From: an uncultured Clostridia bacterium
GTDB taxonomy: Bacteria > Bacillota > Clostridia > Christensenellales > UBA1242
NCBI GenBank assembly: GCA_934778205.1
Contig: CAKVOD010000001.1
Location: 59,037-123,036, forward strand
Length of the DNA stretch: 64,000 nucleotides
Direction: 5' to 3'
In this document: positions 1-64,000 of the stretch, piece after piece
Layout: each line of letters opens with the position of its first letter
Position numbering within the stretch: the first letter of the stretch is position 1
Translations under genes and position numbers: made by a program
The notes under the pieces: generated by a model
The model's database searches: none
What the model was told of the DNA's origin: nothing
Seen by the model: only the letters and a program-made list of their open reading frames with translations

Positions 1-224
1 TCGCGGGCGGGTATCAATACGCCGTCAGCACCAACCGTGAAGAACCTTGAGCGGTCGACCTTGTTGTTGTCGTCGCGCTCTCCATAGTACACGTCAAAGT
101 TTTCATTGTATTGTACTATCTCTATTCTATCGATATATCTATTGATTTTTACGTTTGCGGAATACTCACGTAATGTCTTTGTGCAAAACATTTGACTAAT
201 AGTTTTTAAATCTTTTTTATTCAT
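1..224 (-). CDS. Hypothetical protein, N-terminal part only (ORF runs off the left edge); occupies the slot held by the Rep gene in element B
   Basis: ATG at 224-222 preceded by AAGGAG. Open to position 1 (MNKKDLKTISQMFCTKTLREYSANVKINRYIDRIE...). No visible similarity to the element B Rep N-terminus, so function is unknown. Confidence 0.4.
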   Translation of the reverse strand, partial: MNKKDLKTISQMFCTKTLREYSANVKINRYIDRIEIVQYNENFDVYYGERDDNNKVDRSRFFTVGADGVLIPAR

Positions 225-268
225 AACTAACTCCTTGTTATGAATGATTTTTTATTCAATTGTCCGTT

Positions 269-349
269 AAGTGTTCCCTAAATCAAGTATGGGAACACTT
301 AGCAACACGGGGGCGCGCTGGGTAAACCATCGCGCGCCCCCGTGTTGCT
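269..349. other. Two adjacent perfect hairpins in the element A intergenic region (candidate origin or packaging signal)
   Basis: Hairpin 1 has stems 269-278/291-300 (aagtgttccc/gggaacactt); its loop on the coding (minus) strand reads ATACTTGATTTA. Hairpin 2 has a perfect 18-bp GC-rich stem 301-318/332-349 and a 13-nt loop, starting at the stop codon of ORF 348-596. Confidence 0.6.
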
Positions 350-596
350 ATAGTTTTATTCTTGCATTTTTTTCGAGTCTAGCCAATCGTTTATAATCTC
401 GCATATAGCGCTTATAAATTATTCGCTCTATCTTTTTGCGATATTTGTTGCGCATAGCAAATGCATTATCTGCCAAATCGTTGAAATCGTCATAATACGT
501 CATATTGAGTTTGGCAAACGCTTTCTTGTTACAATCATAATACTTGCGCTTTCGATTGAAAAATTTTAAAAATAATGCAAATAGTTTTAATTTCAT
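348..596 (-). CDS. Small basic hypothetical protein (element A)
   Basis: 82-aa ORF directly downstream of the Zot-like gene, with AGAGGT RBS. Positional counterpart of 60851-61333 in element B; sequence similarity is weak. Confidence 0.5.
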   Translation of the reverse strand: MKLKLFALFLKFFNRKRKYYDCNKKAFAKLNMTYYDDFNDLADNAFAMRNKYRKKIERIIYKRYMRDYKRLARLEKNARIKL

Positions 597-602
597 AGTT
601 AG

Positions 603-1409
603 TTACCTCTTTTTGTAGTAGGTTGATGGCACTGTCGTTGGGTTCTCCAAGTTAAATTGCTCTATAGCGACAACGCTATTATCTACTATGTGACTTAACT
701 GATATGTAAAATCACGTTCTTTAGCGTCTTTCAAATAATTTGGGAAGCAATAAAACGAGTTGTACATTTTGCGAATGTCGCCCTTATATACATACTTGTT
801 TGCTTTTCCCCCTTTTGTTTTGCCACTAGCAAGATAGTTATCATAATCAAAACAACTGTTAAATTCACGCGTGTGCCACGTCGTTTTGACGCACTCACCC
901 GCGCGATTCTCTTTGTACTCAATGCCCTGCACCTCTATGACCAACTCCATTAATTCACGGACGTTGGCGTCTAGCAGGTTGAGGCGTTGGCAATCAATGG
1001 CAAAGTTGCAACCATAGTGTCCGCCAGTTTCATAAAATTGACTGACAAAATCACTCAGCACAAATGACATACGGCTATTAAGCGGGCGCTGTCCCTCAGT
1101 AATGAAAAATTGTGCGTGCGGAGGAAATAGCAACGTCTTATGTTGAGGGTTAGGCAAACCCATATAAAATGGGTTGAATTTGTACGTCGGGAGAGTTCCA
1201 CGCTCATAACTATGCAATAATATGTCATAATTGCTATACACTACGTGACGTTTAGGCGGATAACTAAAGTTGTAGCCCCCGTCGTTTAGTTCTTTGATTT
1301 TGTGTATGCTATCTATGTAATGGCTGTCGTCTAACATACTTTGTATGGCAAAGTATGTCAAAAGCGCTGTTTTGCCCTTGCGAGGCAACCCACATATTCC
1401 TACTATCAT
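603..1409 (-). CDS. Zot/pI-like P-loop morphogenesis ATPase (inovirus assembly protein family)
   Basis: N-terminal Walker A MIVGICGLPRKGKTALLTYF and Walker-B-like FFITEGQ. Clearly homologous to 59913-60854 (SDFVSQFYE / SDFVSQLYE; IDCQR / LDCQR). AGGAG RBS. Confidence 0.75.
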   Translation of the reverse strand: MIVGICGLPRKGKTALLTYFAIQSMLDDSHYIDSIHKIKELNDGGYNFSYPPKRHVVYSNYDILLHSYERGTLPTYKFNPFYMGLPNPQHKTLLFPPHAQFFITEGQRPLNSRMSFVLSDFVSQFYETGGHYGCNFAIDCQRLNLLDANVRELMELVIEVQGIEYKENRAGECVKTTWHTREFNSCFDYDNYLASGKTKGGKANKYVYKGDIRKMYNSFYCFPNYLKDAKERDFTYQLSHIVDNSVVAIEQFNLENPTTVPSTYYKKR

Positions 1410-1455
1410 TAAGTTTGTACTCCTATTTTAGTTTGTACCCCATTTGCTAGATAAG

Positions 1456-1480
1456 CGGGCGAAGCGTATGGCTTCGCCCG
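1456..1480. other. GC-rich hairpin between the membrane-protein gene and the Zot-like gene
   Basis: Stem cgggcgaagc/gcttcgcccg (10 bp) with a 5-nt loop. Sits in a 208-bp non-coding stretch that also has ggcgcgg/ccgcgcc and ttgtcaagg/ccttgacaa inverted repeats. Element B has a hairpin at the equivalent place (59871-59890). Confidence 0.5.
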
Positions 1481-1617
1481 TCGTATCTATTATGGGGGAA
1501 TTGTTACGTATTGTCAAGGCGCGGGCATAATCGCTACGCTTTTATCCGCGCCAACAAAGTTGGCGCTCCCGCTTCTCCCTTGACAATCTCCACAATTCGT
1601 GCTTTGTATGTGTTGCA

Positions 1618-2277
1618 TTATTCGGCAACAACCATTGGCGCAAAGCGTAATTGTTCTATAGTGTTTATAACGGCGTCCGTATCATTAATACCTATTATTC
1701 CAATGTTGTAATATTTTGCACCAGTATTGTCTGTCTTTTTGTAATATTCAAGGTACGGTGACACGTGCACCACCATAGGCGTAGCCCAATCGACAGGCTT
1801 GATAACATACAATTGAGCGTTACCCATACCATAAGAACCAGAGGTTGTTGTCACTTGCCCTGAGTCGTTGGTTTTATATGTATCAATTATTGTTCCACCA
1901 ATCGAAAGTTTTGGAAACAATAATTTGCCATCACCAAAGTTCACAAAACGCAATTCAATATAGTCGTCACTCGTACATGTGGTCCCGCCGATGTTGCGTC
2001 CTTCTAATGAAATTTGCATATCATCGAAAACAGGTCCGTTTTGTCCCCAAGGTTTCCAATTTTGTATATAATTAATATCACTTTGCAATTCGTTATTGTT
2101 CTGCAAGAGTTCATCATATTGCGCTTGCAATTCTTCTAATTCGGCAGATTGTCCAGGCACTATGTCTTCGACACCATTGTTCTTGTTGTGTTTAAAGCCT
2201 CCAGTGGCAAACACGATACCCACAACAATCAACGCACAAATAATTACACTTAATATGCTTGTCAATACTCTATTCAT
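1618..2277 (-). CDS. N-terminally membrane-anchored protein (virion or assembly protein candidate)
   Basis: 219 aa with N-terminal TM segment ILSVIICALIVVGIVFA. Same position as 59249-59854 in element B, but no visible sequence similarity. Confidence 0.6.
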   Translation of the reverse strand: MNRVLTSILSVIICALIVVGIVFATGGFKHNKNNGVEDIVPGQSAELEELQAQYDELLQNNNELQSDINYIQNWKPWGQNGPVFDDMQISLEGRNIGGTTCTSDDYIELRFVNFGDGKLLFPKLSIGGTIIDTYKTNDSGQVTTTSGSYGMGNAQLYVIKPVDWATPMVVHVSPYLEYYKKTDNTGAKYYNIGIIGINDTDAVINTIEQLRFAPMVVAE

Positions 2278-2286
2278 AGTCCACCC

Positions 2287-3111
2287 CTATATGCTGTAAC
2301 TCCAGTTGTGATCGTCACATTGGGTTGATGTGCTATTGTACACGCCAATACAACTCATAACAAGTGGGTTGTTTACTTTTTCGCCCTTTGAGTTTGTAAT
2401 ATCAAAGAACTTTGACACGTCTACATTGACATTAATTGGCACGTCTTTGTCAATGTTGCTTACTGCATTGATTGCCGAAATTACAGCGTAATAGATGTAG
2501 CAGTTAACTTCCAACATATCGCGTTTTGGCGTTAATGTGTAATTAGCGCCACCAATATTGATAACCGCTTTTGTCTCGGTCATTTTACCCCATACACTCT
2601 CACTCATCTTCAAATAAGAAACAAATGCAGGGTTTTTCTTTGTAGTTCCAATACCTACGCAATTATTTGGCGCGTCAAAATATTGCACACTCATAATTGA
2701 TTTTTTGTCAGAAATGTTGTAATATACCACAATACCACCTGTACCGTTGGCACTCGTCGAAAATTGAATAAATGATTTATTGTCATATGGCGCTACCGCA
2801 TTGAGTAGGTCATTTGCCTTGAAACGTAACGCTTGTGAATAGTCAGTTACTACAGTATCGACGTTTTCATTGTCAGCAATGCCTTCCGATGGGTCGTACT
2901 TGGTGTTGTTGCCAGTTGAAGGCTCAATTACAGTGTCTTTGACTGTAACATCAATTTTGTTGTTGTCAAGATTTGGGTTCCATACGCCAGTTATGTAGCG
3001 CACGTCGTTGTCATTTTTGCTTTTAACTGAGTTAAAAACTGAAAAACCTATAATAATTGCTAATACTACACATATGGTAGTAATAAGTATTGTTTTAAAT
3101 TGTGAATTCAT
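2287..3111 (-). CDS. N-terminally membrane-anchored protein (putative adsorption or minor coat protein)
   Basis: 274 aa with TM ILITTICVVLAIIIGFSVF and AAGGAG RBS. Lies directly after the small hydrophobic ORF, in the position of the 673-aa protein of element B. Confidence 0.6.
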   Translation of the reverse strand: MNSQFKTILITTICVVLAIIIGFSVFNSVKSKNDNDVRYITGVWNPNLDNNKIDVTVKDTVIEPSTGNNTKYDPSEGIADNENVDTVVTDYSQALRFKANDLLNAVAPYDNKSFIQFSTSANGTGGIVVYYNISDKKSIMSVQYFDAPNNCVGIGTTKKNPAFVSYLKMSESVWGKMTETKAVINIGGANYTLTPKRDMLEVNCYIYYAVISAINAVSNIDKDVPINVNVDVSKFFDITNSKGEKVNNPLVMSCIGVYNSTSTQCDDHNWSYSI

Positions 3112-3130
3112 AATATCTCCTTATTAATTG

Positions 3131-3295
3131 TTAAAATAATTGTAATATACCGCTAAAGCCTGTCCAGTCTACAATCTTGGCAACCCACGTCAATGCGGTT
3201 GCCATTATTTTGAACACCCACGCCATAGCAGATATGATTGGCGGTCCAAATAAAACCACCAGTAAGACAAAGGCAAAAAAATTAAATATGTTCAT
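3131..3295 (-). CDS. Small hydrophobic protein, 54 aa (coat or membrane protein candidate); absent from the supplied ORF track
   Basis: Hand translation gives MNIFNFFAFVLLVVLFGPPIISAMAWVFKIMATALTWVAKIVDWTGFSGILQLF. Homologous to 56994-57188 (ATATRWLGKIVDWYGV vs ATALTWVAKIVDWTGF). The ATG lies 2 nt after the upstream stop. Confidence 0.65.
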   Translation of the reverse strand: MNIFNFFAFVLLVVLFGPPIISAMAWVFKIMATALTWVAKIVDWTGFSGILQLF

Positions 3296-3296
3296 A

Positions 3297-3617
3297 TTAA
3301 TAACTCCCATTGTCTATGTACTGCCCGTCCATTAGATAACACTTGTTGCTTGACTTGTGCTTGTCATAGAACGCCATTACTCGATTTTTTGTGTTTGTTG
3401 GTATTGTGTTTAAGTCCTGCAGGAACGAACGTTTTGTTGCACCAGTTTTGCGGTCCTTTGTGTTTTTGAACACAAACGGCACGTCTTTTGAAACGACACC
3501 AAACACACCCTTTTTTAGTTTCTTTGTACGTTTGTCATATGCAGCACTGCTACTAACAGCATACAAATTGTTTAAATTTTGTTTTTTCCTTTGATAATTT
3601 CGTTTTTTTTCTGTCAT
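3297..3617 (-). CDS. Basic hypothetical protein (element A)
   Basis: 106 aa, K/R-rich, with GGAGGTG RBS. Confidence 0.55.
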   Translation of the reverse strand: MTEKKRNYQRKKQNLNNLYAVSSSAAYDKRTKKLKKGVFGVVSKDVPFVFKNTKDRKTGATKRSFLQDLNTIPTNTKNRVMAFYDKHKSSNKCYLMDGQYIDNGSY

Positions 3618-3800
3618 ATCACTTTACACCTCCATATTTTTATGATATACTTACTTTGCATCCGTTGGGGTCACAAACGACCAAAGGAACAAGTACGTCT
3701 GTAGTTCCCGAGCGGAGTAAGTTAGGGTGCTGAAATATCGGCTGTGAGGCTCCGCAAGGTGTTGCATAATACAACACCTTTTTTTGTTGCCTCATAGAGG

Positions 3801-4154
3801 TTATTTGCTCAATGTTTTTGGCATTGGAAGTTGGCTATCAAACAACTTTTCAAAGGCAAGGCAACATTTGTTCGCTGTACTGCTCAAGTCGTCTAGTGAT
3901 ACATAGCATTTGACAACGTCTCCTAGTCGCAACGCGTCTACCGCTGTATCTAGTTCTTCAGGTACTGTGAGGCGTACAACCTCGCCAGAGCCGTAGCGGT
4001 TAATTTCCGCGACTTCGATATAATCAAATGTGCCACCACTCTTCCATTCGCCTTTGCGATGGGAAATAAAAAGTTTCGTGAACGGAAATGCGTTTTGCAT
4101 TGCCATTTCTTCTGCTAGTGTTAGTTTTGTTTCTTTGTTAATCTCATTTGCCAT
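3801..4154 (-). CDS. Hypothetical protein; positional counterpart of the SSB-like protein of element B
   Basis: 117 aa. Preceded by a conserved small overlapping ORF and followed by a structured non-coding region, as in element B. Lacks the IPF tail. Confidence 0.5.
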   Translation of the reverse strand: MANEINKETKLTLAEEMAMQNAFPFTKLFISHRKGEWKSGGTFDYIEVAEINRYGSGEVVRLTVPEELDTAVDALRLGDVVKCYVSLDDLSSTANKCCLAFEKLFDSQLPMPKTLSK

Positions 4155-4269
4155 AGTTTAGAATCTCCTTATAATTGCTAATTGTTATGATTTGTTTCTC
4201 GTTGTACTCTTTGTTTGTGCAGAGTCCTAATTTTTTTAGTGCGTTAAGTTTTTGCATTTTCAGTTCCAT
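4144..4269 (-). CDS. Small ORF, 41 aa, overlapping the start of 3801-4154; absent from the ORF track
   Basis: Reads MELKMQKLNALKKLGLCTNKEYNEKQIITISNYKEILNYGK with GGAG RBS. Counterpart of 56155-56274 (...KKYALEMLGLKKSTKG...), with the same overlap geometry. Confidence 0.4.
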   Translation of the reverse strand: MELKMQKLNALKKLGLCTNKEYNEKQIITISNYKEILNYGK

Positions 4270-4284
4270 TCTTTAATCTCCTTT

Positions 4285-4479
4285 TTAGAACAATGATTTT
4301 TTCTTTCTCGTCACATGTTGTTTACCAGCGTTGTAACTCTCAGCTACACGGCTATCAGGGTTGCGCAAACCTTGCTCAATCAAACCCCAGTTGAACGCCA
4401 TTTTTTCAACTTGCGTATACTTGCTTTTCTTGTAATTATTACGCTTGCCGTAATTGTTGTTGCGTCTACTATATGCCAC
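4285..4479 (-). CDS. Small highly basic conserved protein (64 aa)
   Basis: GTG start with GGAGG RBS. Homologous to 55509-55691 (EKMAFNWG..NPDSRVAESYNAGK vs EKLAFNMG..NPNSRVYESYKNGK). Confidence 0.65.
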   Translation of the reverse strand: MAYSRRNNNYGKRNNYKKSKYTQVEKMAFNWGLIEQGLRNPDSRVAESYNAGKQHVTRKKKSLF

Positions 4480-4560
4480 ATTCCACCTCCTTTGAAAAAA
4501 AGAGGAAATACCACGGGCTAAAAGTTAAAATGTGTTGAACCATGTATTCCTCCTTTTTAG

Positions 4561-4600
4561 TTATTAAGCGTAATTTATCCGCGGTGCGCTCAGCCCGCAA
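4561..4600 (-). other. Non-coding block conserved at nucleotide level between elements A and B (candidate cis-acting site)
   Basis: The reverse complement reads ttgcgggctgagcgcaccgcggataaattacgcttaataa. Compare 55199-55238, ttgcgggctgagcgaaccgcattataaattacacttaggg. Both lie immediately after the stop of the 244-aa gene. Confidence 0.55.
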
Positions 4601-4603
4601 ATA

Positions 4604-5335
4604 TCATTTGACTACTTTGAGTCGTTTTTTTGTTGTGCTTATCTTGAGCCCAAACTCCTTGACAAGCAAGTTTTTGACACAATGCAAGTTTGCAACTACA
4701 ATGTCCTTGAGTTCGTCGGGCTTTGTTTGCGCAAAGTCCATACCATTAAACAAGTCGATATACGCAACGATTGCGTCGTATGTTTCGTGACGTTCTGCAA
4801 CGTCGGGTGTTGTGGCTTGTTGTTTTTCGTCGTCCTTTTCGATTGCCTCTTCTACCTTGTTGCTGTTCTTTGTTGCCTTGAACGCTTTGACCCATTCCCG
4901 CAACTGCTTTTGCGTCATGTTCGGGCTAATGTCACCACGGTCAAAGGCGTCTCGCACGTCATTAAATGCAATAGGCAACAATTCAAATATTTTTGTTAGT
5001 GGCATACAATCCAACTCAGCGATAAGCCAAGAAAGCGTTTTTTGCCCGTTTGGTGCGTCAACGCACCTAGCAAATCGCTCATAAACTAGATATAATCTTT
5101 TTACTGTTGTTTCGCTCAGTCCAAGATAGAACGAGCAAAATGTTATATAATCAATTTTTGCGCCGTCTTTGGCGTATATGTTTTGACGTGTACCATATGC
5201 GGAAAAGTTGATAAACTTGCTCAAAAACTCCAAGTCAAGTTGGCTACGTCGCCATATCACTTGCCTGAGTTCGTCATACTCTCTTTGCACGTCATCAAAC
5301 AGGAACTTAAAGTCCTTGCAATATAAATCATTCAT
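4604..5335 (-). CDS. Conserved element protein (244 aa), function unknown
   Basis: Homologous along its length to 54460-55194 (MNDLYCKDF; LSETTVKRLYLVYERF / LSESTVKKLYLTYERF; ISPNMTQKQLREWVKAFK / ISPNMTVKQLRDYVKAFK). The ATG at 5335 overlaps the end of the upstream ORF. The track start at 5350 is a TTG. Confidence 0.7.
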   Translation of the reverse strand: MNDLYCKDFKFLFDDVQREYDELRQVIWRRSQLDLEFLSKFINFSAYGTRQNIYAKDGAKIDYITFCSFYLGLSETTVKRLYLVYERFARCVDAPNGQKTLSWLIAELDCMPLTKIFELLPIAFNDVRDAFDRGDISPNMTQKQLREWVKAFKATKNSNKVEEAIEKDDEKQQATTPDVAERHETYDAIVAYIDLFNGMDFAQTKPDELKDIVVANLHCVKNLLVKEFGLKISTTKKRLKVVK

Positions 5336-5624
5336 TGTCGGTACCCCCAACGCTGAAACTAATACTTGTAGTCTCTAATGACTCCAATATGTAACTCACT
5401 TGCGAGTCCCAACAGTCAAACGCGTCATACTCATCCCAGCCGAATGAGACGGTTATGTGGTCTATAAGCGCATGTACTAGACAATTTAATTCGTCGCGGT
5501 TCAATTTGTCCAACTCATCCCAAAATTTGCCACTGTCTAATTTTTTATAGATTTCACTTTGTTCACGCTGCTTCTTTTCTATTCGGTCAAGTAGTGTTAT
5601 TTCTTCATTTTCTTTTTGTGTCAT
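5328..5624 (-). CDS. First ORF of the element A rightward-equivalent operon, hypothetical
   Basis: 98 aa with AAGGAGG RBS. Shares the MTQKEN N-terminus and position with 54089-54463. Confidence 0.55.
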   Translation of the reverse strand: MTQKENEEITLLDRIEKKQREQSEIYKKLDSGKFWDELDKLNRDELNCLVHALIDHITVSFGWDEYDAFDCWDSQVSYILESLETTSISFSVGGTDNE

Positions 5625-5776
5625 TGTCGTTGCCTCCTTGTTTTGCTAAATAATGTTATTAACTTTATTTAACGATGCTAGTATATCACTAACAAATTTT
5701 AGTGTCAAGCGTTTTGACTAACTTTTTTTAATTTTTACTAATTTTTTTTAGGAATATTAACTTTTTTTAATAATTG

Positions 5777-5794
5777 TGTTATAATTTATATATG
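5777..5794 (+). promoter_or_regulatory. Extended -10 promoter placed for a leaderless repressor mRNA
   Basis: TGtTATAAT at 5777-5785, then 6 nt, then the ATG at 5792. No Shine-Dalgarno between them. Confidence 0.45.
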
Positions 5795-6070
5795 GAATTA
5801 AAAGATAAGATAAAAGAATTAAGGAAAGAACACGGCTTAAGCCTTGAAAAATTCGCACGTTTAATAGATGTGTCGGATGTCGCTGTCCTTAAATGGGAAC
5901 AAGGAAAAACAGAACCAAAAGCAAGCAACCTCAAAGCAATAGCAGTTGTATTTAATGTGGACCTAATGGATTTCCTCGAAATTTACGAAGCACAAAATAA
6001 TAATAAAAGTCAAAATATACAAATTAACAACTCATTTAATGGGAACGGAAACAATAAAATTACTTTTTGA
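5792..6070 (+). CDS. XRE/Cro-CI family HTH repressor (element A)
   Basis: MELKDKIKELRKEHGLSLEKFARLIDVSDVAVLKWEQGKTEPKASNLKAIAVVFNV is a typical HTH_3 pattern. Divergent from the structural operon. Confidence 0.8.
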   Translation: MELKDKIKELRKEHGLSLEKFARLIDVSDVAVLKWEQGKTEPKASNLKAIAVVFNVDLMDFLEIYEAQNNNKSQNIQINNSFNGNGNNKITF

Positions 6071-6079
6071 GGTGTACAA

Positions 6080-6562
6080 ATGAAAAATTATATTAAAATA
6101 GTTCTTGTCACATTACTAATCGTCACAATATGTCCTTTGTTTGTTGCCTGCGGAAGTGCAGAGCAAAAAGAAACTCAGTTATATAACTATGGCAAAGAAA
6201 TTGAGCATTGGGGAATTACTACTCAACGCAATCAAAACACTATACTTGCCGACAACACAAAAACTAACTTTATTGTCATTTTGACATTTTATAATTTGTT
6301 TGACACCAACCGTACCTTGCGCATTACTGACTTTGAAATTAAGGTCGATAACAAATTTATCGACATACTTGAATTAAACGGCAGTCAAAATGATATAATT
6401 TGCTACGGCAACGACTCAGTATATATAAAACTAAAAACCGAAGAAGTTACAATCGACAACACCAAATACACTCTATATTTTAAAAATAATTTGGTCGGAC
6501 AATTTAGTTACAATTTGGGCTGGATAACCGCTGGAAATACCATATACCAACCAACACTATAA
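6080..6562 (+). CDS. Lipoprotein (lipobox LFVAC), function unknown; occupies the slot of the integrase in element B
   Basis: MKNYIKIVLVTLLIVTICPLFVACGSAEQ signal/lipobox with GAGGTG RBS. Lies downstream of and co-oriented with the repressor. Confidence 0.7.
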   Translation: MKNYIKIVLVTLLIVTICPLFVACGSAEQKETQLYNYGKEIEHWGITTQRNQNTILADNTKTNFIVILTFYNLFDTNRTLRITDFEIKVDNKFIDILELNGSQNDIICYGNDSVYIKLKTEEVTIDNTKYTLYFKNNLVGQFSYNLGWITAGNTIYQPTL

Positions 6563-6570
6563 TAAAAAAA

Positions 6571-6596
6571 TTACTAATAACCAAAGTTATTAGTAA
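6571..6596. terminator. AT-rich hairpin after the lipoprotein gene
   Basis: Stem ttactaataac/gttattagtaa (11 bp) with a 4-nt loop. The A-run upstream gives a T-run on the minus strand. Confidence 0.35.
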
Positions 6597-6620
6597 AGAA
6601 AATCAATCATTTGGGCGCCC

Positions 6621-6665
6621 CTGTTAACCGATAGGTCGTAGGTTCAAATCCTACTCGAGGAGCCA
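6621..6665 (+). other. 3' half of tRNA-Asn(GUU), anticodon loop to CCA: att-type remnant bounding element A
   Basis: Reads CTGTTAA (loop, anticodon GTT) - CCGAT - AGGTC - GTAGG TTCAAAT CCTAC (T arm) - TCGAGGA - G - CCA. The U1/A72-type acceptor and G73 fit tRNA-Asn. The 5' anticodon-stem partner, D arm and 5' acceptor are absent upstream, so this is a fragment. Confidence 0.7.
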
Positions 6666-6671
6666 AGATAA

Positions 6672-6702
6672 CCCAGTACCTGCTTTGGTACTGGGATTTT
6701 TG
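6672..6702 (+). terminator. Rho-independent terminator after the tRNA-Asn fragment
   Basis: Stem cccagtacc/ggtactggg followed by attttt. Confidence 0.6.
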
Positions 6703-6770
6703 CTTCTATTCTAGCATTTTGACCCGTAATCACATTTGCGCGACTCGAGATAGGCACGCATTGCGTGAAT

Positions 6771-6789
6771 AATCCTACTCGAGGAGCCA
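6771..6789 (+). repeat. Second, shorter copy of the tRNA-Asn 3' end (degenerate att remnant)
   Basis: aatcctactcgaggagcca is identical to 6647-6665. Upstream similarity (gatagg) is degenerate. Confidence 0.6.
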
Positions 6790-6795
6790 AAACAA

Positions 6796-6826
6796 CCCGA
6801 AAGTCTAGTACTTTCGGGCTTTTTGC
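6796..6826 (+). terminator. Rho-independent terminator after the second tRNA-Asn 3' remnant
   Basis: Stem cccgaaagt/actttcggg followed by cttttt. Confidence 0.6.
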
Positions 6827-7027
6827 TTGTATTAGTTTTCCTCCAAATTAATCGCTACATATTACAAAAATTGTTTAATAAAATATGCAAATACGATTAT
6901 TTATGCAACCTCCATTATTTATGTCGATAAATGTCCAAATTCTTAATGAAGATAATAATTAAAAAAAATTCTGCTTGACTATTTATATTTGAGTATGATA
7001 TAATGCTAAAAGTGCTAAGGAGGAAAT

Positions 7028-7507
7028 ATGAATAAGACAAAAAGAGGTTTACAATTGGCGGCAGCTATCATTAGCATAGTTTTGGCGGCTTTGCTTACCA
7101 TTGGGGCAATTTATGTTCTTGCTGCGCTTGAAGAACTGACCGACGCTGCAGACACAAATGATTTAGGCTTATCAGTTATGAAAGTTACTTACATTCTAAT
7201 TCTTTGCGCTTGCATTGCGAACATTATTGTTTCATCATTAATTTGTAGAAAGCCAAATGACAATATGTTCCTTGGACTAAGCATCACTGCATTGGTAATG
7301 AACGCTATTCTTGCACTTCTTTACATCATTGCTGGTACTGCTTACGCTATTTTGCCACTTGTAGTTGTTGGATTGTTTATTGCAGAGCTTTGTATGCCGA
7401 ACAAAACGGCTAACGAAACTCATCAACCAAATTCAATAGAGTCGCAAGACGAAATTCCCGCTAACCCCGTTGGCGAAAACACGAATTTGAATAATCAAAA
7501 TGATTAA
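7028..7507 (+). CDS. Multi-pass membrane protein, unknown function
   Basis: 159 aa with several hydrophobic segments and AAGGAGG RBS. Confidence 0.65.
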   Translation: MNKTKRGLQLAAAIISIVLAALLTIGAIYVLAALEELTDAADTNDLGLSVMKVTYILILCACIANIIVSSLICRKPNDNMFLGLSITALVMNAILALLYIIAGTAYAILPLVVVGLFIAELCMPNKTANETHQPNSIESQDEIPANPVGENTNLNNQND

Positions 7508-7658
7508 TGTTAATTTCATACCATCAACATAATAAAATTATTTAAAAACCCTGTTATCGAATTTTATCAATAACAAGGTTTTCATTTTTTAAACCATTGC
7601 AATACGCAACGCACAAACTATGATACAACCTAAATAAAAGCGGTTTTCATCTTAAAAA

Positions 7659-8264
7659 TCATTGGGATTCGCGACTAGTTGTATTTTCGTTTGCCATAAT
7701 TTTTTGCGCTAGGGAGTCGAGGTCAATTTCAGCGACGCGGACAATAAAGTCCGCAAGTTGCTGCTCACTATAGAGCCACGGCGCGTCTTTGATTGCACAT
7801 TTGCCGTACTTTTCTTCAAGCGCGGAAACTTCGGAATGTTTATTTTTATAGTTTACCTTAAATGTTTTTGTCACAAACTCAAGCGTACAGTCATAGTCGT
7901 GGTAAAAACACCCTTTGATTTTTCTATCGTGCGTGTCATAATAGTTTTGCAGCACGTCAAAATTAATGAAGTCATTATAATACAAGAGATCAGTTACTAA
8001 ATGCAAAAAATAGCCCTTATCATAGTCAGTAATTATTGTATTGCAAGCAAGATATTTCTCAAGATGCGTTTTGTTGCCTAAGTTATCTTTCAGCGGCGTA
8101 CTTTCGTCAACTTTGTCGCCATAGTGTGTGACGTAACTATTATTCTTTTCCCAACTCAAAACATCGGGCGCGACAGCACCCCAAATAAAGTCGTCCAAAT
8201 CCTGCACTTTGTGGCGCTTTGCCCACTCTTGCGCAACCGCGATATGAACTGTCAAATTTGCCAT
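7659..8264 (-). CDS. Hypothetical protein (possibly a metal-dependent hydrolase or phospholipase-C-like fold)
   Basis: Start chosen at MANLTVHIAVAQEW (AAAGGA RBS). The longer track ORF would overlap cwlD. His/Asp-rich motifs (HIAVA, HLVTDLLYY) give only weak functional support. Confidence 0.5.
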   Translation of the reverse strand: MANLTVHIAVAQEWAKRHKVQDLDDFIWGAVAPDVLSWEKNNSYVTHYGDKVDESTPLKDNLGNKTHLEKYLACNTIITDYDKGYFLHLVTDLLYYNDFINFDVLQNYYDTHDRKIKGCFYHDYDCTLEFVTKTFKVNYKNKHSEVSALEEKYGKCAIKDAPWLYSEQQLADFIVRVAEIDLDSLAQKIMANENTTSRESQ

Positions 8265-8314
8265 TCCTTTCGTCCTTTTCTCATTAGAATTATACAGCTT
8301 TTCACTAAGTTTTG

Positions 8315-9010
8315 TCAAGCAACAACTGCAAGTAGCGCCGACGCAATGCAAAGGCAAATCTTTTTTTGATATTCGGTTGTTGTCAAAAGCCGTTCTTCCT
8401 CAGGGTTTGACAGAAACCCGCACTCGACCAATATTGACGGCTTGTCAATACACTTGAGTATATACAAATCGCCTGCCTGCGCCTCGGCACGCGCTGAATC
8501 AAGTTGTTTTTTGAAAATTTCTTGCAGTGTTTCGGCAAAAACTTTCCCAGTACCCTTTTCGTCATCATAAAAAACTTGCGCGCCGTGCGATGTACTTGCT
8601 GAGTACTTGTTCATATGAATACTAATCACGGCATCCGGATTTGTCGCCACAATAATTTCCTTGCGCTTGTTCATATCCTCGCGCTTGAATCCGTTTTTGA
8701 ACTGACTATACAACCCGTCCTTCGTGCTACGCGTCATAACTACATTGACGCTGTATTCTTCCAAAACTCCTTTCAACATTTGGCAGTACTTCAAATTGAG
8801 GTCGCTTTCAATCGTTCCATTCGCGCCCACCGCTCCAACATCAATTCCTCCGTGCCCCGCGTCAAGCACAACCGTCAGCGCGCGTTGAGGAATCGCATTC
8901 GATGCCACCATTTCGCCACGCAAAAAAACACTTACACACGCGACAAAAACAAGCACCGCCACACACAAAAAAACTATGTTTTTTTTCATATTCGCCATTC
9001 CGCACCACAC
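8315..9010 (-). CDS. cwlD: N-acetylmuramoyl-L-alanine amidase, Amidase_3 / CwlD-like
   Basis: VVLDAGHGGIDVGAVG, NPDAVISIHMN, SILVECGFLSNPEE motifs with an N-terminal signal/TM. The true start may be the internal MKKNIVF (8989). Confidence 0.85.
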   Translation of the reverse strand: MWCGMANMKKNIVFLCVAVLVFVACVSVFLRGEMVASNAIPQRALTVVLDAGHGGIDVGAVGANGTIESDLNLKYCQMLKGVLEEYSVNVVMTRSTKDGLYSQFKNGFKREDMNKRKEIIVATNPDAVISIHMNKYSASTSHGAQVFYDDEKGTGKVFAETLQEIFKKQLDSARAEAQAGDLYILKCIDKPSILVECGFLSNPEEERLLTTTEYQKKICLCIASALLAVVA

Positions 9011-9205
9011 AATAATGTTTTATCAATTTATCGCGCCTTTCAAACGCAATTTATCAATTTATTATATTGCTATAATCACCAGAATATGAGTCGCAAATAG
9101 TTTAGAAAATATGTTTTATTAAATAAAAAATTTTAGTTAAGCACTTTACAAAAACTCTTGTATATTATACACAAAACTGTGGTAAAAGCACCTTAAACAA
9201 CCAAG

Positions 9206-9250
9206 TTATGCACAAAGTTATCCACATTTGTGCAAAAAATGTGGATAACT
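9206..9250. other. Hairpin or terminator whose stem consists of inverted perfect DnaA-box 9-mers, plus a third near-perfect box
   Basis: ttatgcaca 9206-9214 (1 mismatch), ttatccaca 9218-9226, tgtggataa 9240-9248. Stem 9217-9228/9239-9250 followed by a T-run on the plus strand. Confidence 0.55.
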
Positions 9251-9417
9251 CGCTTTTTTTACCCACATTTTTTAGAACATTTTATCAAACGTTTTTTATA
9301 CCACTTTAATTGAAAGCAAAAATAATTTCTTTACAAAGCAATTTTGCATACTCTTTCTCTCTTTGAAAAGTACACAGACAACTAAATATATGCTAAATAT
9401 ATGCCCAAACCTATTTA

Positions 9418-9549
9418 GTGCCACTCGCCAAACCTGTAGCGACGGGGCTATCGCACCCGAGAACTATACCCTATAGAAAGTACTATGTGCGCCGTCCTCA
9501 AAAAATACTTAAGCGTAAGAACAGTACTTGTGGCTGCGCGCCATCGCGC
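9418..9549 (+). repeat. REP/BIME-like mosaic intergenic repeat (family A)
   Basis: gccactcgccaaacctGTAGcg-hairpin ... gcgccgtcctcaaaaaatacttaagcgtaagaacagtac ... gcgcg-ccat-cgcgc. Same module order as 26460-26630 and 49211-49375. Confidence 0.75.
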
Positions 9550-10242
9550 CTAGAAAAGGAGAATTGAACTGATAAGTCCGCCAATAAAAGTTATGCCAAA
9601 GCACATATACGCAAAACACCCACAAGGATAAGGCGCCTTTTTACAACAAGGTTTAATAAATGCACACTTTCCCCAATCGATGCACCCGAAATCAAGCCCA
9701 TTGCCCGCCTTTAGTTCATTGCAAGGGTCGCAACGGTTTGCCTCTGCCTCCGCCTTTGCTTCCTCCTCAGAGTTCTTTTGCAGTTTGAACTTGAACTTGT
9801 TGAGGTAAGCCTTTTTCATATCATACTTGCCACCATTGTCCTGCGTCTTTGGGTCTTGAGAACTACCACCTGCCGTTCCGCCACTAGAAGATGAACCGCT
9901 TGCACCTCCGCCCGCAACAGCATTAGCCTTCCCCCCAGACGCAGAACCTTTTGCTCCGCCAGAACGACCACGCGTAGCATTGTCACGCTTCATTTTGTTG
10001 ACTTCTGCCTTGCCGTTGCCTTTGCCACCATTTTTGCCGAGTGACTTGCCCGCCTCAGTCTTACCGCTACCCTGCGCCGACCCGCGCAAAGCATTGCGCG
10101 CGCCCGACGCCACATTCATAGCCGAACCCGCCGATTCTTTCATTTGCTCAGCAGCGCCACCCGCGCTTCCCGCGCTAGGAGAATCGTACTCTTCATCCGC
10201 GTCATATTGCAATGTATCAAAATTGTTATACTTATAATTCAT
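9550..10242 (-). CDS. Gly/Ser/Ala-rich low-complexity protein with a Cys-rich C-terminal region and hydrophobic tail
   Basis: ATG at 10242 lies 9 nt from AGGAGAA (the track start at 10248 is a TTG). Long GSAGG/GGKG stretch, then CDPC..GCIDWGKC..PCCKK..PCGCFAYMCFGITFIGGLISSILLF. Confidence 0.6.
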   Translation of the reverse strand: MNYKYNNFDTLQYDADEEYDSPSAGSAGGAAEQMKESAGSAMNVASGARNALRGSAQGSGKTEAGKSLGKNGGKGNGKAEVNKMKRDNATRGRSGGAKGSASGGKANAVAGGGASGSSSSGGTAGGSSQDPKTQDNGGKYDMKKAYLNKFKFKLQKNSEEEAKAEAEANRCDPCNELKAGNGLDFGCIDWGKCAFIKPCCKKAPYPCGCFAYMCFGITFIGGLISSILLF

Positions 10243-10253
10243 TTTCAATTCTC

Positions 10254-11090
10254 CTAAGGTGTAACGCTAATAGCATCGTGTGCAAATGTAGTCGTTGCGG
10301 TCGTCGCGGTGTCAAAAGCATTTGTCAATGAAATAAATATTTTAGCAAACTCAATAGCAGAGTTTTGAGTGCCGAACACCTTGTTCAAAAAGGTGTTGCA
10401 CTTAGCGTTGTATGTTTCGCTCAATTGATTCACTTGCATTGAAGCATTTGCAATTTTATATTGCTCTTTCGCTGTATCAGTTGTAGTTGTCGTTGAAATT
10501 GAATAATCAATTTTCAAGAACAAACTGCTTGGCAACGCCGAACCGTATGATTTCATCGACTTTTTCATTGTGGCAGTTGATAATTTCATCACAAGTGTGT
10601 GCGTGCCGTCCTCATTCACGACAAGCGAAATGATTTGAAAATTATCAAGCGCTACGTTTTCTTCTTCATTTGAGTGATAGATAGACGCAAGTAATAACTG
10701 CGCAAAATAAGAATATTCCTTGTCAGTGAACGCGAGTGTAGAGGTCACGCGCGCGTTGTTTTCTTTTTCAAGTGCGTCAATATCAAGGTAACCATTTTCC
10801 AAAAATAATGACGCGCAGTCCGCAAGTGCGACTGCTCCGCTTAGTTTATTCTTAACGGACGTCTTGTCTAAATCTGAGTACGTGTGTTGATAGAAAGCGG
10901 TTTCGTCAAATGATTCATTGAGTTTTGCCACGAACTCATCATACTCCGCCTGCGACGAGAAGCCAAGTTCCTGTAAAACAGAAGTTTTGAACGAGTCACG
11001 TATCAAATTGAACCCCGCAATGCTCCCCACAATGACAACAACAAGAACCAAAACGAGCGAACCCGCACAAGTCAAAAAACTTTTTTTCAT
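10254..11090 (-). CDS. Membrane-anchored or secreted hypothetical protein
   Basis: 278 aa with N-terminal TM LVLVLVVVIVGSIAGF and GGAG RBS. Confidence 0.6.
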   Translation of the reverse strand: MKKSFLTCAGSLVLVLVVVIVGSIAGFNLIRDSFKTSVLQELGFSSQAEYDEFVAKLNESFDETAFYQHTYSDLDKTSVKNKLSGAVALADCASLFLENGYLDIDALEKENNARVTSTLAFTDKEYSYFAQLLLASIYHSNEEENVALDNFQIISLVVNEDGTHTLVMKLSTATMKKSMKSYGSALPSSLFLKIDYSISTTTTTDTAKEQYKIANASMQVNQLSETYNAKCNTFLNKVFGTQNSAIEFAKIFISLTNAFDTATTATTTFAHDAISVTP

Positions 11091-11298
11091 CCGCTATCTC
11101 CAATACTTGAGAATGATGAACACAATCACTCCCACAAAAAGAATTGTCGGTATTAATTTGAATAAACAACCGCCTTTAAAAAACATACGCACTCCACTAA
11201 CTTTATTGTACTTGATTTTGAACTTTTTGTCAAGTATCCTACCACATATGAAAAAAGAAGCCACTTTCGCGACTTCTTTTCAATAAAATTCCCCAAAA

Positions 11299-12561
11299 TT
11301 ATTCAAATAGAGAATAGAAATTATCCCCCGTTTTAATTATATAATTAACTTCTACTTGCATATCATTTAGTGCTGAATCACTTGCAACAGCAGTTAAACA
11401 AAAACTCATAGGCTTAGGGTCTGAAGCCACTATCGTTTTTATCAAATACATCAGCCCTTCAGGCATAGATGAATCAGGATAATCTTCGCGCTCAATATAG
11501 ATGTTATTCCCAGAATATTTTCTCCACTTAGAATTTGCGTACCCGCTAGGATCCATAGTAGTACTTCCTAATCCCGCCTCTCTATCTAACATAATTTTTA
11601 AATCGCTTAAACTAGTATTCAGCACAATTTTGTTATTATTTGAATCATAGTCAAGCGAAGTTATGCTATAAGTCGAATTCCCCACTTTAACATCTACAAA
11701 AGACACACCAAGCACCAAATTCTCTTGAGTGCTTATAAATTGCGTAGGAGTTAACGGAATAGTTTCTTGCAAAACCAAACCTTTTACTGATTTACTTGCT
11801 ATATTTGTATTTTTGTAATCAACAATATCATAAACTTTTACCCCCCCCTCTCCCCCTATGTTAGAGGTGGTAGTACCCCATTCAACTGTATAGGCAATTG
11901 AAACATTTTTGCCTTGATATTTATTAGGAAGTCCAACAGTTGTGCTATCTCCTTTAGCATTGAAGCCATTCGTGACGCCTGTCGGTGCTATTCCTGAAAC
12001 ATTAAATTTAACTTTAGCCTTTGCATTTGCAACTGTGGCAGTTGACGCAAGAGTTGTTGCTACGCCCGCATCAGTAACAAGATAGACATATCCTGTATTA
12101 TCATTATTAAGAATGCCCCAGCGCGTTTCAGTTGTGTCAATTGATATTTCAAGCATATCCTTGACTGAGTCAGCGGTTATCATTATTTTCTCAGTAGTTG
12201 CATTTTTTTCCGCTTTAATGTTTGATTTGAATTCAGTATCACCAATTTTTATATTATTAAATTTAATTCTCACATATACAGGTTGCAACCCTGCAGTCGC
12301 CCCTGCATTATTATGGCCGTTCACTAGTTCCACAACACCAGTAGTTGCATTTTTGCTGTTTGGGTATATTTTAGTGGCGGTCTTAACTTCAGTACTAACC
12401 GTGAAATTATAGTTTGCAAGCAAAAAAGTGATTGTACCAGTAGCGGTCTTTTTGTCAGTGAGGGCGCCAAAGGTTGTAACAAGCACCATTGCAATGCACA
12501 AAACAAAAACTACCGCAAGGGTTATGATACCCTTCATTCCTTTATTAGACTTAGTTTCCAT
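11299..12561 (-). CDS. Secreted protein with a SipW-type (TasA/camelysin-like) signal region
   Basis: N-terminus ...IITLAVVFVLCIAMVLVTTFGALTDKKTATGT resembles the T-x-A-x-F-T-D SipW-dependent signal motif. Thr/Asn-rich, beta-type composition. Confidence 0.5.
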   Translation of the reverse strand: METKSNKGMKGIITLAVVFVLCIAMVLVTTFGALTDKKTATGTITFLLANYNFTVSTEVKTATKIYPNSKNATTGVVELVNGHNNAGATAGLQPVYVRIKFNNIKIGDTEFKSNIKAEKNATTEKIMITADSVKDMLEISIDTTETRWGILNNDNTGYVYLVTDAGVATTLASTATVANAKAKVKFNVSGIAPTGVTNGFNAKGDSTTVGLPNKYQGKNVSIAYTVEWGTTTSNIGGEGGVKVYDIVDYKNTNIASKSVKGLVLQETIPLTPTQFISTQENLVLGVSFVDVKVGNSTYSITSLDYDSNNNKIVLNTSLSDLKIMLDREAGLGSTTMDPSGYANSKWRKYSGNNIYIEREDYPDSSMPEGLMYLIKTIVASDPKPMSFCLTAVASDSALNDMQVEVNYIIKTGDNFYSLFE

Positions 12562-12747
12562 AACTACACTCCCCTAACTTTCGTTATTCTTCAACAATAT
12601 TTTACACAAAATGACAAAATAAGTCAAACAAATTTCGCACCTTTTTTATTATTTGTAGTTTTTGGGCAAATATTCCTCATTATATGGAATACTTTTTCCT
12701 TATTAATACAGTCAATGAGGTTGAGTACCCCATAATGAAACGGGTTG

Positions 12748-12907
12748 CCCTTCCGGGAGATTTCTCCGCTTCAGCGAAAATTGCATTTTCGCTTTCGGTC
12801 GAAATGACAAATGAGTTAGTGGCTTACCACAACTTCAATATATGAAGTATATAGGTTGAATCAGCCAAATCCGCACAAGTGGCGTCTGCCACCGGTCGAA
12901 ATGACAA
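12748..12907 (+). repeat. Intergenic repeat family B (CCCTTCCGGGAGATTTCTCC ... GGTCGAAATGACA x2)
   Basis: Same architecture as 18527-18706 and 63708-63866, with conserved ends and variable-sequence hairpins at fixed positions. The second half carries the family A hairpin gtggcgtctgccac. Confidence 0.75.
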
Positions 12908-12966
12908 ATAAGTGATTATCTCCCCATAAAAAATGTTAAATTATCCTAAAAATGCGGCATTCCCCC

Positions 12967-13995
12967 TTATTTTATGGTGGCGAGAATGCGAAGTTTCATA
13001 TCAAGCAGTTTCGTTTCGTAAGTGATTGTATGGGCGCTTTCAATTGACATACAACGATTTTCGTAATCGTCAATTAGTGTGCTTATTGCAGTGATGCCGT
13101 TTGCGTCAAATGTTAAATCTTCCAAAACATTGTCAAAACGCACGTTTGCAAGTTCAACATATTTTTCAAGCACGGAGCGCAGTTCGTCCGTTTGCCCGTT
13201 ATTGTAGACCAATAGATTATATTTGATTGAACGTAGCAAATCAAGCACGGTTTTGCAGTCAGCCAAATTTTGGTCACTTTTCAAATTGAGGTCGAGTTCT
13301 GCACGATAACCATTGATTTGCGCGGCGATAGTTTTGCTGAAGTTCATTAGTTCAGTTTCGTTGTAGTCAGCATACATTGCGATGAGTTTATCGACGCTTT
13401 TATTCTCAACTTTTCCTTTTGCGACGTCACATTTTTTTGCGACGGCTTTGACTAGGTCGTTTTTATTTGAAAAACTTGTTGTCAGTTGGTAGTCTTTGCC
13501 GAGCGTGTCGACGATTGACGATTCGTAAACACTTTTTGCTCTACCGCCGATTTGCGTTGTATCGACCATTGATATGCAAACGGGGTCGCCTTTGGCGATT
13601 AGCCCCAGTGCTTCGGCGTCTTGAACAATTGCTTTAATTGCGGTTGCGACAGGTTCGCCACAATAGTCCGTGCCGAGCAAAAGGACTTGCGCTTCTTTAT
13701 TGAGCGCGCGTTGCTTGATGACGGTATCATTTTTTGCGACAAATTCAACTTTCGGATTCATTTCGACAAGCACAAACGCTTCTTGCCCTTTTGGCAATGC
13801 AAACACAATGCTTGAGCAGACAACTGCGAGCAAGAGGCACGCAAACACGGGCAACATAAACAAACGAAACGTTTTTCGCGGTTTTACTTGTTGCATTGTA
13901 GTTTCAATGCCACATTCTTTGCGGATATTGTTCAAAACAATTTGATTTGGCTTTATGTCGTTGATTTCCTTTTTTAGCCTACGCTTAAAGTTCAT
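12967..13995 (-). CDS. Anti-sigma factor-like membrane protein
   Basis: Overlaps the stop of the sigma factor gene. Short N-terminal cytoplasmic segment, single TM (FRLFMLPVFACLLLAVVCSSIVFAL) and a large extracytoplasmic domain. Confidence 0.55.
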   Translation of the reverse strand: MNFKRRLKKEINDIKPNQIVLNNIRKECGIETTMQQVKPRKTFRLFMLPVFACLLLAVVCSSIVFALPKGQEAFVLVEMNPKVEFVAKNDTVIKQRALNKEAQVLLLGTDYCGEPVATAIKAIVQDAEALGLIAKGDPVCISMVDTTQIGGRAKSVYESSIVDTLGKDYQLTTSFSNKNDLVKAVAKKCDVAKGKVENKSVDKLIAMYADYNETELMNFSKTIAAQINGYRAELDLNLKSDQNLADCKTVLDLLRSIKYNLLVYNNGQTDELRSVLEKYVELANVRFDNVLEDLTFDANGITAISTLIDDYENRCMSIESAHTITYETKLLDMKLRILATIK

Positions 13996-14524
13996 AATCT
14001 CCCTCCTTGATGACTTTCTTTAGTTTTTTGAGTGCTTGTTGATAGCGCCACGTGATTGTGTTTGTATTACTCCCGAACATCTCTGCAATTTCTCTACGCT
14101 TGAAGCCTTTGATTAGCGATAGGACAACGATTTCATATTCGTCGGCGGACAAAATTTTTCTGCAGTCGTCCAAAAGACTTGCGCACTGGCGTGGGGTGGC
14201 GTTGTTGTCGCCTAGCGAATTGATTAGCACTTCGTCGTCGATGTCGGCATACGGTTTTTGCTTTTTTAGAATATTGAGTGCTTTGTTTTTTGCAATTGTG
14301 TAGACATAATTGATAATGTTATAGTTGTCGACGTCGATTTTTTTCATTCCTTTATATATTGCGACAAAGGATTCCTGCACGGCGTCCTCGGTGAGGTCTT
14401 TACGACGCAGTATTCCATATGCGACTGAGTATAGCAGACGATATGTACTATTGTAAAAGTCCTCAAATGCAGTGGCATCGCCGTTTTGCATTGATTTCAC
14501 TAGGTTGTTCAATTTCTTTTGCAT
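13985..14524 (-). CDS. ECF-type sigma-70 family RNA polymerase sigma factor
   Basis: Region 2 (LLYSVAYGILRRKDLTEDAVQESFVAIY) and region 4 HTH (EYEIVVLSLIKGFKRREIAEMFGSNTNTITWRYQQALKKLK). Confidence 0.85.
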   Translation of the reverse strand: MQKKLNNLVKSMQNGDATAFEDFYNSTYRLLYSVAYGILRRKDLTEDAVQESFVAIYKGMKKIDVDNYNIINYVYTIAKNKALNILKKQKPYADIDDEVLINSLGDNNATPRQCASLLDDCRKILSADEYEIVVLSLIKGFKRREIAEMFGSNTNTITWRYQQALKKLKKVIKEGDYEL

Positions 14525-14599
14525 ACTTCATTGTTTCCAAAATGTTTTTTATATTGTACCACCTTTTCACTTAATATACAACTCTTTCCCCTCATTTTG

Positions 14600-14940
14600 T
14601 TGGTGGCGTACGCCACTGGTGCAGGTTTGGCGAGTGGCACAATACAAACGGGAGTACATAGTCAACTAACTATGTACCTTCGTTTAAAGTAAACCCCGCC
14701 ACTACAGGTTTGGTAAGTGACACTATATTTGCTTGAGTACATAGTAAATAGACTTGATGACTTCTTCCGCGGGGTATCACTGCCACAGATACTGTGCCTA
14801 CAAGTAAGTTTATTTTGTCGACGACGCACTTTTTAATTTTCTATTTAGCGCTGTGTATAATAGGACGCAACTGCCATAGGCTCCGTCACTACACCACAAT
14901 ATTTTGTGGACTGCACACTTTTTTGCTTTCTATTTAACTA
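14600..14940 (-). repeat. REP/BIME-like mosaic intergenic repeat array (family A, inverted orientation)
   Basis: ggtggcgtacgccactggtgcaggtttggcgagtggc; ccccgccaCTACaggtttgg; cgcggggtatcac..ccacagatactgtgcctacaagtaag. Several degenerate units. Confidence 0.7.
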
Positions 14941-15044
14941 TTTTATCATAAAGAACGCCCTTATTTGCAAAAAGCGTACGGCAAAAAATGTCGTGCGCTT
15001 TTTGTTTTTGTTGTTAGTGCGGTTTTGTTTGTAGCGTAAAATGA

Positions 15045-16166
15045 TTACGGCAATAAATCTTCAGTTTTGTCAAGTTTGTTGATGATAATTGATACCATAG
15101 GCACTGTAAAATAGGAATTTGAGATTGTTTGCGTAATATCAGCGCCGACGATATAAATACTCTTTTTTTGAACGTTGACAAGTTCATATTTTTTAGTCGT
15201 ATCAACGACTGTGAGTAGCCCTTGCCCAAATGTGTTGGTGGCAACTTCGGTTGGAGTCCACGTGTTGGTTGAGGCTAGGACGTCGTCCGTGCCAACAATG
15301 CGGAATGCGACTGCGACAAAGTCGGTTTTATGACTAAAGTCGGCACCCGTTTTTTTGACATAGGCATTGGTAGAAAACGTAATCATATAAACGCCTGTTT
15401 CGGCAAAAGATATTGTGTTTTCGGTTGTATCAAGCAAGACAACTGCCCCATTATCTAATTCCATACGCGACAGTGGCAAGCGCGCGTTACTTGCAACCTC
15501 AAGCCCGTTTTCGGGAAATGTCTGCGGGTCGGCATAACTGATGATATATGCGCCCTTTAGTTCAGCCACTCCAGTTGCCCCACGCTCCCCCGTTGCTCCA
15601 CGCTCGCCTTGTTCGCCTTTTGGTCCAATAGGTCCAACGTCGCCTTGCAACCCTTGCGCCCCGCGTTCGCCCGTTGCACCCTTGTCGCCTTTCGCGCCCG
15701 TTACTCCTTTTTCGCCCTTAGCGCCGTCAAAGCCACGCGGTATTTGAAAATCTAAATAATGGACGCCGTCTTTGAAGCGATCTACAACTTCCGCGTCATC
15801 TCCAGATGGCATTGTTTGCACTGTCCCAGCGCGTATGATATCATTTTTCCCACGAGGTATATAAAAATCAAGATACGTCGTATTCCCATCAATTTCAGGA
15901 ACAACGCGCGCATCAATTTCGGGTTCGGTCGTGATTGTGTTTCGTGCAACTACATTTGTTCCGTTCGCACCTGTCGCACCCTGAATACCTTGTGCACCTG
16001 TCGCACCGCGCAAACCTTGTTCCCCCCGCGCACCTGTTGCGCCTGTCGCACCTGTCGCACCCGTTGCGCCGTGAAACCTTTGTATGCGCCTTATTGGGTA
16101 TCCTTCTCTGCCACCCAAACTACCAAGCATCCAGCCACAGCACCCACATTGAAAAATATTGTCCAT
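15045..16166 (-). CDS. Collagen-like triple-helix repeat protein, BclA-like (exosporium-type)
   Basis: GATGATGATGATGARGEQGLRGATGAQGIQGATGANG and a second GxY block (GAKGEKGVTGAKGDKGATGERGAQGLQGDVGPIGPKGEQGERGATGERGATG), then a roughly 170-aa beta-rich C-terminal domain. Confidence 0.85.
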   Translation of the reverse strand: MDNIFQCGCCGWMLGSLGGREGYPIRRIQRFHGATGATGATGATGARGEQGLRGATGAQGIQGATGANGTNVVARNTITTEPEIDARVVPEIDGNTTYLDFYIPRGKNDIIRAGTVQTMPSGDDAEVVDRFKDGVHYLDFQIPRGFDGAKGEKGVTGAKGDKGATGERGAQGLQGDVGPIGPKGEQGERGATGERGATGVAELKGAYIISYADPQTFPENGLEVASNARLPLSRMELDNGAVVLLDTTENTISFAETGVYMITFSTNAYVKKTGADFSHKTDFVAVAFRIVGTDDVLASTNTWTPTEVATNTFGQGLLTVVDTTKKYELVNVQKKSIYIVGADITQTISNSYFTVPMVSIIINKLDKTEDLLP

Positions 16167-16370
16167 ATTATCTCCTATTACATATACTATTCTCTTTCAT
16201 TTTATTACGCCTCCCCGCGCTTTGTTACTACTCAATCATTCCTTTCCCATACCACGCCCATCTGCACGACGTTTACTACGTAAAATAGAATTGAAAAAAA
16301 ATAGGAAGAACTAATCTTTTCTTCCTATCAGTTTTTAAAATTCCTCGTATTAAACCTAGTATAAAAAAAA

Positions 16371-17192
16371 CTAGTCTTTTTCGGTCAAATGGTTTTCGAC
16401 GGCGACGGAAAGTTTGATGTAGTCGTCGACGGACAATTTTTCGCCGCGAACTTGGTTTTTCAGTCCTGCGGCGGCAATGATTTGTTCGACTTCCGCTTTT
16501 TCAAGGTCGAACCCCATTTGCAGACAGTTGTTTAGTGTTTTTCGACGCCACATAAATGCGGATTTTACAACCTTTGCAAACATATCGCTATTTGGTATGT
16601 CATATTTGCTTGGATTAATTTTTAAATTGACAACTGCGCTATCGACCTTTGGTTGCGGGAAAAACATACTGCGGTTGACAATTCTTGTAACAGTTATATC
16701 GCACATACTTTGGAGCATAACACTAACTGCGCCGTATTCCTTGCTGCTAGTATTTGCAACAAAGCGTTCTGCAACCTCTTTTTGAACCATTAGCGTCATT
16801 GATGAAATATTGAAATTTTCTTCAAGTAAACGGAATATAATAGGCGTTGTAATGTAGTATGGCAAATTTGCGACTACTGCAAAAGTTTTGTCAAAGTGCG
16901 ACTCAATTTCCGCCCTATCAATGCGCATAAAGTCGCCAAAGATAAATTCGACATTTTTATGATTTGCGCGCACAAGTTCAAGATATGGTTTCAATTCCTT
17001 GTCAATTTCTATTGAAACAACCTTTTCGGCTTTGTCCGCCAAAACTTCGGTGAGCGTGCCTGCTCCTGCGCCGATTTCCAAAACCTGCGTTTGTGCGTCG
17101 ACGCCTGCGTCGTCTACGATGGCGTTCAACAAATTCTTGTCACTGATAAAGTTTTGCCCAAACTTTTTCTTGAAATCAAAATTAGTAATCAT
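16371..17192 (-). CDS. rsmA: 16S rRNA (adenine1518/1519-N6)-dimethyltransferase
   Basis: FGQNFISDKNLLNAIV, VLEIGAGAGTLTEVL, ANLPYYITTPI motifs. Confidence 0.9.
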   Translation of the reverse strand: MITNFDFKKKFGQNFISDKNLLNAIVDDAGVDAQTQVLEIGAGAGTLTEVLADKAEKVVSIEIDKELKPYLELVRANHKNVEFIFGDFMRIDRAEIESHFDKTFAVVANLPYYITTPIIFRLLEENFNISSMTLMVQKEVAERFVANTSSKEYGAVSVMLQSMCDITVTRIVNRSMFFPQPKVDSAVVNLKINPSKYDIPNSDMFAKVVKSAFMWRRKTLNNCLQMGFDLEKAEVEQIIAAAGLKNQVRGEKLSVDDYIKLSVAVENHLTEKD

Positions 17193-17806
17193 AGTTTTCC
17201 CTTTTCTTTCACTGCTTTACAAATTACATATCCCTTATGTTTGTCCAATATTTGACAATTTCCGTATATGCTGGCAATTTTTTTCATATATGTTTCAGCG
17301 CCCTGTTTTTTACGCAATACTGCATAAAATGCACCGTTATCCCGCAATTTTTGGTGACTTTCCTCAAAAAATTGAAACAATATCGCATTCCCGACGCGGA
17401 TTGGTGGATTTGTGATGACAAAATCATAATCGCTTTGTTCAATTGCTTTTGCAACATCCGAAACTACAACATTTGCGCTGATTCCGTTAAGTGCGATATT
17501 ATCTTTTGTGAGCGCAACGGCTCTTTCGTTGACGTCACACGCGGTCATTTGCACATCGCAATTTTTCGACAAAATAACAGTGATTGTACCATACCCACAA
17601 CCCAAGTCAAGTCCTGCGCCTTTCGGGCGTTCCATTTCAATAACCGTTTTCAGCAAAAACAATGTTCCGTCGTCAAGTTTACTTTTTGAAAACACGCCGT
17701 CTTGCGACTTGAATTTGTAGGTTTGTCCTAAAAAATCTTGCATTATCAACCGTTCTTTATGTTCGCGATTGTCATTTGTAAAATAGTGGTTAAACTGTTT
17801 TTCCAT
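17189..17806 (-). CDS. Class I SAM-dependent methyltransferase (MTS / RsmC-like small domain)
   Basis: FKSQDGVFSKSKLDDGTLFLL, GLDLGCGYGTI, VITNPPIRVG. Confidence 0.8.
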   Translation of the reverse strand: MEKQFNHYFTNDNREHKERLIMQDFLGQTYKFKSQDGVFSKSKLDDGTLFLLKTVIEMERPKGAGLDLGCGYGTITVILSKNCDVQMTACDVNERAVALTKDNIALNGISANVVVSDVAKAIEQSDYDFVITNPPIRVGNAILFQFFEESHQKLRDNGAFYAVLRKKQGAETYMKKIASIYGNCQILDKHKGYVICKAVKEKGKL

Positions 17807-18489
17807 TATTTGTCCTTTATATTTTCAATTTGCCAGTCTATTGGCGTTTTGCCGAGTTGTTTTAAAATTTCATTAGTTTTTGAAAAATGTTTACATCCAA
17901 AGAATCCGCTACTCGCCGAAAGGGGACTAGGATGCGGGGCGGTCAAAATATAATGTTTTGACGTATCAATGTTTTTCGCAAGCGCTTTTGCGTTGTTTCC
18001 CCACAAAAGAAAGATTACGGGGTCGTCACGCTGATTTAGTAGTTCTAGAACCTTGCCGACAATATGTTCCCACCCCATTCCTTGGTGTGAGTTCGCTTGC
18101 CCTTGTCGAACGGTCAACACGCTGTTTAGCAACAACACGCCTTGTTTTGCCCATTTCGTCAAATCGCCATTGTCGGGTATATAACAACCGCAATCATCGC
18201 GCAATTCTTTATATATGTTTTGCAGGCTTCGCGGAATTTCTACATCGGGCTGAACCGAAAAACAAAGTCCATTTGCCTGATTTGGTTGATGATATGGGTC
18301 CTGCCCGATTATGACAACTTTGACATCGTTATACGGAACGCAATTTAGCGCGTTGAACACATTTTCGGGTTTAGGATAAATGACGTGACTTTGATATTCC
18401 ATTGTCAAAAAGCGCGTCAATTTTTTGTAATATTCTTTGTCAAATTCATCTTTCAAAAGTTCAAACCACGATTGTCTTATTGGAAACAT
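17806..18489 (-). CDS. ung: Uracil-DNA glycosylase
   Basis: VVIIGQDPYHQPNQANGLCFSV, GVLLLNSVLTV, HPSPLSA motifs. Confidence 0.92.
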   Translation of the reverse strand: MFPIRQSWFELLKDEFDKEYYKKLTRFLTMEYQSHVIYPKPENVFNALNCVPYNDVKVVIIGQDPYHQPNQANGLCFSVQPDVEIPRSLQNIYKELRDDCGCYIPDNGDLTKWAKQGVLLLNSVLTVRQGQANSHQGMGWEHIVGKVLELLNQRDDPVIFLLWGNNAKALAKNIDTSKHYILTAPHPSPLSASSGFFGCKHFSKTNEILKQLGKTPIDWQIENIKDK

Positions 18490-18526
18490 TCTTTCTCCTT
18501 CTTTATTATCTACTTCATTTAATTCC

Positions 18527-18706
18527 CCCTTCCGGGAGATTTCTCCGCGTCGGCGAGGGCTGACGCCTCCGCCTTTGGTCGAAATGACAACGGGGGTGTG
18601 TTGCTTATCACAATTTTAACGTACAAAGTATGTAGCGTGCACTCGCCAAACCTGAACCTGTGGCGTTTGCCATTGGTCGAAATGACAGCGGACGATGCGT
18701 GTCCGC
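18527..18706 (+). repeat. Intergenic repeat family B
   Basis: cccttccgggagatttctccgc-hairpin-ggtcgaaatgacaa ... gcactcgccaaacctgaacctgtggcgtttgccattggtcgaaatgaca, then hairpin gcggac/gtccgc. Confidence 0.75.
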
Positions 18707-18752
18707 TATAATAAATTTAATACAGTAAAATTATAATTTAATACAACAAATT

Positions 18753-21700
18753 TCACTCGCCTTGCGGTTCGGTTGCAACGACAGTTAGCGTCCCACTAAT
18801 GCAACTTATATCGTAATTGTCGTTATTTTTTGTGATTGTAATTGTTATTTCGTGCGTACCAACTGTCGTTTCAGCGCAAGAAAGTTCAAACTGAATGTCG
18901 TCATTCAAAATGCTGTCGCCTGAAATTGTATACTCAAATTTTGGCGTTTGCCCTTCGGTAATTTCAAGGTTAGTTGCAGTGATTGTAAGCACGCGTTTTG
19001 TAATTACAAGTGTTCCACTTTCAATTGTCACATTAAAGTGGTCACTTGTATTTTGTAGAGTTGCAGTGATTTCATATTCGCCCACATTTTCGCCTGCGGT
19101 GCGCGTATACGTCAAAACGATTTCATCGCCGTCCAAAAGTTGATCGCCCTCATCAAGTTTTGTGAAACTAAATGTCGGGTCGACTTCGCCATATTTTTTG
19201 ATGGCGTTGTCAATTTTAACTTTGTACTCGCGCGCCATAATTTCATACTGAGCGCCGTTGATTGTCACGTTGTAGTTGTGTTTATCGTCCTTTTCAGCAG
19301 TTGTACAAACAATATCATAGGTGCCGACCGCTGTTTCTTCGCCCAAAACAAGGATATACAAGTTTGACGGGTCTTGCAAAAAGACTTCGTCCGTTCCCTC
19401 GCCAAAACTGCAAGTAAATTCTTTTTCTTCGCCATACTTAAATTTCTTTGCATCTAAGTTTATGATGACATCTGCTTGTTTGATAGTGAGTTTTGCACCG
19501 TCGCAAATGATTTTGTAGTTCTCACTGCCCTCACTTTCAATGAGTTCAAGATTGATTGTTTGTTCGCCAACATCTAGTGACATGACAACATAACGGAATT
19601 TTATGTTGTGCGCAAGTTTACCCTTATCCACAATCGTTTCTACCTTTGGCGCCACTTTGTGCCCATAAATTATTTCGCTATCTTCAATCGTCGCAACTAT
19701 TTCGGCTTGTTTGACGGTTAATTTCCCCTCATCAATTGAAACGACGTAGTTATTTTTTCCTTCGGGTAGCACGGGATTTATGACAATGCGATACTCGCCA
19801 ACGGTATTTGGATATCCATTCATTTCGTTGCCTGCCATATCATAGTAATGATACTCAAAACTTACTTTGTCCGCATTCGGGTTTTCGGACAAATACTGAC
19901 TACCTGCTTTATACTGTATTTCCCACGAAAAACTATCCCCATAATAAACTTCTATATCCTTTGCTTTCAGCAAAATATACGCTTCGCGAATTTCAAGTGT
20001 TCCTTTTGAAAACTCAATTTCGTAATTTGGAACTTCCGCTTTAAGCGACGCGGTTATGTCATATTCTCCGACGTCGTTTTCCCACGGCAAGTTTACAGCA
20101 ACATTGCTCAAAATGTTGATATTTTCAACATTGGGGTCACTCTTTTTCTCGTTCAAAACGCAAGTTATGTTAGTGGAGTCAGGGTTTTGGTAGTATGCCA
20201 TTGATAGTGAGCCGATATTGTAATATAAATACCTTTTTCTTATTGTCAAAACGCCTGTTTCTGTCGAAATTGTGTAGTTTTTGTCCTCTTTAGTGATTTC
20301 AAGCGAAACAGTGTATGTTCCAACGATAGTGCCTTCAGGTCGCGTGAAATTGAATTGCAAACTGTTATCCTCTTGCAATGGGTCACCTTGTGGGTCAACT
20401 GTAAATGTGTAATTTGGCTCAGGGTCTGCATAAGGAATCGTGACATCGTCCACTTTAAGCGTTACAAGCGCTGGCGTGATTGTAAAAATTCCTTCTTCTG
20501 TGTTTATGATATAATTTTTCTTTTCTTGAGTGCCTTTAGGCGTTATTATGTATGAACCGACGTCTTCGCCCGCGCTCCTTGCAAGTAAAATTTGAACTTC
20601 GCCCTCAACTGGCAAATCGTAAATTTCCGATTCAAATTTATAAGTAAATTCTGGGTCATTTTGCCCATATCGTTTTGTTGCTTCTTCCGCAATTACACAA
20701 ATTTCACGACGATTTATATTGAGAGTGCCTTTAACAATGTTCAAGCGGTAGTTTTTGAGGTTAACATCACAAACGGCATTGATTGTATACTTGCCTGCGT
20801 CCTCGCCTTCCTCGCGAACTAAATTAATCTCAATCGCGTCGTCATAGAACAATTTTGAGTGGTCGGTTGTGTTTTGTGAATTATATAGTGTGTATGAATA
20901 CTCTGGCTCGTCAAATTTATATGTTTTTTCTGCATTCGCAACCGTAATGGTCAAATTTGCTTGCCATACATTGACTCTTGCATTGTTGTATGTCAACTCG
21001 TAGTCATTTGTCGTTGCGGTGCAACTCAAATTGTAAAGCCCCGCATCGCGCAAGTCCTCAGGGTATTCAATAGTGATGCCCAAATCTTCCATCGTGTCGT
21101 CGTTTTTCAGCCCGATGACGCTATAACTAATTGCGCTGGGCGTACAACCATAATAAAAAGATGAAACACTAACATTAACCTGCGCACTTGCTTTGCGAAT
21201 GTAGAAATTGCCTTCAATGAACTTTACGTCATAATTTGTAGCATTTTCGCCACTTGCAACAAATTTTTGCGATTCGATTATTTTATAATTTCCCGCTCTT
21301 TCGCCTACTTCACGTGAAAGGTCACCAGAAATTACAACGCCCTCGTCGTAAATTTGCCCCTCAATTCGTTTTGTGAGCGCAACATCACTTGCGCCATAAA
21401 CTTTTTCCTTGTTGTCGGCTTTGACTTCAATCGTTTGTGGTTCTATGACAAGCGTAACAGTGCTTTCGCCGACATAGTTTGCCGTGTTTACAGATGCTTT
21501 GACCATATAGGTGCCAGCGTCAGTTGGCGGAGTGGTAGTTGCGACAGATTCGCCTTCTTTTATATATTCATAAACTACATTATCATAGTCGTTTGTGACT
21601 TCAACCGCTTGTGGTGTTGCATTGTAGGTGCGCGTAATAACACCATTGATTGCTTCGCCAAAACGCAAGTTTAGCGAACCCGTTGTAATTTCAAACGTCA

Positions 21701-22025
21701 CGGACTTTGTTATGTTTCCGTCCAACGCGCGCGCAAAAATTGTTATGCGCCCCGCACCTAATGTTTCGACCGAAATGAGCGTGTCGCTGATTTCTTCAAT
21801 TTTTATCAAATCATTTTGTGGCGTCCACCATTCAACGCGTTTGTCAGATGCTGTTTCAGGCTTGAAAACGACCTGCAATTCAAATGTTTCGCCGACAGCA
21901 ACCGTTTGCGATGGTAAACCCTCAATTTCAATGTCGTCGAGCGAAACTTCATTACACCCAACAAACATCAAACTTGTAACGAATATTGCTAGACTCAACC
22001 CAAAATATTTAAGAAAATTTTTCAT
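18753..22025 (-). CDS. Large surface lipoprotein with Big_2-like N-terminal domains and many MBG (YGx-type) repeats
   Basis: Start at MKNFLKYFGLSLAIFVTSLMFVGC (lipobox; GGGGTGGA RBS). Recurring K.YG..DP.(F/L)(T/S) ... R..GE.VG.Y.I units (KVYGASDVALT, KRYGQNDPEFTY, KKYGEVDPTFSF). Confidence 0.75.
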   Translation of the reverse strand: MKNFLKYFGLSLAIFVTSLMFVGCNEVSLDDIEIEGLPSQTVAVGETFELQVVFKPETASDKRVEWWTPQNDLIKIEEISDTLISVETLGAGRITIFARALDGNITKSVTFEITTGSLNLRFGEAINGVITRTYNATPQAVEVTNDYDNVVYEYIKEGESVATTTPPTDAGTYMVKASVNTANYVGESTVTLVIEPQTIEVKADNKEKVYGASDVALTKRIEGQIYDEGVVISGDLSREVGERAGNYKIIESQKFVASGENATNYDVKFIEGNFYIRKASAQVNVSVSSFYYGCTPSAISYSVIGLKNDDTMEDLGITIEYPEDLRDAGLYNLSCTATTNDYELTYNNARVNVWQANLTITVANAEKTYKFDEPEYSYTLYNSQNTTDHSKLFYDDAIEINLVREEGEDAGKYTINAVCDVNLKNYRLNIVKGTLNINRREICVIAEEATKRYGQNDPEFTYKFESEIYDLPVEGEVQILLARSAGEDVGSYIITPKGTQEKKNYIINTEEGIFTITPALVTLKVDDVTIPYADPEPNYTFTVDPQGDPLQEDNSLQFNFTRPEGTIVGTYTVSLEITKEDKNYTISTETGVLTIRKRYLYYNIGSLSMAYYQNPDSTNITCVLNEKKSDPNVENINILSNVAVNLPWENDVGEYDITASLKAEVPNYEIEFSKGTLEIREAYILLKAKDIEVYYGDSFSWEIQYKAGSQYLSENPNADKVSFEYHYYDMAGNEMNGYPNTVGEYRIVINPVLPEGKNNYVVSIDEGKLTVKQAEIVATIEDSEIIYGHKVAPKVETIVDKGKLAHNIKFRYVVMSLDVGEQTINLELIESEGSENYKIICDGAKLTIKQADVIINLDAKKFKYGEEKEFTCSFGEGTDEVFLQDPSNLYILVLGEETAVGTYDIVCTTAEKDDKHNYNVTINGAQYEIMAREYKVKIDNAIKKYGEVDPTFSFTKLDEGDQLLDGDEIVLTYTRTAGENVGEYEITATLQNTSDHFNVTIESGTLVITKRVLTITATNLEITEGQTPKFEYTISGDSILNDDIQFELSCAETTVGTHEITITITKNNDNYDISCISGTLTVVATEPQGE

Positions 22026-22120
22026 TTGTGTCCACCCCAAATTTATTTACTTTTAGTATATCACAAAAAAGACTTTATTTGCAAACATTTTGTATATTTT
22101 TACCTCTTTAGTATAAGCAG

Positions 22121-22163
22121 AAAAAGTTATCCACAATTACAAAAACATTGTGGATAACTTTTT
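22121..22163. terminator. Bidirectional terminator hairpin (17-bp stem) built from inverted perfect DnaA-box 9-mers
   Basis: Stem aaaaagttatccacaat / attgtggataacttttt. ttatccaca at 22127-22135 and tgtggataa at 22149-22157. A/T runs on both sides. Confidence 0.65.
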
Positions 22164-22907
22164 TTAAAATGCGCCGTACATTCCCCCGTCGATGCGGATA
22201 ACTTCATTATTGATGAAATCGGCTTTATTTGAGGCAAGGAACAATACAAGATTTGCAACATCTTGTTCCGTGCCTGCTCTGTGCAAGAATATTTTTTCTT
22301 CTTCCGATTTTATAAAATCTTCGCTCATATCCTTGATTTCGCTTTGCGTTGCGATAAACCCTGGCGCGATGGCGTTCACGTTGATATAAGGCGCAAATTG
22401 CATTGCAAGATTGTGCGTCAGCGAAATTATACCCGCTTTGGACGCGTCATAGTCAAAGCACATTGGATAATAGGTGTTAATGCCATTTGTGCTTGCAATG
22501 TTGATAATCTTTCCACATTTTTTCTCAAGCATAAACTCGCCCACTGTTTTACTGACAATAAAGGTGCCGACCAAATTTACATCTAGCACACGCTTAAAGT
22601 CGTCAATGCTTTTGTCACGAAACAACGTATCTATTGCAATGCTTGCATTGTTGACCAAAACGTCGATTTGTCCAAACTGTTTGATTGTTTGGTAAACGAC
22701 TTCCTTGACTCGCTGTTCACACGCTATATCACATTGAAAAACTACACATTTGCTGTTCAATTTTTCGATTTCGGCCTTGACTTCATTTGCTAGCGCTTCA
22801 TTTTCAAAATATGTCAGCGCGACGTCAAATCCATTTTTGGCAAACTCTATTGCGGTTGTTCTTCCTATTCCGCGACTTGCCCCTGTTATAAAAACTATTC
22901 TCCTCAT
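22164..22907 (-). CDS. SDR family oxidoreductase (FabG-like)
   Basis: ITGASRGIGRTTA, NNASI and YDASKAG catalytic motifs. Confidence 0.85.
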   Translation of the reverse strand: MRRIVFITGASRGIGRTTAIEFAKNGFDVALTYFENEALANEVKAEIEKLNSKCVVFQCDIACEQRVKEVVYQTIKQFGQIDVLVNNASIAIDTLFRDKSIDDFKRVLDVNLVGTFIVSKTVGEFMLEKKCGKIINIASTNGINTYYPMCFDYDASKAGIISLTHNLAMQFAPYINVNAIAPGFIATQSEIKDMSEDFIKSEEEKIFLHRAGTEQDVANLVLFLASNKADFINNEVIRIDGGMYGAF

Positions 22908-22916
22908 TTATTCTCC

Positions 22917-23132
22917 CTGCGGGGATAGCCCCGCCGCTGCAGGTACTGTCTCTACGCCTCATCTACTTTCATAGGCGGCGTGCTATTCCCCCCTTTCTAC
23001 ATAGTCTAGTTCTCGGTGCGGTGCGAAAGCGCACTGCTGTGGTTACTGTAAGTACTCGCTATCTGCTTTCATAGACGGCGTACTTTTTCGCTTTCTATTA
23101 GTTTGTCTCGGTGCGATAGCGCACTGCTACAA
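22917..23132 (-). repeat. REP/BIME-like mosaic intergenic repeat array (family A, inverted orientation)
   Basis: gcggggatagccccgccgctgcaggtactgtc...; gtgcgaaagcgcactgctgtgg; ggtgcgatagcgcactgCTACaa; linkers ..ctttcataggcggcgt.. and ..ctttcatagacggcgtac.. Confidence 0.75.
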
Positions 23133-23164
23133 ATAACGCTTTTGCAAAAATGCAAAAGCGTTAT
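23133..23164 (-). terminator. Hairpin downstream of efp
   Basis: 14-bp stem ataacgcttttgca/tgcaaaagcgttat with a 4-nt loop. T-tract is weak. Confidence 0.5.
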
Positions 23165-23174
23165 GAATGGCACA

Positions 23175-23729
23175 CTACGCGCGCGAAAAGTATTTTCCGT
23201 CACAAGTTGTGACAATGATTTTTTCGCCTTCCTTGATAAAGTCAGGAACTCTCAATTTGAGCCCTGTTTCAACAACTGCTTCTTTTGTAGGTTTTGTTGC
23301 AGTCGAAGAAAGCGTCGATGGGTCTACGCTGACAACTGTCATTTCCAATTTTTCTGGAATAATAATTCCCAACAATTCGCCATTGAATGTGACAATGTCG
23401 ACACTGTTATTTTCAATCAAAAAATCTTTGTTTTCTGCAATTCTTTCAGCAGGAATTTCAGATTGTTCAAATGTTTCGTTGTCCATAAAGTAATATGTTT
23501 CGCCGTCGTTATAAAGATATTGCGCATTGCGACGTGAAATGTGCGCTTCCTCACATTTATAGTTTGTGTTAAAGTTGCGGTCGATTGTGACGCCTGTTTT
23601 AACTTTTTTGATTCTTGTGCTCATAAATGCAGCACCTTTGCCGGGTTTTACGTGCAAAAAGTCGATTACTTGATAAAGTTCGCCATCAATCAAAACGTGC
23701 ATACCCTTTTTTACTTCTGATATTTCCAT
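23175..23729 (-). CDS. efp: Elongation factor P
   Basis: VLIDGELYQVIDFLHVKPGKGAAFMSTRIKKVKTG ... YLYNDGETYYFMDNETFEQ. Confidence 0.92.
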   Translation of the reverse strand: MEISEVKKGMHVLIDGELYQVIDFLHVKPGKGAAFMSTRIKKVKTGVTIDRNFNTNYKCEEAHISRRNAQYLYNDGETYYFMDNETFEQSEIPAERIAENKDFLIENNSVDIVTFNGELLGIIIPEKLEMTVVSVDPSTLSSTATKPTKEAVVETGLKLRVPDFIKEGEKIIVTTCDGKYFSRA

Positions 23730-23823
23730 TTGTTATCATTCTCCTAAAATTTATATACTATTTTACCCGAAAAACCCCTCATTTGTCAAGGGGTTTCACT
23801 CAAAAAAGCAATATTTGCTTTGA

Positions 23824-24798
23824 TTATTTTTCAATTTTTTCAACTTTTGCATCTAACTGGCAAGGGTGCGATTTAATATATTGTTGCCATTTTATTAGCC
23901 CATAAAGGGAGTTCATCAAATATCCGAGCGAAAGCACAAGCATTATGTATTGTCCGCTCAAAATCCACATAATTGCTTCGACAATTGCAACGCCAATCCA
24001 CGGCAACCATTGTTCCCTAAACCTGAACACCAAAAATAGTCCGTTGCACACGCTAAACGTGTTTGCGAGCGCGTCGAGGTACCACCAATTTGGCATACTT
24101 TCTGCAAGCGCACCAATTGTTGTGAAAAGTAACCCCGTGACAACTGAAACAATCAATACGCCGACAAAGATTGCTAGGTCGCGCGCATAATTGACTTTTT
24201 TAACAACTGTGAGTGTATGATTTTTTGCGTCCGCTTGTTTTGTCCATTGGTAGAACGAAACCCACAAAATAGGTATCCAGAAAATGAGTTCGAACAATGC
24301 ACTAATATAAAGCCCGTTTGCAAAGTAAACGATTGTTTGTGTTGAATCATAAAGTATAAATGAAACCACAAACGCCCAGCGCGATTGCTTGCTCAACAAC
24401 AATTCGCACGAACAACCGCCAATAATGACGATGATTTCAACAACGCGCAACCAACTCGGTTGACTTGCATCTTCAGGAAAGAAAATTCCAAGCAAAATTC
24501 CTATTGTGCAAATTGAAATCAACCATATTTTTTCATATAGCGAATAATATTTCCAAAGCCTGACTAGCCAGTTTGCACGCTTTTGCTCCTTTGATTTGTT
24601 TTTTGTTTTTTTGGATTCATCATTCGCTTTTGTTTCTTCACGCGGTGACGCTTGTGCAACATTCCCCGCTTGTGTCATTTCATCTTGTTGCAAAGTTTGC
24701 GTTTCGGGTTCTTCGACTTCGCCCGCTCTGCCCTCTGCATTTGATAAATTAGAGTTGTTTTCCTTGTTTTCTAATTTTTCATTTGTTTTCATAATCAA
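23824..24798 (-). CDS. pnuC: Nicotinamide riboside transporter PnuC family, with a long hydrophilic N-terminal extension
   Basis: C-terminal pattern NGLFLVFRFREQWLPWIGVAIVEAIMWILSGQY...YLMNSLYGLIKW. Multiple TM segments and a roughly 85-aa charged N-terminus. Confidence 0.7.
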   Translation of the reverse strand: MIMKTNEKLENKENNSNLSNAEGRAGEVEEPETQTLQQDEMTQAGNVAQASPREETKANDESKKTKNKSKEQKRANWLVRLWKYYSLYEKIWLISICTIGILLGIFFPEDASQPSWLRVVEIIVIIGGCSCELLLSKQSRWAFVVSFILYDSTQTIVYFANGLYISALFELIFWIPILWVSFYQWTKQADAKNHTLTVVKKVNYARDLAIFVGVLIVSVVTGLLFTTIGALAESMPNWWYLDALANTFSVCNGLFLVFRFREQWLPWIGVAIVEAIMWILSGQYIMLVLSLGYLMNSLYGLIKWQQYIKSHPCQLDAKVEKIEK

Positions 24799-24884
24799 TT
24801 CTCCCTTTTTTTAACAAAATATAATAAAAATAGCGCCGTTATGTACAAAGCACTAAACTTTACTATTTTCATTGTAACTTTGCT

Positions 24885-24913
24885 ATTATACCACTTGTTT
24901 AAAATTAAGTCAA
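24885..24913 (-). promoter_or_regulatory. Sigma-A-type promoter for pnuC
   Basis: On the minus strand: TTGACT, 17 nt, TGgTATAAT. Confidence 0.5.
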
Positions 24914-25087
24914 CCACTACTTGCTTGCTCTAGTTTTCATAACTTGCTCAAAGTTATTTACTTATTTGCAAAAATATGATATTATTTATATTATAAATTA
25001 AAAAAATACACTTTTTGTTGCAAATTTCATATTTTTGAGTGATTTTATCTCCCAAAAACTAAACTTTGCAACAATTTTAGAGGAAAT

Positions 25088-26338
25088 ATGTATAATCAAT
25101 TAGAAATTTCAAACGAACTTTTAGACCTTGTTGCGCAAGCAGAACAAGAGTTACAACCTATATTTAAGCAATTTGACGAAATATGTTTGTACAACAGTGC
25201 AAAAGTTTTGAAAGCATTTGGCGAAGTGAAATTGACTTGCACGGACTTTTGCGAAAACACAGGTTATGGATATTACGACGTCGGGCGCGACAAACTTGAA
25301 CGCGTTTATTCGCAAATCTTCCACACCGAAGATGCGCTCGTTCGTCCACAAATTATGTCAGGAACACACGCGCTTTCGCTCACATTTTTTGGACTGCTCA
25401 AACACGGCGACACACTCATTTCAATCACGGGAGAACCTTACGACTCGCTAAAAAGCATAATAGGCTTGACGGGCGAAAGTCGTAACTCCCTTATGGCACA
25501 CGGCGTAAATTATGAACAAATTGACCTAATCGACGACGACTTTGATATTGAAAAAATTGTCGCAAGACTAAAAGAATCACCTGTCAAAATGGTCGAAATT
25601 CAACGCTCCCGCGGATATAGCGCACGCTTGAGTTTGAGTGTCGAAAAAATTGAACGCGCGTGCAAAGCAATTCGTGAAGTTGACAAAAATGTCATCATAA
25701 TGGTCGACAACTGCTATGGCGACTTTGTGGAAATACGCGAACCAACTGAAGTTGGCGCCGATATTTTGGTCGGCTCATTGATGAAAAACCTCGGCGCTGG
25801 GCAAGCAAAAACTGGTGGCTACATTGTCGGCAAAGCAGAATATGTACACGATGTGGCTGAGCGCTTTTCAGCACCGTGCGTTGCAAAGGACGTCGGCGCA
25901 AACCTCAATCAATTGATGTCGTTTTTCAAAGGCATATACCACGCTCCAAGCGTTGTAAATGCAAGCCTCAAAACAATGACTCTTGCAAGCAACCTACTAG
26001 AAAAGTTAGGCTACAAAGTCAGTCCGCGTTTTGACGAACAACGTTGCGACATCGTGCAAACAATTCAGTTGCATTCAGCTGATGAACTCATTGAATTTTG
26101 CCGTGGAATTCAAAAAGGCGTCGCTCTTGAAAATTATGTCACCCTAATGCCTAGCCCGATGCCAGGGTATCCACACGAGGAGATTATGGCGAGTGGAAGT
26201 TTTATCTCAGGTTCGACAATCGAACTCAGTTGCGACGGACCTATTTGTCCACCTTATACTGCCTATATGCAAGGTGGCTTAACATACGAATACGGCAAAC
26301 TTGGACTACTAATTGCACTCACTAATTTAAAGAAATGA
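25088..26338 (+). CDS. PLP-dependent enzyme of the Met_gamma_lyase / YnbB (aluminium-resistance) family
   Basis: 416 aa. GYGYYDVGRDKLERVYSQIF, MSGTHALSLTFFGLLKHGD, ...GSLMKNLGAG (the K of MKN is the candidate PLP lysine). Confidence 0.7.
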   Translation: MYNQLEISNELLDLVAQAEQELQPIFKQFDEICLYNSAKVLKAFGEVKLTCTDFCENTGYGYYDVGRDKLERVYSQIFHTEDALVRPQIMSGTHALSLTFFGLLKHGDTLISITGEPYDSLKSIIGLTGESRNSLMAHGVNYEQIDLIDDDFDIEKIVARLKESPVKMVEIQRSRGYSARLSLSVEKIERACKAIREVDKNVIIMVDNCYGDFVEIREPTEVGADILVGSLMKNLGAGQAKTGGYIVGKAEYVHDVAERFSAPCVAKDVGANLNQLMSFFKGIYHAPSVVNASLKTMTLASNLLEKLGYKVSPRFDEQRCDIVQTIQLHSADELIEFCRGIQKGVALENYVTLMPSPMPGYPHEEIMASGSFISGSTIELSCDGPICPPYTAYMQGGLTYEYGKLGLLIALTNLKK

Positions 26339-26384
26339 CAATTGAGTGAGTACCTTACCACACCATAATGTTAATTGGTTGCGG

Positions 26385-26630
26385 GAACAGCACCTGAAGC
26401 AGTACGCTTTCACACAAAAAAGGTACATAGCAATTCAACTATGCACCCAAAAAAGTATAGTGCCACTCGCCAAACTTACAGCAGCGGCCTATGCCACTAG
26501 TGGCGTTTGCCACGACAACTAAAATTACATAGAACGCACGCAAGTACGCCGTCCTTAAAAATTCACTTAGACGTAGGAACAGTGCCTGCACCAGTGGCGT
26601 TTGCCACCAGCCGCGGGGTAATCCCCGCCC
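26385..26630 (+). repeat. REP/BIME-like mosaic intergenic repeat array (family A)
   Basis: gccactcgccaaacttacagcagcggcctatgccac ta gtggcgtttgccac ... agtacgccgtccttaaaaattcacttagacgtaggaacagtgcctgcacca gtggcgtttgccac cagcc gcggggtaatccccgc. Confidence 0.75.
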
Positions 26631-26644
26631 ACAAAGGAGAAATT

Positions 26645-27118
26645 ATGATTGAAATTACAACAGTTTTAACAAAAGAAGTACAAAAATCAATGACAAAGAA
26701 AATTTGGGTCGGCTCGTGGATTGCCCTTGCAATCGGCGCTATTGGAATGCTACTCTACGTCTTTTCCGAACTTATTTGGGGCGCTCAAAAATGGACCGAA
26801 TTTTTGTTGATATTCGCATTGCCATTTGGTTTTGGACTTGTCTATATCATTATGCTAAACAAAATTTATAAAAAACCACTAGATGAACAAAACGTCAACA
26901 TTTATCAATTCGAACCCGAAGGCTTCACAGTCGTAACATTTAGGGGCGAAACAAACACTGGCTCAATGCTCGTTTCATATGAACAGATTGCAAAAGTCAA
27001 AGAAACTGCCGATTATCTATTTTTGTTTGTCAACAAATTTTCCGCATTTGCCGTCAAAAAAACCGACACTTCCCCCTCCGACATTGAAACTATCAAGTCT
27101 TATCTTGGTGTCAAATGA
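26645..27118 (+). CDS. YcxB-like membrane protein
   Basis: Start at MIEITTVLTK (AAAGGAG RBS). Two TM segments, then ...VSYEQIAKVKETADYLFLFVNKFSAFAVKK. The track start at 26507 reads through the repeat array. Confidence 0.65.
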   Translation: MIEITTVLTKEVQKSMTKKIWVGSWIALAIGAIGMLLYVFSELIWGAQKWTEFLLIFALPFGFGLVYIIMLNKIYKKPLDEQNVNIYQFEPEGFTVVTFRGETNTGSMLVSYEQIAKVKETADYLFLFVNKFSAFAVKKTDTSPSDIETIKSYLGVK

Positions 27119-27354
27119 GAGGTTGTGATGCTGTCAAGAAAAGAATACTTGACTTGTTGAGCCAAAAGAATTTATCTATCAACAAAGTATGTTCACTTGG
27201 AAATTTAACAACTTCAACTTTGAATACTATGCTCAATAACAAAAGCGAGTATTGCTCGGTACGCACATTGCAAAAGTTTTGCCAAGGTGTTGGCATTACG
27301 TTGTATGACTTTTTTAATGACGACATATTTAAAGATTTAGAAATTGAATACTAA
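27115..27354 (+). CDS. XRE family HTH transcriptional regulator
   Basis: 79 aa with ATGA overlap onto the upstream gene. KRILDLLSQKNLSINKVCSLGNLTTSTLNTMLN ... TLQKFCQGVGITLYDFF. Confidence 0.7.
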   Translation: MRGCDAVKKRILDLLSQKNLSINKVCSLGNLTTSTLNTMLNNKSEYCSVRTLQKFCQGVGITLYDFFNDDIFKDLEIEY

Positions 27355-27361
27355 ACAAAAA

Positions 27362-27400
27362 AAGGTTGCAAAGCACCAAATGGTGCTAGCAACCTTTTTG
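27362..27400. terminator. Bidirectional terminator between convergent genes
   Basis: Stem aaggttgc...gcaacctt with an inner stem agcacca/tggtgct. Flanked by an A-run and a T-run. Confidence 0.7.
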
Positions 27401-27527
27401 TTATTCAAATTAATTAGTTTAATTGAATGAACTATTTTGCGCAATTGAATTTCAAGCAATTTCAATGCAATTTAAAACTCAATTCTATAAAATCAAAGTT
27501 TTGCACAAATGGATTCCATTCAGGCAA

Positions 27528-30500
27528 TTACCTGCCCTTTGTGTCAATGAGTTCTTTGATTTTGTCGCGACTACTACGCTTCTTGCTTGCTTTTACAATC
27601 AAGTAGGTCAAGAATATTATCACAAGAAGTGCTAAGATTCCGCCTGCGATGATGAGTGGCCAGAAGATGTAGTTTTTCACTTCAACGCGAACAACTAGAT
27701 TGCCCGTGATGTTGGAGAGGTCTTGGTCATAGACGACTTTGTCGCCAAACTTTGTGTTGATTTTTGGCAAATCAGTCAAAGTTTTTCCGTACTCAACCTC
27801 TTTATATACGCGCGAGCCATCTGGCATAATAATCGTGATAGTGTATTTATTAATTGTGTACACAGCGTTGATAGTGATTGGACTTGTGATATTCGTCAAG
27901 TCGGCGTCTTCCCAATATGGTGCAACTTTGTCGTATCCTATGCGTGCAGGTATTGCTGGGATTTGTTGCGGGTCAAGCGAATCGCCGTATTTTACATATC
28001 TAAAAATCTTTTGTTCGTTTGCCACAAACGTAATGACAATGTCATCTCTTTCAATTTTACCAAACAATACAAGGTCACTCGTGATAGATTTTCCAAAGTC
28101 ATATAGTTGCGTCAAATCAACATCGGTATACCAGTTTGCAATGTGGTGTCCAACTTCAACGTTGATGCCTGTTGGAATTGTTGCCCAACGATTCCAGCCA
28201 ACTTGTTGCGTTGCTTGCAATTCTCCATTGACATAGAAGTCGACTCTAAATTGTTGCAAAACATATTTACCGAAAATGTTTGTGTCACTTGTGATAATTT
28301 GGTCAAAATCAAACAATGTATTGAATGATGCATCTGCGTACCAACCTTCAAGGTCGTAACCTGTGATGCCGACTGGGAAATTAACTTTCACTTTTTCGCC
28401 GTACTTGATTTCAACAGTATCAAGCAACCTTGCGCCATTGTAGAATCTGACCGTATATGTGTTTTTGTCAAACTCAGCATACAAACTCAATTCGCCAGTG
28501 ACTTGCGAACTGAATGAATACATTGTGCCGTTTGGCAAACGCCACCCGACAAAGTTATATCCCTCTTTGACTGGGTTGCTTGGCTTTGCCACAACACTTT
28601 CGTATTGAACAGAGTCTGTCCAGAACACTTCATCATCAACATAGAATGTAATAGTGTAGTTTGCCTTTTCATATTTTGCATACAATGTAAGGTCAGCATA
28701 AACTTTGTATGAAGCAAAATCAAATTCAGCAAGCGAATCAGCAGTTGCAAACCAACCGATGAAGTCATAGTGCAAACGTGTTGGTCGCGTTGGTTTTGTA
28801 ATCTTTCCACCCCACTCAACTGTGACAGTTGTATATTGAGCGCTTCCAAACAAGCCTTCGCGTGCGTCAAACACTACATTGTAAGTGTTTTTATTCAAGT
28901 TTCCAATTGAGATGATTAAGTCATCTGCAATTTGCGTGAGCATATAAACGCCATTGATTGGCAAAATTTCTTTCTTGACTTGAGTTGTTTTGCTTGTTGC
29001 ATAAACTCTAATTTTACTTTGTGAATATGCTTCCAAAATCGTAATTTCAAAGGCAAAATCATCGTTATAAACAATTGATGCCTTGCTTCCGTCTTGGCTC
29101 AATGTGCCTTTGTATGCATCTAAAACACCCAAAGTCATTGAGTCTTGCGCATACCCGCTTGGCAAAGTAATTTCATAACTTGCAATTGTCCAGAATGCAA
29201 CAAATGTGCGCGACTCAGTATATTTGCAAATCGTTTCCTTCGTAATTGCATCGCCTTGTGGAACATCATTTATTATGCTTTCAAACCAACCGCCGAAATT
29301 ATGCCCTTTTCTTTCAATTTTTGGCAATGGTCCAAATGGTTTGCCGTACTGAACATCGATGCCGACAGGGTCAGCCGTACCATTGTTTGCATCAAAGTAC
29401 ATTGTAATCCACGCGCTGTCCCAAATTGCGTAGAGTGTTGTAACACTTGTTTTGTTGAAAATCATACCCATATTGGCAAATGATTCTCCAGTGCCGTCAC
29501 GTTCCGTGTTCCACGCTTTGAACGTGAATCCCGCTCTCGTGAACTCGTTTTCTTTCAAAACTTTAGAAACATCATACGTAAACTCTTGAGCAGACATTGT
29601 GCCAGTACCGCCGTTTGCATCAAAATTGATTGTGTACTTGATTGGCTCATATTCCGCTACAAGCGTGTATGTTCCAGCACCGAACGTAAACGTTTGCGTT
29701 ACTTTGTCAAACGCACCAACGCCAGAACCTGCCCAGCCAAGGAATGTGTATCCAACTTTGCTTGGGTTAGCAACAGTGTAGATTGTGCCGTATTCCTTAC
29801 TAATATTGAACACGCCAACTTTGTTGCTATATTCGCTGTCGCTGTATGTCCCGCCGTTCGTGTTAATTACAAGCAAATAATTATTTTTCGCAAAACTTGC
29901 AGTAAGTGTTGTATTGACTAGCCATTCAATTGGCGAAGTTTCGGAATAAAGTATTTCATTTTCATCAACCCAACCTCTAAACTTGTTCCCGTCAAGCAAA
30001 ACTTGAGGCAAAGCGCCAAGCGAAGTTGTTCCGTCTTCGCTTTCAATCTTCCCGAGCAAGTCTTTGTAGTTGAATGTCTTTGTTGCAGTTTGTTTGTCTG
30101 CAGCCAAAGTCCAGCCGTTCAAAGTGCTTTCGTCAAATTGCGCGCCATCTGCATTCAAAGTAATGATGATTTCAATTGGCGTCCATATAGCAGTGATTGT
30201 AGCGTTGCCAGTTCCAAATGTAAATTTCCAAGTGTTGCCACTTTGAGTAAAACTACCTTGTCCTTCAACTGCATATTCGACATCAAAACCACTAAATGTA
30301 TAACCAGTCTTTGTTGGCGCAGTTGTAATGTCGTATGTATCGCCGTTCTTGCCCGTAACAGTAATTACTCCGCTATTTTCGCCCAATTTTCCGCCATCAA
30401 GGTCAATAGTCAAAGCAAACTTGTCAGCCGACCACGTAGCGTTCAAGGTCAATTCTTGAGCAAACTCAACGCGTGTGAGTGGAGTATAAACGTCCTCGCC

Positions 30501-33500
30501 ATCAGTTCCGCTCACAGTCCAGCCAATGAATGTGTATCCCGTGCGTGTAGGTGTTGGCATTGCGCCAATCTTTTCGCCAAATGTGACAGTCTTTGTTGCG
30601 GAAGTGTTGCCAGTGCCCACAATCCATTCTCCAGTTGGTGAGGTTGGAATTGTAGCAAGCGTTGTCGCATCACCATTTGCATTGAATGTCAATGTGTAGG
30701 TATTTGCCGTGTAGTTAGCAAATATTGTTGCGTCACTCTCTTTGAAAGTGAACGTAAGTTTTTCAGCAAGTGTTTCGCCACCGCTTTGTGTGATGTCCCC
30801 CGAGACAATGGAGAACCCACTAAATGTATAACCCGTTTTTATCGGCATTTTGACAGTAACATTGTCTTTTGCGTGTCCAACAATTGTGAGTTGTTGTCCC
30901 TCAGCCGTACCGCCGTTGAGGTCAATCTTCAAGGTGTATTCATATTGTTCAAAGTGAGCGTACAAGGTGTGCGCGACTGGATTTGTGACAGTAGACGTGT
31001 CAATAATTCTCTCGCCCTGTCCGTTCTCCTCCGTGAACCAGCCCTTGAACTCCCAACCATAGCGACTGACAGTTGGCAATGTGCCATACTTTTCGCCAAA
31101 TGTGGCTTTCATTGTGTCGTCAGTATGTGTGAGTCCCGTCCAGTCAATCGTAACACCGTCCGCGATTGCATCGCGTGAAAGTTTGAATGTAACATCGACC
31201 GCTTGCGCCGTCCAGTGTGCCGTCACAACCGCGTTGCTTAACCCGAACGTGTACGTCCACGTGCCGTCGCCGTTGTTTAGAAGTGCGCCGTCAACTGTTG
31301 AAGTGTACTCAAAAAAGTCGTATCCCGTCTTAGTTGGCTCGCCAAATGTGAATGTTTCGCCAAATTTTTTGTTGATAGGATTTTCTTCAAGCAACAACTC
31401 GCCACCGTCCAAAACGATTGTAAGTGATGTCTTGATTTCTTCAAACACCGCAAACAATGTGTGCGTTTCAGCATTCTTGACAAGTACTGACGGAATTATC
31501 TGCACGCGGTTTTCTCCACTTCTGCTGTCAAACCAACCTTTGAAATTATAACCCAATTTTTCTGGATTTGGCAACTCGCCGTAAATCTCATCAAACTTGA
31601 CTTTCTTGCTCAAAGTTTCGTTGCCACTCGTAGCAAAGTCATAGTCAAAGTTGACAATGATTTCCTTGTTTTCCCACTTAGCGGTCAACTTGCAGTTGTC
31701 GTTGCCGAACGTGTAGTAAACCTTGCCTTCGCCCAAGCGGACATCAAGTGTTCCCTTATCGCCAACAACTTCAAATTCTTTGAAAATATATCCATAACGT
31801 GTTGGAATGCTAAAGTTTACAGTTTCGCCGAAGTACGCCTCAAATTCCTTGTCAGTCATCGTGACGCCGTCAATCGCCCCACCCGAAAGAAGCACTTGCA
31901 ACTTGTATTTGTGCAACTCCCAGTGTGCGTAAAGCGTGTGATTGCGCGCAATCTTAACTGTCGTGGTGTTGTCGATTCTCATTCCGTCATCATCGGCAGT
32001 CGTGAACCAGCCCGCAAAGTCGTACCCGCTCTTTGTCGGAACAGGTAGCGCATCGTAAATTTGGTCAAACGTAACTTCAAGCGTTGCCGTCGTATCTCCG
32101 CCATCAGCGCCGTTATAGTCGAATGTTACAATGTATTTTTCATTGGTCCATTGTGCCGTAAGCGTCGCACTTCCAGCCCCAAATACAAACTTGTAGCTTG
32201 AAAGTTGTTCGTCTTGCGCCGTCAAAGTACCCTCGCCCGTCTTAATAAATTTAACAAAACGGTATCCTTCACGCGTTGGCGTGTTGAATGTAACTTCATC
32301 TTTGACTTGCTTGTCCTTGAAATCGTATGTGTGTTGTGAACCATTGAACACACCGCCTTGAGGGTCAATCGTGAGCGTGTACAAAAGCGGTTCATATTGA
32401 GCGTAAAGGTCAAAATCATTAGGAATAGTGATTTCCCTGTCGTTTGTCATTTGAACTCCGCCCTCTGCCTCTGTAAACCAGCCGAGGAATCTTTGTCCCT
32501 CAAGTTTTGCAGATGGCAATTCATTGACAATATTAAACTTGTCGCCAAACTTATATTGTCGTGTTCCTGTCTTTTTATCAGTTGAAATTGAAATGCCTGT
32601 ACCAACCAATTCGCCCGCTTGTGCGTGGAATTTAACCCTAATGTCCTTTGCATCCCACTTTGCATACAAGGTGGTATCGCCCGCACCAAACGTAAATTGA
32701 TAGTTGTCGCCATTTTCTTCAATTGAACCAATTCCTAGCCTATTTTCGTATTGAGCAAAGTTATAACCCGTCTTTGTTGGCTTTAAGATTTCAATTGTTT
32801 GATTATAAACCCCACTGAACGATTGAACTTGCTCCAACTCGCCATACTTTCCGCCGTTCAATTCAATAGTAAGAGTGTACAAAATGTTTTCATATTTTGC
32901 CGTAAGCGTGATATCTTCCAAGATCTTGACAAGTTTGCTCTCGTCAACCAATCTGTCGCCGTCGTCATACCAGCCAAGAGTTCTCATTCCAATCTTTGAC
33001 GCAGTAGGCAAAACTCCAAAAACCGCGTCATATGTGACAACCTTTGTTGAGCCGTCGCCCTCAAAGCCTTCTGTTGCAACATATTGTCCACCGTCATAAT
33101 TAAATGTAATCGTGAACTGTAGCGCCGTCCAGTGTGCGCGCAACGTATGATTGCCCTTGTGTGCAACAGGACTCGTCGCAGTGATTTGCTCGTCCGTGTC
33201 CTCAAAGAACCAACCATTGAACACATATCCCGTCCTCGTTGGCTCTGGCAAAGTGCCATAAGGCTCGCCGTGGCTAACCGTGCGCGAAAGTTCGCCCACC
33301 ATTCCGCCGTTTGCGTCAAACGAAACAATGTATTGGTCAGATGCCCAGTGCGCAAAGAATACTTGGTCGTGCGCAACCGTGACGGTTGTTGTATTTAGAA
33401 TTTGCAAACTGTCCGCTTGCTCAGAAACAAACCAACCCACAAACAACTTTGAATCGTGTTCTGCACTCGGCATTCCCGTATAGAACTCGCCGAACGTGAC

Positions 33501-36500
33501 CGTGATTGTTGTCTCACTAACGCCCGTTGCGCCCGTGTAGCCGTCCTCACCCGCCGTGATGAGTCCTTGCCCCGCTTTAAACGTGATTGTGTAGGTCTTT
33601 GCAGTCCAGTGCGCATACAAAGTGATTGCGCCCCTGACAATGTCGTCAGATTTGACTTCATTTCCGCCATTTAGTTCCGTGAACCACCCGTCAAGCGTGT
33701 AGCCCTCTTTTGTCGCGGTCGGGAATTGTCCATATTCAGCACCGTAGTTTCTGTCCATATAAGGCGAAGAAAGTGTTCCGCCATTGGCGTTGAACGTGAT
33801 TGTGTACGTGATGACTTTCCATTGTGCATAAAGCGTGACAACGCCGTTATTTTCAGCCGTCATATTGTTGATATATGCGCCGTCCGTATAGGTTTCAATA
33901 CCTCCGCTCTTTTCAAGCGTCCAATACATAAAGGTATACCCAACTTTGCTATAGCCAAGCGTAGGTAGACGTCCCCCAACGTCGTATGTGCAAGGTAGGT
34001 CTGCCATAGAACCCGTCGCATCTTCATCGTTCTTGTCAAACTTGATTGTGTAAGTGTTTTCTCTCCACTTAGCAGTCAACTTGCAGTTGTCGTCTTTAAA
34101 TGTGAACTTTGAATTGTCAGAAGCAAGCGTTCCACGCCCGCTCTGTTCCCACCCCATAAAGGTATAACCTAAACGAATAGGAGTTTCGAGCGGTTGCTCA
34201 TTTCCAATGACGCCCTCAAAAATGCTTGAAGCGCTTGAATTGTTGTATTCGCCCCTATTAGGGTCGATTGTCAAAGTATAAGCGTGTTCGCTATATTTCG
34301 CCGTCAAAACAATGTCGTCCTCAAAGTCGACAAGACTTGATGACTCAATATATTTGTCGTCACTTGTGTAGAACCCTTTGAACACATAACCAGCATAAAC
34401 TATGTCGTCCTCAACAGGAATCAAAACATAATTTTGTCCAAATGTTGCCCTGATGTGTCCCTTTTTGTCCGCAGTCACACCAAACTTCGTTTTTGTCGCA
34501 TCGTCTTTCCAATTTGCACCCTCAGGAATTATGAGTGTAACATTGATTACGCGCACTTCCCACTCAGCCACAATCGTATCATCACTTGCAGTGAATGTGT
34601 ACGTATACCCACTTGTAACACTTCCCAAAAGGTTTGCATTTGTTTCAAAACCAACAAACTTATACCCTCTGCGCGTTGGCATTTCGGCTACTGGAATATC
34701 AAATGTTTCGCCAAATTCGCGCGTAATCTTTGTACCCGCGCTGACGCCATTATAAATACCGCCGTTAGGGTCTACCGTCAAAACATATGTCTTGACAGTC
34801 CATTGTGCCGTGAAAGTCAAAGTTCTTGACGTGTCAACAAGATTGTATACTATATCTGTATCATTATAATTAGTATTCGTGTCTGCACGCAACCAATGAC
34901 TAAATTCGTAGCCCGCTTTGGTAAACTTGTTCTTTGTGAGCGCAACCGACATATCATAAGAGATTTTTTGTTTTTCCATTTCGCCGACAGCGCCCGCGCC
35001 ACCGACAAACTCAATTTCGTAAACAATGGCTTTCCAATTAGCGGTCAAACTTCCGTTGCCCGCGCCAAATGTGTATGTCATGCCACTCAAACCTGTATAA
35101 TTTGTCGAACCGTCTTTACCAACAAACGCTTCCGTCCAGCCTTCGAACGTATAACCCGTGCGCGTTGGTGTCTTAACTTCTGTTGTTCCATTTAGGTTGC
35201 CTTTGACAGTCACATTTTGAGTGCTACCACTATATGTTCCACCATTTGGATTGATTGTGAGCGAATACTCGTCATCAGTCCATTGCGCATACAAAGTGAT
35301 GTTGCTTGTAATCTTGACAGTGTCTGTACCATTGACAACTGTGCCGTCGTCGCGCGCCCAACCCGCAAAGGTTTTACCTTCTTTTTGCGGAACTGGGAAT
35401 GCGCCGTATGTGCTGTCGTAAACAACTGGGCGCTCTGTTTCCATTGTGCCACTGACAATTGTCACGTCGTTTTCAACATAATTGAATGTCACTTTGTACG
35501 TCTTTGGCGTCCACTTTGCCGAAAGTGTTGCGTCGCCAAGCCCGAATGTGAACATCCACTTGCCCGTCGAATCACTCGCAATACCATCATCACTTGACTT
35601 GTGATCAAACCCGTTGAAATCATATCCAACACGGCTTGGTATTGGCAATTCATAAGATTTACCATAATCGCCCGTGATTTTCTTTGTCACGTCAGCGTTT
35701 GAACCAAAGTTTCCGCCGTTTGCAGAAATCGTAACTGTGTATTTGCTTGTTTCCCAACCCGCATAAAGCGTTGTTGGCGCAGTATTATTAAATTTCGTCG
35801 TCGTCGTAATCTTTGTTCCGCCCATATTTTGCGCAGTCCACCAGCCCTTGAAAGTGTTTCCTCTCAACGTTGCCGTTGGCAAGTCGACATAGGTCGAATC
35901 ATATGCAACATATTTGCTTACGGTTGAACTTCCGCCCTCAAATTCTCCGCTTGAAACAATAGTACCTTCGCCCGCGTTGAACACAACTACATAGTTGATT
36001 GCATCCCATTGTGCAACCGCATAAACATCTTTGTCAACCGTGATTGTAATGCCGTCGAAAATTGTATAACTTTCATTTCCTCTTTCAGCGTAGTATCTAA
36101 AAGTATATCCCGTGCGCTCTACTTCAGGCAATCGTCCAATTTGCTCGCCAAACTTTCCTGAAATTCTAACCAATCCGCCCGACGAAGAACCACTGCCAAT
36201 GTTTTTGAAATTTCCGCCATTAGGGTCAAAGATGTATGTTATTGTTTTTGCCTCAAATTGAGGAATAAGGCGCATATCGCTCGTAACGCGACTTCCCTCA
36301 GCCACAGTTCTGCCGTCCTCGTCTTTGAATGCAGTGAATATGTGCCCACGCTTTGTAATTGTCGGAAACACAATCACATCGTTGTGATTATAATCTTTTT
36401 GCAATGCAAACGAGCCATATTGCGAATAACCATTTGAGTTGCCAACAACAGTGTTCAAGGTGTCAATGACAACTCTATATTTATGGTCAACCCATTGCGC

Positions 36501-39500
36501 AAATAATTCAATTTTGCTCCCGTCACCGTCAGTCAAATTATAAACAATTTGCTCATCAGTATAAGAATCTCCTGCGCCATTAGAACGAATGTTCCAACCA
36601 CTGAAATCTGCACTTGCTGAAGAATATGTATTTTTTGTGAGTTTTACGCCCTCGCCATACTTGGCTGTCAATTGTGCCATTGATGTGCCAGTCGCGTCTG
36701 TTCTATTCTTGTTGAAAGTGATATAATATGTATTCGCTCTCCATTGTGCATACAAAGTATGCGCTTCCTTGATTATTCCAGTCGATTGCACATAGCCTGT
36801 GCCAGTCGTTTCTTTTGTCCAGCCAAGGAACTTGAAGCCCACTCTGCTTGGCGTTGGCAATGTGCCATACGTCGCGTTGTAGTCGTAAACCTTGCTTGTA
36901 ATCGAGCAAGTACCGCCTGTCGCATTGAAAATGACTGTGTATTTGTCAATATCAAAGTGCGCGAATATTACTTTACTCTCTGTGAACTTGACAATCGTAG
37001 TCGGCAAGTACTGCGTACCCGTTCCGTTTTGATTTTCAAACCAACCAACTAGCGTCGCTCCCGTCTTTGTAATTGTTGGAAAACTTCCAATTTCTTTGTC
37101 ATAAGTAACAGTTTGTCCGTAAGTACTCCCACCTGTTGAAAAGTTTCCGCCGTTTGAATTGAATGTGAGCGTCAAAGTCTTTGCGCTCCATTGCGCAACC
37201 AAAGTGATTGTTTTTGTAACTTTGTCATTTGCCTTTGCCTTTGTAGTTGTACCCTCATAATACCACACACTAAAGTTGTAACCCTCACGCGTTGGTGTAG
37301 GCAACGAGCCGATAGTACTATTATATGGAACAGTTCTCTGCGACGGCGAAACATTGCCACCCGCTGGGTCGAAGAACACCGTCATATTGTCCGTTTCATA
37401 ATGTGCAACAAATGTTTTATCCCCCGCGAAAATAAACGCGCTAGACGCGACATACTGCGTTGCACTGGCACCCGTTCCGTCAAACCACCCCTTGAAGGTG
37501 TGTCCCAAAAGTGTTGGCGTAGGCAATGTGCCAATTACGCTATCAAATGTGACAGTTTTTGTTGCGGTGTGCTTATCGTTTGAAATATTCCAGCCAGAGA
37601 CAGATGACAATGTACCATTAAGAGCATTTAGCGTCAAAGTGTACTCATTTGGCGTGAGTTTTGCATAAACCGTGCAATTCTTTGTTGCTTTATCCGTGGT
37701 TTTGACTTTTGTATTAAAGGTATCTTCATAATACCACCCGCCAAATGTGTAACCCGTGAGTTTGACGTCAGGCAAAACGCTCAACTCTTGTTCATAGTTG
37801 TATGTGGCAATCGAGAATTTACCACCCGTCGCACCTGGAAAACCCGTTGCTGGCTGAATGATACCGCCATTTGCATCAAATGTGATATTGTACTGAATTG
37901 GTCCCCATTGTGCGTAAAGAGTAATTACGCCACCATTTGTCGAAGTCAAGTTATAAACATCTGCCTTGTCAATATGTGACGTACCGCTGTCATCTGCTTT
38001 AGTGTTCCAGCGGACAAACTGCCAACCTGTTCTTGTGAAGGAGTTTTCAGTCAATGTCCCGTGTACGCCGTAAGTAAATGTCGACTGAGCCATTGAACCT
38101 GACCCACCATTTGAATTGTAGTTGACCTTGTAAGTGTTTGCATTCCATTTCGCCGTAACTGTTGCGTCGCTTGCGTCGAACGTGAATACAGAACCTGAAA
38201 GCCACTTTTCATTACCGACTGTCACTTCCCAACCGTTGAATGTGTAGCCTTCTTTCGTCAAATTATTTTCAAGAGTGTACGATTGCCCAATTTTTCCAGG
38301 CTTTGTTTGTGTGCCTTTTTCATTCCCATATTCAATTGTCAAAATATATGGATTTGCGGTAAATCTTGCATATAGTGTTTTATTTTCAGCAACCGTATAA
38401 AGTGTGCTAGGTGTCCAAGCAATCGAACTTGTGGTATTTTCAAACCAGCCCTCAAATTTATAACCCGATTTTGTTGGTTGTGGCATATCTTTGATTGTGT
38501 CGTCGTATGTAACTTGTTTGGAGTAGTTACTACCACTTTGCGTAAAGCCCGACGGAATGGTACCCCATAAAGCCGTTGAATCGTTTTTGTTGAATGTCAA
38601 AGTGTATTGATTTGCAGTCCACAATGCCGTAATTGTTCCACTGCCAGCGCCAAATGTGTATATCCATTTCCCAGAAGAATTTTTTGCAACACTTCCTTCT
38701 CCCGCTGTAACTTGCCAACCGTCAAATCTATATCCCGTGCGAGAGATTGCCCCAATCTCAACTGTTTTACCTATGCTACCACCAACAGTTGTTGCACCCG
38801 TATATGTTCCTTGCGCAACATCAATTTCCAGATTATAACCGATTGCTGTCCATTGAGCATACAAAGTAGTGTCGTAGTCAAATAGTACCCTATCCGTGTT
38901 TGTATACTGCGTTGCACTACTTGATTCGCTTGCAAACCAACCCTTAAACGTGTAACCCGTTCTTGACGGCTTTGGCATTGTACCAAATTGAGTGTTATAT
39001 GTGTATGTCTTTGACGCAGTCTTTGAACTTGTCGAAGATGTCCAATCTGCAATATCATCCCACGTATTAGAATAACCATTTGCAGTAGTCGCACTTAATG
39101 TGATTTTAGGCGTCTTTTCAGCCCATTTAGCGTAAACAGTTGCTTTATATGCTCCAGCAGAACCATTGATTGCTAGATTTGAGGAATTTGCAACTGTGCT
39201 TGTCGATAATTTTTCCGACGAACTTGTCGACTTATACCAACCAACGAAATTAAATCCCGCTCTTGTTGGTGTTGGCAAGTTAGAACTCGTCAAATTACTA
39301 TTATATTTTACGGTTGTACTAGAAACTGAAGAACCACCTTGACTATCATAACTGATTGATACTGTTTCAGCCGTCCACTTTGCATAAAGGGTTGTGTTGG
39401 ATGCCTTGTCCCAATTCCTATACGAGCCCATTGATGATGTGTAATATTGAGTTCCATTACCATTTGTGCTTGTATAATACCCACCAAACACGTAATAAAT

Positions 39501-41828
39501 CTTATCTGGCTTGCTTGCATATGGCATACTAGAACCATACGTTGCAGTGACTGAGGTGCTTCCGTTTGCTCCACCCTGTCTATCTAATGTGACAGTATAT
39601 GTTTTTGCAGTCCAATGAGCATAAATCGTAGAACTACTATTAAATGTGGTATAGGTATAAACACGACTACCGCCCGATGAAGAAGTCCACCAGTCATTGA
39701 AAGTATAACCCGTTCTTGTTGCGCTAGGCAAAGACCCAATGCTCGCCCCCGAATTTATCGATTTATAATATTGCGAACTACTCGAATACGTCCACCCCGT
39801 AGTACTAGACCACCCCGTCCCCCCATTTCTATCAGCATAAATAGTTATTTTGTTAACGGTCCATTTTGCATACAGCGTCTTTGTGGTAGCGTCTATGTCC
39901 CACTTTCTGTTTGAGCCCATTGAAGATGTGTAATATTGAGTTCCACTACCCTCTGTACCTGTATAATATCCACCAAATGTGTATCCACTTCTCGTCGGAG
40001 CATCGGCACTAGGCATATCAGAGTCATATGTAGCAGTAACTGTTCCAGTCCCTCCTAAGCCACTTTGTTTATTTAGAGTAACTTTACAAGTTTTTGCCGT
40101 CCAACGCGCATAAATCGTTATGTTACTTTTTACACTTGTAGTTCCCGTACCATCTGACTTAACATACTGAGTATCGGCAGTATCATAGTAACCCTCGAAT
40201 TTATAGCCAGTTCTAGTAGGTAAATTATTTGAAATAGACGAAATTTCATTCCCGTGTGTTACAGTCTGTGTTTTTGGTCCCCCCGTTCCTCCGTTTGGAT
40301 TGAACGTTACAGTGTAGGACAAGGTTTCAGTTCGAGTACAGTAATTTTTATACGTATTATTCGCATTTGAAGTGGTCCACGACACACCACTAGGCGAAAT
40401 AAACATTTGCGTATATGTACGTATCCCATTGCTATCGGTATGTTCCATCTTATACTTTTCCCAATTGCTATCGGTCCAAGTAGAAATATTGCCTGCACAT
40501 AAGACCTCTATTTGTTTTTTAGTAAAGTGGCCAACACAAAAATCCCCCCACTTATTACCGACCGCCTTCCCAACCGTTGTATCCTCATCCCCCACATAAT
40601 AGAGTTTCATCTCAGAAGTACCACGCTTACCCAAATGTACGGTGTCTACGTTGTTTACGCGCCCAGCAATAGTCCCTTTCAAACTACTTCCAGTTACTGT
40701 ACCATAAAAGTAACTTTCATATAGCCAATAATATGATGTTGATTGCGAAGCCGAATCTATCCAGCCCACAAGCCCTCCCGTGCCGTTCCCCCCATTTTTT
40801 GAGTTTTTTACTGTCGCAGTGACTGCACAATTAAAAACCGCATATTTAGAATTGCTCCCACTAATCTCTGACCATCCAATCAATCCCCCTGTATCCCCAT
40901 CAGCGTGTGTTGAAGTAACATTGATAGTAACCCAAGAGTTATATAATTCCCTAGACTTACCCCCGTTTACTAATGTTTGTCCAAAAATACCGCCAACATC
41001 CCCGCTCCCACTAACTTCGCTACTACTACTACTATATGACTTGGTCTGCTTCAGATAACTTATATTTTCCTTTTTGCCGTTCCCTACTCCTCCGTATCCG
41101 CTCAACATATATCCGCGCTTTTGCGCTTGAGCAAACCACGTGCTTATGCCTGAAATGCTGTTCATTGAAACATCGGCCAATTCGCTTGTTGGAAAGCCCA
41201 TTTTTTCGATATCTTCCGAGCCGTTTGTACTGCACTCTATACTTGTATTTTCTGCGCGTCCAGCGATACCGCCCGTTGCTATTCCCCCGACATTTATGTA
41301 TGAGTTGCGCATATCAATGCGGGTGAGAAAAGACTCTTTTACAACGCCAAAAAGGCCATAGTAGTCATACTTATCGCCTGTCATTGTCATAAAGTATATT
41401 GCTTTTTGCGCGCCGTCAAACGTACCCATAAACGGGTGCGCCATTGTGCCGATAGGCGTCCATTCGCGCCCTGCGAGATTGAGTTCGCTTGTCAAAGCAA
41501 AGTGCATTCCCTCATAGGTTGTGCCAGCATTGACGTTGCACGCAAGTTGCGCCAAGTCCGTTGCTGTTGCAATCTTGAACGCGTCCGTTTCCGTACCCGT
41601 GCCCGCCCACGTTTCAGTGCCAAACGCTTGTGGCGTGAGTCCGTCCGTCCATTCAGCCACCGCGACTGCTTTTTTGCTCACAAATGATTGTACTATTGGA
41701 GCCACAAGGATTGCCGTCATTGCCAAAAGGGCAAAGAAAATTGCAAGCAAGAGATTAAATCTTCTTTTTTGCCTTCTTTTGCCAACCTCAACCAACACCG
41801 CTCCGTCTAGCGCTCTCAAAATATCCAT
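27528..41828 (-). CDS. Giant (4766 aa) membrane-anchored surface protein: GLUG-motif N-terminal region plus dozens of Listeria-Bacteroides (InlB B-repeat / Flg_new-type) repeats and a C-terminal TM anchor
   Basis: Single uninterrupted 14.3-kb ORF with GAGGAG RBS and N-terminal TM LLLAIFFALLAMTAILVAPIV. GGIAG/GGIFG/GGLIGW/GGLVGW motifs. Recurring roughly 70-80 aa units of the form Y.(V/I)(T/K)F..NGG......V.Y......LP.P.R.GY.F.GW(Y/F).......(L/I)YA.W. C-terminal TM IFWPLIIAGGILALLVIIFLTYLIV followed by KASKKRSSRDK. Confidence 0.9.
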   Translation of the reverse strand: MDILRALDGAVLVEVGKRRQKRRFNLLLAIFFALLAMTAILVAPIVQSFVSKKAVAVAEWTDGLTPQAFGTETWAGTGTETDAFKIATATDLAQLACNVNAGTTYEGMHFALTSELNLAGREWTPIGTMAHPFMGTFDGAQKAIYFMTMTGDKYDYYGLFGVVKESFLTRIDMRNSYINVGGIATGGIAGRAENTSIECSTNGSEDIEKMGFPTSELADVSMNSISGISTWFAQAQKRGYMLSGYGGVGNGKKENISYLKQTKSYSSSSSEVSGSGDVGGIFGQTLVNGGKSRELYNSWVTINVTSTHADGDTGGLIGWSEISGSNSKYAVFNCAVTATVKNSKNGGNGTGGLVGWIDSASQSTSYYWLYESYFYGTVTGSSLKGTIAGRVNNVDTVHLGKRGTSEMKLYYVGDEDTTVGKAVGNKWGDFCVGHFTKKQIEVLCAGNISTWTDSNWEKYKMEHTDSNGIRTYTQMFISPSGVSWTTSNANNTYKNYCTRTETLSYTVTFNPNGGTGGPKTQTVTHGNEISSISNNLPTRTGYKFEGYYDTADTQYVKSDGTGTTSVKSNITIYARWTAKTCKVTLNKQSGLGGTGTVTATYDSDMPSADAPTRSGYTFGGYYTGTEGSGTQYYTSSMGSNRKWDIDATTKTLYAKWTVNKITIYADRNGGTGWSSTTGWTYSSSSQYYKSINSGASIGSLPSATRTGYTFNDWWTSSSGGSRVYTYTTFNSSSTIYAHWTAKTYTVTLDRQGGANGSTSVTATYGSSMPYASKPDKIYYVFGGYYTSTNGNGTQYYTSSMGSYRNWDKASNTTLYAKWTAETVSISYDSQGGSSVSSTTVKYNSNLTSSNLPTPTRAGFNFVGWYKSTSSSEKLSTSTVANSSNLAINGSAGAYKATVYAKWAEKTPKITLSATTANGYSNTWDDIADWTSSTSSKTASKTYTYNTQFGTMPKPSRTGYTFKGWFASESSSATQYTNTDRVLFDYDTTLYAQWTAIGYNLEIDVAQGTYTGATTVGGSIGKTVEIGAISRTGYRFDGWQVTAGEGSVAKNSSGKWIYTFGAGSGTITALWTANQYTLTFNKNDSTALWGTIPSGFTQSGSNYSKQVTYDDTIKDMPQPTKSGYKFEGWFENTTSSIAWTPSTLYTVAENKTLYARFTANPYILTIEYGNEKGTQTKPGKIGQSYTLENNLTKEGYTFNGWEVTVGNEKWLSGSVFTFDASDATVTAKWNANTYKVNYNSNGGSGSMAQSTFTYGVHGTLTENSFTRTGWQFVRWNTKADDSGTSHIDKADVYNLTSTNGGVITLYAQWGPIQYNITFDANGGIIQPATGFPGATGGKFSIATYNYEQELSVLPDVKLTGYTFGGWYYEDTFNTKVKTTDKATKNCTVYAKLTPNEYTLTLNALNGTLSSVSGWNISNDKHTATKTVTFDSVIGTLPTPTLLGHTFKGWFDGTGASATQYVASSAFIFAGDKTFVAHYETDNMTVFFDPAGGNVSPSQRTVPYNSTIGSLPTPTREGYNFSVWYYEGTTTKAKANDKVTKTITLVAQWSAKTLTLTFNSNGGNFSTGGSTYGQTVTYDKEIGSFPTITKTGATLVGWFENQNGTGTQYLPTTIVKFTESKVIFAHFDIDKYTVIFNATGGTCSITSKVYDYNATYGTLPTPSRVGFKFLGWTKETTGTGYVQSTGIIKEAHTLYAQWRANTYYITFNKNRTDATGTSMAQLTAKYGEGVKLTKNTYSSASADFSGWNIRSNGAGDSYTDEQIVYNLTDGDGSKIELFAQWVDHKYRVVIDTLNTVVGNSNGYSQYGSFALQKDYNHNDVIVFPTITKRGHIFTAFKDEDGRTVAEGSRVTSDMRLIPQFEAKTITYIFDPNGGNFKNIGSGSSSGGLVRISGKFGEQIGRLPEVERTGYTFRYYAERGNESYTIFDGITITVDKDVYAVAQWDAINYVVVFNAGEGTIVSSGEFEGGSSTVSKYVAYDSTYVDLPTATLRGNTFKGWWTAQNMGGTKITTTTKFNNTAPTTLYAGWETSKYTVTISANGGNFGSNADVTKKITGDYGKSYELPIPSRVGYDFNGFDHKSSDDGIASDSTGKWMFTFGLGDATLSAKWTPKTYKVTFNYVENDVTIVSGTMETERPVVYDSTYGAFPVPQKEGKTFAGWARDDGTVVNGTDTVKITSNITLYAQWTDDEYSLTINPNGGTYSGSTQNVTVKGNLNGTTEVKTPTRTGYTFEGWTEAFVGKDGSTNYTGLSGMTYTFGAGNGSLTANWKAIVYEIEFVGGAGAVGEMEKQKISYDMSVALTKNKFTKAGYEFSHWLRADTNTNYNDTDIVYNLVDTSRTLTFTAQWTVKTYVLTVDPNGGIYNGVSAGTKITREFGETFDIPVAEMPTRRGYKFVGFETNANLLGSVTSGYTYTFTASDDTIVAEWEVRVINVTLIIPEGANWKDDATKTKFGVTADKKGHIRATFGQNYVLIPVEDDIVYAGYVFKGFYTSDDKYIESSSLVDFEDDIVLTAKYSEHAYTLTIDPNRGEYNNSSASSIFEGVIGNEQPLETPIRLGYTFMGWEQSGRGTLASDNSKFTFKDDNCKLTAKWRENTYTIKFDKNDEDATGSMADLPCTYDVGGRLPTLGYSKVGYTFMYWTLEKSGGIETYTDGAYINNMTAENNGVVTLYAQWKVITYTITFNANGGTLSSPYMDRNYGAEYGQFPTATKEGYTLDGWFTELNGGNEVKSDDIVRGAITLYAHWTAKTYTITFKAGQGLITAGEDGYTGATGVSETTITVTFGEFYTGMPSAEHDSKLFVGWFVSEQADSLQILNTTTVTVAHDQVFFAHWASDQYIVSFDANGGMVGELSRTVSHGEPYGTLPEPTRTGYVFNGWFFEDTDEQITATSPVAHKGNHTLRAHWTALQFTITFNYDGGQYVATEGFEGDGSTKVVTYDAVFGVLPTASKIGMRTLGWYDDGDRLVDESKLVKILEDITLTAKYENILYTLTIELNGGKYGELEQVQSFSGVYNQTIEILKPTKTGYNFAQYENRLGIGSIEENGDNYQFTFGAGDTTLYAKWDAKDIRVKFHAQAGELVGTGISISTDKKTGTRQYKFGDKFNIVNELPSAKLEGQRFLGWFTEAEGGVQMTNDREITIPNDFDLYAQYEPLLYTLTIDPQGGVFNGSQHTYDFKDKQVKDEVTFNTPTREGYRFVKFIKTGEGTLTAQDEQLSSYKFVFGAGSATLTAQWTNEKYIVTFDYNGADGGDTTATLEVTFDQIYDALPVPTKSGYDFAGWFTTADDDGMRIDNTTTVKIARNHTLYAHWELHKYKLQVLLSGGAIDGVTMTDKEFEAYFGETVNFSIPTRYGYIFKEFEVVGDKGTLDVRLGEGKVYYTFGNDNCKLTAKWENKEIIVNFDYDFATSGNETLSKKVKFDEIYGELPNPEKLGYNFKGWFDSRSGENRVQIIPSVLVKNAETHTLFAVFEEIKTSLTIVLDGGELLLEENPINKKFGETFTFGEPTKTGYDFFEYTSTVDGALLNNGDGTWTYTFGLSNAVVTAHWTAQAVDVTFKLSRDAIADGVTIDWTGLTHTDDTMKATFGEKYGTLPTVSRYGWEFKGWFTEENGQGERIIDTSTVTNPVAHTLYAHFEQYEYTLKIDLNGGTAEGQQLTIVGHAKDNVTVKMPIKTGYTFSGFSIVSGDITQSGGETLAEKLTFTFKESDATIFANYTANTYTLTFNANGDATTLATIPTSPTGEWIVGTGNTSATKTVTFGEKIGAMPTPTRTGYTFIGWTVSGTDGEDVYTPLTRVEFAQELTLNATWSADKFALTIDLDGGKLGENSGVITVTGKNGDTYDITTAPTKTGYTFSGFDVEYAVEGQGSFTQSGNTWKFTFGTGNATITAIWTPIEIIITLNADGAQFDESTLNGWTLAADKQTATKTFNYKDLLGKIESEDGTTSLGALPQVLLDGNKFRGWVDENEILYSETSPIEWLVNTTLTASFAKNNYLLVINTNGGTYSDSEYSNKVGVFNISKEYGTIYTVANPSKVGYTFLGWAGSGVGAFDKVTQTFTFGAGTYTLVAEYEPIKYTINFDANGGTGTMSAQEFTYDVSKVLKENEFTRAGFTFKAWNTERDGTGESFANMGMIFNKTSVTTLYAIWDSAWITMYFDANNGTADPVGIDVQYGKPFGPLPKIERKGHNFGGWFESIINDVPQGDAITKETICKYTESRTFVAFWTIASYEITLPSGYAQDSMTLGVLDAYKGTLSQDGSKASIVYNDDFAFEITILEAYSQSKIRVYATSKTTQVKKEILPINGVYMLTQIADDLIISIGNLNKNTYNVVFDAREGLFGSAQYTTVTVEWGGKITKPTRPTRLHYDFIGWFATADSLAEFDFASYKVYADLTLYAKYEKANYTITFYVDDEVFWTDSVQYESVVAKPSNPVKEGYNFVGWRLPNGTMYSFSSQVTGELSLYAEFDKNTYTVRFYNGARLLDTVEIKYGEKVKVNFPVGITGYDLEGWYADASFNTLFDFDQIITSDTNIFGKYVLQQFRVDFYVNGELQATQQVGWNRWATIPTGINVEVGHHIANWYTDVDLTQLYDFGKSITSDLVLFGKIERDDIVITFVANEQKIFRYVKYGDSLDPQQIPAIPARIGYDKVAPYWEDADLTNITSPITINAVYTINKYTITIIMPDGSRVYKEVEYGKTLTDLPKINTKFGDKVVYDQDLSNITGNLVVRVEVKNYIFWPLIIAGGILALLVIIFLTYLIVKASKKRSSRDKIKELIDTKGR

Positions 41829-41878
41829 ATCTTTTTCTCCTCAAGTAATCGATTTTATGTTTTGTTATTTACCCCTTA

Positions 41879-41908
41879 ATTATACTAAATTTCGACAATT
41901 TAAGTCAA
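41879..41908 (-). promoter_or_regulatory. Sigma-A-type promoter for the giant gene
   Basis: On the minus strand: TTGACT (41908-41903), 18 nt, TATAAT (41884-41879). Confidence 0.45.
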
Positions 41909-42173
41909 ACATTTTAACGCTTATTTTGCAACTTTTCACGCCAATCCCTTGCCCGAAAATCTTTTTGTTCTCTATTGCTCCAAATTTCAAAAAAATGCCC
42001 AAAAATGCTTGATTTCCTTCACAAACTCGACTAAAACAAGAGTTACTGGAGAAAAGTAAGCATTTTTCTTTGAAAATTATTTTCATAAATGCGGTATTAA
42101 TACAAATTTACCGCTTGATTTTTGTGGGAAAAATGGTATAATATGTTCACATTAATTAACAAGGAGAATCATT

Positions 42174-42599
42174 ATGTTATTAGAAGAAATCAAAAAAGCC
42201 AGTATGCAGGCATTGAAAGACCACGACAAGGTGGCGCGCGCAATTTTTGACGTCGTCATCAATAAATGCCAACTCGCACTTGTCGAAAAGCGCGCTAAGG
42301 GTGAAGAACTTACTGACACAGACGTTTTGCAAATTATGCAAAAGGCAGGAAAAGAACTTGCTGAAGAAAAGGAAAACTATTTGAAAGTCGGCAATGCCGA
42401 TGAGGTCGCAAACATTGAAAAACAACAGGCAATTGTTGCATCTTACTTGCCACAAATGATGAGTGAGGCGGAAATTTCGGCTGAAATTGCTAAACTTGAC
42501 GACAAGTCGATTGGCTCGGTTATGCGCCACTTCAAGCAAAACTTCGCAGGTAAATGCGATATGGCAGTCGTTCAACGCCTCGCCAACCCGCGCAAATAA
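42174..42599 (+). CDS. yqeY: GatB/YqeY domain protein
   Basis: LLEEIKKASMQALKDHDKVARAIFDVVINKC ... EAEISAEIAKL. Confidence 0.8.
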   Translation: MLLEEIKKASMQALKDHDKVARAIFDVVINKCQLALVEKRAKGEELTDTDVLQIMQKAGKELAEEKENYLKVGNADEVANIEKQQAIVASYLPQMMSEAEISAEIAKLDDKSIGSVMRHFKQNFAGKCDMAVVQRLANPRK

Positions 42600-42624
42600 C
42601 ACAATACACAAAGGATAAATTATT

Positions 42625-43671
42625 ATGGATTTTGCATCAATATTCAACAATTTTTGGTCAACCACTGGTGTGACCCTCATAAAAACATTTGCAATGATCG
42701 TTTTAGGGCTGTTGCTCATCAAAATTATTATGCGCTACGTCAAAAAAGTGTTTATGGCATCACAAATGGAAGCGGGCTTGAGTTCGTTCCTCTTGTCCGT
42801 CATTCGCGCGGTGCTATATGTTTTGTTGATTTTTCTCATATTCTCGACGCTCGGCGTGTCGATGGGCGCGTTCATTGCGGCGCTCTCAGCGGCGGGCTTA
42901 GCGGTTGCTCTTGCTTTGCAAGACAGTTTGAGCAACCTTGCGTCTGGCATTCTCATTTTGGTAAACAAACCGTTTGTTGAGGGCGACTATATACGCGTCG
43001 GCACTGACGAAGGTACTGTGAAATCTGTACGCATTTTCACAACACAATTTGAAAGTTATGACAAAAAAATTATCACGATACCAAACAAGGCAGTCATCAA
43101 TAGCAATGTTGTCAACTATACTTCAAGTCCAACACGACGCGTCACTATTTTGTTTTGTGTTCCATATAACTCCGACATTGATTACATAAAAAACGTAATT
43201 CAAAACGAATTTAAAACTTGCAAATACGCAATCAAATCGCCAGAAATGTTTATTGGCATTGAAAACTATAACGACCACGGCGTTCAAATGACTTTCAAAA
43301 TTTGGAGCAAATCTGAAGATTATTGGGGTCTATATTACCTTGCGTATGAAAAATTGACTCGCGCACTTAAGGACGCAGGCATCACTATCACAAACGACCA
43401 TTCAATCATCAATATTTCGGACACCGAACGCCGATTGAAAGAAAATGAAACCCGCAAAGCAATTTATGAAAGTAAATTAAAAGCACAAAAACAAAACGAA
43501 GAAAAATCCCCCAAAACACAACAAATTGAAAAACAAGTAGAAACAGAAGAAAAAACACAAAATTTTGAAACAAAAATTACTACAGTAGAGGAAAATGCTG
43601 AAATTTTGGAAGAAAAACCAAAGAAAAAACGAAAATTTTTGTGGGGGCGAAAAAATGATGAAGAAAATTAA
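42625..43671 (+). CDS. Mechanosensitive ion channel family protein (MscS-like) with a charged C-terminal tail
   Basis: LALQDSLSNLASGILILVNKPFVEGDYIRVGTDEGTVKSVRIFTTQFESYDKKIITIPNK. Confidence 0.88.
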   Translation: MDFASIFNNFWSTTGVTLIKTFAMIVLGLLLIKIIMRYVKKVFMASQMEAGLSSFLLSVIRAVLYVLLIFLIFSTLGVSMGAFIAALSAAGLAVALALQDSLSNLASGILILVNKPFVEGDYIRVGTDEGTVKSVRIFTTQFESYDKKIITIPNKAVINSNVVNYTSSPTRRVTILFCVPYNSDIDYIKNVIQNEFKTCKYAIKSPEMFIGIENYNDHGVQMTFKIWSKSEDYWGLYYLAYEKLTRALKDAGITITNDHSIINISDTERRLKENETRKAIYESKLKAQKQNEEKSPKTQQIEKQVETEEKTQNFETKITTVEENAEILEEKPKKKRKFLWGRKNDEEN

Positions 43672-45403
43672 TCAAAAAAATGCTACACCCCGCATTTTTA
43701 CTGCATTTTTGACAAAAAACACAAAAATGTGCCTAAATTTGATTTTAGCCTTAACTATTTTTGTGCTATTTCTACCAATTTGCACACTATCTTGCACAAA
43801 ATCACTACCTAAGCCACAAATTTTGAGCGCTTACGCGCAAAATTCTAACAATATTACAACTGAGGAATTTTCTCCAGATGACTTTGTGGCGTTTGTTGGA
43901 ACGTCTATTAATTTCAAAGTTTATTCACAATATGAAATTGATTGCACAAACAATGACGGGCTGACACTGACAACAAGCACTATTTCCGCTGATTATTATC
44001 TCGTTTCTATTTCAAGCACAAAACCTATTGACTCACAAATCTTGGTCAAAAATAAATTTGGTGGCGTGGCATTTGCGAATTTTAGTTTTATACCTTATGA
44101 AATAAAAACAATCAATCTAATTTCATCGCAAGTTAAATTGAACGCCACAGGCGACAACTATTTGCAAATTTGCTACAATGAAAATACTCAATTACTGCAC
44201 AACGAAACTGTTGGCGTTTCACTCGAAAAAGGCAACTCAACATTGGACACAACTGACGCAAGTGAAATAATTAAATCAATAAATCAACACGTTGTCGTTT
44301 TGAATTTTGAAAACGTTGATTATACTAAATATGTTGGCGCAAAGTTAATCATTTCATTAGGTTCAACTAGCGCAAGCATTGATTTGCAAATTGTCAATTT
44401 ACCTTTCACAAACACATTTACATTGCAAGAATCAACTCTTGAATATTTTGAAAGCACAAAATCTATAAAAGTTGGGGTTTTAATTGACGCCGAATCATTC
44501 GCAACATTTTCGCTACAATCGTCAAATTTTGCTGAAATTAAAAACATTGCAAAAACAAAATCAAGTGACACTTTTGACACCTATACTCTTGTAGTTGACA
44601 TTTCAAAGTCAAACAATCCCACTGAAATTGTCATTTGTGCGCAAACAGCAAGCGGAAAAATTGAACGCGCTTTACGTCTTGTGCCTATCAACACTATCTC
44701 AAAAATTGTAATTTCAGCAAGCAAAACCTCGCTAAAATCGGGAGAAAAAGTAGTTTTCAGTGCAATTTTGGACGATGACTCCTCACTTACAAGCGAAATT
44801 GACTGGTACATCAATGACCAAAAAGTGGAAACTTCTACGCAATTTGAATGTATCCGTGAGCAAGGCGGAACTTTTACTGTTTATGGCAAAATCGGCGACA
44901 CCCAAAGCAATAGTATCACGCTCAATGTTTCTTACAACAATTCAGAACTTATTGTTTGGTATATAGTTTTTGCAATAGCGCTTGCCATTTTGATTGCGCT
45001 AATTATTTTCAAAAGAAAAAAGAAAACTTTTATTTCGTCAATGTCACTAATTGAGCGCGCACGCAAATTTGTTCCCCGCTACAAAACTTATATCAATAAA
45101 TACACGCGACACCAATTCTTCGACCTTGTCTACGACATTGCAAACCTGCGCGATGATGTCAATTTTAATTTTGAAGAAACAAAAGACTTACATTTTGAAA
45201 AGGCAGGTCGCGAACTTGCTGACGCACACAAAATTGTGCGAACAATCTACAAAGCACCAAAAGAAGAAAAAAAGACTTTGCTAGAAAACAATCTTTCTTC
45301 GTTTGAACAAACTATGAACCTAGTCATCGATGATTTGAACGATTACGCACAAAAACACCCTGACCAAGCATTTTTCAAACGCAAAAACAAAACTAAACAA
45401 TGA
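43655..45403 (+). CDS. Membrane protein with a large extracellular N-terminal region and cytoplasmic C-terminal tail, unknown function
   Basis: Start at MMKKINQKN (GGGGG RBS). Signal/TM LNLILALTIFVLFLPICTLSC and a second TM LIVWYIVFAIALAILIALIIF. Confidence 0.6.
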   Translation: MMKKINQKNATPRIFTAFLTKNTKMCLNLILALTIFVLFLPICTLSCTKSLPKPQILSAYAQNSNNITTEEFSPDDFVAFVGTSINFKVYSQYEIDCTNNDGLTLTTSTISADYYLVSISSTKPIDSQILVKNKFGGVAFANFSFIPYEIKTINLISSQVKLNATGDNYLQICYNENTQLLHNETVGVSLEKGNSTLDTTDASEIIKSINQHVVVLNFENVDYTKYVGAKLIISLGSTSASIDLQIVNLPFTNTFTLQESTLEYFESTKSIKVGVLIDAESFATFSLQSSNFAEIKNIAKTKSSDTFDTYTLVVDISKSNNPTEIVICAQTASGKIERALRLVPINTISKIVISASKTSLKSGEKVVFSAILDDDSSLTSEIDWYINDQKVETSTQFECIREQGGTFTVYGKIGDTQSNSITLNVSYNNSELIVWYIVFAIALAILIALIIFKRKKKTFISSMSLIERARKFVPRYKTYINKYTRHQFFDLVYDIANLRDDVNFNFEETKDLHFEKAGRELADAHKIVRTIYKAPKEEKKTLLENNLSSFEQTMNLVIDDLNDYAQKHPDQAFFKRKNKTKQ

Positions 45404-45489
45404 TTATGCTTTGTATTGTGCAAAGATTATCTTTATAATTTATTTAGCATTAAATTTATTTGTTGAACTAAAAAACAATATACTTAAAA

Positions 45490-45540
45490 TTGAAAAATAT
45501 ACTATAACTTGAAAAATATACTATAACTTGAAAAAATATA
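45490..45540 (+). repeat. 19-bp tandem repeat, about 2.7 copies
   Basis: ttgaaaaatatactataac at 45490-45508 and 45509-45527, partial third copy to 45540. Confidence 0.8.
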
Positions 45541-45545
45541 AAAAA

Positions 45546-45590
45546 ATAAGAAAAACCGCATAAATTCGCGGTTTTTCTTATTTTTTTTAA
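45546..45590. terminator. Bidirectional terminator between convergent genes
   Basis: 14-bp stem ataagaaaaaccgc/gcggtttttcttat flanked by an A-run and a T-run. Confidence 0.75.
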
Positions 45591-46009
45591 CGCTTAAATA
45601 TCCCCACAAGCAATGCAAGCACTCCCCAAATGCCAATCAACGCATATAGTGCAGTGAGAACGATTCCCCAAATGTTGGTCAACTTCATTTCAACTGCGCC
45701 TGTATTCAAACTAATCGTGAAAAAGTTGTCTATTTTGAACAACGCAACACCACTTTCGATTTTAAAGTCTTTCGTTGCTCCAACATAAATCTTTTTGTCT
45801 TGTATTTTATAATACAAATCTCCAGAATTATAGCCTGCTATGTTTGTTTTAATTTTGCCGTCAAACGACATACTCACTTCGTATTTTATTTCAGTTCCCG
45901 CAACTGTTGATGACCCGTTATAACTTCCAAACGGGTATATATAAAACGGAAACGCAAAAGTTATTGTGAGCAATACTGCGCTCAACAAAATTCTAATTAA
46001 ACCTTTCAT
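45587..46009 (-). CDS. Membrane protein, unknown function
   Basis: Start at MKGLIRILLSAVLL (GAGGTG RBS), with N- and C-terminal TM segments. Confidence 0.55.
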   Translation of the reverse strand: MKGLIRILLSAVLLTITFAFPFYIYPFGSYNGSSTVAGTEIKYEVSMSFDGKIKTNIAGYNSGDLYYKIQDKKIYVGATKDFKIESGVALFKIDNFFTISLNTGAVEMKLTNIWGIVLTALYALIGIWGVLALLVGIFKR

Positions 46010-46086
46010 ATTTCTCACCTCTTTATATATTCTAACAATTTTCGCGCAATTTGTCAATAATTCGCACCAATTTACATTTTAGTCTT

Positions 46087-46359
46087 TTATTTGTCCAAAC
46101 TTAAGACTTTTTCTTCAAAATTATAAATAGGCAAATCTCGCAACTCTTGCGAATATGCGTAACTCATTCCCGAAACATTTGTGATAGTTTTAAGTTTTAA
46201 ATCAATCAGCACTCGAAATGTGCAATCATCATCATCTTGAATATCTTTTGTCAAACTCCATTTAAAACCTTCACTCTTTGCTTGCATCAAAAATTGTTTA
46301 CGATTGTATTCATTTAATGAAACAACAACTTTATCATTTTTTAAATCACTCAATTTCAT
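46087..46359 (-). CDS. Hypothetical protein
   Basis: 90 aa with GAGGAG RBS. Confidence 0.5.
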   Translation of the reverse strand: MKLSDLKNDKVVVSLNEYNRKQFLMQAKSEGFKWSLTKDIQDDDDCTFRVLIDLKLKTITNVSGMSYAYSQELRDLPIYNFEEKVLSLDK

Positions 46360-46469
46360 ATATTTTATCTCCTCATTTTGTCACATATTCAATTTGGCGT
46401 ACAACTTGTATTTTAAGGTCAATATGTTCAGTGTCACTCAAGTTCGCCGTCAACAAAAGATAGTTGAGC

Positions 46470-46712
46470 ATAAAAATAGTATCTGTAGCCGTGCGCTTTC
46501 GCACCGAGAATTAAAGTTTGTAGAATGTACGTTTGTACGCCGTCTACGAAAGTTAGTTATACGTAAAAATAGTATCTGTAGCCGTGCGCTTTCGCACCAG
46601 CCGCGGGGCTATCCCCGTCGAGCAACAAAATTGCATAAATACTACAAAAGTATGCCGTCCTCAAAAGTAATTTGCTTGTAGGAACAGCAATCACAGCAGT
46701 GCGCTATCGCAC
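46470..46712 (+). repeat. REP/BIME-like mosaic repeat array (family A): about 2.5 tandem units of roughly 95-118 nt
   Basis: The sequence aaaaatagtatctGTAGcc-GTGCGctttCGCAC occurs twice (46472 and 46566). Linkers ...gtacgccgtctacgaaag... and ...gtatgccgtcctcaaaagtaatttgcttgtagg. The last hairpin GTGCGctatCGCAC abuts the pyk stop codon. Confidence 0.8.
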
Positions 46713-47740
46713 TAGAGGACGGAAACGCCATAAATATGTTTTTCAGTTTCAAGAATAATTTTCGTCATTGTGACAACAACATTGACAGGGTCAATGCCCG
46801 CCGCAGTTTCGCCCGACAACATCGTTGCACTCGCCTCCTCATAAATCGCGTTTGCAACGTCATTGACTTCAGCGCGCGTAGGACGCGTCGAACTAATCAT
46901 ACTCTCAAGCATTTCAGTCGCAACTATGCAAAACTTGCGCTTGACGTTGCAAAGCGAAATGAGTTTCTTTTGAATCGGCGGAATTTTTTCAAGCGGAATT
47001 TCCACACCCAAGTCCCCGCGCGCGACCATAACGCCGTCGCACACGTCCAAAATCTCCTCAATGTTCTCAACCCCGCTTGCATTCTCAATTTTCGCAATAA
47101 GTTTGATATTTTTCCCGCCGTTTTGCGTCAAAAACTCTTTGACGTCGCGAATATTTTGCACACAACTGACAAACGACAGCGCCAAAAGTTCGGCATTATT
47201 TTTTATCGCAAACTTCAAATCAATCTCGTCGGCAGGCGAAATGTATGGCGTGCTAGGCACAACATTTGGCACGTTTAGCCCTTTATTATTCGACAAAACG
47301 CCCCCAAACTCAACTTTGCACGCAATGTCGGTATCCGTGATATGCCCGACGACTAGCACAATGCGCCCATTGTTGGCAAAAATCTTGTCGCCAACTTTGA
47401 CTTCATTGACGAGGTTTTTATATTTCAGTGAAACAATGTTTTCGTTGCCAACAACTTCGTTTGTCGTGAACGTGAACACGTCGCCCGCTTTGAGTTCAAT
47501 TTGCCCGTCCTTGAACGTGCCGATTCTCATCTCAGGCCCTTTCGTGTCAACCATAAGTTTAAGCCCGCGCTCGCGTCGCAAGTCCGCAAGTTCATCGACA
47601 ATCTTTTGTTGCGAATCAACTGTTCCGTGACTCATATTGAGGCGCGCATAATCCATACCTGCGTCCATCATTTTGCTGATTATCTCTTTTTTATTGCTCG
47701 CTGGTCCTAGCGTACATACTATTTTTGTTATTCTTTTCAT
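46712..47740 (-). CDS. pyk: Pyruvate kinase, short form (A and B domains only)
   Basis: KIVCTLGPASNKKEIISKMMDAGMDYARLNMSHG, VDTKGPEMRIG, MVARGDLGVEIP, MLSGETAAG. Ends about 10-15 residues after the last A-domain helix, at 342 aa. Confidence 0.88.
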   Translation of the reverse strand: MKRITKIVCTLGPASNKKEIISKMMDAGMDYARLNMSHGTVDSQQKIVDELADLRRERGLKLMVDTKGPEMRIGTFKDGQIELKAGDVFTFTTNEVVGNENIVSLKYKNLVNEVKVGDKIFANNGRIVLVVGHITDTDIACKVEFGGVLSNNKGLNVPNVVPSTPYISPADEIDLKFAIKNNAELLALSFVSCVQNIRDVKEFLTQNGGKNIKLIAKIENASGVENIEEILDVCDGVMVARGDLGVEIPLEKIPPIQKKLISLCNVKRKFCIVATEMLESMISSTRPTRAEVNDVANAIYEEASATMLSGETAAGIDPVNVVVTMTKIILETEKHIYGVSVL

Positions 47741-47749
47741 ATTTCCTCC

Positions 47750-47980
47750 GCGGGGGTAGCCCCGCCACTACAGATATTGTCCCTACAAGCAAATTACTTT
47801 GAGCGGACGGCGTACAGACGTACTTTCTACAAACTTTAGTTCTCGGGGCGATAGCGCACTGCTACAGGTACAGTCGGTGCAAGCAAGCGACCGAAACGGA
47901 CGGCGAACTTGCGGGCATTCTATCGATGCAAGCACTCGGTGCGATAGCGCACGGCTGTGATTACAGCCGCTACGACTACA
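47750..47980 (-). repeat. REP/BIME-like mosaic repeat array (family A, inverted relative to 46470-46712)
   Basis: cgggggtagccccgccaCTACagatattgtccctacaagcaaattactttgagcggacggcgtac...; gggcgatagcgcactgCTACag; ggtgcgatagcgcac; ggctgtgattacagcc. Confidence 0.8.
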
Positions 47981-48095
47981 AATATAATTGAACGCTATTT
48001 TATGTTTTTGATAGATAGTTAATTTTCTATGCGTCTTTGCTCATATAGCCCCGCTCTCAAAAATTGCAAAAGTGTGCTTTCGCTCTTGCGCGAGG

Positions 48096-49061
48096 TCACG
48101 TCAATTCGACAAACTCTTCTTTGATGTCGCGCAAAAATAGGTTGCGAAATTCCTCTTTGAAATCCGCATTTTCATAAATTATATTGTACAGTGCGTTCGT
48201 TATCGGCATAGAAATGTTATGCTCACGCGCAAGTTTCATTATCCCTTTGACATTTCCCACACCCTCTGCGGACTTGCCATAATGTTCGCCTTTTACAAAT
48301 AGTTCGCCCCACATACGATTGTGCGAATATGGCGAAAATAATGTTGCTTCAAAGTCGCCAAGGTGGCTGAGTCCGTACGCGGTCATAACACGTCCGCCCA
48401 TTGCTTGAATGAGTTTGGCAATTTCGTACGTTCCGCGCGACATAAGCGCGCCCTTAAGACACCCCATATCAATGCCGTCGAGCATTCCCGCCGCAATGCC
48501 CAAAACGTTCTTGCCCGCAGAGCCTATTTCTCCGCCAATAATGTCGTTCCCGACATAAAAACGTATGAGAGGCGACGAAAATTCACTGACAAGAAATTTT
48601 GCAAGTTCAATATCGTATGAATGAATTATCATACAGTTTGGCGTGCCTTGCAAAAAGTTCTGCACATGCCCAGGTCCAACCCACAACGCAATGTTGTTGG
48701 GGTCAACGCCGTGTTCAATCATAATTTGGCTGATGCGCTTGCCCGTTTCACTCTCAATCCCTTTCATACAAAGCACAAACTTGTGCGAATTTAGGTCAAA
48801 ACCCTTCAACTGTTCCATAAGGTTGCCCATTTCTTGCGTGAGAATTGAAATAACTACAATTTCATTTTTCATTGCAACAGATAAATCAGTTTCAACTTTG
48901 ATGTTATCCTTGAGTGTCAAATATTCATTTTTGCGAGTTTCCTTCAACTCTTTGATGTGGCGCGAATCGGCGCGCCCCCACAAAGTTATGTTGTGCAAAT
49001 CGCTCAAGTAATATGCCAAAAATGTACCCCAACGTCCGCACCCCAAAACCGATATATCCAT
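48096..49061 (-). CDS. gpsA: NAD(P)H-dependent glycerol-3-phosphate dehydrogenase
   Basis: Start at MDISVLGCGRWGTFLAYYL (AAAGGTGGA RBS). ...GIAAGMLDG..G.N...ALMSRG..E... pattern. Confidence 0.85.
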   Translation of the reverse strand: MDISVLGCGRWGTFLAYYLSDLHNITLWGRADSRHIKELKETRKNEYLTLKDNIKVETDLSVAMKNEIVVISILTQEMGNLMEQLKGFDLNSHKFVLCMKGIESETGKRISQIMIEHGVDPNNIALWVGPGHVQNFLQGTPNCMIIHSYDIELAKFLVSEFSSPLIRFYVGNDIIGGEIGSAGKNVLGIAAGMLDGIDMGCLKGALMSRGTYEIAKLIQAMGGRVMTAYGLSHLGDFEATLFSPYSHNRMWGELFVKGEHYGKSAEGVGNVKGIMKLAREHNISMPITNALYNIIYENADFKEEFRNLFLRDIKEEFVELT

Positions 49062-49210
49062 AAGTTCCACCTTTCCGCAAGCACCGCACACCCCCATATC
49101 CCCCGCGCGCCTCGCTCGCGATTATATTATAATGTTCATTATATACTATTTTTACCCTGAAAGTCAAGCAACGCGCGACACAGCAACAAAAAGAAAACCC
49201 CTTATAAAAA

Positions 49211-49375
49211 GTGGCAAGCCACTCGCCAAACCTGTAGCAGCGGGGCTTTCCCCGCCTGTACCCGTGGCGTTTGCCACCCAACGGGAATATACATCTCTAG
49301 AACGCACTATAAAACGCCGCCCGCGCAAGTACCTTAAGCGTAGGAAAAGTATCTGTAGCCGCGGGCTTTCCCGCA
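49211..49375 (+). repeat. REP/BIME-like mosaic intergenic repeat (family A)
   Basis: gccactcgccaaacctGTAGca-GCGGGGctttCCCCGC-ctgtaccc-GTGGCgtttGCCAC ... aacgccgcccgcgcaagtaccttaagcgtaggaaaagtatctGTAGcc-GCGGGctttCCCGC. Confidence 0.8.
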
Positions 49376-49390
49376 GAATATAATAATGAT

Positions 49391-50452
49391 ATGGAAATAA
49401 GTGTATGTATGATAGTCAAGGACGAAGAACTCGTCCTTGAGCGCGCGCTACACTGCGCCCAAAAGTTTGCGGACGAACTCATCGTCGTCGACACTGGCAG
49501 TCGCGACAAAACAAAGCAGATTGCAGAGCGCGCAGGCGCAAAGGTTTTCGACTTTGAATGGTGCGACGACTTTTCACGCGCGCGAAATTTTGCCTTCAGT
49601 AAAGCCACAAAAGAATTTATGATGTGGCTAGACGCGGACGATTATATAACAAACGAAAACGTCGAAAAAATAAAACAACTAAAATCACAACACGATTGCG
49701 CGGACGTTTACTTTATGAAATATGCAACCGCATTCGACGCGCGCAACAAGCCGACATTTTGTTTTATGCGCGAACGCATTGTGAGAAATAGCCCCGTGTT
49801 CTACTTTCAAGACCCAATTCACGAAGCAATCACGCCGAGCGGAAAAATTGTTTACACTGATATTGTTATAGAACACCGAAAAATCAAGACAAGCGACCCA
49901 CAACGCAACCTAAAAATATTTGAAAAACTCATCGCGCAACACTACGATTTTTCGCCACGTATGCAGTTTTACTACGCAAACGAACTATATTATAATGATA
50001 AATTAGAAGAAGCCATCACCGCATATGATGACTTTCTATCGCAAAGCGACGGCTTTGTGGAAAACAAAATTCAAGCGTGCCTCAACCGTGGCAAGTGTTA
50101 CCACCAACTAGGCAAACAATTGCGCGCACTTGAATCGCTCTTTGCATCATTTGCGTACGGCGCGCCACACAGTGAAGTTTTGTGCGAACTCTCCCTCTAC
50201 CTCATTGAAAATGCCCGCTACTGCGAAGCGCTCTATTGGCTGAAACTCGCCGTCCAAACGCCCGACCTAAACAGCGGTGGCTTCGTGTTGCCCGATTGCT
50301 ATGACTTTATCCCTTACTACAACGCATCAATTTGCTACCACAAACTAGGCGACAATCACAGCGCCGTCCGTTATGCAAACAAAGCTTGCAAAATTAAGCC
50401 CACTTCCTCGGACGCCCGCCGAAACTTGAACTTTTTTAAGTCCTTGTTGTGA
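49391..50452 (+). CDS. Family 2 glycosyltransferase with C-terminal TPR-like region
   Basis: ISVCMIVKDEELVLERAL, LIVVDTGSRDKT, FSRARNFAF, WLDADD. Confidence 0.85.
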   Translation: MEISVCMIVKDEELVLERALHCAQKFADELIVVDTGSRDKTKQIAERAGAKVFDFEWCDDFSRARNFAFSKATKEFMMWLDADDYITNENVEKIKQLKSQHDCADVYFMKYATAFDARNKPTFCFMRERIVRNSPVFYFQDPIHEAITPSGKIVYTDIVIEHRKIKTSDPQRNLKIFEKLIAQHYDFSPRMQFYYANELYYNDKLEEAITAYDDFLSQSDGFVENKIQACLNRGKCYHQLGKQLRALESLFASFAYGAPHSEVLCELSLYLIENARYCEALYWLKLAVQTPDLNSGGFVLPDCYDFIPYYNASICYHKLGDNHSAVRYANKACKIKPTSSDARRNLNFFKSLL

Positions 50453-50581
50453 TAAAAAAATTTAACAACCACTGAAATATTAAACATTTATAGACCACAA
50501 AACAAAACTATACAACAAGTGTGGCATCTGCCACGAATAAGCGAGCGGAGAATTGCACATAATAGCGCAAAGGATTTGCAA

Positions 50582-51949
50582 ATGAAAAAAACAATAACAA
50601 TGCTCGCTTGCGTGTTTATGACAGCAAGCGCATTGACAGCGAACGCTTATGACAACCTCAAAATGAGTTATCCACAACTTGCACCAAATTGTGGACAAGT
50701 CAAAAGTTCTATAACTGCGCGCCCGTATGGTGTGCAAACAAGCACCATTGCGACTCAAAAATATGAAATCATACTCAACTATAAAGGTCAAACTTTTCCG
50801 CTAAAGTTTCCCGAATTCAAACAATCGCAAAACTATCAAATCGCGACACAAAGCACCAAATGGGGACGCGACGGCAACCACGACGAGGCAGTGTTTGCGC
50901 TCAGTAGTCTTATCTCAATGGGCGTTGCACCAAGCATCGCGTTTGAGTTCTTGTTTCCAACAATCAATAGTCAAATCGACACAATTTTGGCAAAAGTAAA
51001 TGTTTTACCAAAAGATTCAAAGATACAATTTACACCCAATTTTTCGCAAAAATTTTGGGTTAGCCACGAAAAAATCGGCTATGTGATTGACAAGGAAAAT
51101 CTTTTTCGCCAGATTTTTGCCAAATTCAAATCTAGTCCACAAGTCGCAATTACTATGCACGCAGATGCAGTCGAACCGCAGATTACGCGCGAAAAAAACT
51201 TGCAATGCACCAAACTTTTGTCGCGATTCTCGACAAGCATTGCAAGTTCAACAACTGAACGCCAAAGCAATGTGCGCCTTGCACTCAAACAGTTTAATGG
51301 AATGGTCATCGCACCCCACGCTGAAGTGTCTTTCAACGCCACAACAGGCAGGCGCACTGAAGATAAAGGCTATAAAAGCGCGCACATCATTTCAAACGGG
51401 TTGTTTGTCGACGGCGTCGGAGGTGGCGTTTGCCAAGCAAGCACAACCCTTTATAACGCACTTTTACTGGCGGACAATGTCGAAATTTTGGAGGCAAATC
51501 GACATTCAATGCCCGTCAGTTACGTGACACTTGGCTTCGATGCAATGGTTGCATTTGGTTCAAGTGACCTAAAGTTCAAGAATACCGCTGACACCCCGAT
51601 TTTCATCCGCACATACTACGACAACGGGCGCGTTTATGCCGAGATATACGGCAAACCTGAGCGCGAAAACACTCACAAAGTTCGGCGCAGTGAAACAATT
51701 TCCGTCATAAAAAACAAGGGCGATATTGTAAAACGCGACGACGGCGAGTTTACGCATTTGCTTGACGAAAACGGCTACTACCGCCAAAAACGCGCACAAG
51801 ACGGCTACGAAGTGCAAACCTATCTTGATACCTATATTGACACAAAACTCATTGAGTCACGCCCCGTCCGTCACACAACCTACCCACCACAACAAGGCAT
51901 TCTTATCCGCGGAACGCCCCCGCAATCTCCCTTCAATCAACCCGATTAA
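50582..51949 (+). CDS. vanW: VanW family protein
   Basis: Start at MKKTITMLACVFM (AAAGGA RBS). GYKSAHIISNG..VDGVGGGVCQASTTLYNALLLA..EILEANRHSMPVSYV..GFDAMVAFG..DLKFKN. Confidence 0.85.
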   Translation: MKKTITMLACVFMTASALTANAYDNLKMSYPQLAPNCGQVKSSITARPYGVQTSTIATQKYEIILNYKGQTFPLKFPEFKQSQNYQIATQSTKWGRDGNHDEAVFALSSLISMGVAPSIAFEFLFPTINSQIDTILAKVNVLPKDSKIQFTPNFSQKFWVSHEKIGYVIDKENLFRQIFAKFKSSPQVAITMHADAVEPQITREKNLQCTKLLSRFSTSIASSTTERQSNVRLALKQFNGMVIAPHAEVSFNATTGRRTEDKGYKSAHIISNGLFVDGVGGGVCQASTTLYNALLLADNVEILEANRHSMPVSYVTLGFDAMVAFGSSDLKFKNTADTPIFIRTYYDNGRVYAEIYGKPERENTHKVRRSETISVIKNKGDIVKRDDGEFTHLLDENGYYRQKRAQDGYEVQTYLDTYIDTKLIESRPVRHTTYPPQQGILIRGTPPQSPFNQPD

Positions 51950-52362
51950 AACACTACTCACTCACATAATTACAATAAAAACTAGACAACCAAACTAGTT
52001 CGGTTGTCTAGATACTGATACAAGCAATAATGACTAAAAATTTTTATTTATTCAACCCCAATATTTGATAAAGTGCCTGTAATAATCAACTTTTTTGAAA
52101 GTAAAATCCAATAAAACAACTCCAAATGAAAGTCACAAAAGCGAAACAAGCCACTTTTGATAAGCAACTTGTTTGGGTTGTAAAATCTATAGGTTGTATA
52201 ATAAATAGGTTGTATAATAAATATTAGGTTAGGTAAAAAAATAAAAGTCGAGCAATCTAAAGTCTACTTTAGATTCCTCGAACTGTCTTGCAAAAAAAAT
52301 GTGACTTAGTGAAAATCAATGTTCGTCACATTCATTTTTGTTGTGCGTATCCGTGCAATTTA

Positions 52363-52407
52363 TGGTGCGTCCTAAGAGATTCGAACTCCTGACCTTTGGT
52401 TCCGTAG
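52363..52407 (-). repeat. att direct repeat: displaced 3' portion of tRNA-Arg(ACG)
   Basis: tggtgcgtcctaagagattcgaactcctgacctttggttccgtag is identical over 45 nt to 62754-62798. Sequences diverge immediately on both sides. Confidence 0.95.
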
Positions 52408-52482
52408 TTCTTCTCTCGACGCACTTTTTGTCTCGAATATACTATTGTATATTCGTTTTTTTTTAAATGTGTTGTCTCATTT

Positions 52483-53472
52483 TTATTTTAGGTCAAAATT
52501 AATATTATTAAATTGTTCAATTGCTTTTTGGTTTTGCCCTTTGTCGTACTTGATATAATACTTTTGCGTCGTTTGCACGTCCGAATGCCCCATCCATTGT
52601 TGGATGACTAAGTCGTCTATTTCCATTTTATGCGCAAGCGTTGCAAATGTTGTGCGAAAGTCTTTGACTGAAAAAGTTATTCCTGTTCTTTGTTTTATGT
52701 CCACTATTTCACGTTTAAGCGTTGAGTCTGATACATTGAATACAAACTCAGTTTCTTTGCTTTGCCCCTCTAACAATGCTTTGACTTTGCTAAATAATGG
52801 CATATACCTGTCGGAACTAATGCGTTTTGTTCCCGGTATATGTATTGTATTTGTCTCGAAGTCAATATCATTCCATTTGATTGACAGCGCTTCAGTTTTT
52901 CTGCAACCTGTGTATAAGTAAAACAAAAACAAATTTCTAACTTTTTTTCTAGCACAATTATTTAATATTAATCTAATTGTATTGTCATTTAGCGCTTTTC
53001 CCTCTTTAGGTCTATGCACGACGGGTTCTACCATATCTGCAATATTTTTGTCAATTAATTCAAGCCGATATGCCTTTCTCAGACAATCACCCAAAATTAC
53101 ATACGCTGTTCGACGTTGTTTGCTCGAATTAATTTTACTTAGCGTTTTGTCTATGTCATATACTCGCAATTCCTTTAACGGGATGTTTTCAAAATTCGAC
53201 TTTATGTGTACTTTGATTACACTTTTCATTGTTCTAATGCTACTTTGCTTTAGTTTTGGTAGCTTATAAGTGTTGTACCACTCATCAAGCCATTCAAATA
53301 AAGTTATGTCGTTTTTCATAAATTGCTCCTTACTTGTGCAATTTATGTCGTTACAAATTTCCCCTTTGTAATCTTTAATGTTGTAAACAATTGCATCATC
53401 TTTTACTAACCTCAGGGCTCTTGACTCCTCTAGCCCCTCGATATAAGCGTCCAAATATACAATTTGTTCCAT
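52483..53472 (-). CDS. int: Tyrosine-type site-specific recombinase / phage integrase
   Basis: 329 aa. ...YTGCRKTEALSIKWNDID..., ...DFRTTFATLA..., ...WMGHSDVQTTQKYY (catalytic Tyr box). Confidence 0.88.
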   Translation of the reverse strand: MEQIVYLDAYIEGLEESRALRLVKDDAIVYNIKDYKGEICNDINCTSKEQFMKNDITLFEWLDEWYNTYKLPKLKQSSIRTMKSVIKVHIKSNFENIPLKELRVYDIDKTLSKINSSKQRRTAYVILGDCLRKAYRLELIDKNIADMVEPVVHRPKEGKALNDNTIRLILNNCARKKVRNLFLFYLYTGCRKTEALSIKWNDIDFETNTIHIPGTKRISSDRYMPLFSKVKALLEGQSKETEFVFNVSDSTLKREIVDIKQRTGITFSVKDFRTTFATLAHKMEIDDLVIQQWMGHSDVQTTQKYYIKYDKGQNQKAIEQFNNINFDLK

Positions 53473-53561
53473 TATGTTTTTAATGTTTTTTTAAGTTTTC
53501 AAATTTTTCCGTATCAATTACCATACCTTTCTCCTCTTTTTACCCCTTGCGGGGCTTAGTA

Positions 53562-53921
53562 TTAGTAATTGAATTTGTTTTTACTTTCGGTATTTTGAAT
53601 AGACTTTGTAAGTCGATTGTCAATAAGTCCTTGCATATAGCCTTTTACTTTAATTTTTTCAATGTCGCTTAGACTATTGAACATTTTTAACATTTCATTT
53701 TCTTCTGTTGTTGGTTCATTTTTTTCATTTACTTCATCTATTAAATACTCGATTTTCACATTAAATAAATTTGCAATTTTTTTGAGCATTTCTAAATTTG
53801 GTTCCGTAGTTCCAACTTCATATGATGAATATGTGGTTTGTGCAATGTTTAAGTAATCCGCTACTTGCTTTTGACTTTTGTTTCGTTCTTTTCTCAAACT
53901 TTTCAATTTTTCTTGTAGCAT
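53562..53921 (-). CDS. XRE/CI-type HTH repressor (element B)
   Basis: MLQEKLKSLRKERNKSQKQVADYLNIAQTTYSSYEVGTTEPNLEMLKKIANLFNV. Divergent from the structural operon. Confidence 0.85.
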   Translation of the reverse strand: MLQEKLKSLRKERNKSQKQVADYLNIAQTTYSSYEVGTTEPNLEMLKKIANLFNVKIEYLIDEVNEKNEPTTEENEMLKMFNSLSDIEKIKVKGYMQGLIDNRLTKSIQNTESKNKFNY

Positions 53922-53936
53922 AAATAAATTTTACCA
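53919..53936 (-). promoter_or_regulatory. Extended -10 promoter placed for a leaderless repressor mRNA
   Basis: On the minus strand: TGgTAAAAT (53936-53928), then 6 nt (ttattt), then the ATG at 53921. No Shine-Dalgarno. Confidence 0.45.
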
Positions 53937-53940
53937 TATA

Positions 53941-54070
53941 TTTTGTTAAAAGATAGATAAAAAATTAAAAAAATTAACAAAAAGAGTGTTAAAATAGTTG
54001 CTTTTTAACGTTTTTTTTGTTAAAATAGCGTTGTAACGAAAAATATGTTAGCATTTAACGATATTTTCGC
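53941..54070. promoter_or_regulatory. Operator-like repeats in the divergent control region of element B
   Basis: TGTTAAAATAG occurs exactly twice (53987-53997, 54018-54028; 31 bp apart), plus TGTTAAAAG at 53944. Inverted repeat gttaaaa/ttttaac, and near-perfect inverted repeat cgaaaaatat (54037-54046) / atattttcg (54061-54069). Confidence 0.5.
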
Positions 54071-54088
54071 TAAAAAGGAGACACAAAA

Positions 54089-54463
54089 ATGATGACACAA
54101 AAAGAAAATCAAAAATTCGCAGATGATTTTGCATTTGACTTTAGTAACAATTTTGATGAACTAAAAAAACGTTTAGATGATTGCGCTGTAGCTCTGATAT
54201 TCAACACCTTTGAAGAATATGAGGTATTCCGCGACGAATGCAACCGATTGAAAGAACTCGAGCAATCGCAAATAAAGCAAATTAAAGAGCTTAAACAATC
54301 GCAAAAACAACTTGCGTATGACGAATTATGGCATATATTGTTTAATTTTGATATGTATGCAGATGAAACAAATAATACTATGGTAAGCGTTGATTCCGAC
54401 GGTATGTGCATACAAGATTACATTCTTGCTAGACTTAGAGATTTTTGGGGGTACCGACAATGA
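54089..54463 (+). CDS. First ORF of the element B operon, hypothetical (acidic, coiled-coil-like)
   Basis: 124 aa with AAGGAG RBS. Shares the MTQKEN N-terminus with 5328-5624. Confidence 0.6.
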   Translation: MMTQKENQKFADDFAFDFSNNFDELKKRLDDCAVALIFNTFEEYEVFRDECNRLKELEQSQIKQIKELKQSQKQLAYDELWHILFNFDMYADETNNTMVSVDSDGMCIQDYILARLRDFWGYRQ

Positions 54464-55194
54464 ATGACTTATATTGTAAAGACTTTGAGTTCTTAAACAA
54501 AGAGAATCAAAAAGCATATGACAATCTCAAACAAACTATACTTAAGCGCAGTCGGCTTGACTTGGAGTTTCTACAAAGGTTTATACAATTTTCGTCAAAG
54601 GCCTTTTGTTCTATTCAATTTATTTGCGTGCGCAGTTCTGGCGTATATGCAAAGGATGATACACGCATTGGTGCGATTAATTTTTGTGCCGATTATTTAG
54701 GACTTAGCGAAAGTACAGTTAAAAAACTATATCTAACATATGAACGCTTTATCATTGACAAGTTCGACGTCGAACTTTCAAACGAAAAAACGTTTTCTTG
54801 GCTTGTTCCTGAGTTCAACGATATGTCATTGACAAAGATATTTGAGTTGCTTTCGATTTCGTATAATCAGTTAAACAAAGATTTTGAGAAAGGCACTATT
54901 TCGCCAAATATGACAGTTAAACAGTTGCGCGATTATGTCAAAGCATTCAAGGACGGAAACGCCCTTGCCGAAAAAGTGCTTGAAGAACACGCCGACAAGG
55001 ACGAAGAACCGGAAGAACAACCGACCGACTATTCGCAGTGTCGCAAAACATATGACAAGATTATTTCGTATATTGACTTTTTTAAGTCAACGGAAGAAAC
55101 TGACCCCGTACAACTAAAAAAATTGTTTGTAACTGACTTGCATAGCATCAAAAATGCGCTTATCAAAGAATTTGGGCTTGAAATAGACAAATAA
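54460..55194 (+). CDS. Conserved element protein (244 aa), function unknown
   Basis: ATGA overlap with the upstream stop. Homolog of 4604-5335 (see that entry). Confidence 0.7.
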   Translation: MNDLYCKDFEFLNKENQKAYDNLKQTILKRSRLDLEFLQRFIQFSSKAFCSIQFICVRSSGVYAKDDTRIGAINFCADYLGLSESTVKKLYLTYERFIIDKFDVELSNEKTFSWLVPEFNDMSLTKIFELLSISYNQLNKDFEKGTISPNMTVKQLRDYVKAFKDGNALAEKVLEEHADKDEEPEEQPTDYSQCRKTYDKIISYIDFFKSTEETDPVQLKKLFVTDLHSIKNALIKEFGLEIDK

Positions 55195-55198
55195 GCCC

Positions 55199-55238
55199 TT
55201 GCGGGCTGAGCGAACCGCATTATAAATTACACTTAGGG
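55199..55238 (+). other. Non-coding block conserved with element A (candidate cis-acting site)
   Basis: ttgcgggctgagcgaaccgcattataaattacacttaggg matches the reverse complement of 4561-4600 at most positions, with one 1-nt indel. Confidence 0.55.
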
Positions 55239-55508
55239 GGTACGGAGACAACCACCATCGTGTTAAATTTGTGTCATTACCTCCCCTGAAACTAATGCAA
55301 TCGCGTTTGTTTTTCTCCTTTTGTGTTTATTTACTTCAAATTGTACTCTTAAAAATAATGTAACTCATTCCCATTTCTAAACAAACGCGCGGGCTGGGTG
55401 TCCCGATAACACGCCCACCATACACCCTGTTGGGTGGAAATCTTGCAAGATTGACAATGTGCCGTAGCGATTAAGACAAACAAAAAAAATAAATTATGAG
55501 GTGAAAAA

Positions 55509-55691
55509 ATGGCGTATTATAAAAGACGCACACAACGCAAAAAAAAGTCGAACAGAACAGAACTTGAAAAACTTGCATTTAATATGGGCAAAGTAGAACG
55601 CGGGCTAAATAATCCTAATAGCCGAGTATATGAGTCGTACAAAAATGGCAAAACTGGTAAAACGTCTAGTAAGAGAAAACCATTGATTTAG
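55509..55691 (+). CDS. Small highly basic conserved protein (60 aa)
   Basis: GAGGTG RBS. Homolog of 4285-4479. Confidence 0.65.
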   Translation: MAYYKRRTQRKKKSNRTELEKLAFNMGKVERGLNNPNSRVYESYKNGKTGKTSSKRKPLI

Positions 55692-55692
55692 T

Positions 55693-56019
55693 ATGGCTAA
55701 AAAACTATTACGAAAGCGCGAAGTGCGTACTGATTTAAACCCTAATCATTTTAATAAATATGGTAAACCGCATAACGCAATAATTAGCGCTAAACAGGGT
55801 CATAAATATAAAGCTAATACAATTACACATTCACAATTTGTCAATAGTGTTTTAACTTTAGATTTAGACGAAAATAACATACATATACCCTATAAAAAGC
55901 ATACACGCATTAGTCCACCTTTTTGGCAAAATGAAAATATGTTTGGAGAAAAACAAAATACGAAAGTTCCAAGAAGAATAATGCGTAAAATCAAGCACTA
56001 CAACAAAAAATTTAAATAA
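55693..56019 (+). CDS. Basic hypothetical protein
   Basis: 108 aa. The ATG lies 1 nt after the upstream stop. Confidence 0.55.
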   Translation: MAKKLLRKREVRTDLNPNHFNKYGKPHNAIISAKQGHKYKANTITHSQFVNSVLTLDLDENNIHIPYKKHTRISPPFWQNENMFGEKQNTKVPRRIMRKIKHYNKKFK

Positions 56020-56154
56020 AAAAAAGGGAAATTCAATACCCGAGCTGTGTTACCACAAGATGTCGACTTAACGACCATTTGAATTTCCTAGTACATTATA
56101 CACTAAAAAACAAATATTGTCAAGAGTTTGACAACAAAAAAAGGAAGGTAAAAA

Positions 56155-56274
56155 ATGAATACACAAATTAACACGTTAAACGAACAAATCAGACAACGCA
56201 GAACAAAGAAGTATGCGCTTGAGATGTTAGGTCTCAAAAAATCTACAAAGGGGGTAATTATTAATGCAGATTAA
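56155..56274 (+). CDS. Small ORF, 39 aa, overlapping the start of the SSB-like gene; absent from the ORF track
   Basis: Reads MNTQINTLNEQIRQRRTKKYALEMLGLKKSTKGVIINAD with AAGGAAGG RBS. Counterpart of 4144-4269. Confidence 0.4.
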   Translation: MNTQINTLNEQIRQRRTKKYALEMLGLKKSTKGVIINAD

Positions 56275-56701
56275 AGACGGAAAACTTATTTTGAGTGCGG
56301 GCGAAAAATTGTTCCCCGCAAAGTATCTAGGACACGAAATAGTCAAAGGCAACCGCAAGTCGGACAATACGCCGTACAACTACACAAAACATCGTTTTGA
56401 CTTAATTTTGACGCGTGTTGACGGCACAACATACACAAAGTTTTGTGAATGTCTGCTCGACCCTAACGAAAAATTGAGAATTGCCCCATATTCAAATGTA
56501 TATGTTGTATTTAGCATAATGAACAACCCGCTAAAAGCCCCAACGGCAATTTACTTTGTGCCACGTCACGAGGACCCCAAAGCGCCGGAAGTTCCAGAAG
56601 GTGGAGTTTTAGAACCCACAATCCCAGATGAAGAATTGCCCCCAATGCCAACCTCTGAGAGTATAACCCCCGTTGTAGACGACGAACACATACCATTTTA
56701 A
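56264..56701 (+). CDS. Putative ssDNA-binding protein with a bacterial-SSB-like disordered linker and acidic IPF tip
   Basis: About 95 aa of globular N-terminus, then a Pro/Glu-rich linker (PRHEDPKAPEVPEGGVLEPTIPDEELPPMPTSE) ending ...VVDDEHIPF. Compare the DDDIPF/DDDLPF tips of bacterial SSBs. Confidence 0.55.
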   Translation: MQIKDGKLILSAGEKLFPAKYLGHEIVKGNRKSDNTPYNYTKHRFDLILTRVDGTTYTKFCECLLDPNEKLRIAPYSNVYVVFSIMNNPLKAPTAIYFVPRHEDPKAPEVPEGGVLEPTIPDEELPPMPTSESITPVVDDEHIPF

Positions 56702-56984
56702 CAACTAAGGTACACAAGACAAGCCACAAAGCAATACCCGCGTCAGCCACTTGAGGGGTATGGGGGTGCGCCCCCATTGTTGCAAAACAACGCGTAACAC
56801 GAAGATAGAATGTGCCACTCCCCAAACGACGCAAACATCCGTGTAGGCACGACCCCCACCGCCCTATCTAGCCATAGAACGCGGTAAAACCTCCCGACGT
56901 CGTCGAAACAAAGGACGTCCACAACGGCAAATGCCGTGTACCATTTCCCCTCTCATCCCATTATATTAATAAGATTTAAAAGGA
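56702..56984 (+). other. GC-rich structured non-coding region (candidate origin or packaging region of element B)
   Basis: 283 bp with no supported ORF. Hairpins atggggg-tgcg-cccccat (56760-56777) and acggca-aa-tgccgt (56923-56936), palindrome cgacgtcg. Visibly more G+C than the flanking genes. Confidence 0.5.
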
Positions 56985-56993
56985 GTGAAAACA

Positions 56994-57188
56994 ATGATAA
57001 AACTAATATTAACCATAGTTGCAATAATAGCATTGTACCTATTATTCGGTGGCATAGTGTTTAACTTGTTATCATCCTTTTTTGACATACTGGCCACGGC
57101 AACCCGCTGGCTAGGAAAGATAGTCGACTGGTACGGGGTAACACCGCTACTATCTAATTTACAAATGATTGCCCCACAAAATCTATAA
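56994..57188 (+). CDS. Small hydrophobic protein, 64 aa (coat or membrane protein candidate)
   Basis: ATG lies 8 nt after AGGAG (the track start at 56985 is a GTG). MIKLILTIVAIIALYLLFGGIVFNLLSSFFDILATATRWLGKIVDWYGV... is homologous to 3131-3295. Confidence 0.65.
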   Translation: MIKLILTIVAIIALYLLFGGIVFNLLSSFFDILATATRWLGKIVDWYGVTPLLSNLQMIAPQNL

Positions 57189-57199
57189 AGGAGTAAAAA

Positions 57200-59221
57200 A
57201 TGGAATTAAAAAAAGTGCTAATTTGGGCAGTAGTGATTGCATTGCTTGGCTTAATTTTTGCGTTTACATTTACAACCGCAAAAGACCTTATTGACAAGTC
57301 GGGTAAAACATCCGCTGAAATCGGAATGGACGCAATTAACGACGGGCTATCTGGCAAAACAAATGGTGGTGTCCTTGACCCACAAATTAAAAAAGAAACT
57401 GCCGAACCTACTGCCCCGAAATTGAGTGATGAAGTTAATACGATGTATTATCAAGAAAATTCACTCGGCGTAACTATTTACTACGTATTAAAGACCGAAG
57501 AAAATGGCAAGATTAAAACCATATATCCAAACTTGTTCTTTCGCAAAACGGATAATGGGCTAATGCTAGACGGCGTCGCAAATGCGTCTCTCGAAACTAA
57601 AAAAGGCTATAATTTTGACGGCATTTCTTTAGATGTAGATTTTACGACTAAGCCAAAACTTGTGACAACATCGCAGTCAAAAAATATTTATAAACTTTAT
57701 GAATATCAAAATGTTGCATCTATAACTGACACACATTGCTACTATTGGAAGAATTACGACAATAGCCGTTATTTTACCGGACCTAGTAAAAAAGAGCAAA
57801 AGAAATGTGCCGAAATCGTCGGTACTGCAGTCGGCGAAATTATTGAAAAGTATTTTACCAATATATTTGGCTGGGGATTGATTTTGCAGTCAAACACTAA
57901 AGATAATCAATTGCAAAACTTTAAACGTTATACCTCATACTTGTGGAACTGCTTGCCTGAAAGCAAAGTAAGTGAGCACGCATCTACAAGCGCAATAGCA
58001 GATGTAACCGATTTGTTTGCAAAAATGATACCAACAGCATTGCAAAAAAATTATCCTGTACCTGATTCTAAAAAGGTTGAACTTGGTATTGATTATTTTA
58101 GGTTCTATAATGTCAATAAGTTTATTGATGTACGCTATAGTTATGTTGGTACTGCATATAAGCCAATGTCGAAACCCGATAGAACGACCATAGAGACCGA
58201 AACAAACTATCCAAAAGTTACCCCGCCAAAGGTAACAAGGATGTTAACAACCGTAAAACTTGTTAACTCAACAGGTGTTTCATTAACTGGTGTTGACTTT
58301 GTTACTAACCCTGTAACAATAGACTTTAAAGCAGACAATAACACCGCACAAGTTATATTTGACAGTGTCGATGATGTTATAACAAGTCAAAATGTTGTGC
58401 TTAATGTCAATACAAAGTATACATATAGCATAACATCATCATATTTGTGCTTTGCGTCATTTACTGGTACAGTTACAACAAGTGATAAAGCGCAAACGCT
58501 ATCATTTGACTACACATATGAAAATGGAGCAGTTGTTGCATATCTAGGGCTAAATGCCGTTGGTACAATTGATTTTAATACAATCAATTTGGCGCATACG
58601 CCTGTAAAAATAACGCTTTCGAGTGGTCAATCGGTTACTTGGAACAAAAACGAATATTTTGATGTTAAGTACTCGCTATTGCTACCTATCGGCGAAATCG
58701 AGTATACAATCTTATCAGACGGCTTAACATTTGCATCAACTACTGGCAAATTTACAATAGACGCACAAAATCGCATACAGTTGTTTAACTGTGGTATGAG
58801 TGTAGAACCTGACATTGTTTTGAGCGTCGGGACTGAGGACGCATCTTGTTCTATTGATAGCACTAATATAATATTGCTATATGCACGTGCTGATGAATTT
58901 AGCGAATTTACAAATGCGGGGTATAACCTATCTGCGTATTTGTATGATGGCGAAACTCAATATGCATTGACAAGTTGTCAACCCCCTTCTGGTGGTGCAA
59001 GTCTTGTAAATACTGCAAAAATATGTTTTGAATTACCATCCAATTTTGATACCACCGCATATGGCGCTGACTATCATATATACAAATTACAATTAAAGTT
59101 ATCTAATGGTTCAAAAGTATATTTGTCAAATTTAGTCGACTTTAAACAATATTATTGTGATGAAAATCATAATGTCCGCCGAACAAGTTTTTCAGATATT
59201 CAATTCAACATAACACTATAA
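57200..59221 (+). CDS. Large N-terminally membrane-anchored protein (putative adsorption / pIII-like minor coat protein)
   Basis: 673 aa with TM VLIWAVVIALLGLIFAFTF and AAGGAG RBS. The position after the small hydrophobic ORF is typical of inovirus receptor-binding proteins. No recognisable motif. Confidence 0.55.
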   Translation: MELKKVLIWAVVIALLGLIFAFTFTTAKDLIDKSGKTSAEIGMDAINDGLSGKTNGGVLDPQIKKETAEPTAPKLSDEVNTMYYQENSLGVTIYYVLKTEENGKIKTIYPNLFFRKTDNGLMLDGVANASLETKKGYNFDGISLDVDFTTKPKLVTTSQSKNIYKLYEYQNVASITDTHCYYWKNYDNSRYFTGPSKKEQKKCAEIVGTAVGEIIEKYFTNIFGWGLILQSNTKDNQLQNFKRYTSYLWNCLPESKVSEHASTSAIADVTDLFAKMIPTALQKNYPVPDSKKVELGIDYFRFYNVNKFIDVRYSYVGTAYKPMSKPDRTTIETETNYPKVTPPKVTRMLTTVKLVNSTGVSLTGVDFVTNPVTIDFKADNNTAQVIFDSVDDVITSQNVVLNVNTKYTYSITSSYLCFASFTGTVTTSDKAQTLSFDYTYENGAVVAYLGLNAVGTIDFNTINLAHTPVKITLSSGQSVTWNKNEYFDVKYSLLLPIGEIEYTILSDGLTFASTTGKFTIDAQNRIQLFNCGMSVEPDIVLSVGTEDASCSIDSTNIILLYARADEFSEFTNAGYNLSAYLYDGETQYALTSCQPPSGGASLVNTAKICFELPSNFDTTAYGADYHIYKLQLKLSNGSKVYLSNLVDFKQYYCDENHNVRRTSFSDIQFNITL

Positions 59222-59248
59222 AATACATAAACAAGGAGATTAAAAACT

Positions 59249-59854
59249 ATGTATAACAGTTCAAAAAATATTTTTACTGGCATACTATGCTTTGTCGTAG
59301 TGGCCGCAATTCTAGTAGGCGCGTTGTTCGCCTGTGGAGTCTTTAAAAAAGACACAACAACTGGCACGAAATTGCCAATCGTATACCCTGACAAAAACAT
59401 TAACTGGGTACAAGTAAATGACACAACTTTGCGTGCGTCATTCAATGACCAACTCAACATTAATCCTAAGCAAAAAAGTATTATTATTACAATGTATGTC
59501 AATGACATTAGTGAGAAAATCACAATGTATTTGACTCAAAGCGAAACGAATAACGAACTTAGTTATGAGGTATGGCATCGTGATGGCGGCGTCAATGGTT
59601 ACGAACAATTTGGCATTTATGATAAAGCCACTGAAACTGAACAAAGCTATCGTATAAAAGTTGTTATGTACAACAACGCCACACTTACCGACGCTGGAGA
59701 TGTAACATCTGGAAAAGGTTTTGTGCTTGAATTTGGCGGATTTGATAAAGTCACGAACAATGATAGTGGTGACGTTTACACACCTGTAGCCATTGAGAAA
59801 ATCAAGATTACAGCAATTTACCAACAAGGCGACAATGACAAGTTGCTTGCCTAA
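59249..59854 (+). CDS. N-terminally membrane-anchored protein (virion or assembly candidate)
   Basis: 201 aa with TM ILCFVVVAAILVGALFACGVF and AAGGAG RBS. Confidence 0.6.
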   Translation: MYNSSKNIFTGILCFVVVAAILVGALFACGVFKKDTTTGTKLPIVYPDKNINWVQVNDTTLRASFNDQLNINPKQKSIIITMYVNDISEKITMYLTQSETNNELSYEVWHRDGGVNGYEQFGIYDKATETEQSYRIKVVMYNNATLTDAGDVTSGKGFVLEFGGFDKVTNNDSGDVYTPVAIEKIKITAIYQQGDNDKLLA

Positions 59855-59870
59855 ACAACAATAAAAGTAC

Positions 59871-59890
59871 AAAGGGGAGTTTTCCCCTTT
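59871..59890 (+). terminator. Hairpin (attenuator or terminator-like) upstream of the Zot-like gene
   Basis: Stem aaagggga/tccccttt with a 4-nt loop and short T-tract. Confidence 0.45.
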
Positions 59891-59912
59891 TGTCATATAT
59901 GGAGTTTTTAGA

Positions 59913-60854
59913 ATGATAACAATAATTTGTGGCGCGCCCGGGGCTGGCAAAACGGCACTAATGACATATTTTGCGCTTGAATATCTTAACTATGATATTG
60001 ATTATTTGTCTTGCCTTGACAAGATAGCGCAATATAATCGACAAGGCTTTAATTTGTCCACCCCGCAACACCTTGTGTTTTCTGACTGGAAAATTGCTTG
60101 TAACTCGCAAACGCTTGGTAATTGTGAAAGTTATTTTTGCAACGGGTTTTATATTGGTATGCCAAACAATCAACATCGCACAATGTTTTTGCCCCCATAT
60201 AGCAAGATATTTTTGTCAGAGGCACAACGTTATTATGATAGTCGCAAATATGAGTCACTATCTGATTTTGTTAGTCAACTATATGAGCAACACCGCCACT
60301 GGGGTATGCAAATATTCCTTGACTGCCAACGCCCTACCCTTGTTGACCTCAACATCCGTGGACTAGCAACACGCATATTGTATGTTACTAACCTTAGGCA
60401 CGACATTGACACGTATGGGCGCATAGTATCATCCACGTGGACGTGCAAGCAGTTTGGCAACATATATGATTTTGACAACTTTTTGCAAAATGCCAAAACT
60501 GACATTGGCGAACCTGTAGAGTTCACGTATAGCAACAAAGTTATTGTATCTCAACCGCTACAATTTCGAGATACGCCAAAGTTTGTAAATGTCACAAACT
60601 ATCGTGTAGTGAAAAACAAAAGCGTTGTGCAGTTCCCTTGTGATATATTTGCTAGTTATAACAGCACAAACAAGGAAAGCGCGTTTTTGCGTGGACGTCA
60701 ACGTTGTGATTTTTCATTGTATACACACCCAACCGATGATGCATACATAACCGAACTTGATGACATTTATAGTTGCGAGGCGCCCCGCACGTTCTACAAA
60801 CTCAAAGACAAAGACTTGCAAAAATTAGAAAAAGGAAAGGTATTGACAATATGA
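59913..60854 (+). CDS. Zot/pI-like P-loop morphogenesis ATPase
   Basis: MITIICGAPGAGKTALMTYF (Walker A) and IFLSEAQ (Walker-B-like). Homolog of 603-1409. Confidence 0.78.
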   Translation: MITIICGAPGAGKTALMTYFALEYLNYDIDYLSCLDKIAQYNRQGFNLSTPQHLVFSDWKIACNSQTLGNCESYFCNGFYIGMPNNQHRTMFLPPYSKIFLSEAQRYYDSRKYESLSDFVSQLYEQHRHWGMQIFLDCQRPTLVDLNIRGLATRILYVTNLRHDIDTYGRIVSSTWTCKQFGNIYDFDNFLQNAKTDIGEPVEFTYSNKVIVSQPLQFRDTPKFVNVTNYRVVKNKSVVQFPCDIFASYNSTNKESAFLRGRQRCDFSLYTHPTDDAYITELDDIYSCEAPRTFYKLKDKDLQKLEKGKVLTI

Positions 60855-61333
60855 TTAATATACACAGTGAGTTTGACGACCTTATCCGCGAATATATAGA
60901 ACGCTTTGCCGAACTTGCCGGGAACTCCCGCGTACTTGTGCAAACGTTTTACAAGAAAGTTGACAAGCAAATAACAAAGCGTTTCGAGTTCGAAAACAAA
61001 ATCTTGCGAAAACTTGATAAATATCGCTATAAAGTCATCAAACAAGACATACGACGCGAATATGGTTGGTGGGCGCGATTTAAGCGTTGGATGCGCGGAA
61101 AGCGAACACGCGCGCGCACCGACGCTGAGTGCCCGCCAACTAAAGACGCCCCAAAAGTCGAAAGTTCCGCATTGCTCGACAAGGTTACCAACCTAACACA
61201 AACAGTTGCAAAGATACAACAATCTATACAACCCGAAATGTTAGAACAACAACCTATAGAATCGCAAATGATTAATAACAGTAATCAACTGCAAATTGAG
61301 CAAGCGACGTATGAATTAGAACAAGATAATTAG
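60851..61333 (+). CDS. Hypothetical protein with basic centre and Gln-rich tail
   Basis: ATGA overlap with the Zot-like stop; MINIHSEFDDLIREY... The longer track ORF starts inside the Zot-like gene. Confidence 0.55.
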   Translation: MINIHSEFDDLIREYIERFAELAGNSRVLVQTFYKKVDKQITKRFEFENKILRKLDKYRYKVIKQDIRREYGWWARFKRWMRGKRTRARTDAECPPTKDAPKVESSALLDKVTNLTQTVAKIQQSIQPEMLEQQPIESQMINNSNQLQIEQATYELEQDN

Positions 61334-61415
61334 ACGCGCAAGCAAAAAAAATCTTGTGTTCATACATAAGAATTAAATGCCCCATTTTTTGAATGGTGGA
61401 AAGGATGTGGCATAG

Positions 61416-62345
61416 ATGAAATATCACGATTTCATCGACAAAAGAAAATTAAATATAAGTACAATAATACCTGCATTGCAAGACGCTGGTTTCGACAAAA
61501 AAGCCGACCACATACTGCAGTGCGGAAATCGTCGGTTCTTTGGCGTGTGCAAAGAATGTGGCGCAACACATTTCAACGGCGTGCTTGCGTGCAAACAACG
61601 CTTTTGCGCAGTGTGCCAAAAGAAACGCAGTTTACTTTGGTATATGAGGATGTTACCATTGTTCAAATACTATATGGCGCAAGGCAACAAAATTGTTTTT
61701 GTTACCTTTACAGTTAAAGATACCGAAAAACTAACAGACGGATTAAATTATCTACAAGATGCGTTCCGCTTAATGATAGGAAAAGGCAACAAAATAACAA
61801 AAGCATTTAACTGCTTATTCCTTGGTGGTGTGCGTTCAATTGAAATCAAGCGCGGTGCAAACTCGGGCTTGTGGCATCCACACGCCCACTGTTTATTTAT
61901 AAAACGAGATAACAACCCTTTTAAAGAAGATTTTGAGTTCTTGCGCAGTGTCTGGAATGATTGTCTTTGCACTGTTCACGGCGAACGCGCAAAATGGGGT
62001 TCAGTGGACTACAAGGCAATAAAAGTACTAAACGACGGATGTAAAGCAATTTGCGAATGTTTTAAGTACTCTACAAAATTCGATTGGCAAAATAATACGG
62101 ACGACGTCAAAGAACTTGTGGAAAGTTTGCACCGCCAACACTTAATTGTGCCATTTGGCGAAGTTCGAAAAGACTTGAACGAAAATTCAGTCGAACACGA
62201 CTTAATTTTGCCATACACACAATTGAAAAAACAATTTTGCGCAGTTTGTGGCAACGATTCATTTGACGAAATCTATATGGACGCGCACGACTGCAATAAA
62301 CTAATAAACATTTATGATTTTATGTCGGAGGATAACGAAGAATGA
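61416..62345 (+). CDS. Rolling-circle replication initiator, HUH superfamily, pC194/pUB110 (Rep_1)-like
   Basis: Motif 1 VFVTFTV, HUH motif GLWHPHAHCLFI, and active-site motif E-C-F-K-Y-S-T-K (E-x-x-K-Y as in pC194 RepA). N-terminal Cys cluster CGNRRFFGVCKECG...CKQRFCAVCQKKR. Confidence 0.75.
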   Translation: MKYHDFIDKRKLNISTIIPALQDAGFDKKADHILQCGNRRFFGVCKECGATHFNGVLACKQRFCAVCQKKRSLLWYMRMLPLFKYYMAQGNKIVFVTFTVKDTEKLTDGLNYLQDAFRLMIGKGNKITKAFNCLFLGGVRSIEIKRGANSGLWHPHAHCLFIKRDNNPFKEDFEFLRSVWNDCLCTVHGERAKWGSVDYKAIKVLNDGCKAICECFKYSTKFDWQNNTDDVKELVESLHRQHLIVPFGEVRKDLNENSVEHDLILPYTQLKKQFCAVCGNDSFDEIYMDAHDCNKLINIYDFMSEDNEE

Positions 62346-62674
62346 TTAAAAACGTAACAGAACGCAACGCATTGCGTTTGCTTGGACAACGCGATATGTT
62401 GTATAAAGTAATAACAACCCTTGCAGAACGTCGCAAACGAATAACTATACCATTTCGCTATAATGAAATAAACGACCTACTCGGCAAAATGGTGCAGGAC
62501 TTGGAACGACAGGAAAACAAGCAACAAGTGCGCGAATACTTAACAACCCGCGAACAACTTGAGTATGATAACTACACAACAAGTTTTGCCCGCTATGCCG
62601 TCAAGCACGTGCAAAACATTGAATACGCGCAAATGTTGCTTTGCCCTGATACATTAGTTAGTAAAATCAAGTGA
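62342..62674 (+). CDS. Hypothetical protein
   Basis: 110 aa with ATGA overlap onto the Rep stop. Confidence 0.55.
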   Translation: MIKNVTERNALRLLGQRDMLYKVITTLAERRKRITIPFRYNEINDLLGKMVQDLERQENKQQVREYLTTREQLEYDNYTTSFARYAVKHVQNIEYAQMLLCPDTLVSKIK

Positions 62675-62708
62675 CCTTTGGTCCAAAATAAAAAAGGGTC
62701 AAAAAACA

Positions 62709-62750
62709 AAACAAGCCACTTGTCAAAAGTGGCTTGTTTGCTATGTTTTT
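62709..62750. terminator. Bidirectional terminator (last phage gene / tRNA-Arg)
   Basis: 12-bp stem aaacaagccact/agtggcttgttt with T-runs on both strands. Confidence 0.65.
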
Positions 62751-62753
62751 GGC

Positions 62754-62830
62754 TGGTGCGTCCTAAGAGATTCGAACTCCTGACCTTTGGTTCCGTAGAC
62801 CAACGCTCTATCCAGCTGAGCTAAGGACGC
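62754..62830 (-). tRNA. tRNA-Arg (anticodon ACG)
   Basis: The reverse complement folds as GCGTCCT TA GCTC AGCTGGATA GAGC G TTGGT CTACGGA ACCAA AGGTC AGGAG TTCGAAT CTCTT AGGACGC A CCA. All four stems pair; anticodon is ACG. Confidence 0.93.
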
Positions 62831-63116
62831 ATAAGTGTGATTCAGCAAACATACTGCGCCTGAAACGGTGTTTGCGTCACACACATTAATTCTAAATTGC
62901 TTTTATATTTTATACCATAACAAAAATTTTGTCAAGTACTTTTGCAAAATATTCCGCTATCCGCACTAATAGTTGCATACACAATGACTTTTTACCACAA
63001 TTACATAAAAATATCAAATATTTTAAACTGTTTTTAATAAAAATTTTTGTTTATTGCGCGATAGGTGGCACAATATACTTTGTTGCTGAATAGTTTACTA
63101 TACAGTGAGGTTTTAT

Positions 63117-63626
63117 ATGATTAATGATTTAAAATTTCAAAGCGACAAGCCTTATCCAGAAATCGTTGCTAGTTGCCCAAATGAATGTATTGTAAAAATG
63201 TTATCCAATTTGTATAGTGGTAGAAACAGCGAACTTTCCGCCATTTTGCAATACGCTTTTCAACACTCGGTCTTGAGGCAAAACAACAACGAAATTGCGT
63301 ACATACTTGAGCGCATCAGCATCGTTGAAATGCACCACCTCGAACTTTTGGCAAACGCAATCGTGGCGTTTGGCGGACTCCCTTGCTATGAGGACGGCAA
63401 CGGGCAAACTTTTTGCGCTGACGGCGTTTGCTACTACACAAACCTTGCTTGCATTCTTGAAAAAAGTTTGCAAGACGAACGCGATGCCGTGAACGCCTAC
63501 ATTCGAACCGCTAACTGCGTTCAAAACGTAAGTCTGCGCGCGCTTTTGCTCCGACTTGCAGAAGACGAACAAATACACGCCGACATTCTCAACTCACTTC
63601 TTTGCGACTTGCAAAGTTTTGAATAA
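63117..63626 (+). CDS. Ferritin-like / manganese-catalase family protein (CotJC-like)
   Basis: Start at MINDLKF (GAGG RBS). ...ELSAILQYAFQ..., ...EMHHLELLANAI..., ...DERDAVNAY..., ...AEDEQIHADIL. These are di-metal E/H motifs. Confidence 0.65.
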   Translation: MINDLKFQSDKPYPEIVASCPNECIVKMLSNLYSGRNSELSAILQYAFQHSVLRQNNNEIAYILERISIVEMHHLELLANAIVAFGGLPCYEDGNGQTFCADGVCYYTNLACILEKSLQDERDAVNAYIRTANCVQNVSLRALLLRLAEDEQIHADILNSLLCDLQSFE

Positions 63627-63707
63627 ACGATAAATAATGCTGTTTAATTTTTTATTAATCATTGCTGACGCGGTCAATTTGTGTTTGTAACCCATAATAT
63701 TAAGAGT

Positions 63708-63866
63708 CCCCTTCCGGGAGATTTCTCCACTACGGCGGCGACTACGTCGCCAACTTCAGTCGAAATGACAACGGGGTAAGTGGCTCCCCACGTTTCTAAC
63801 ACACAAAGTGTCTGGGAGCACGCATCAAACCTGCACCTGTGGCGTATGTTGCCTGTTGAAATGATA
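63708..63866 (+). repeat. Intergenic repeat family B
   Basis: ccccttccgggagatttctcc-ac-hairpin(ggcgac tac gtcgcc)-...agtcgaaatgacaacgggg ... catcaaacctgcacctgtggcgtatgttgcctgttgaaatgata. The window also ends with tgtcatttc, possibly the start of an inverted copy. Confidence 0.7.
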
Positions 63867-64000
63867 AATGCGCAAGTGGCTTCCCGTAATAATAATGTTT
63901 TCTATTATATTTTACATAAGGGTTATTCTATTATATGCGCTAGCCTAAATTTAAGAAAAACTTCATAATTATTGTAAGTCACTTATCTCATTGTCATTTC

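Follow-up and report, generated by a model that had tools for sequence, protein, structure and literature searches.

In the filamentous phage M13 (Ff), the SSB gene precedes those of the small coat proteins, which are followed by those of the adsorption protein, the membrane protein, and the assembly ATPase; rep, encoding a gene-II-type HUH initiator of rolling-circle replication (PF23343), comes first and lies beside a hairpin-rich intergenic region. M13 does not integrate, and its ATPase, pI, has a membrane segment and is partnered by the pIV secretin. CTXphi is temperate, with a divergent RstR-like HTH repressor and a Zot-like ATPase; it integrates at dif through the host XerCD. In the gut, Clostridia inoviruses of 6.5–8.5 kb have been demonstrated to be secreted (PMC10061712). 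These Enterocloster inoviruses, and those in the catalogue of Roux et al. 2019 (PMC6813254), have a Zot/pI-like ATPase and flanking direct repeats, occur as a chromosomal prophage and as a circular form in human-gut Clostridia, and have exchangeable Rep/integration modules. The only GenBank phage record with an ATPase matching that of the locus described here is Bajarodino virus 12 (PQ006185), a member of the Inoviridae found in rodent faeces, with a circular genome of 9.8 kb.

That locus, element A, lies at the left end of the window, i.e., the 64,000-nt stretch of DNA that was analyzed. Window positions 1–6674 make up about 78% of the element. A public scaffold, L001, which matches the window at 100% identity for 11,409 nt, extends it leftwards through the rest of rep and int (298 aa) to an intact tRNA-Asn(GTT). 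Around the circular map, the order is the MTQKEN ORF, the 248-aa protein, the basic 64-aa protein, the 41-aa ORF, the SSB-like protein, the basic 106-aa protein, the KIVDW protein, A274, A219, the Zot-like ATPase, A82, rep, int, and attP, followed in the opposite orientation by the lipoprotein and repressor genes. One strand carries nearly all of the genes. The minus-strand ORFs from 5624 down to 348 are as the preliminary description of this DNA had listed them, in the same order as those of element B (54089–62674), a relative in the same genome. The features are collected in Table 1.

Table 1. Features of element A and its right-hand flank (window coordinates unless stated otherwise).
Feature	Position	Strand	Evidence or remark
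rep, first 74 codons	1..224	-	full gene 337 aa, runs past window edge; L001 11186-12199
Double hairpin between A82 gene and rep	271..350	-	perfect 19-bp G+C-rich stem plus 10-bp stem
A82, basic 82-aa protein	348..596	-	weak similarity to B186 (6e-4); 93% identical in L011
Zot-like (pI-like) P-loop ATPase (ZotA), 268 aa	603..1409	-	phrog_197 "Zot-like toxin" 4.5e-8
A219, N-terminally membrane-anchored	1618..2277	-	hydrophobic segment, residues 1-30
A274, N-terminally anchored	2287..3111	-	hydrophobic segment, residues 2-31; no similarity to B673
KIVDW small hydrophobic protein, 54-59 aa	3131..3310	-	39% identical to B67, 1e-6
A106, very basic	3297..3617	-	24 K/R in 106 residues; 97% identical in L011; no family match
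A117, OB-fold, SSB-like	3801..4154	-	AlphaFold pLDDT 72.6; Foldseek
A41, small ORF	4144..4269	-	11-nt overlap with SSB gene start; 90% conserved in L011
A64, basic 64-aa protein	4285..4479	-	56% identical to B60, 6e-8
Lineage-specific 243-248-aa protein	4604..5350	-	50% identical to B249
A98, acidic MTQKEN ORF, first gene of long operon	5328..5624	-	67% identical in L011
Divergent promoter region	5680..5785	.	consensus scan
HTH (XRE/RstR-like) repressor	5792..6070	+	PF01381 2e-15; 30% identical to B repressor
ORFan lipoprotein	6080..6562	+	9 nt 3' of repressor gene; hydrophobic N-terminus then LFVAC
attR core	6621..6674	+	3' 45 nt of tRNA-Asn(GTT) plus 9 nt; 100% identical to L001 13311-13258
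Native host sequence 3' of tRNA-Asn, outside phage	6675..6834	+	alignment; empty site L026
int, 298-aa tyrosine recombinase	off-window, L001		adjoins tRNA, overlaps rep 3' end; PF00589 5e-26; phrog_1 2.5e-52

On the evidence of its genes and contigs, element A (8,522 nt) is probably an intact prophage of the inovirus-like, filamentous-phage type, both temperate and mobile, whose host is an uncultured gut Clostridia bacterium. The inovirus-type reading follows from the Zot-like ATPase, the HUH Rep, the OB-fold SSB-like protein, the small hydrophobic and two anchored proteins, the near-single-strand gene layout, and the classification of its only GenBank phage relative in the Inoviridae. Against the features used to recognize inoviruses, A offers a rolling-circle initiator (PF23343, phrog_3419), a pI/Zot-like morphogenesis ATPase (phrog_197, the 2r2a profile, the PQ006185 Zot), and an 8,522-nt circle where about 4–12 kb is usual. 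Where a small coat protein with one hydrophobic stretch would be expected, A encodes a single small hydrophobic candidate, KIVDW. A is a new representative of an already known element type, from a little-catalogued lineage.

A shares with M13 the gene order, the Rep type, and the hairpin-rich region, but its rep is second to last, before int, and it has in addition a repressor, an integrase, and cargo. With CTXphi it shares temperate character, repressor, and ATPase type; unlike CTXphi, it has its own tyrosine integrase and uses a tRNA gene as target, placing it outside the Xer/dif group. The gut Clostridia inoviruses resemble A in all of the traits listed for them and differ in that A's ATPase is short (about 270 aa) and lacks a membrane segment, and in its lineage-specific 248-aa protein. 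Bajarodino virus 12 likewise has a short Zot (266 aa) without a hydrophobic segment, as well as an integrase and a repressor; unlike in A, its int adjoins the repressor gene, as in element B.

ZotA is 28% identical (E 9e-22) to the annotated Zot of PQ006185, and its profile matches PDB 2r2a at 7.8e-4. It misses the Pfam Zot threshold, at which B's ATPase is borderline. ZotA is presumed to be the assembly/extrusion motor. One or two transmembrane segments are a criterion for a genuine pI (PMC6813254); in ZotA none is apparent, the hydrophobicity maximum being 0.77 versus 1.31 at the known M13 pI segment, as measured by the Kyte-Doolittle 19-residue maximum, a crude scale rather than a dedicated predictor. 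Beyond residue 30, a value of 1.3 is attained by only 3 of 141 relatives. The short Zot-like ATPases form a group of about 400 clusters at 50% identity, with a median length of 271 aa. We tentatively suggest that A and B may belong to a sizeable gut Clostridia clade of filamentous phages, largely absent from inovirus catalogues, in which the ATPase is short and soluble and a separate anchored protein supplies the membrane part of the extrusion machine. Such an arrangement would amount to the pI/pXI system in split form, suited to a cell without an outer membrane.

The candidates for the remaining virion and assembly functions are proposed by position. The KIVDW protein, called as 54 aa in L002, is a candidate major coat protein; it has no family match, shows no homology to known coat families, and lacks a basic C-terminus. 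A274 would be a pIII-like adsorption protein, and A219 a pVI-like protein or an assembly partner; each has one N-terminal hydrophobic anchor, in agreement with the two membrane-anchored proteins originally described. The AlphaFold model of A117 resembles single-stranded-DNA-binding proteins: its top Foldseek matches in the PDB are almost all SSB or PriB OB folds (6cqo, E 2.7e-4, TM 0.55/0.69). The small ORF noted earlier as overlapping the SSB-slot gene is found in both elements, B's counterpart of A41 being a 39-aa ORF (56155–56274) with the same 11-nt overlap at the gene start. The 248-aa protein family has only 25 clusters among 5.8 billion proteins, and none of these bears a Pfam domain or a name. 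Its model (pLDDT 75) has no significant PDB neighbor, and the fold lends faint support to the idea that the protein may bind DNA.

The Rep gene that had been expected to the left is the ORF truncated at the window edge (224..1). The full protein matches PF23343 REP_ORF2-G2P (2e-11) and phrog_3419, rolling-circle initiation (7e-13), with HFH and YxxK motifs visible. The Rep families differ between the elements, G2P-type in A versus plasmid-type Rep_1 in B. Folded as DNA, the hairpins upstream of rep reach −40.1 kcal/mol (z = −10). Both are kept in the related element L011. L012, whose rep is G2P-type, retains the second one ahead of that gene, its stem altered by a compensatory change; B's Rep_1 gene is preceded by neither. 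The double hairpin is a candidate for an origin of replication or for a packaging signal, and a terminator role is also possible.

Could A instead be an integrative rolling-circle plasmid or a mobilisable island, with no virion of its own and a Zot-like ATPase that does not serve filament assembly? The ATPase without a membrane segment would suit such an element, as would B's plasmid-type Rep, the failure of any A protein to match a known major coat protein family, and the IMG/VR pattern scans, in which no sequence relatives of A were found. Yet the order and sizes of the genes are inovirus-like (SSB, small hydrophobic, large anchored, anchored, ATPase), and, among annotated relatives, the nearest belongs to the Inoviridae. 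Moreover, in L011 the KIVDW, adsorption-like, and anchored proteins are swapped as a cassette, the A274 slot being filled by a B-type one, as is expected of a host-recognition/structural module. We consider the plasmid or island interpretation unlikely.

The integration of A can be read from its ends. ARAGORN calls an intact tRNA-Asn(GTT) at L001 13267–13341, some 1.86–1.93 kb to the left of window position 1, as the preliminary description had anticipated, and its last 45 nt are those of window 6621–6665. The right-boundary fragment was thus correctly taken for the tRNA 3' end; its extent was not, since the exact direct repeat is 54 nt and runs to 6674 (L001 13311–13258 lies inside and just past the tRNA). 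Repeat and anticodon loop (CTGTTAA) share their first base. In element B, the repeat is 45 nt of a tRNA-Arg (52363–52407 and 62754–62798) and starts at the same position, in line with the common crossover geometry that had been described. The classification that Williams reportedly set out in 2002 for tRNA-integrating tyrosine-recombinase prophages has an anticodon-loop sublocation. A belongs there: its repeat extends from anticodon loop to 3' end, and the tRNA is restored at attL. A's own tyrosine integrase recombined the tRNA-Asn(GUU) gene with the phage attP, in which the tRNA sequence runs from the anticodon loop to the CCA end and is followed by another 9 nt. attL is the rebuilt tRNA-Asn, and the displaced host 3' half was left at window 6621–6674.

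A related bacterium has an empty attB (L026): there, the downstream units and right-hand flank known from the window directly adjoin an uninterrupted tRNA-Asn (84% identity). These units are a terminator hairpin, a repeat of the tRNA's last 19 nt (6773–6791), and a second terminator. The 6773–6791 fragment was considered as a further boundary and rejected, as it is native host sequence. A has both a tyrosine recombinase adjoining attP and an unoccupied attB in relatives.

Since int is not visible inside the window, three explanations had been offered: an integrase at the other end, a recombinase in trans, and immobilization. The first is correct. On L001, 194 nt separate the IntA gene from the tRNA, and R...HxxR...Y is discernible in the protein, which makes a recombinase in trans unnecessary. 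IntA and IntB are homologous (32% identity, 8e-45) and use the same sublocation within their tRNAs. In both elements, int is beside attP, but on opposite sides, the rep side in A and the repressor side in B. Immobilization is contradicted by contigs from four metagenomes (L020–L023), in which, as the proposed search for circular junctions was meant to reveal, the lipoprotein end is joined to the int end across the core. In one Hadza sample, ERZ4560629, the contigs L004 and L021 share 77-nt overlaps at each end and together form a closed circle of 8,522 nt. Head-to-tail tandem prophages would explain the junction contigs equally well; a circular or head-to-tail form of A is present in natural samples. 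With the junctions, the closed circle, and the empty attB, A looks mobile. No excisionase was identified for it. Comparison of two host strains gives 99.86% identity for the prophage versus 98.0% for the host flank.

A defective, immobilized, or trans-dependent remnant is accordingly very improbable. The extra tRNA-3'-end fragments at the right boundary do resemble scars, but they are the host sequence of the empty site, and the ORFs of A are all intact and identical in at least five contigs.

By BLASTP, five A/B protein pairs are clearly related: the Zot-like ATPase (39% identity, 9e-53), the 248/249-aa protein (50%, 4e-73), the basic 64/60-aa protein (56%, 6e-8), the KIVDW protein (39%, 1e-6), and the HTH repressor (30%, 9e-8). 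A82/B186 and A219/B201 are weak pairs (6e-4 each), the latter through the N-terminal anchor only. The MTQKEN ORFs A98 and B124 match in their first 8 residues only (E 2.4), and A117/B145 in the SSB slot, A106/B108, and A274/B673 show no significant similarity and are analogous by position only. The co-linearity claimed for A and B stands as gene order, whereas homology extends to only about half of the gene pairs. That A is a satellite borrowing B's structural or assembly proteins might be suggested by the related ATPase, KIVDW, 248-aa, and basic proteins of two elements in one genome, but is highly improbable, as A has a full set of its own (Rep, Int, SSB, ATPase, anchored proteins) and is found, both on contigs and in circular form, in samples with no demonstrated link to B.

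A, B, and the natural recombinant L011 give a clean map of what the lineage retains and what it exchanges. Retained are the ATPase and the 248-aa, basic, and KIVDW proteins; exchanged are the Rep family, the adsorption cassette, the SSB, the int side of attP, the target tRNA, and the cargo slot. Exchange of replication/integration modules is already described for inoviruses, and A adds no new principle; it is useful as a fully delimited, annotated, apparently active 8.5-kb filamentous-type phage of a human-gut bacterium, and because it draws attention to a clade that catalogues cover poorly.

For the temperate inovirus-like phage preferred here, the following cycle is proposed, the roles of origin, operator, and lipoprotein being assigned from position only. 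In the lysogen, the RstR-like repressor would silence the divergent long operon, and the lipoprotein gene would be co-transcribed with that of the repressor. Upon derepression, Int would excise the circle, and the HUH Rep would nick an origin, for which the conserved hairpin preceding rep is the probable site. The OB-fold protein would then coat the ssDNA from rolling-circle replication, and the Zot-like ATPase and the membrane-anchored proteins would extrude a filament whose coat is the small hydrophobic protein. The lipoprotein would be lysogen-expressed cargo, possibly for superinfection exclusion.

The predicted promoters have 11 of 12 and 10 of 12 consensus matches, respectively, both with an extended −10 TG: P(−), at 5708–5680, serves the phage operon, and P(+), at 5757–5785, serves the repressor, the ATG of which is 7 nt past the −10 hexamer. 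The repressor's best NCBIfam match is phage_RstR (1.7e-13), below the model cut-off (50.7 versus 80 bits). The lipoprotein, whose lipobox fit was judged by eye, has its own cluster as its sole database match. The slot between repressor and attP is variable: as had been observed, A has the lipoprotein gene where B has int, and L011 encodes a 272-aa protein there, L012 a membrane protein of 147 aa.

Element A, the inovirus-like prophage at the left end of the window, is a complete tRNA-integrating prophage. Its minus-strand genes are tightly packed, from 5624 down to 348 in the ORF listing. ARAGORN called no tRNA in the element A region, the sole tRNA of the window being the tRNA-Arg at 62754-62830. 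The exact ATPase protein of A is present on 15 public contigs, including L001 (ENA ERZ28613859 scaffold_33, 293 kb), which matches the window at 100% identity along 11,409 nt and carries the off-window remainder. On L001, the ORF leaving the window's left edge encodes a 337-aa Rep (PF23343 REP_ORF2-G2P, 2e-11; phrog_3419, 7e-13). A 298-aa tyrosine integrase (PF00589, 5e-26; phrog_1, 2.5e-52) overlaps the 3' end of rep by 23 nt, and an intact tRNA-Asn(GTT) lies 194 nt beyond the integrase, i.e., about 1.86-1.93 kb before window position 1. The preliminary description had a second inovirus-like element ending at a tRNA-Asn 3' half, which the ORF listing and the identity to L001 confirm. The intact tRNA-Asn that it expected left of the window edge is there, its 3' 45 nt repeated exactly at 6621-6665, as are the Rep gene and recombinase to be looked for in that direction; the integrase, thought possibly to be at the other end of A, is indeed on the rep side, by the tRNA.

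The 6621-6665 segment runs from the tRNA-Asn anticodon loop, CTGTTAA, to CCA, and the repeat as a whole (6621-6674) adds the following 9 nt. Rfam gave a weak T-arm match alone (15.7 bits) in 6400-7000; since a tRNA lacking its 5' half will not be scored as a tRNA, the fragment was verified by its identity to the intact gene. In element B, the second inovirus-like element of the window, the 3' end of tRNA-Arg is repeated exactly over 45 nt, and the att repeats of both elements begin at base 1 of the anticodon loop.

Element A is also apparently active, judging from assembled contigs. In four of these, from four samples (L020-L023), the lipoprotein end and the int end are joined through the 54-nt core, and int/rep sequence continues past the junction for as much as 1.16 kb. 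Contigs L004 and L021 (Hadza sample ERZ4560629) share a 77-nt overlap at each end, giving an 8,522-nt closed circle, which would be either the attP form or prophages in head-to-tail tandem. An empty site is found on L026, from a related bacterium with an 84% identical flank, where tRNA-Asn leads straight into the same downstream units and right-hand genes; three other contigs (L007, L008, and L010) terminate within the repeat and so are silent on the empty site. Between two host strains (L001 and L002), the prophage is 99.86% identical (0.14% different), versus 98.0% for adjacent host DNA, and the host flank also has a 2.2-kb ABC-transporter indel. The lower divergence of the prophage would fit recent spread. 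We infer that element A makes filamentous ssDNA virions. Gut Clostridia inoviruses of its size are already known, and their secretion has been shown (PMC10061712). Less ordinary are its short Zot-like ATPase clade, lacking a membrane segment, and a lineage apparently missing from IMG/VR, as judged by pattern scans.

Coordinates of features of element A, element B, and related prophages (window positions unless a contig is named)
Feature	Position	Strand	Remark
ORF off left edge	from 224	-	337-aa Rep on L001
Double hairpin	271-350; L011 8825-8960; L012 17585-17725		upstream of G2P-type rep
Zot-like ATPase genes	A 603-1409; B 59913-60854		one clade with proteins P0034-P0183
Promoter-like site, divergent	5708-5680	-	sequence scan
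Promoter-like site, divergent	5757-5785	+	sequence scan
HTH repressor gene	5792-6070	+	divergent from minus-strand array
Putative lipoprotein gene	6080-6562	+	second of divergent plus-strand pair
~124-nt units	6675-6834; L011 844-1066, 10982-11204; L026 2334-2734		
Element B	52363-62798		int, repressor, plus-strand array, rep, tRNA-Arg

The ATPase of A matches phrog_197, "Zot-like toxin", at 4.5e-8 and PDB 2r2a by profile at 7.8e-4, and falls under the Pfam Zot threshold. Its single GenBank phage match (28% identity, 9e-22) comes from the Inoviridae record of bajarodino virus 12, which is circular and 9.8 kb long. Searching 1.84 billion representatives with a profile brought up 404 relatives, of which 108 had E <= 1e-30; at 50% identity, the clade amounts to about 400 clusters. 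The best 150 of the 404 relatives have a median length of 271 aa. Membrane segments were assessed relative to M13 pI, whose hydrophobicity peaks at 1.31 at residue 254; a KD cut-off of >= 1.6 is unusable, as this positive control scores 1.31. The peak in the ATPase of A is 0.77, in contrast to the 1.31 of M13 pI, and a peak of 1.3 beyond residue 30 occurs in 3 of 141 relatives. The clade is short and has no membrane segment comparable to that of M13 pI. Roux et al. demand 1-2 such segments of a genuine pI (PMC6813254). Pattern scans of IMG/VR, based on alignments of the 248-aa protein and of Zot, returned zero relatives, and a scan of genome contigs found three loci only, all in uncultured Clostridia MAGs.

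How far are A and B related? On the circular map, A reads MTQKEN (the acidic first ORF of the operon), then on through the ATPase, A82, rep, and int genes to attP, with repressor and then lipoprotein genes approaching attP from the other side. B reads MTQKEN through ATPase, B186, rep, and B110 to attP, with repressor and then int on the opposing side. In both, the start of the SSB-slot gene is overlapped by 11 nt by a small ORF. All-against-all BLASTP gave five significant pairs: the Zot-like ATPases (39% identity, 9e-53), the 248/249-aa proteins (50%, 4e-73), the basic 64/60-aa proteins (56%, 6e-8), the small hydrophobic KIVDW proteins (39%, 1e-6), and the HTH repressors (30%, 9e-8). Weak similarity was seen for two further pairs, A82/B186 and A219/B201, the latter in the N-terminal anchors. 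The MTQKEN ORFs, SSB-slot proteins, A106/B108, and A274/B673 have no similarity detectable by BLASTP and share position alone. Thus, of the proposal that A and B are co-linear and homologous, the gene order stands, and homology holds by BLASTP for about half of the pairs and fails for the rest. The integrases are homologous (32%, 8e-45), and each adjoins its attP, from one side in A and from the other in B. The Reps, G2P type in A versus Rep_1 plus a zinc-binding domain in B, are unrelated by BLAST.

Related prophages display the same exchange of modules. L011 (JBNMHN010000010.1, 2253-11234) is a natural recombinant in tRNA-Asn, combining an A-type backbone at 90-99% identity (A41, SSB, A106, ATPase, A82, Rep, and Int) with a B-type cassette (KIVDW 95%, B673 81%, and B201 60%). 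L012 is B-like, yet it has a G2P-type Rep and an Int adjoining tRNA-Thr. The slot between repressor and attP is variable: B has int there and A the lipoprotein gene, L011 has a 272-aa protein, L012 a 147-aa membrane protein, and L014 a Rep_1 gene. The module exchange among these elements agrees with a published account of inoviruses, in which no genes are exchanged more than those for replication and integration (PMC6813254). In L014, a B-like relative, the Rep_1 replication gene (7917-9028) is on the repressor strand. L012 carries a direct repeat of ~317 nt (8665-8981 and 19315-19632) spanning the int 3' end, an arm, and the tRNA-Thr 3' part; consequently, a partial int copy adjoins the repressor at the far prophage end.

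The best candidate for the replication origin of A is the double hairpin upstream of rep, which is highly stable (z = -10) and kept in L011. In L012, a distant relative with a G2P-type rep, the second stem is kept through compensatory change, and the loops are similar (TACTTGAT and TACTCGAT). The double hairpin is not present upstream of the Rep_1-type rep of B.

The repressor's top NCBIfam match is phage_RstR, under that model's cut-off. Its ATG lies 7 nt past the predicted -10 hexamer (window 5780-5794), a distance suggesting that the transcript may be leaderless or nearly so. A C-terminal tail, NSFNGNGNN(N)KI(T/D)F, is common to the repressors of A (6030-6070), L011 (1950-2000), and L012 (9501-9550), the HTH domains of which are merely ~29-35% identical; the B repressor is without it.

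Pfam, NCBIfam, PHROGs, and PADLOC returned no match for A82, A219, A274, A59, A106, A64, A248, A98, or the lipoprotein, and in a set of 5.8 billion proteins the latter has no relative beyond its own cluster. The 248-aa family comprises 25 clusters. PDB sequence searches with the 248-aa protein were empty or insignificant, and Foldseek, run on its AlphaFold model (pLDDT 75), gave no match with E < 0.8, the nearest neighbours being, at low probability, winged-helix repressors and Noc. A117 models as an OB fold, with PDB neighbours that are nearly all SSB or PriB; a methyltransferase assignment from a single PADLOC match (6e-5) was set aside, the fold result being preferred. The endings DDEHIPF of B145 and DDEDLPF of its L012 counterpart resemble the SSB C-terminal tip. 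The A117 C-terminus has no ending of this kind.

To the right of the core of A, a terminator hairpin (6672-6695) comes first; next, at 6773-6791, the final 19 nt of the tRNA are repeated, and another terminator (6796-6818) follows. The 19-nt copy was considered as a further element boundary or the scar of an element with a T-loop-specific integrase, and both were ruled out, as it is part of a 124-nt unit. The tRNA-Asn is followed by at least one tandem unit of ~124 nt, each consisting of a terminator hairpin and a copy of the tRNA's 3'-terminal 19 nt. By alignment, the unit occurs in the empty site of L026 and at both L011 att sites, besides attR of the window; this identifies it as native to the region 3' of tRNA-Asn. 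The int-proximal arm of phage A lacks it cleanly, exactly one unit being missing. The alignments indicate that a copy is present in some of the lineage's phages. The units may be old integration scars or a native duplication. The layout left of B (52137-52362) recalls this right boundary of A: a terminator-like sequence (52137-52175) resembles, at 79% identity, the one 3' of the intact tRNA-Arg (62702-62740), and between it and the tRNA-Arg fragment of B, AGGTTGTATAATAAAT occurs twice as short direct repeats.

Follow-up and report, generated by a model that had tools for sequence, protein, structure and literature searches.

The 10,346 bp between positions 52408 and 62753 of the window (the whole 64,000-nt stretch analysed) appear to be a temperate inovirus-like (Tubulavirales) prophage that is integrated in the chromosome of an uncultured gut Clostridia bacterium and looks intact, a reading to which we give a probability of about three in four. 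The element belongs to an already known group, and the kind of system is not new. The inovirus-like identity put forward in the original prediction is upheld by its closest phage relatives, which are only inoviruses, and by the existence of both an empty site and circular relatives.

ARAGORN and Rfam agreed on a single intact tRNA-Arg(ACG) gene on the minus strand (62754-62830). Its final 45 nt had been said to be repeated exactly at 52363-52407, and these tRNA calls together with a repeat search of the 64-kb window confirmed it: the window holds a single exact 45-nt direct repeat (52363-52407 and 62754-62798, 100% identity), which runs from tRNA position 33 in the anticodon loop through the encoded CCA end. 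The chance of an exact 45-mer arising in 64 kb is negligible. The right copy (attR) is the 3' part of the intact gene and the left one (attL) is a displaced copy. The G+C content is about 0.27-0.42 inside the element versus 0.42-0.49 in the left flank. A 13-bp hairpin with T runs on both strands (62709-62739) is the terminator for the phage operon and, from the opposite side, for tRNA-Arg.

The empty tRNA-Arg site envisaged earlier was found in conspecific contigs. One of these (L009, from the gut), with flanks 97-98% identical to the window, carries VanW, an intact tRNA-Arg, a ferritin-like gene and one att copy, and the element is absent; two others (L011 and L012) agree in having the site unoccupied. 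Immediately left of attL and outside the element, comparison with the empty-site allele revealed a variable chromosomal flank (52078-52362), which is unlike the 504 nt at the equivalent place. The precision of the insertion on the attL side cannot be shown because these adjoining 0.3-0.5 kb differ between the occupied and empty alleles. A hairpin in this flank (52144-52174) is similar to the right-end terminator of the element.

The integrase gene (52483-53472, minus strand, 329 aa) ends 75 nt from attL. Its prediction as a tyrosine integrase was confirmed by matches to Pfam Phage_integrase (79.8 bits), Phage_int_SAM_3 and PHROG 1 (2.4e-54), and catalytic-type residues were assigned from motif positions as R191, K270-x-x-R273, H296 and Y305/306. 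The neighbouring gene (53562-53921, minus strand, 119 aa), originally described as a CI-like repressor, encodes an HTH repressor of the XRE/Cro-CI type (Pfam HTH_3, 68.6 bits; PHROG repressor families). Autocleaving repressors of the lambda CI/LexA type carry a C-terminal S24 peptidase domain. This domain is absent from the 119 aa, in which only HTH_3-type domains were found; with an XRE-type repressor lacking S24, an SOS-cleavage switch is not expected. The divergent control region (53922-54088) contains inverted repeats based on TTAACAAAA/TTTTGTTAA at 53928-54023, which are candidate operators.

The marker protein of the element is a Zot/pI-like morphogenesis ATPase of 313 aa (Zot313; 59913-60854, plus strand). 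Profile searches bore out this assignment. Zot313 alone matched Pfam Zot marginally (20.4 bits, cutoff 20.3) and PHROG 197 at 1.5e-11; Pfam Zot was matched by 22 of 25 members of its family, and the profile of the Zot family matched PDB 2R2A, the solved Zot N-terminal domain, at 5.5e-12. The Walker A (residues 7-14), Walker B-like (99-105) and HRH (127-129) motifs are conserved in the family. Among 50,697 GenBank phage records, Zot313 had only three matches, all of them Inoviridae records, and its own subfamily has hardly any members in IMG/VR (best match 38% identical, most 24-31%). The classical pI proteins, Ff gp1 and CTXphi Zot, have a membrane-spanning segment. No hydrophobic segment is present in Zot313, and only 2 of 80 homologs possess one; the classical membrane helix is missing from Zot313 and from all 80. 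Because the G1P ATPase of the filamentous Clostridium phage CAK1 (OX639564), like Zot313, has no membrane helix either, such a helix is not defining for the pI of Clostridia inoviruses.

A sibling element, whose Zot is 68% identical, was found integrated in contig L016 and circular as L017, a contig of 9,229 nt whose ends overlap by 30 nt (k-1). Across the junction of L017, the right-end hairpin is followed by about 46 nt from the 3' end of tRNA-Thr and then by the left end; the attP of the sibling was thus recovered, with L016 as its integrated counterpart. The sibling carries the same orf64-orf720-orf201 block. Four further circular relatives measure 9-12 kb. The module arrangement differs: the element has a Rep_1 initiator and the integrase at the left end, whereas L015 and L017 have a G2P-type Rep and the integrase at the right end.

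The element comprises 15 ORFs, nine of which have no family match; every ORF is intact and has a ribosome-binding site, and the coding density is 87%. The predicted plus-strand operon with ATGA overlaps was found, its count being 13 ORFs (three ATGA overlaps) rather than 12. The positions given for the integrase, repressor, Zot-like, Rep, 64-aa and large anchored ORFs were correct, as was the statement on tailed-phage genes, since no terminase, portal, capsid or tail family was matched in Pfam or PHROGs. The operon begins with the acidic orf124 (54089-54463), 67% identical to its homolog in L015, and orf244 (54460-55194), which is 65-69% identical in L015, L016 and L017 and is the best-conserved protein after Zot in these relatives. 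Then follows a non-coding region with conserved hairpins (IG1, 55195-55508), the DNA of which is 84% identical in L015, 77% in L016/L017 and, over 60 nt, 88% in L063. It is a candidate cis site, possibly a packaging signal, complementary-strand origin or promoter. The very basic orf60 (55509-55691, pI 10.7) and orf108 (55693-56019, pI 10.5) precede the basic orf39 (56155-56274), which is 94% identical in L015. A perfect sigma-70 consensus TTGACA-17-TATAAT lies antisense to the operon at 56095-56123 (minus strand) and was found in L015 too. A second non-coding region (IG2, 56702-56993), with a higher G+C content (0.48) and short hairpins, is 82% identical in L015, and L016/L017 have a similar-sized gap at the same position. 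The start of the basic orf160 (60851-61333) overlaps the Zot stop codon (ATGA), and orf160 is conserved in L015, L016, L017 and L063. The last gene, orf110 (62342-62674), travels with the Rep_1 gene; in L063, too, its homolog comes after Rep_1.

The predicted Rep (61416-62345, plus strand) was verified as an HUH rolling-circle initiator of the Rep_1 family, scoring 74.5 bits against a Pfam Rep_1 cutoff of 33.2 bits, and carries a zinc ribbon at its N-terminus. Its motifs are IVFVTFTV (residues 93-100), HPHAHCLF (154-161) and ECFKYSTK (214-221). In the 50,697 GenBank phage records it matched CAK1, Pseudomonas phage PMBT54 and six porcine Inovirus sp. Rep_1 initiators of the pC194/pUB110 type nick a CTTGATA-type site within their cognate double-strand origin. 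No such nick site or origin was located in the att-bounded element, where CTTGATA occurs at 52549, 57449 and 61013, always inside coding sequence and with a frequency not above chance. The ssDNA-binding candidate orf145 (56264-56701, plus strand) consists of a beta-rich core of about 100 aa, a Pro/Glu-rich linker and the C-terminus ...VVDDEHIPF; the non-homologous proteins in its position in L015, L016 and L017 end in DDGNLPF or DDERLPF. In bacterial SSB, a disordered linker leads to an acidic tip of the form D-D-x-x-[IL]-P-F. The AF2 model of orf145 is an all-beta core of low confidence (pLDDT 59.5), and its top Foldseek matches were mostly SSB/OB folds, none of them significant (every E >= 0.066); the Ff gene V protein was among these non-significant matches (prob 0.96, TM 0.60). 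The SSB-like tip and the low-confidence fold matches suggest that orf145 is probably an ssDNA-binding protein.

The only small membrane protein of the element is orf64 (56994-57188, plus strand), which has one N-terminal hydrophobic helix and is a candidate coat protein, major or minor. Unlike coats of the G8P type, it has no basic C-terminus and does not follow their acidic-N/basic-C layout. A search of 1.84 billion representatives gave only about four short relatives, and L015, the closest relative of the element, does not have it. No element protein, orf64 included, matched any known inovirus coat family in Pfam or PHROGs, and none could be recognised as a classic major coat protein of the G8P type. 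The large orf673 (57200-59221, plus strand), with an N-terminal anchor, shows 28% identity to its 720-aa counterpart in L016/L017, and its position, that of pIII, suggests a role in adsorption. The next protein, orf201 (59249-59854, plus strand), has an N-terminal membrane helix and a beta-sandwich domain; it is conserved together with Zot and may either partner the ATPase in the membrane or be a minor component of the virion. The block between the SSB-like gene and orf201 is exchanged wholesale between close relatives: it consists of orf64 and orf673 here and of 482-, 228- and 232-aa proteins in L015.

The sequence shows that the integrase gene adjoins a 45-bp identity segment, a duplicate of the tRNA-Arg(ACG) 3' end by which the tRNA stays whole, and that the element brings the tRNA a new terminator hairpin. 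In the mechanism that we propose from there on, the XRE-type repressor, transcribed away from the 13-gene operon across the operator-like repeats, would silence the prophage. After excision, the Rep_1 HUH endonuclease would nick the plus strand and initiate rolling-circle replication, and the 145-aa protein, which has an SSB-like acidic ...IPF tip, could cover the single strand and bring in host replication factors. At the cytoplasmic membrane, coat protein would be loaded onto the DNA by the soluble Zot/pI-like ATPase acting with three membrane-anchored proteins (orf201, orf64 and orf673) and perhaps orf160. The particles would be extruded without lysis, and a secretin would not be required in a monoderm host. 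For a circular ssDNA genome packaged in such filaments, the circular contigs of relatives are only indirect evidence.

The element might alternatively be non-viral, namely an integrated rolling-circle plasmid or mobilisable island in which the Zot-like ATPase and the membrane proteins take part in DNA export or some other membrane process and no virion is made. The missing recognisable coat protein, the soluble ATPase and the Rep_1 family, which contains mainly initiators of Gram-positive plasmids, point in this direction, as do several circular relatives in which a crude ORF caller gave no small membrane protein. We nevertheless consider this unlikely, since the GenBank-phage matches of Zot and Rep are limited to inovirus records, the filamentous CAK1 has the same Rep type, a helix-less pI and the same gene order, and the closest deposited phage record for Zot is a circular faecal genome deposited as an inovirus. 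Moreover, profile searches matched no relaxase, coupling protein or type IV secretion family among the element proteins.

The prophage was originally called complete, which is unproven: the element yielded no canonical major coat protein, and IMG/VR and the JGI metagenome contigs yielded no attP junction of the element itself. Both results, as well as the swapping of the structural block between close relatives, would suit a defective or helper-dependent prophage that has lost its major coat gene, has kept integration, replication and the ATPase, and is inert or reliant on a co-resident phage. The intactness of all ORFs and their ribosome-binding sites argue against such decay, and the sibling with the same orf64-orf720-orf201 block occurs as a circle. 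In addition, the identical Zot protein is encoded on at least nine contigs, eight of which share the same chromosomal context, while conspecifics lack the element, a pattern that indicates recent mobility. A defective state is slightly less probable still than a non-viral origin. As the window comes from a metagenome scaffold, phage and host contigs could in principle have been joined during assembly or binning; this is highly improbable, as the same element-chromosome junctions recur in several independent assemblies and samples and the att repeat coincides exactly with the 3' end of the tRNA, which is what site-specific integration predicts.

The temperate inovirus-like prophage that we favour had been proposed as an undescribed system. 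This has to be rejected because CAK1 shares the Rep type and likewise has a helix-less pI, temperate inovirus prophages of monoderm hosts that have tyrosine recombinases and tRNA att sites have been catalogued (Roux et al. 2019, PMC6813254), and secretion and filaments were shown experimentally for inovirus prophages of Enterocloster (Lachnospiraceae) (Burckhardt et al. 2023, PMC10061712). The closest deposited phage record for Zot, bajarodino virus 12 (PQ006185), is a circular 9.8-kb 'Inovirus' from rodent faeces, classed by deposit and not by morphology. Its Zot is 36% identical to Zot313 (E 3e-34), and neither has a membrane helix. Both genomes have the integrase and repressor on the opposite strand and large N-terminally anchored proteins upstream of Zot; beyond Zot, only the HTH repressor is detectably similar.

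CAK1 also has a Clostridia host, and its Rep is homologous to that of the element (23% identity, E 5e-11), whereas the similarity of the ATPases is marginal (E 0.001). The CAK1 order of coat, G3P-like, G6P-like, G1P and second assembly gene resembles orf64-orf673-orf201-Zot-orf160, and in both genomes an ssDNA-binding gene lies upstream of the small membrane protein(s). In contrast to the element, CAK1 is only 6.6 kb long, has no annotated integrase or CI-type lysogeny module, encodes a second P-loop protein after G1P and possesses a classic G8P-like coat of 88 aa that has a signal peptide and a basic C-terminus. The Enterocloster prophages resemble the element in their gut Clostridia hosts, small size, direct-repeat flanks, Zot/pI marker and strain-variable presence. 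According to Table S5 in PMC10061712, their coat is G8P-like and carries a signal peptide, their pI has a membrane segment at the N-terminus, their ssDNA-binding protein is RstB-like and their Rep differs from that of the element. Zot313 is only 21% identical to the E. bolteae pI over the ATPase core (E 1e-4), and the Enterocloster inoviruses are a different lineage.

The catalogue of Roux et al. (2019; PMC6813254), in which six candidate families were proposed, none of which could be matched to the element, was built by detecting pI-like ATPases, the only conserved marker, together with short genes. The structural proteins sought there, including the major coat, have 30-90 aa and a single transmembrane domain, and orf64, which has no coat-family match, is the one ORF of this size with a single hydrophobic helix in the element. 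The small genome, the short, mostly uncharacterised genes and the absence of tailed-phage structural and packaging genes also agree with this description. Many of the catalogued prophages have flanking direct repeats of 10 bp or more that lie in a tRNA or beside an integrase. Modules for rolling-circle replication, tyrosine recombinases and toxin-antitoxin systems are mixed and matched among them, and the same mixing is seen between the element and L015/L017.

An exact 45-nt direct repeat, of which the repeat search found one pair, occurs at 52363-52407 and 62754-62798 and encloses 10,346 bp of DNA (52408-62753). On the tRNA strand, the repeat begins at position 33, within the anticodon loop, and ends with the encoded CCA of tRNA-Arg(ACG) (62754-62830, minus strand), the sole tRNA that ARAGORN detected in the window. 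Rfam concurred with this assignment (66.6 bits), and the predicted integration at tRNA-Arg with exact att repeats was thus confirmed. The G+C content is about 0.27-0.42 inside the element and 0.42-0.49 in the left flank. The element's terminal hairpin (62709-62739), with T runs on both strands, is separated by 14 nt from the 3′ end of the tRNA; the integrated phage thereby provides the terminator of the host tRNA-Arg.

The element has a coding density of 87% and carries 13 plus-strand ORFs, each preceded by a Shine-Dalgarno-like sequence; three ORF pairs overlap by ATGA. The ORF positions of the original prediction were correct, although it counted only 12 plus-strand ORFs. The integrase, Zot and Rep_1 assignments expected there were all matched in Pfam. 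The tyrosine integrase (52483-53472, minus strand) scored 79.8 bits with Phage_integrase and 2.4e-54 with PHROG 1, and possesses a SAM-like N-terminal domain and catalytic-type residues. The neighbouring minus-strand gene (53562-53921) encodes an XRE-type HTH protein of 119 aa which, according to Pfam, is devoid of a peptidase domain. The control region between this repressor and the operon (53922-54088) contains inverted repeats built on TTAACAAAA, which are candidate operators. The replication protein Rep309 (61416-62345) is a Rep_1 HUH initiator (74.5 bits) with an N-terminal zinc ribbon and the motifs IVFVTFTV, HPHAHCLF and ECFKYSTK. It had no match among PDB sequences, and a search of the element for the Rep_1 nick site CTTGATA gave no convincing origin. 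The remaining ORFs matched no family above noise in Pfam, PHROGs, NCBIfam or PADLOC. The same searches found no terminase, portal, capsid, tail, relaxase or coupling protein gene in the element, as had been predicted for the first four, and a remnant of a tailed phage was rejected because none of the tailed-phage genes had any match. No defence or toxin cargo was detected in the element.

The ATPase Zot313 (59913-60854) barely passed the Pfam Zot cutoff (20.4 versus 20.3 bits) but was assigned to the 'Zot-like' PHROG 197 with an E value of 1.5e-11. Most of its 80 database homologs are annotated as PF05707, and Pfam Zot was matched by 22 of the 25 aligned family members. The family profile aligned with the solved Zot N-terminal domain 2R2A (5.5e-12), and a Walker A motif, a Walker B-like hhhh[SD]E motif and an HRH motif are conserved in the family. 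A hydrophobic helix is absent from Zot313, from 78 of the 80 homologs and from G1P of the filamentous Clostridium phage CAK1; solubility of pI thus appears to be characteristic of this Clostridia group and not the result of a defect. Scanning IMG/VR with the single protein gave no relatives, and the Zot profile found only distant ones there (24-38% identity). The subfamily of the element is nearly missing from IMG/VR.

The nature of the element was further assessed by tblastn of Zot313 and Rep309 against 50,697 GenBank phage records. The matches were exclusively inoviruses: bajarodino virus 12 (36% identity, E 3e-34), Inovirus D_HF3_8 and one Inoviridae sp. record for Zot313, and Clostridium phage CAK1, Pseudomonas phage PMBT54 and six porcine Inovirus sp. 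records for Rep309. The identification in the original prediction was essentially right, and we consider the element to be an inovirus-like temperate prophage with a probability of about 0.75.

The identical Zot protein was found on at least nine contigs, eight of which are long contigs with the same context. Relatives of the flanking VanW protein in GTDB MAGs are 65-87% identical, and the host is accordingly a gut bacterium of the Clostridia, Lachnospiraceae-like and uncultured. A block of conserved chromosomal genes was ruled out as an explanation by an element-free allele. The Hadza gut contig L009, both flanks of which are 97-98% identical to the window, carries VanW, an intact tRNA-Arg(ACG), the ferritin-like gene and a single att copy without the element, and two further contigs (L011 and L012) have the same allele. 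The DNA beyond attL is wholly different in the two alleles: the window (52078-52362) shows a degenerate version of the hairpin at the element's end, together with two short tandem copies of aggttgtataataaat, whereas the 504 nt beside the tRNA in L009 (9135-9638) contain an apparent 5′-truncated gene abutting the tRNA. In the related MAG L003 (10287-10904), a copy of the element's right-end hairpin is followed by the 45-mer and then by unrelated DNA. The tRNA-Arg site thus seems to have been used repeatedly by different elements, and the differing alleles in L009 and L003 mark it as a hotspot of recombination whose history is layered. An exact match to the predicted attP junction of the element (the 45-nt att preceded by 8 nt of the right end and followed by 8 nt of the left end) was present in neither IMG/VR nor JGI metagenome contigs, which is uninformative since the carrier samples are ENA/Logan data. 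At the right flank, a sequence of about 130-185 nt 3′ of the ferritin-like gene (approximately 63662-63785) recurs at 12709-12909 and 18526-18669 with 68-76% identity, in one case inverted, and probably represents an intergenic repeat dispersed in the host.

Both integrated and circular states were found for a sibling element with 68% Zot identity, which shares orf244 (54460-55194), orf64 (56994-57188), the large protein (orf673, 57200-59221), orf201 (59249-59854), Zot and orf160 (60851-61333). In its integrated form (L016), an att copy lies beside the repressor. The other form (L017), a Logan contig of 9,229 nt whose termini overlap by 30 nt (k-1), has the integrase end, a hairpin, about 46 nt of a tRNA-Thr 3′ end and the repressor end in succession; this junction is the attP of the sibling element. 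Four other circular relatives (L066, L072, L099 and L104) have sizes of 9.2-11.8 kb. In the closest relative, L015 (93% Zot identity), the integrase lies directly beside tRNA-Thr(UGU). Modules have been swapped within the subfamily: in L015 (9112-10939) and L017 (7297-9136), Rep is of the G2P type (PF23343), the integrase lies at the right end and the att is that of tRNA-Thr, whereas the window's element combines Rep_1 and orf110 (62342-62674), a pair also present in the related element L063, with an integrase at the left end and an att in tRNA-Arg. The integrase of the window is only about 35% identical to those of L015 and L017. RelB/YafQ or RelB/ParE toxin-antitoxin pairs adjoin the repressor in many relatives (L064-L067, L018 and L015); the window's element has no such pair.

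Two non-coding regions of the element are conserved. The DNA of IG1 (55195-55508) is 84% identical to its counterpart in L015 (2180-2505), 77% identical to those in L016 and L017 (1325-1617 in the latter) and 88% identical over 60 nt to that in L063 (388-451), although the proteins of these elements are far more diverged and their Rep families differ. Since IG1 is common to elements with the G2P-type Rep PF23343, it is not a Rep-specific origin. Its hairpins (GCGGG...CCGC, and GGGGG...CCCC around GAC...GTC) are conserved with only one compensatory pair in four sequences, and IG1 may serve as a packaging signal or complementary-strand origin, or encode an uncharacterised RNA. IG2 (56702-56993), 292 nt with a higher G+C content (0.48) and C-rich on the plus strand, lies directly upstream of the structural genes; it is conserved in L015 and contains several short perfect hairpins, e.g. 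ATGGGGGTGCGCCCCCAT, although its fold z-score is only -1.6. Rfam matched only the tRNA in the entire element at E up to 1, and neither region, including IG2, therefore belongs to a known RNA family. We infer that IG1 and IG2 may act in cis in packaging or in the synthesis of the complementary strand. A perfect TTGACA-17-TATAAT promoter antisense to the operon is located between orf108 (55693-56019) and orf39 (56155-56274), at 56095-56123 on the minus strand, and is kept in L015 (3177-3205). Transcription from it might yield a regulatory antisense RNA or a primer for synthesis on the plus strand.

The product of orf145 (56264-56701), for which hardly any homologs were found, has a beta-rich core of about 100 aa followed by a Pro/Glu-rich linker and the ending DDEHIPF. 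Unrelated proteins in the same position in L015-L017 also end in DDGNLPF or DDERLPF. Such a C-terminal tip is the means by which bacterial SSB recruits partner proteins. The AF2 model of orf145 was weak (pLDDT 59.5); SSB/OB folds predominated among its Foldseek neighbours, one of which was Ff gene V protein, but none was significant. orf145 is a probable ssDNA-binding protein. The model of orf201 (pLDDT 76.9) consists of an N-terminal helix and a beta-sandwich with no neighbour among PDB structures, and the gene is conserved jointly with Zot and orf160.

No canonical major coat protein was found in the element by Pfam, PHROGs and NCBIfam searches. The only small membrane protein, orf64, is devoid of a basic C-terminus and of a coat-family match, and a search of 1.84 billion representatives gave about four short relatives and spurious matches to giant repetitive proteins. 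It is missing from L015, where three other anchored proteins fill the whole block from the SSB-like gene to orf201. The circular relative L104 encodes a classic Pf3-like coat candidate of 55 aa; a crude ORF caller detected no such small candidate in others. The lineage-specific traits of the element include the soluble pI, the SSB-tipped DNA-binding protein and the lack of a match to a canonical coat protein. The lineage as a whole is set apart by its soluble Zot ATPase, by the candidate partner of this ATPase (orf201, a conserved beta-sandwich protein anchored in the membrane), by a probable ssDNA-binding protein with an SSB-like tip and by several small, very basic proteins; the G8P-type coat is missing in most members. 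A more far-reaching reading, which we regard as rather unlikely, is that its particle is built from a coat unrelated to known inovirus coats. In that case the lineage would form a family-level group of its own, made up of ssDNA phages, filamentous or rod-shaped, that infect gut Clostridia and have an assembly motor divided into an ATPase and a separate anchor.

Isolates of filamentous phages from Gram-positive bacteria are, to our knowledge, scarce (CAK1, B5 and those of Enterocloster). Such phages were still described as "largely unexplored" in a 2026 preprint. The element is a further, clearly bounded and apparently active case, from an uncultured species of Clostridia in the human gut, with defined att sites, an empty-site allele and circular relatives. 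For inovirus assembly in monoderms, it bears on two concrete points: the membrane anchorage of a soluble pI-like ATPase and the identity of the coat protein.

The general picture of the nature and occurrence of inoviruses is not altered by the element, and the claim of an undescribed system was not upheld, as elements of this kind are already known (PMC6813254, PMC10061712). Thousands of inovirus sequences were reported by Roux et al. 2019 (PMC6813254), including 582 isolate-genome prophages whose att repeats lie in a tRNA or outside an integrase gene, together with candidate families linked to monoderm hosts and a shuffling of RCR, tyrosine-recombinase and toxin-antitoxin modules. The annotated order in CAK1 (ssDNA-binding protein, small membrane proteins and G8P, G3P-like, G6P-like, G1P, second assembly protein) can be set beside orf145, orf64, orf673, orf201, Zot313 and orf160 of the window. 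Inovirus prophages with flanking direct repeats, secreted as filamentous particles, were described in Enterocloster (Lachnospiraceae) by Burckhardt et al. 2023 (PMC10061712), and their Table S5 lists a G8P of the classical kind and a pI that contains a membrane segment. Since Zot313 is only 21% identical to the Enterocloster phage pI, the element of the window represents another lineage.
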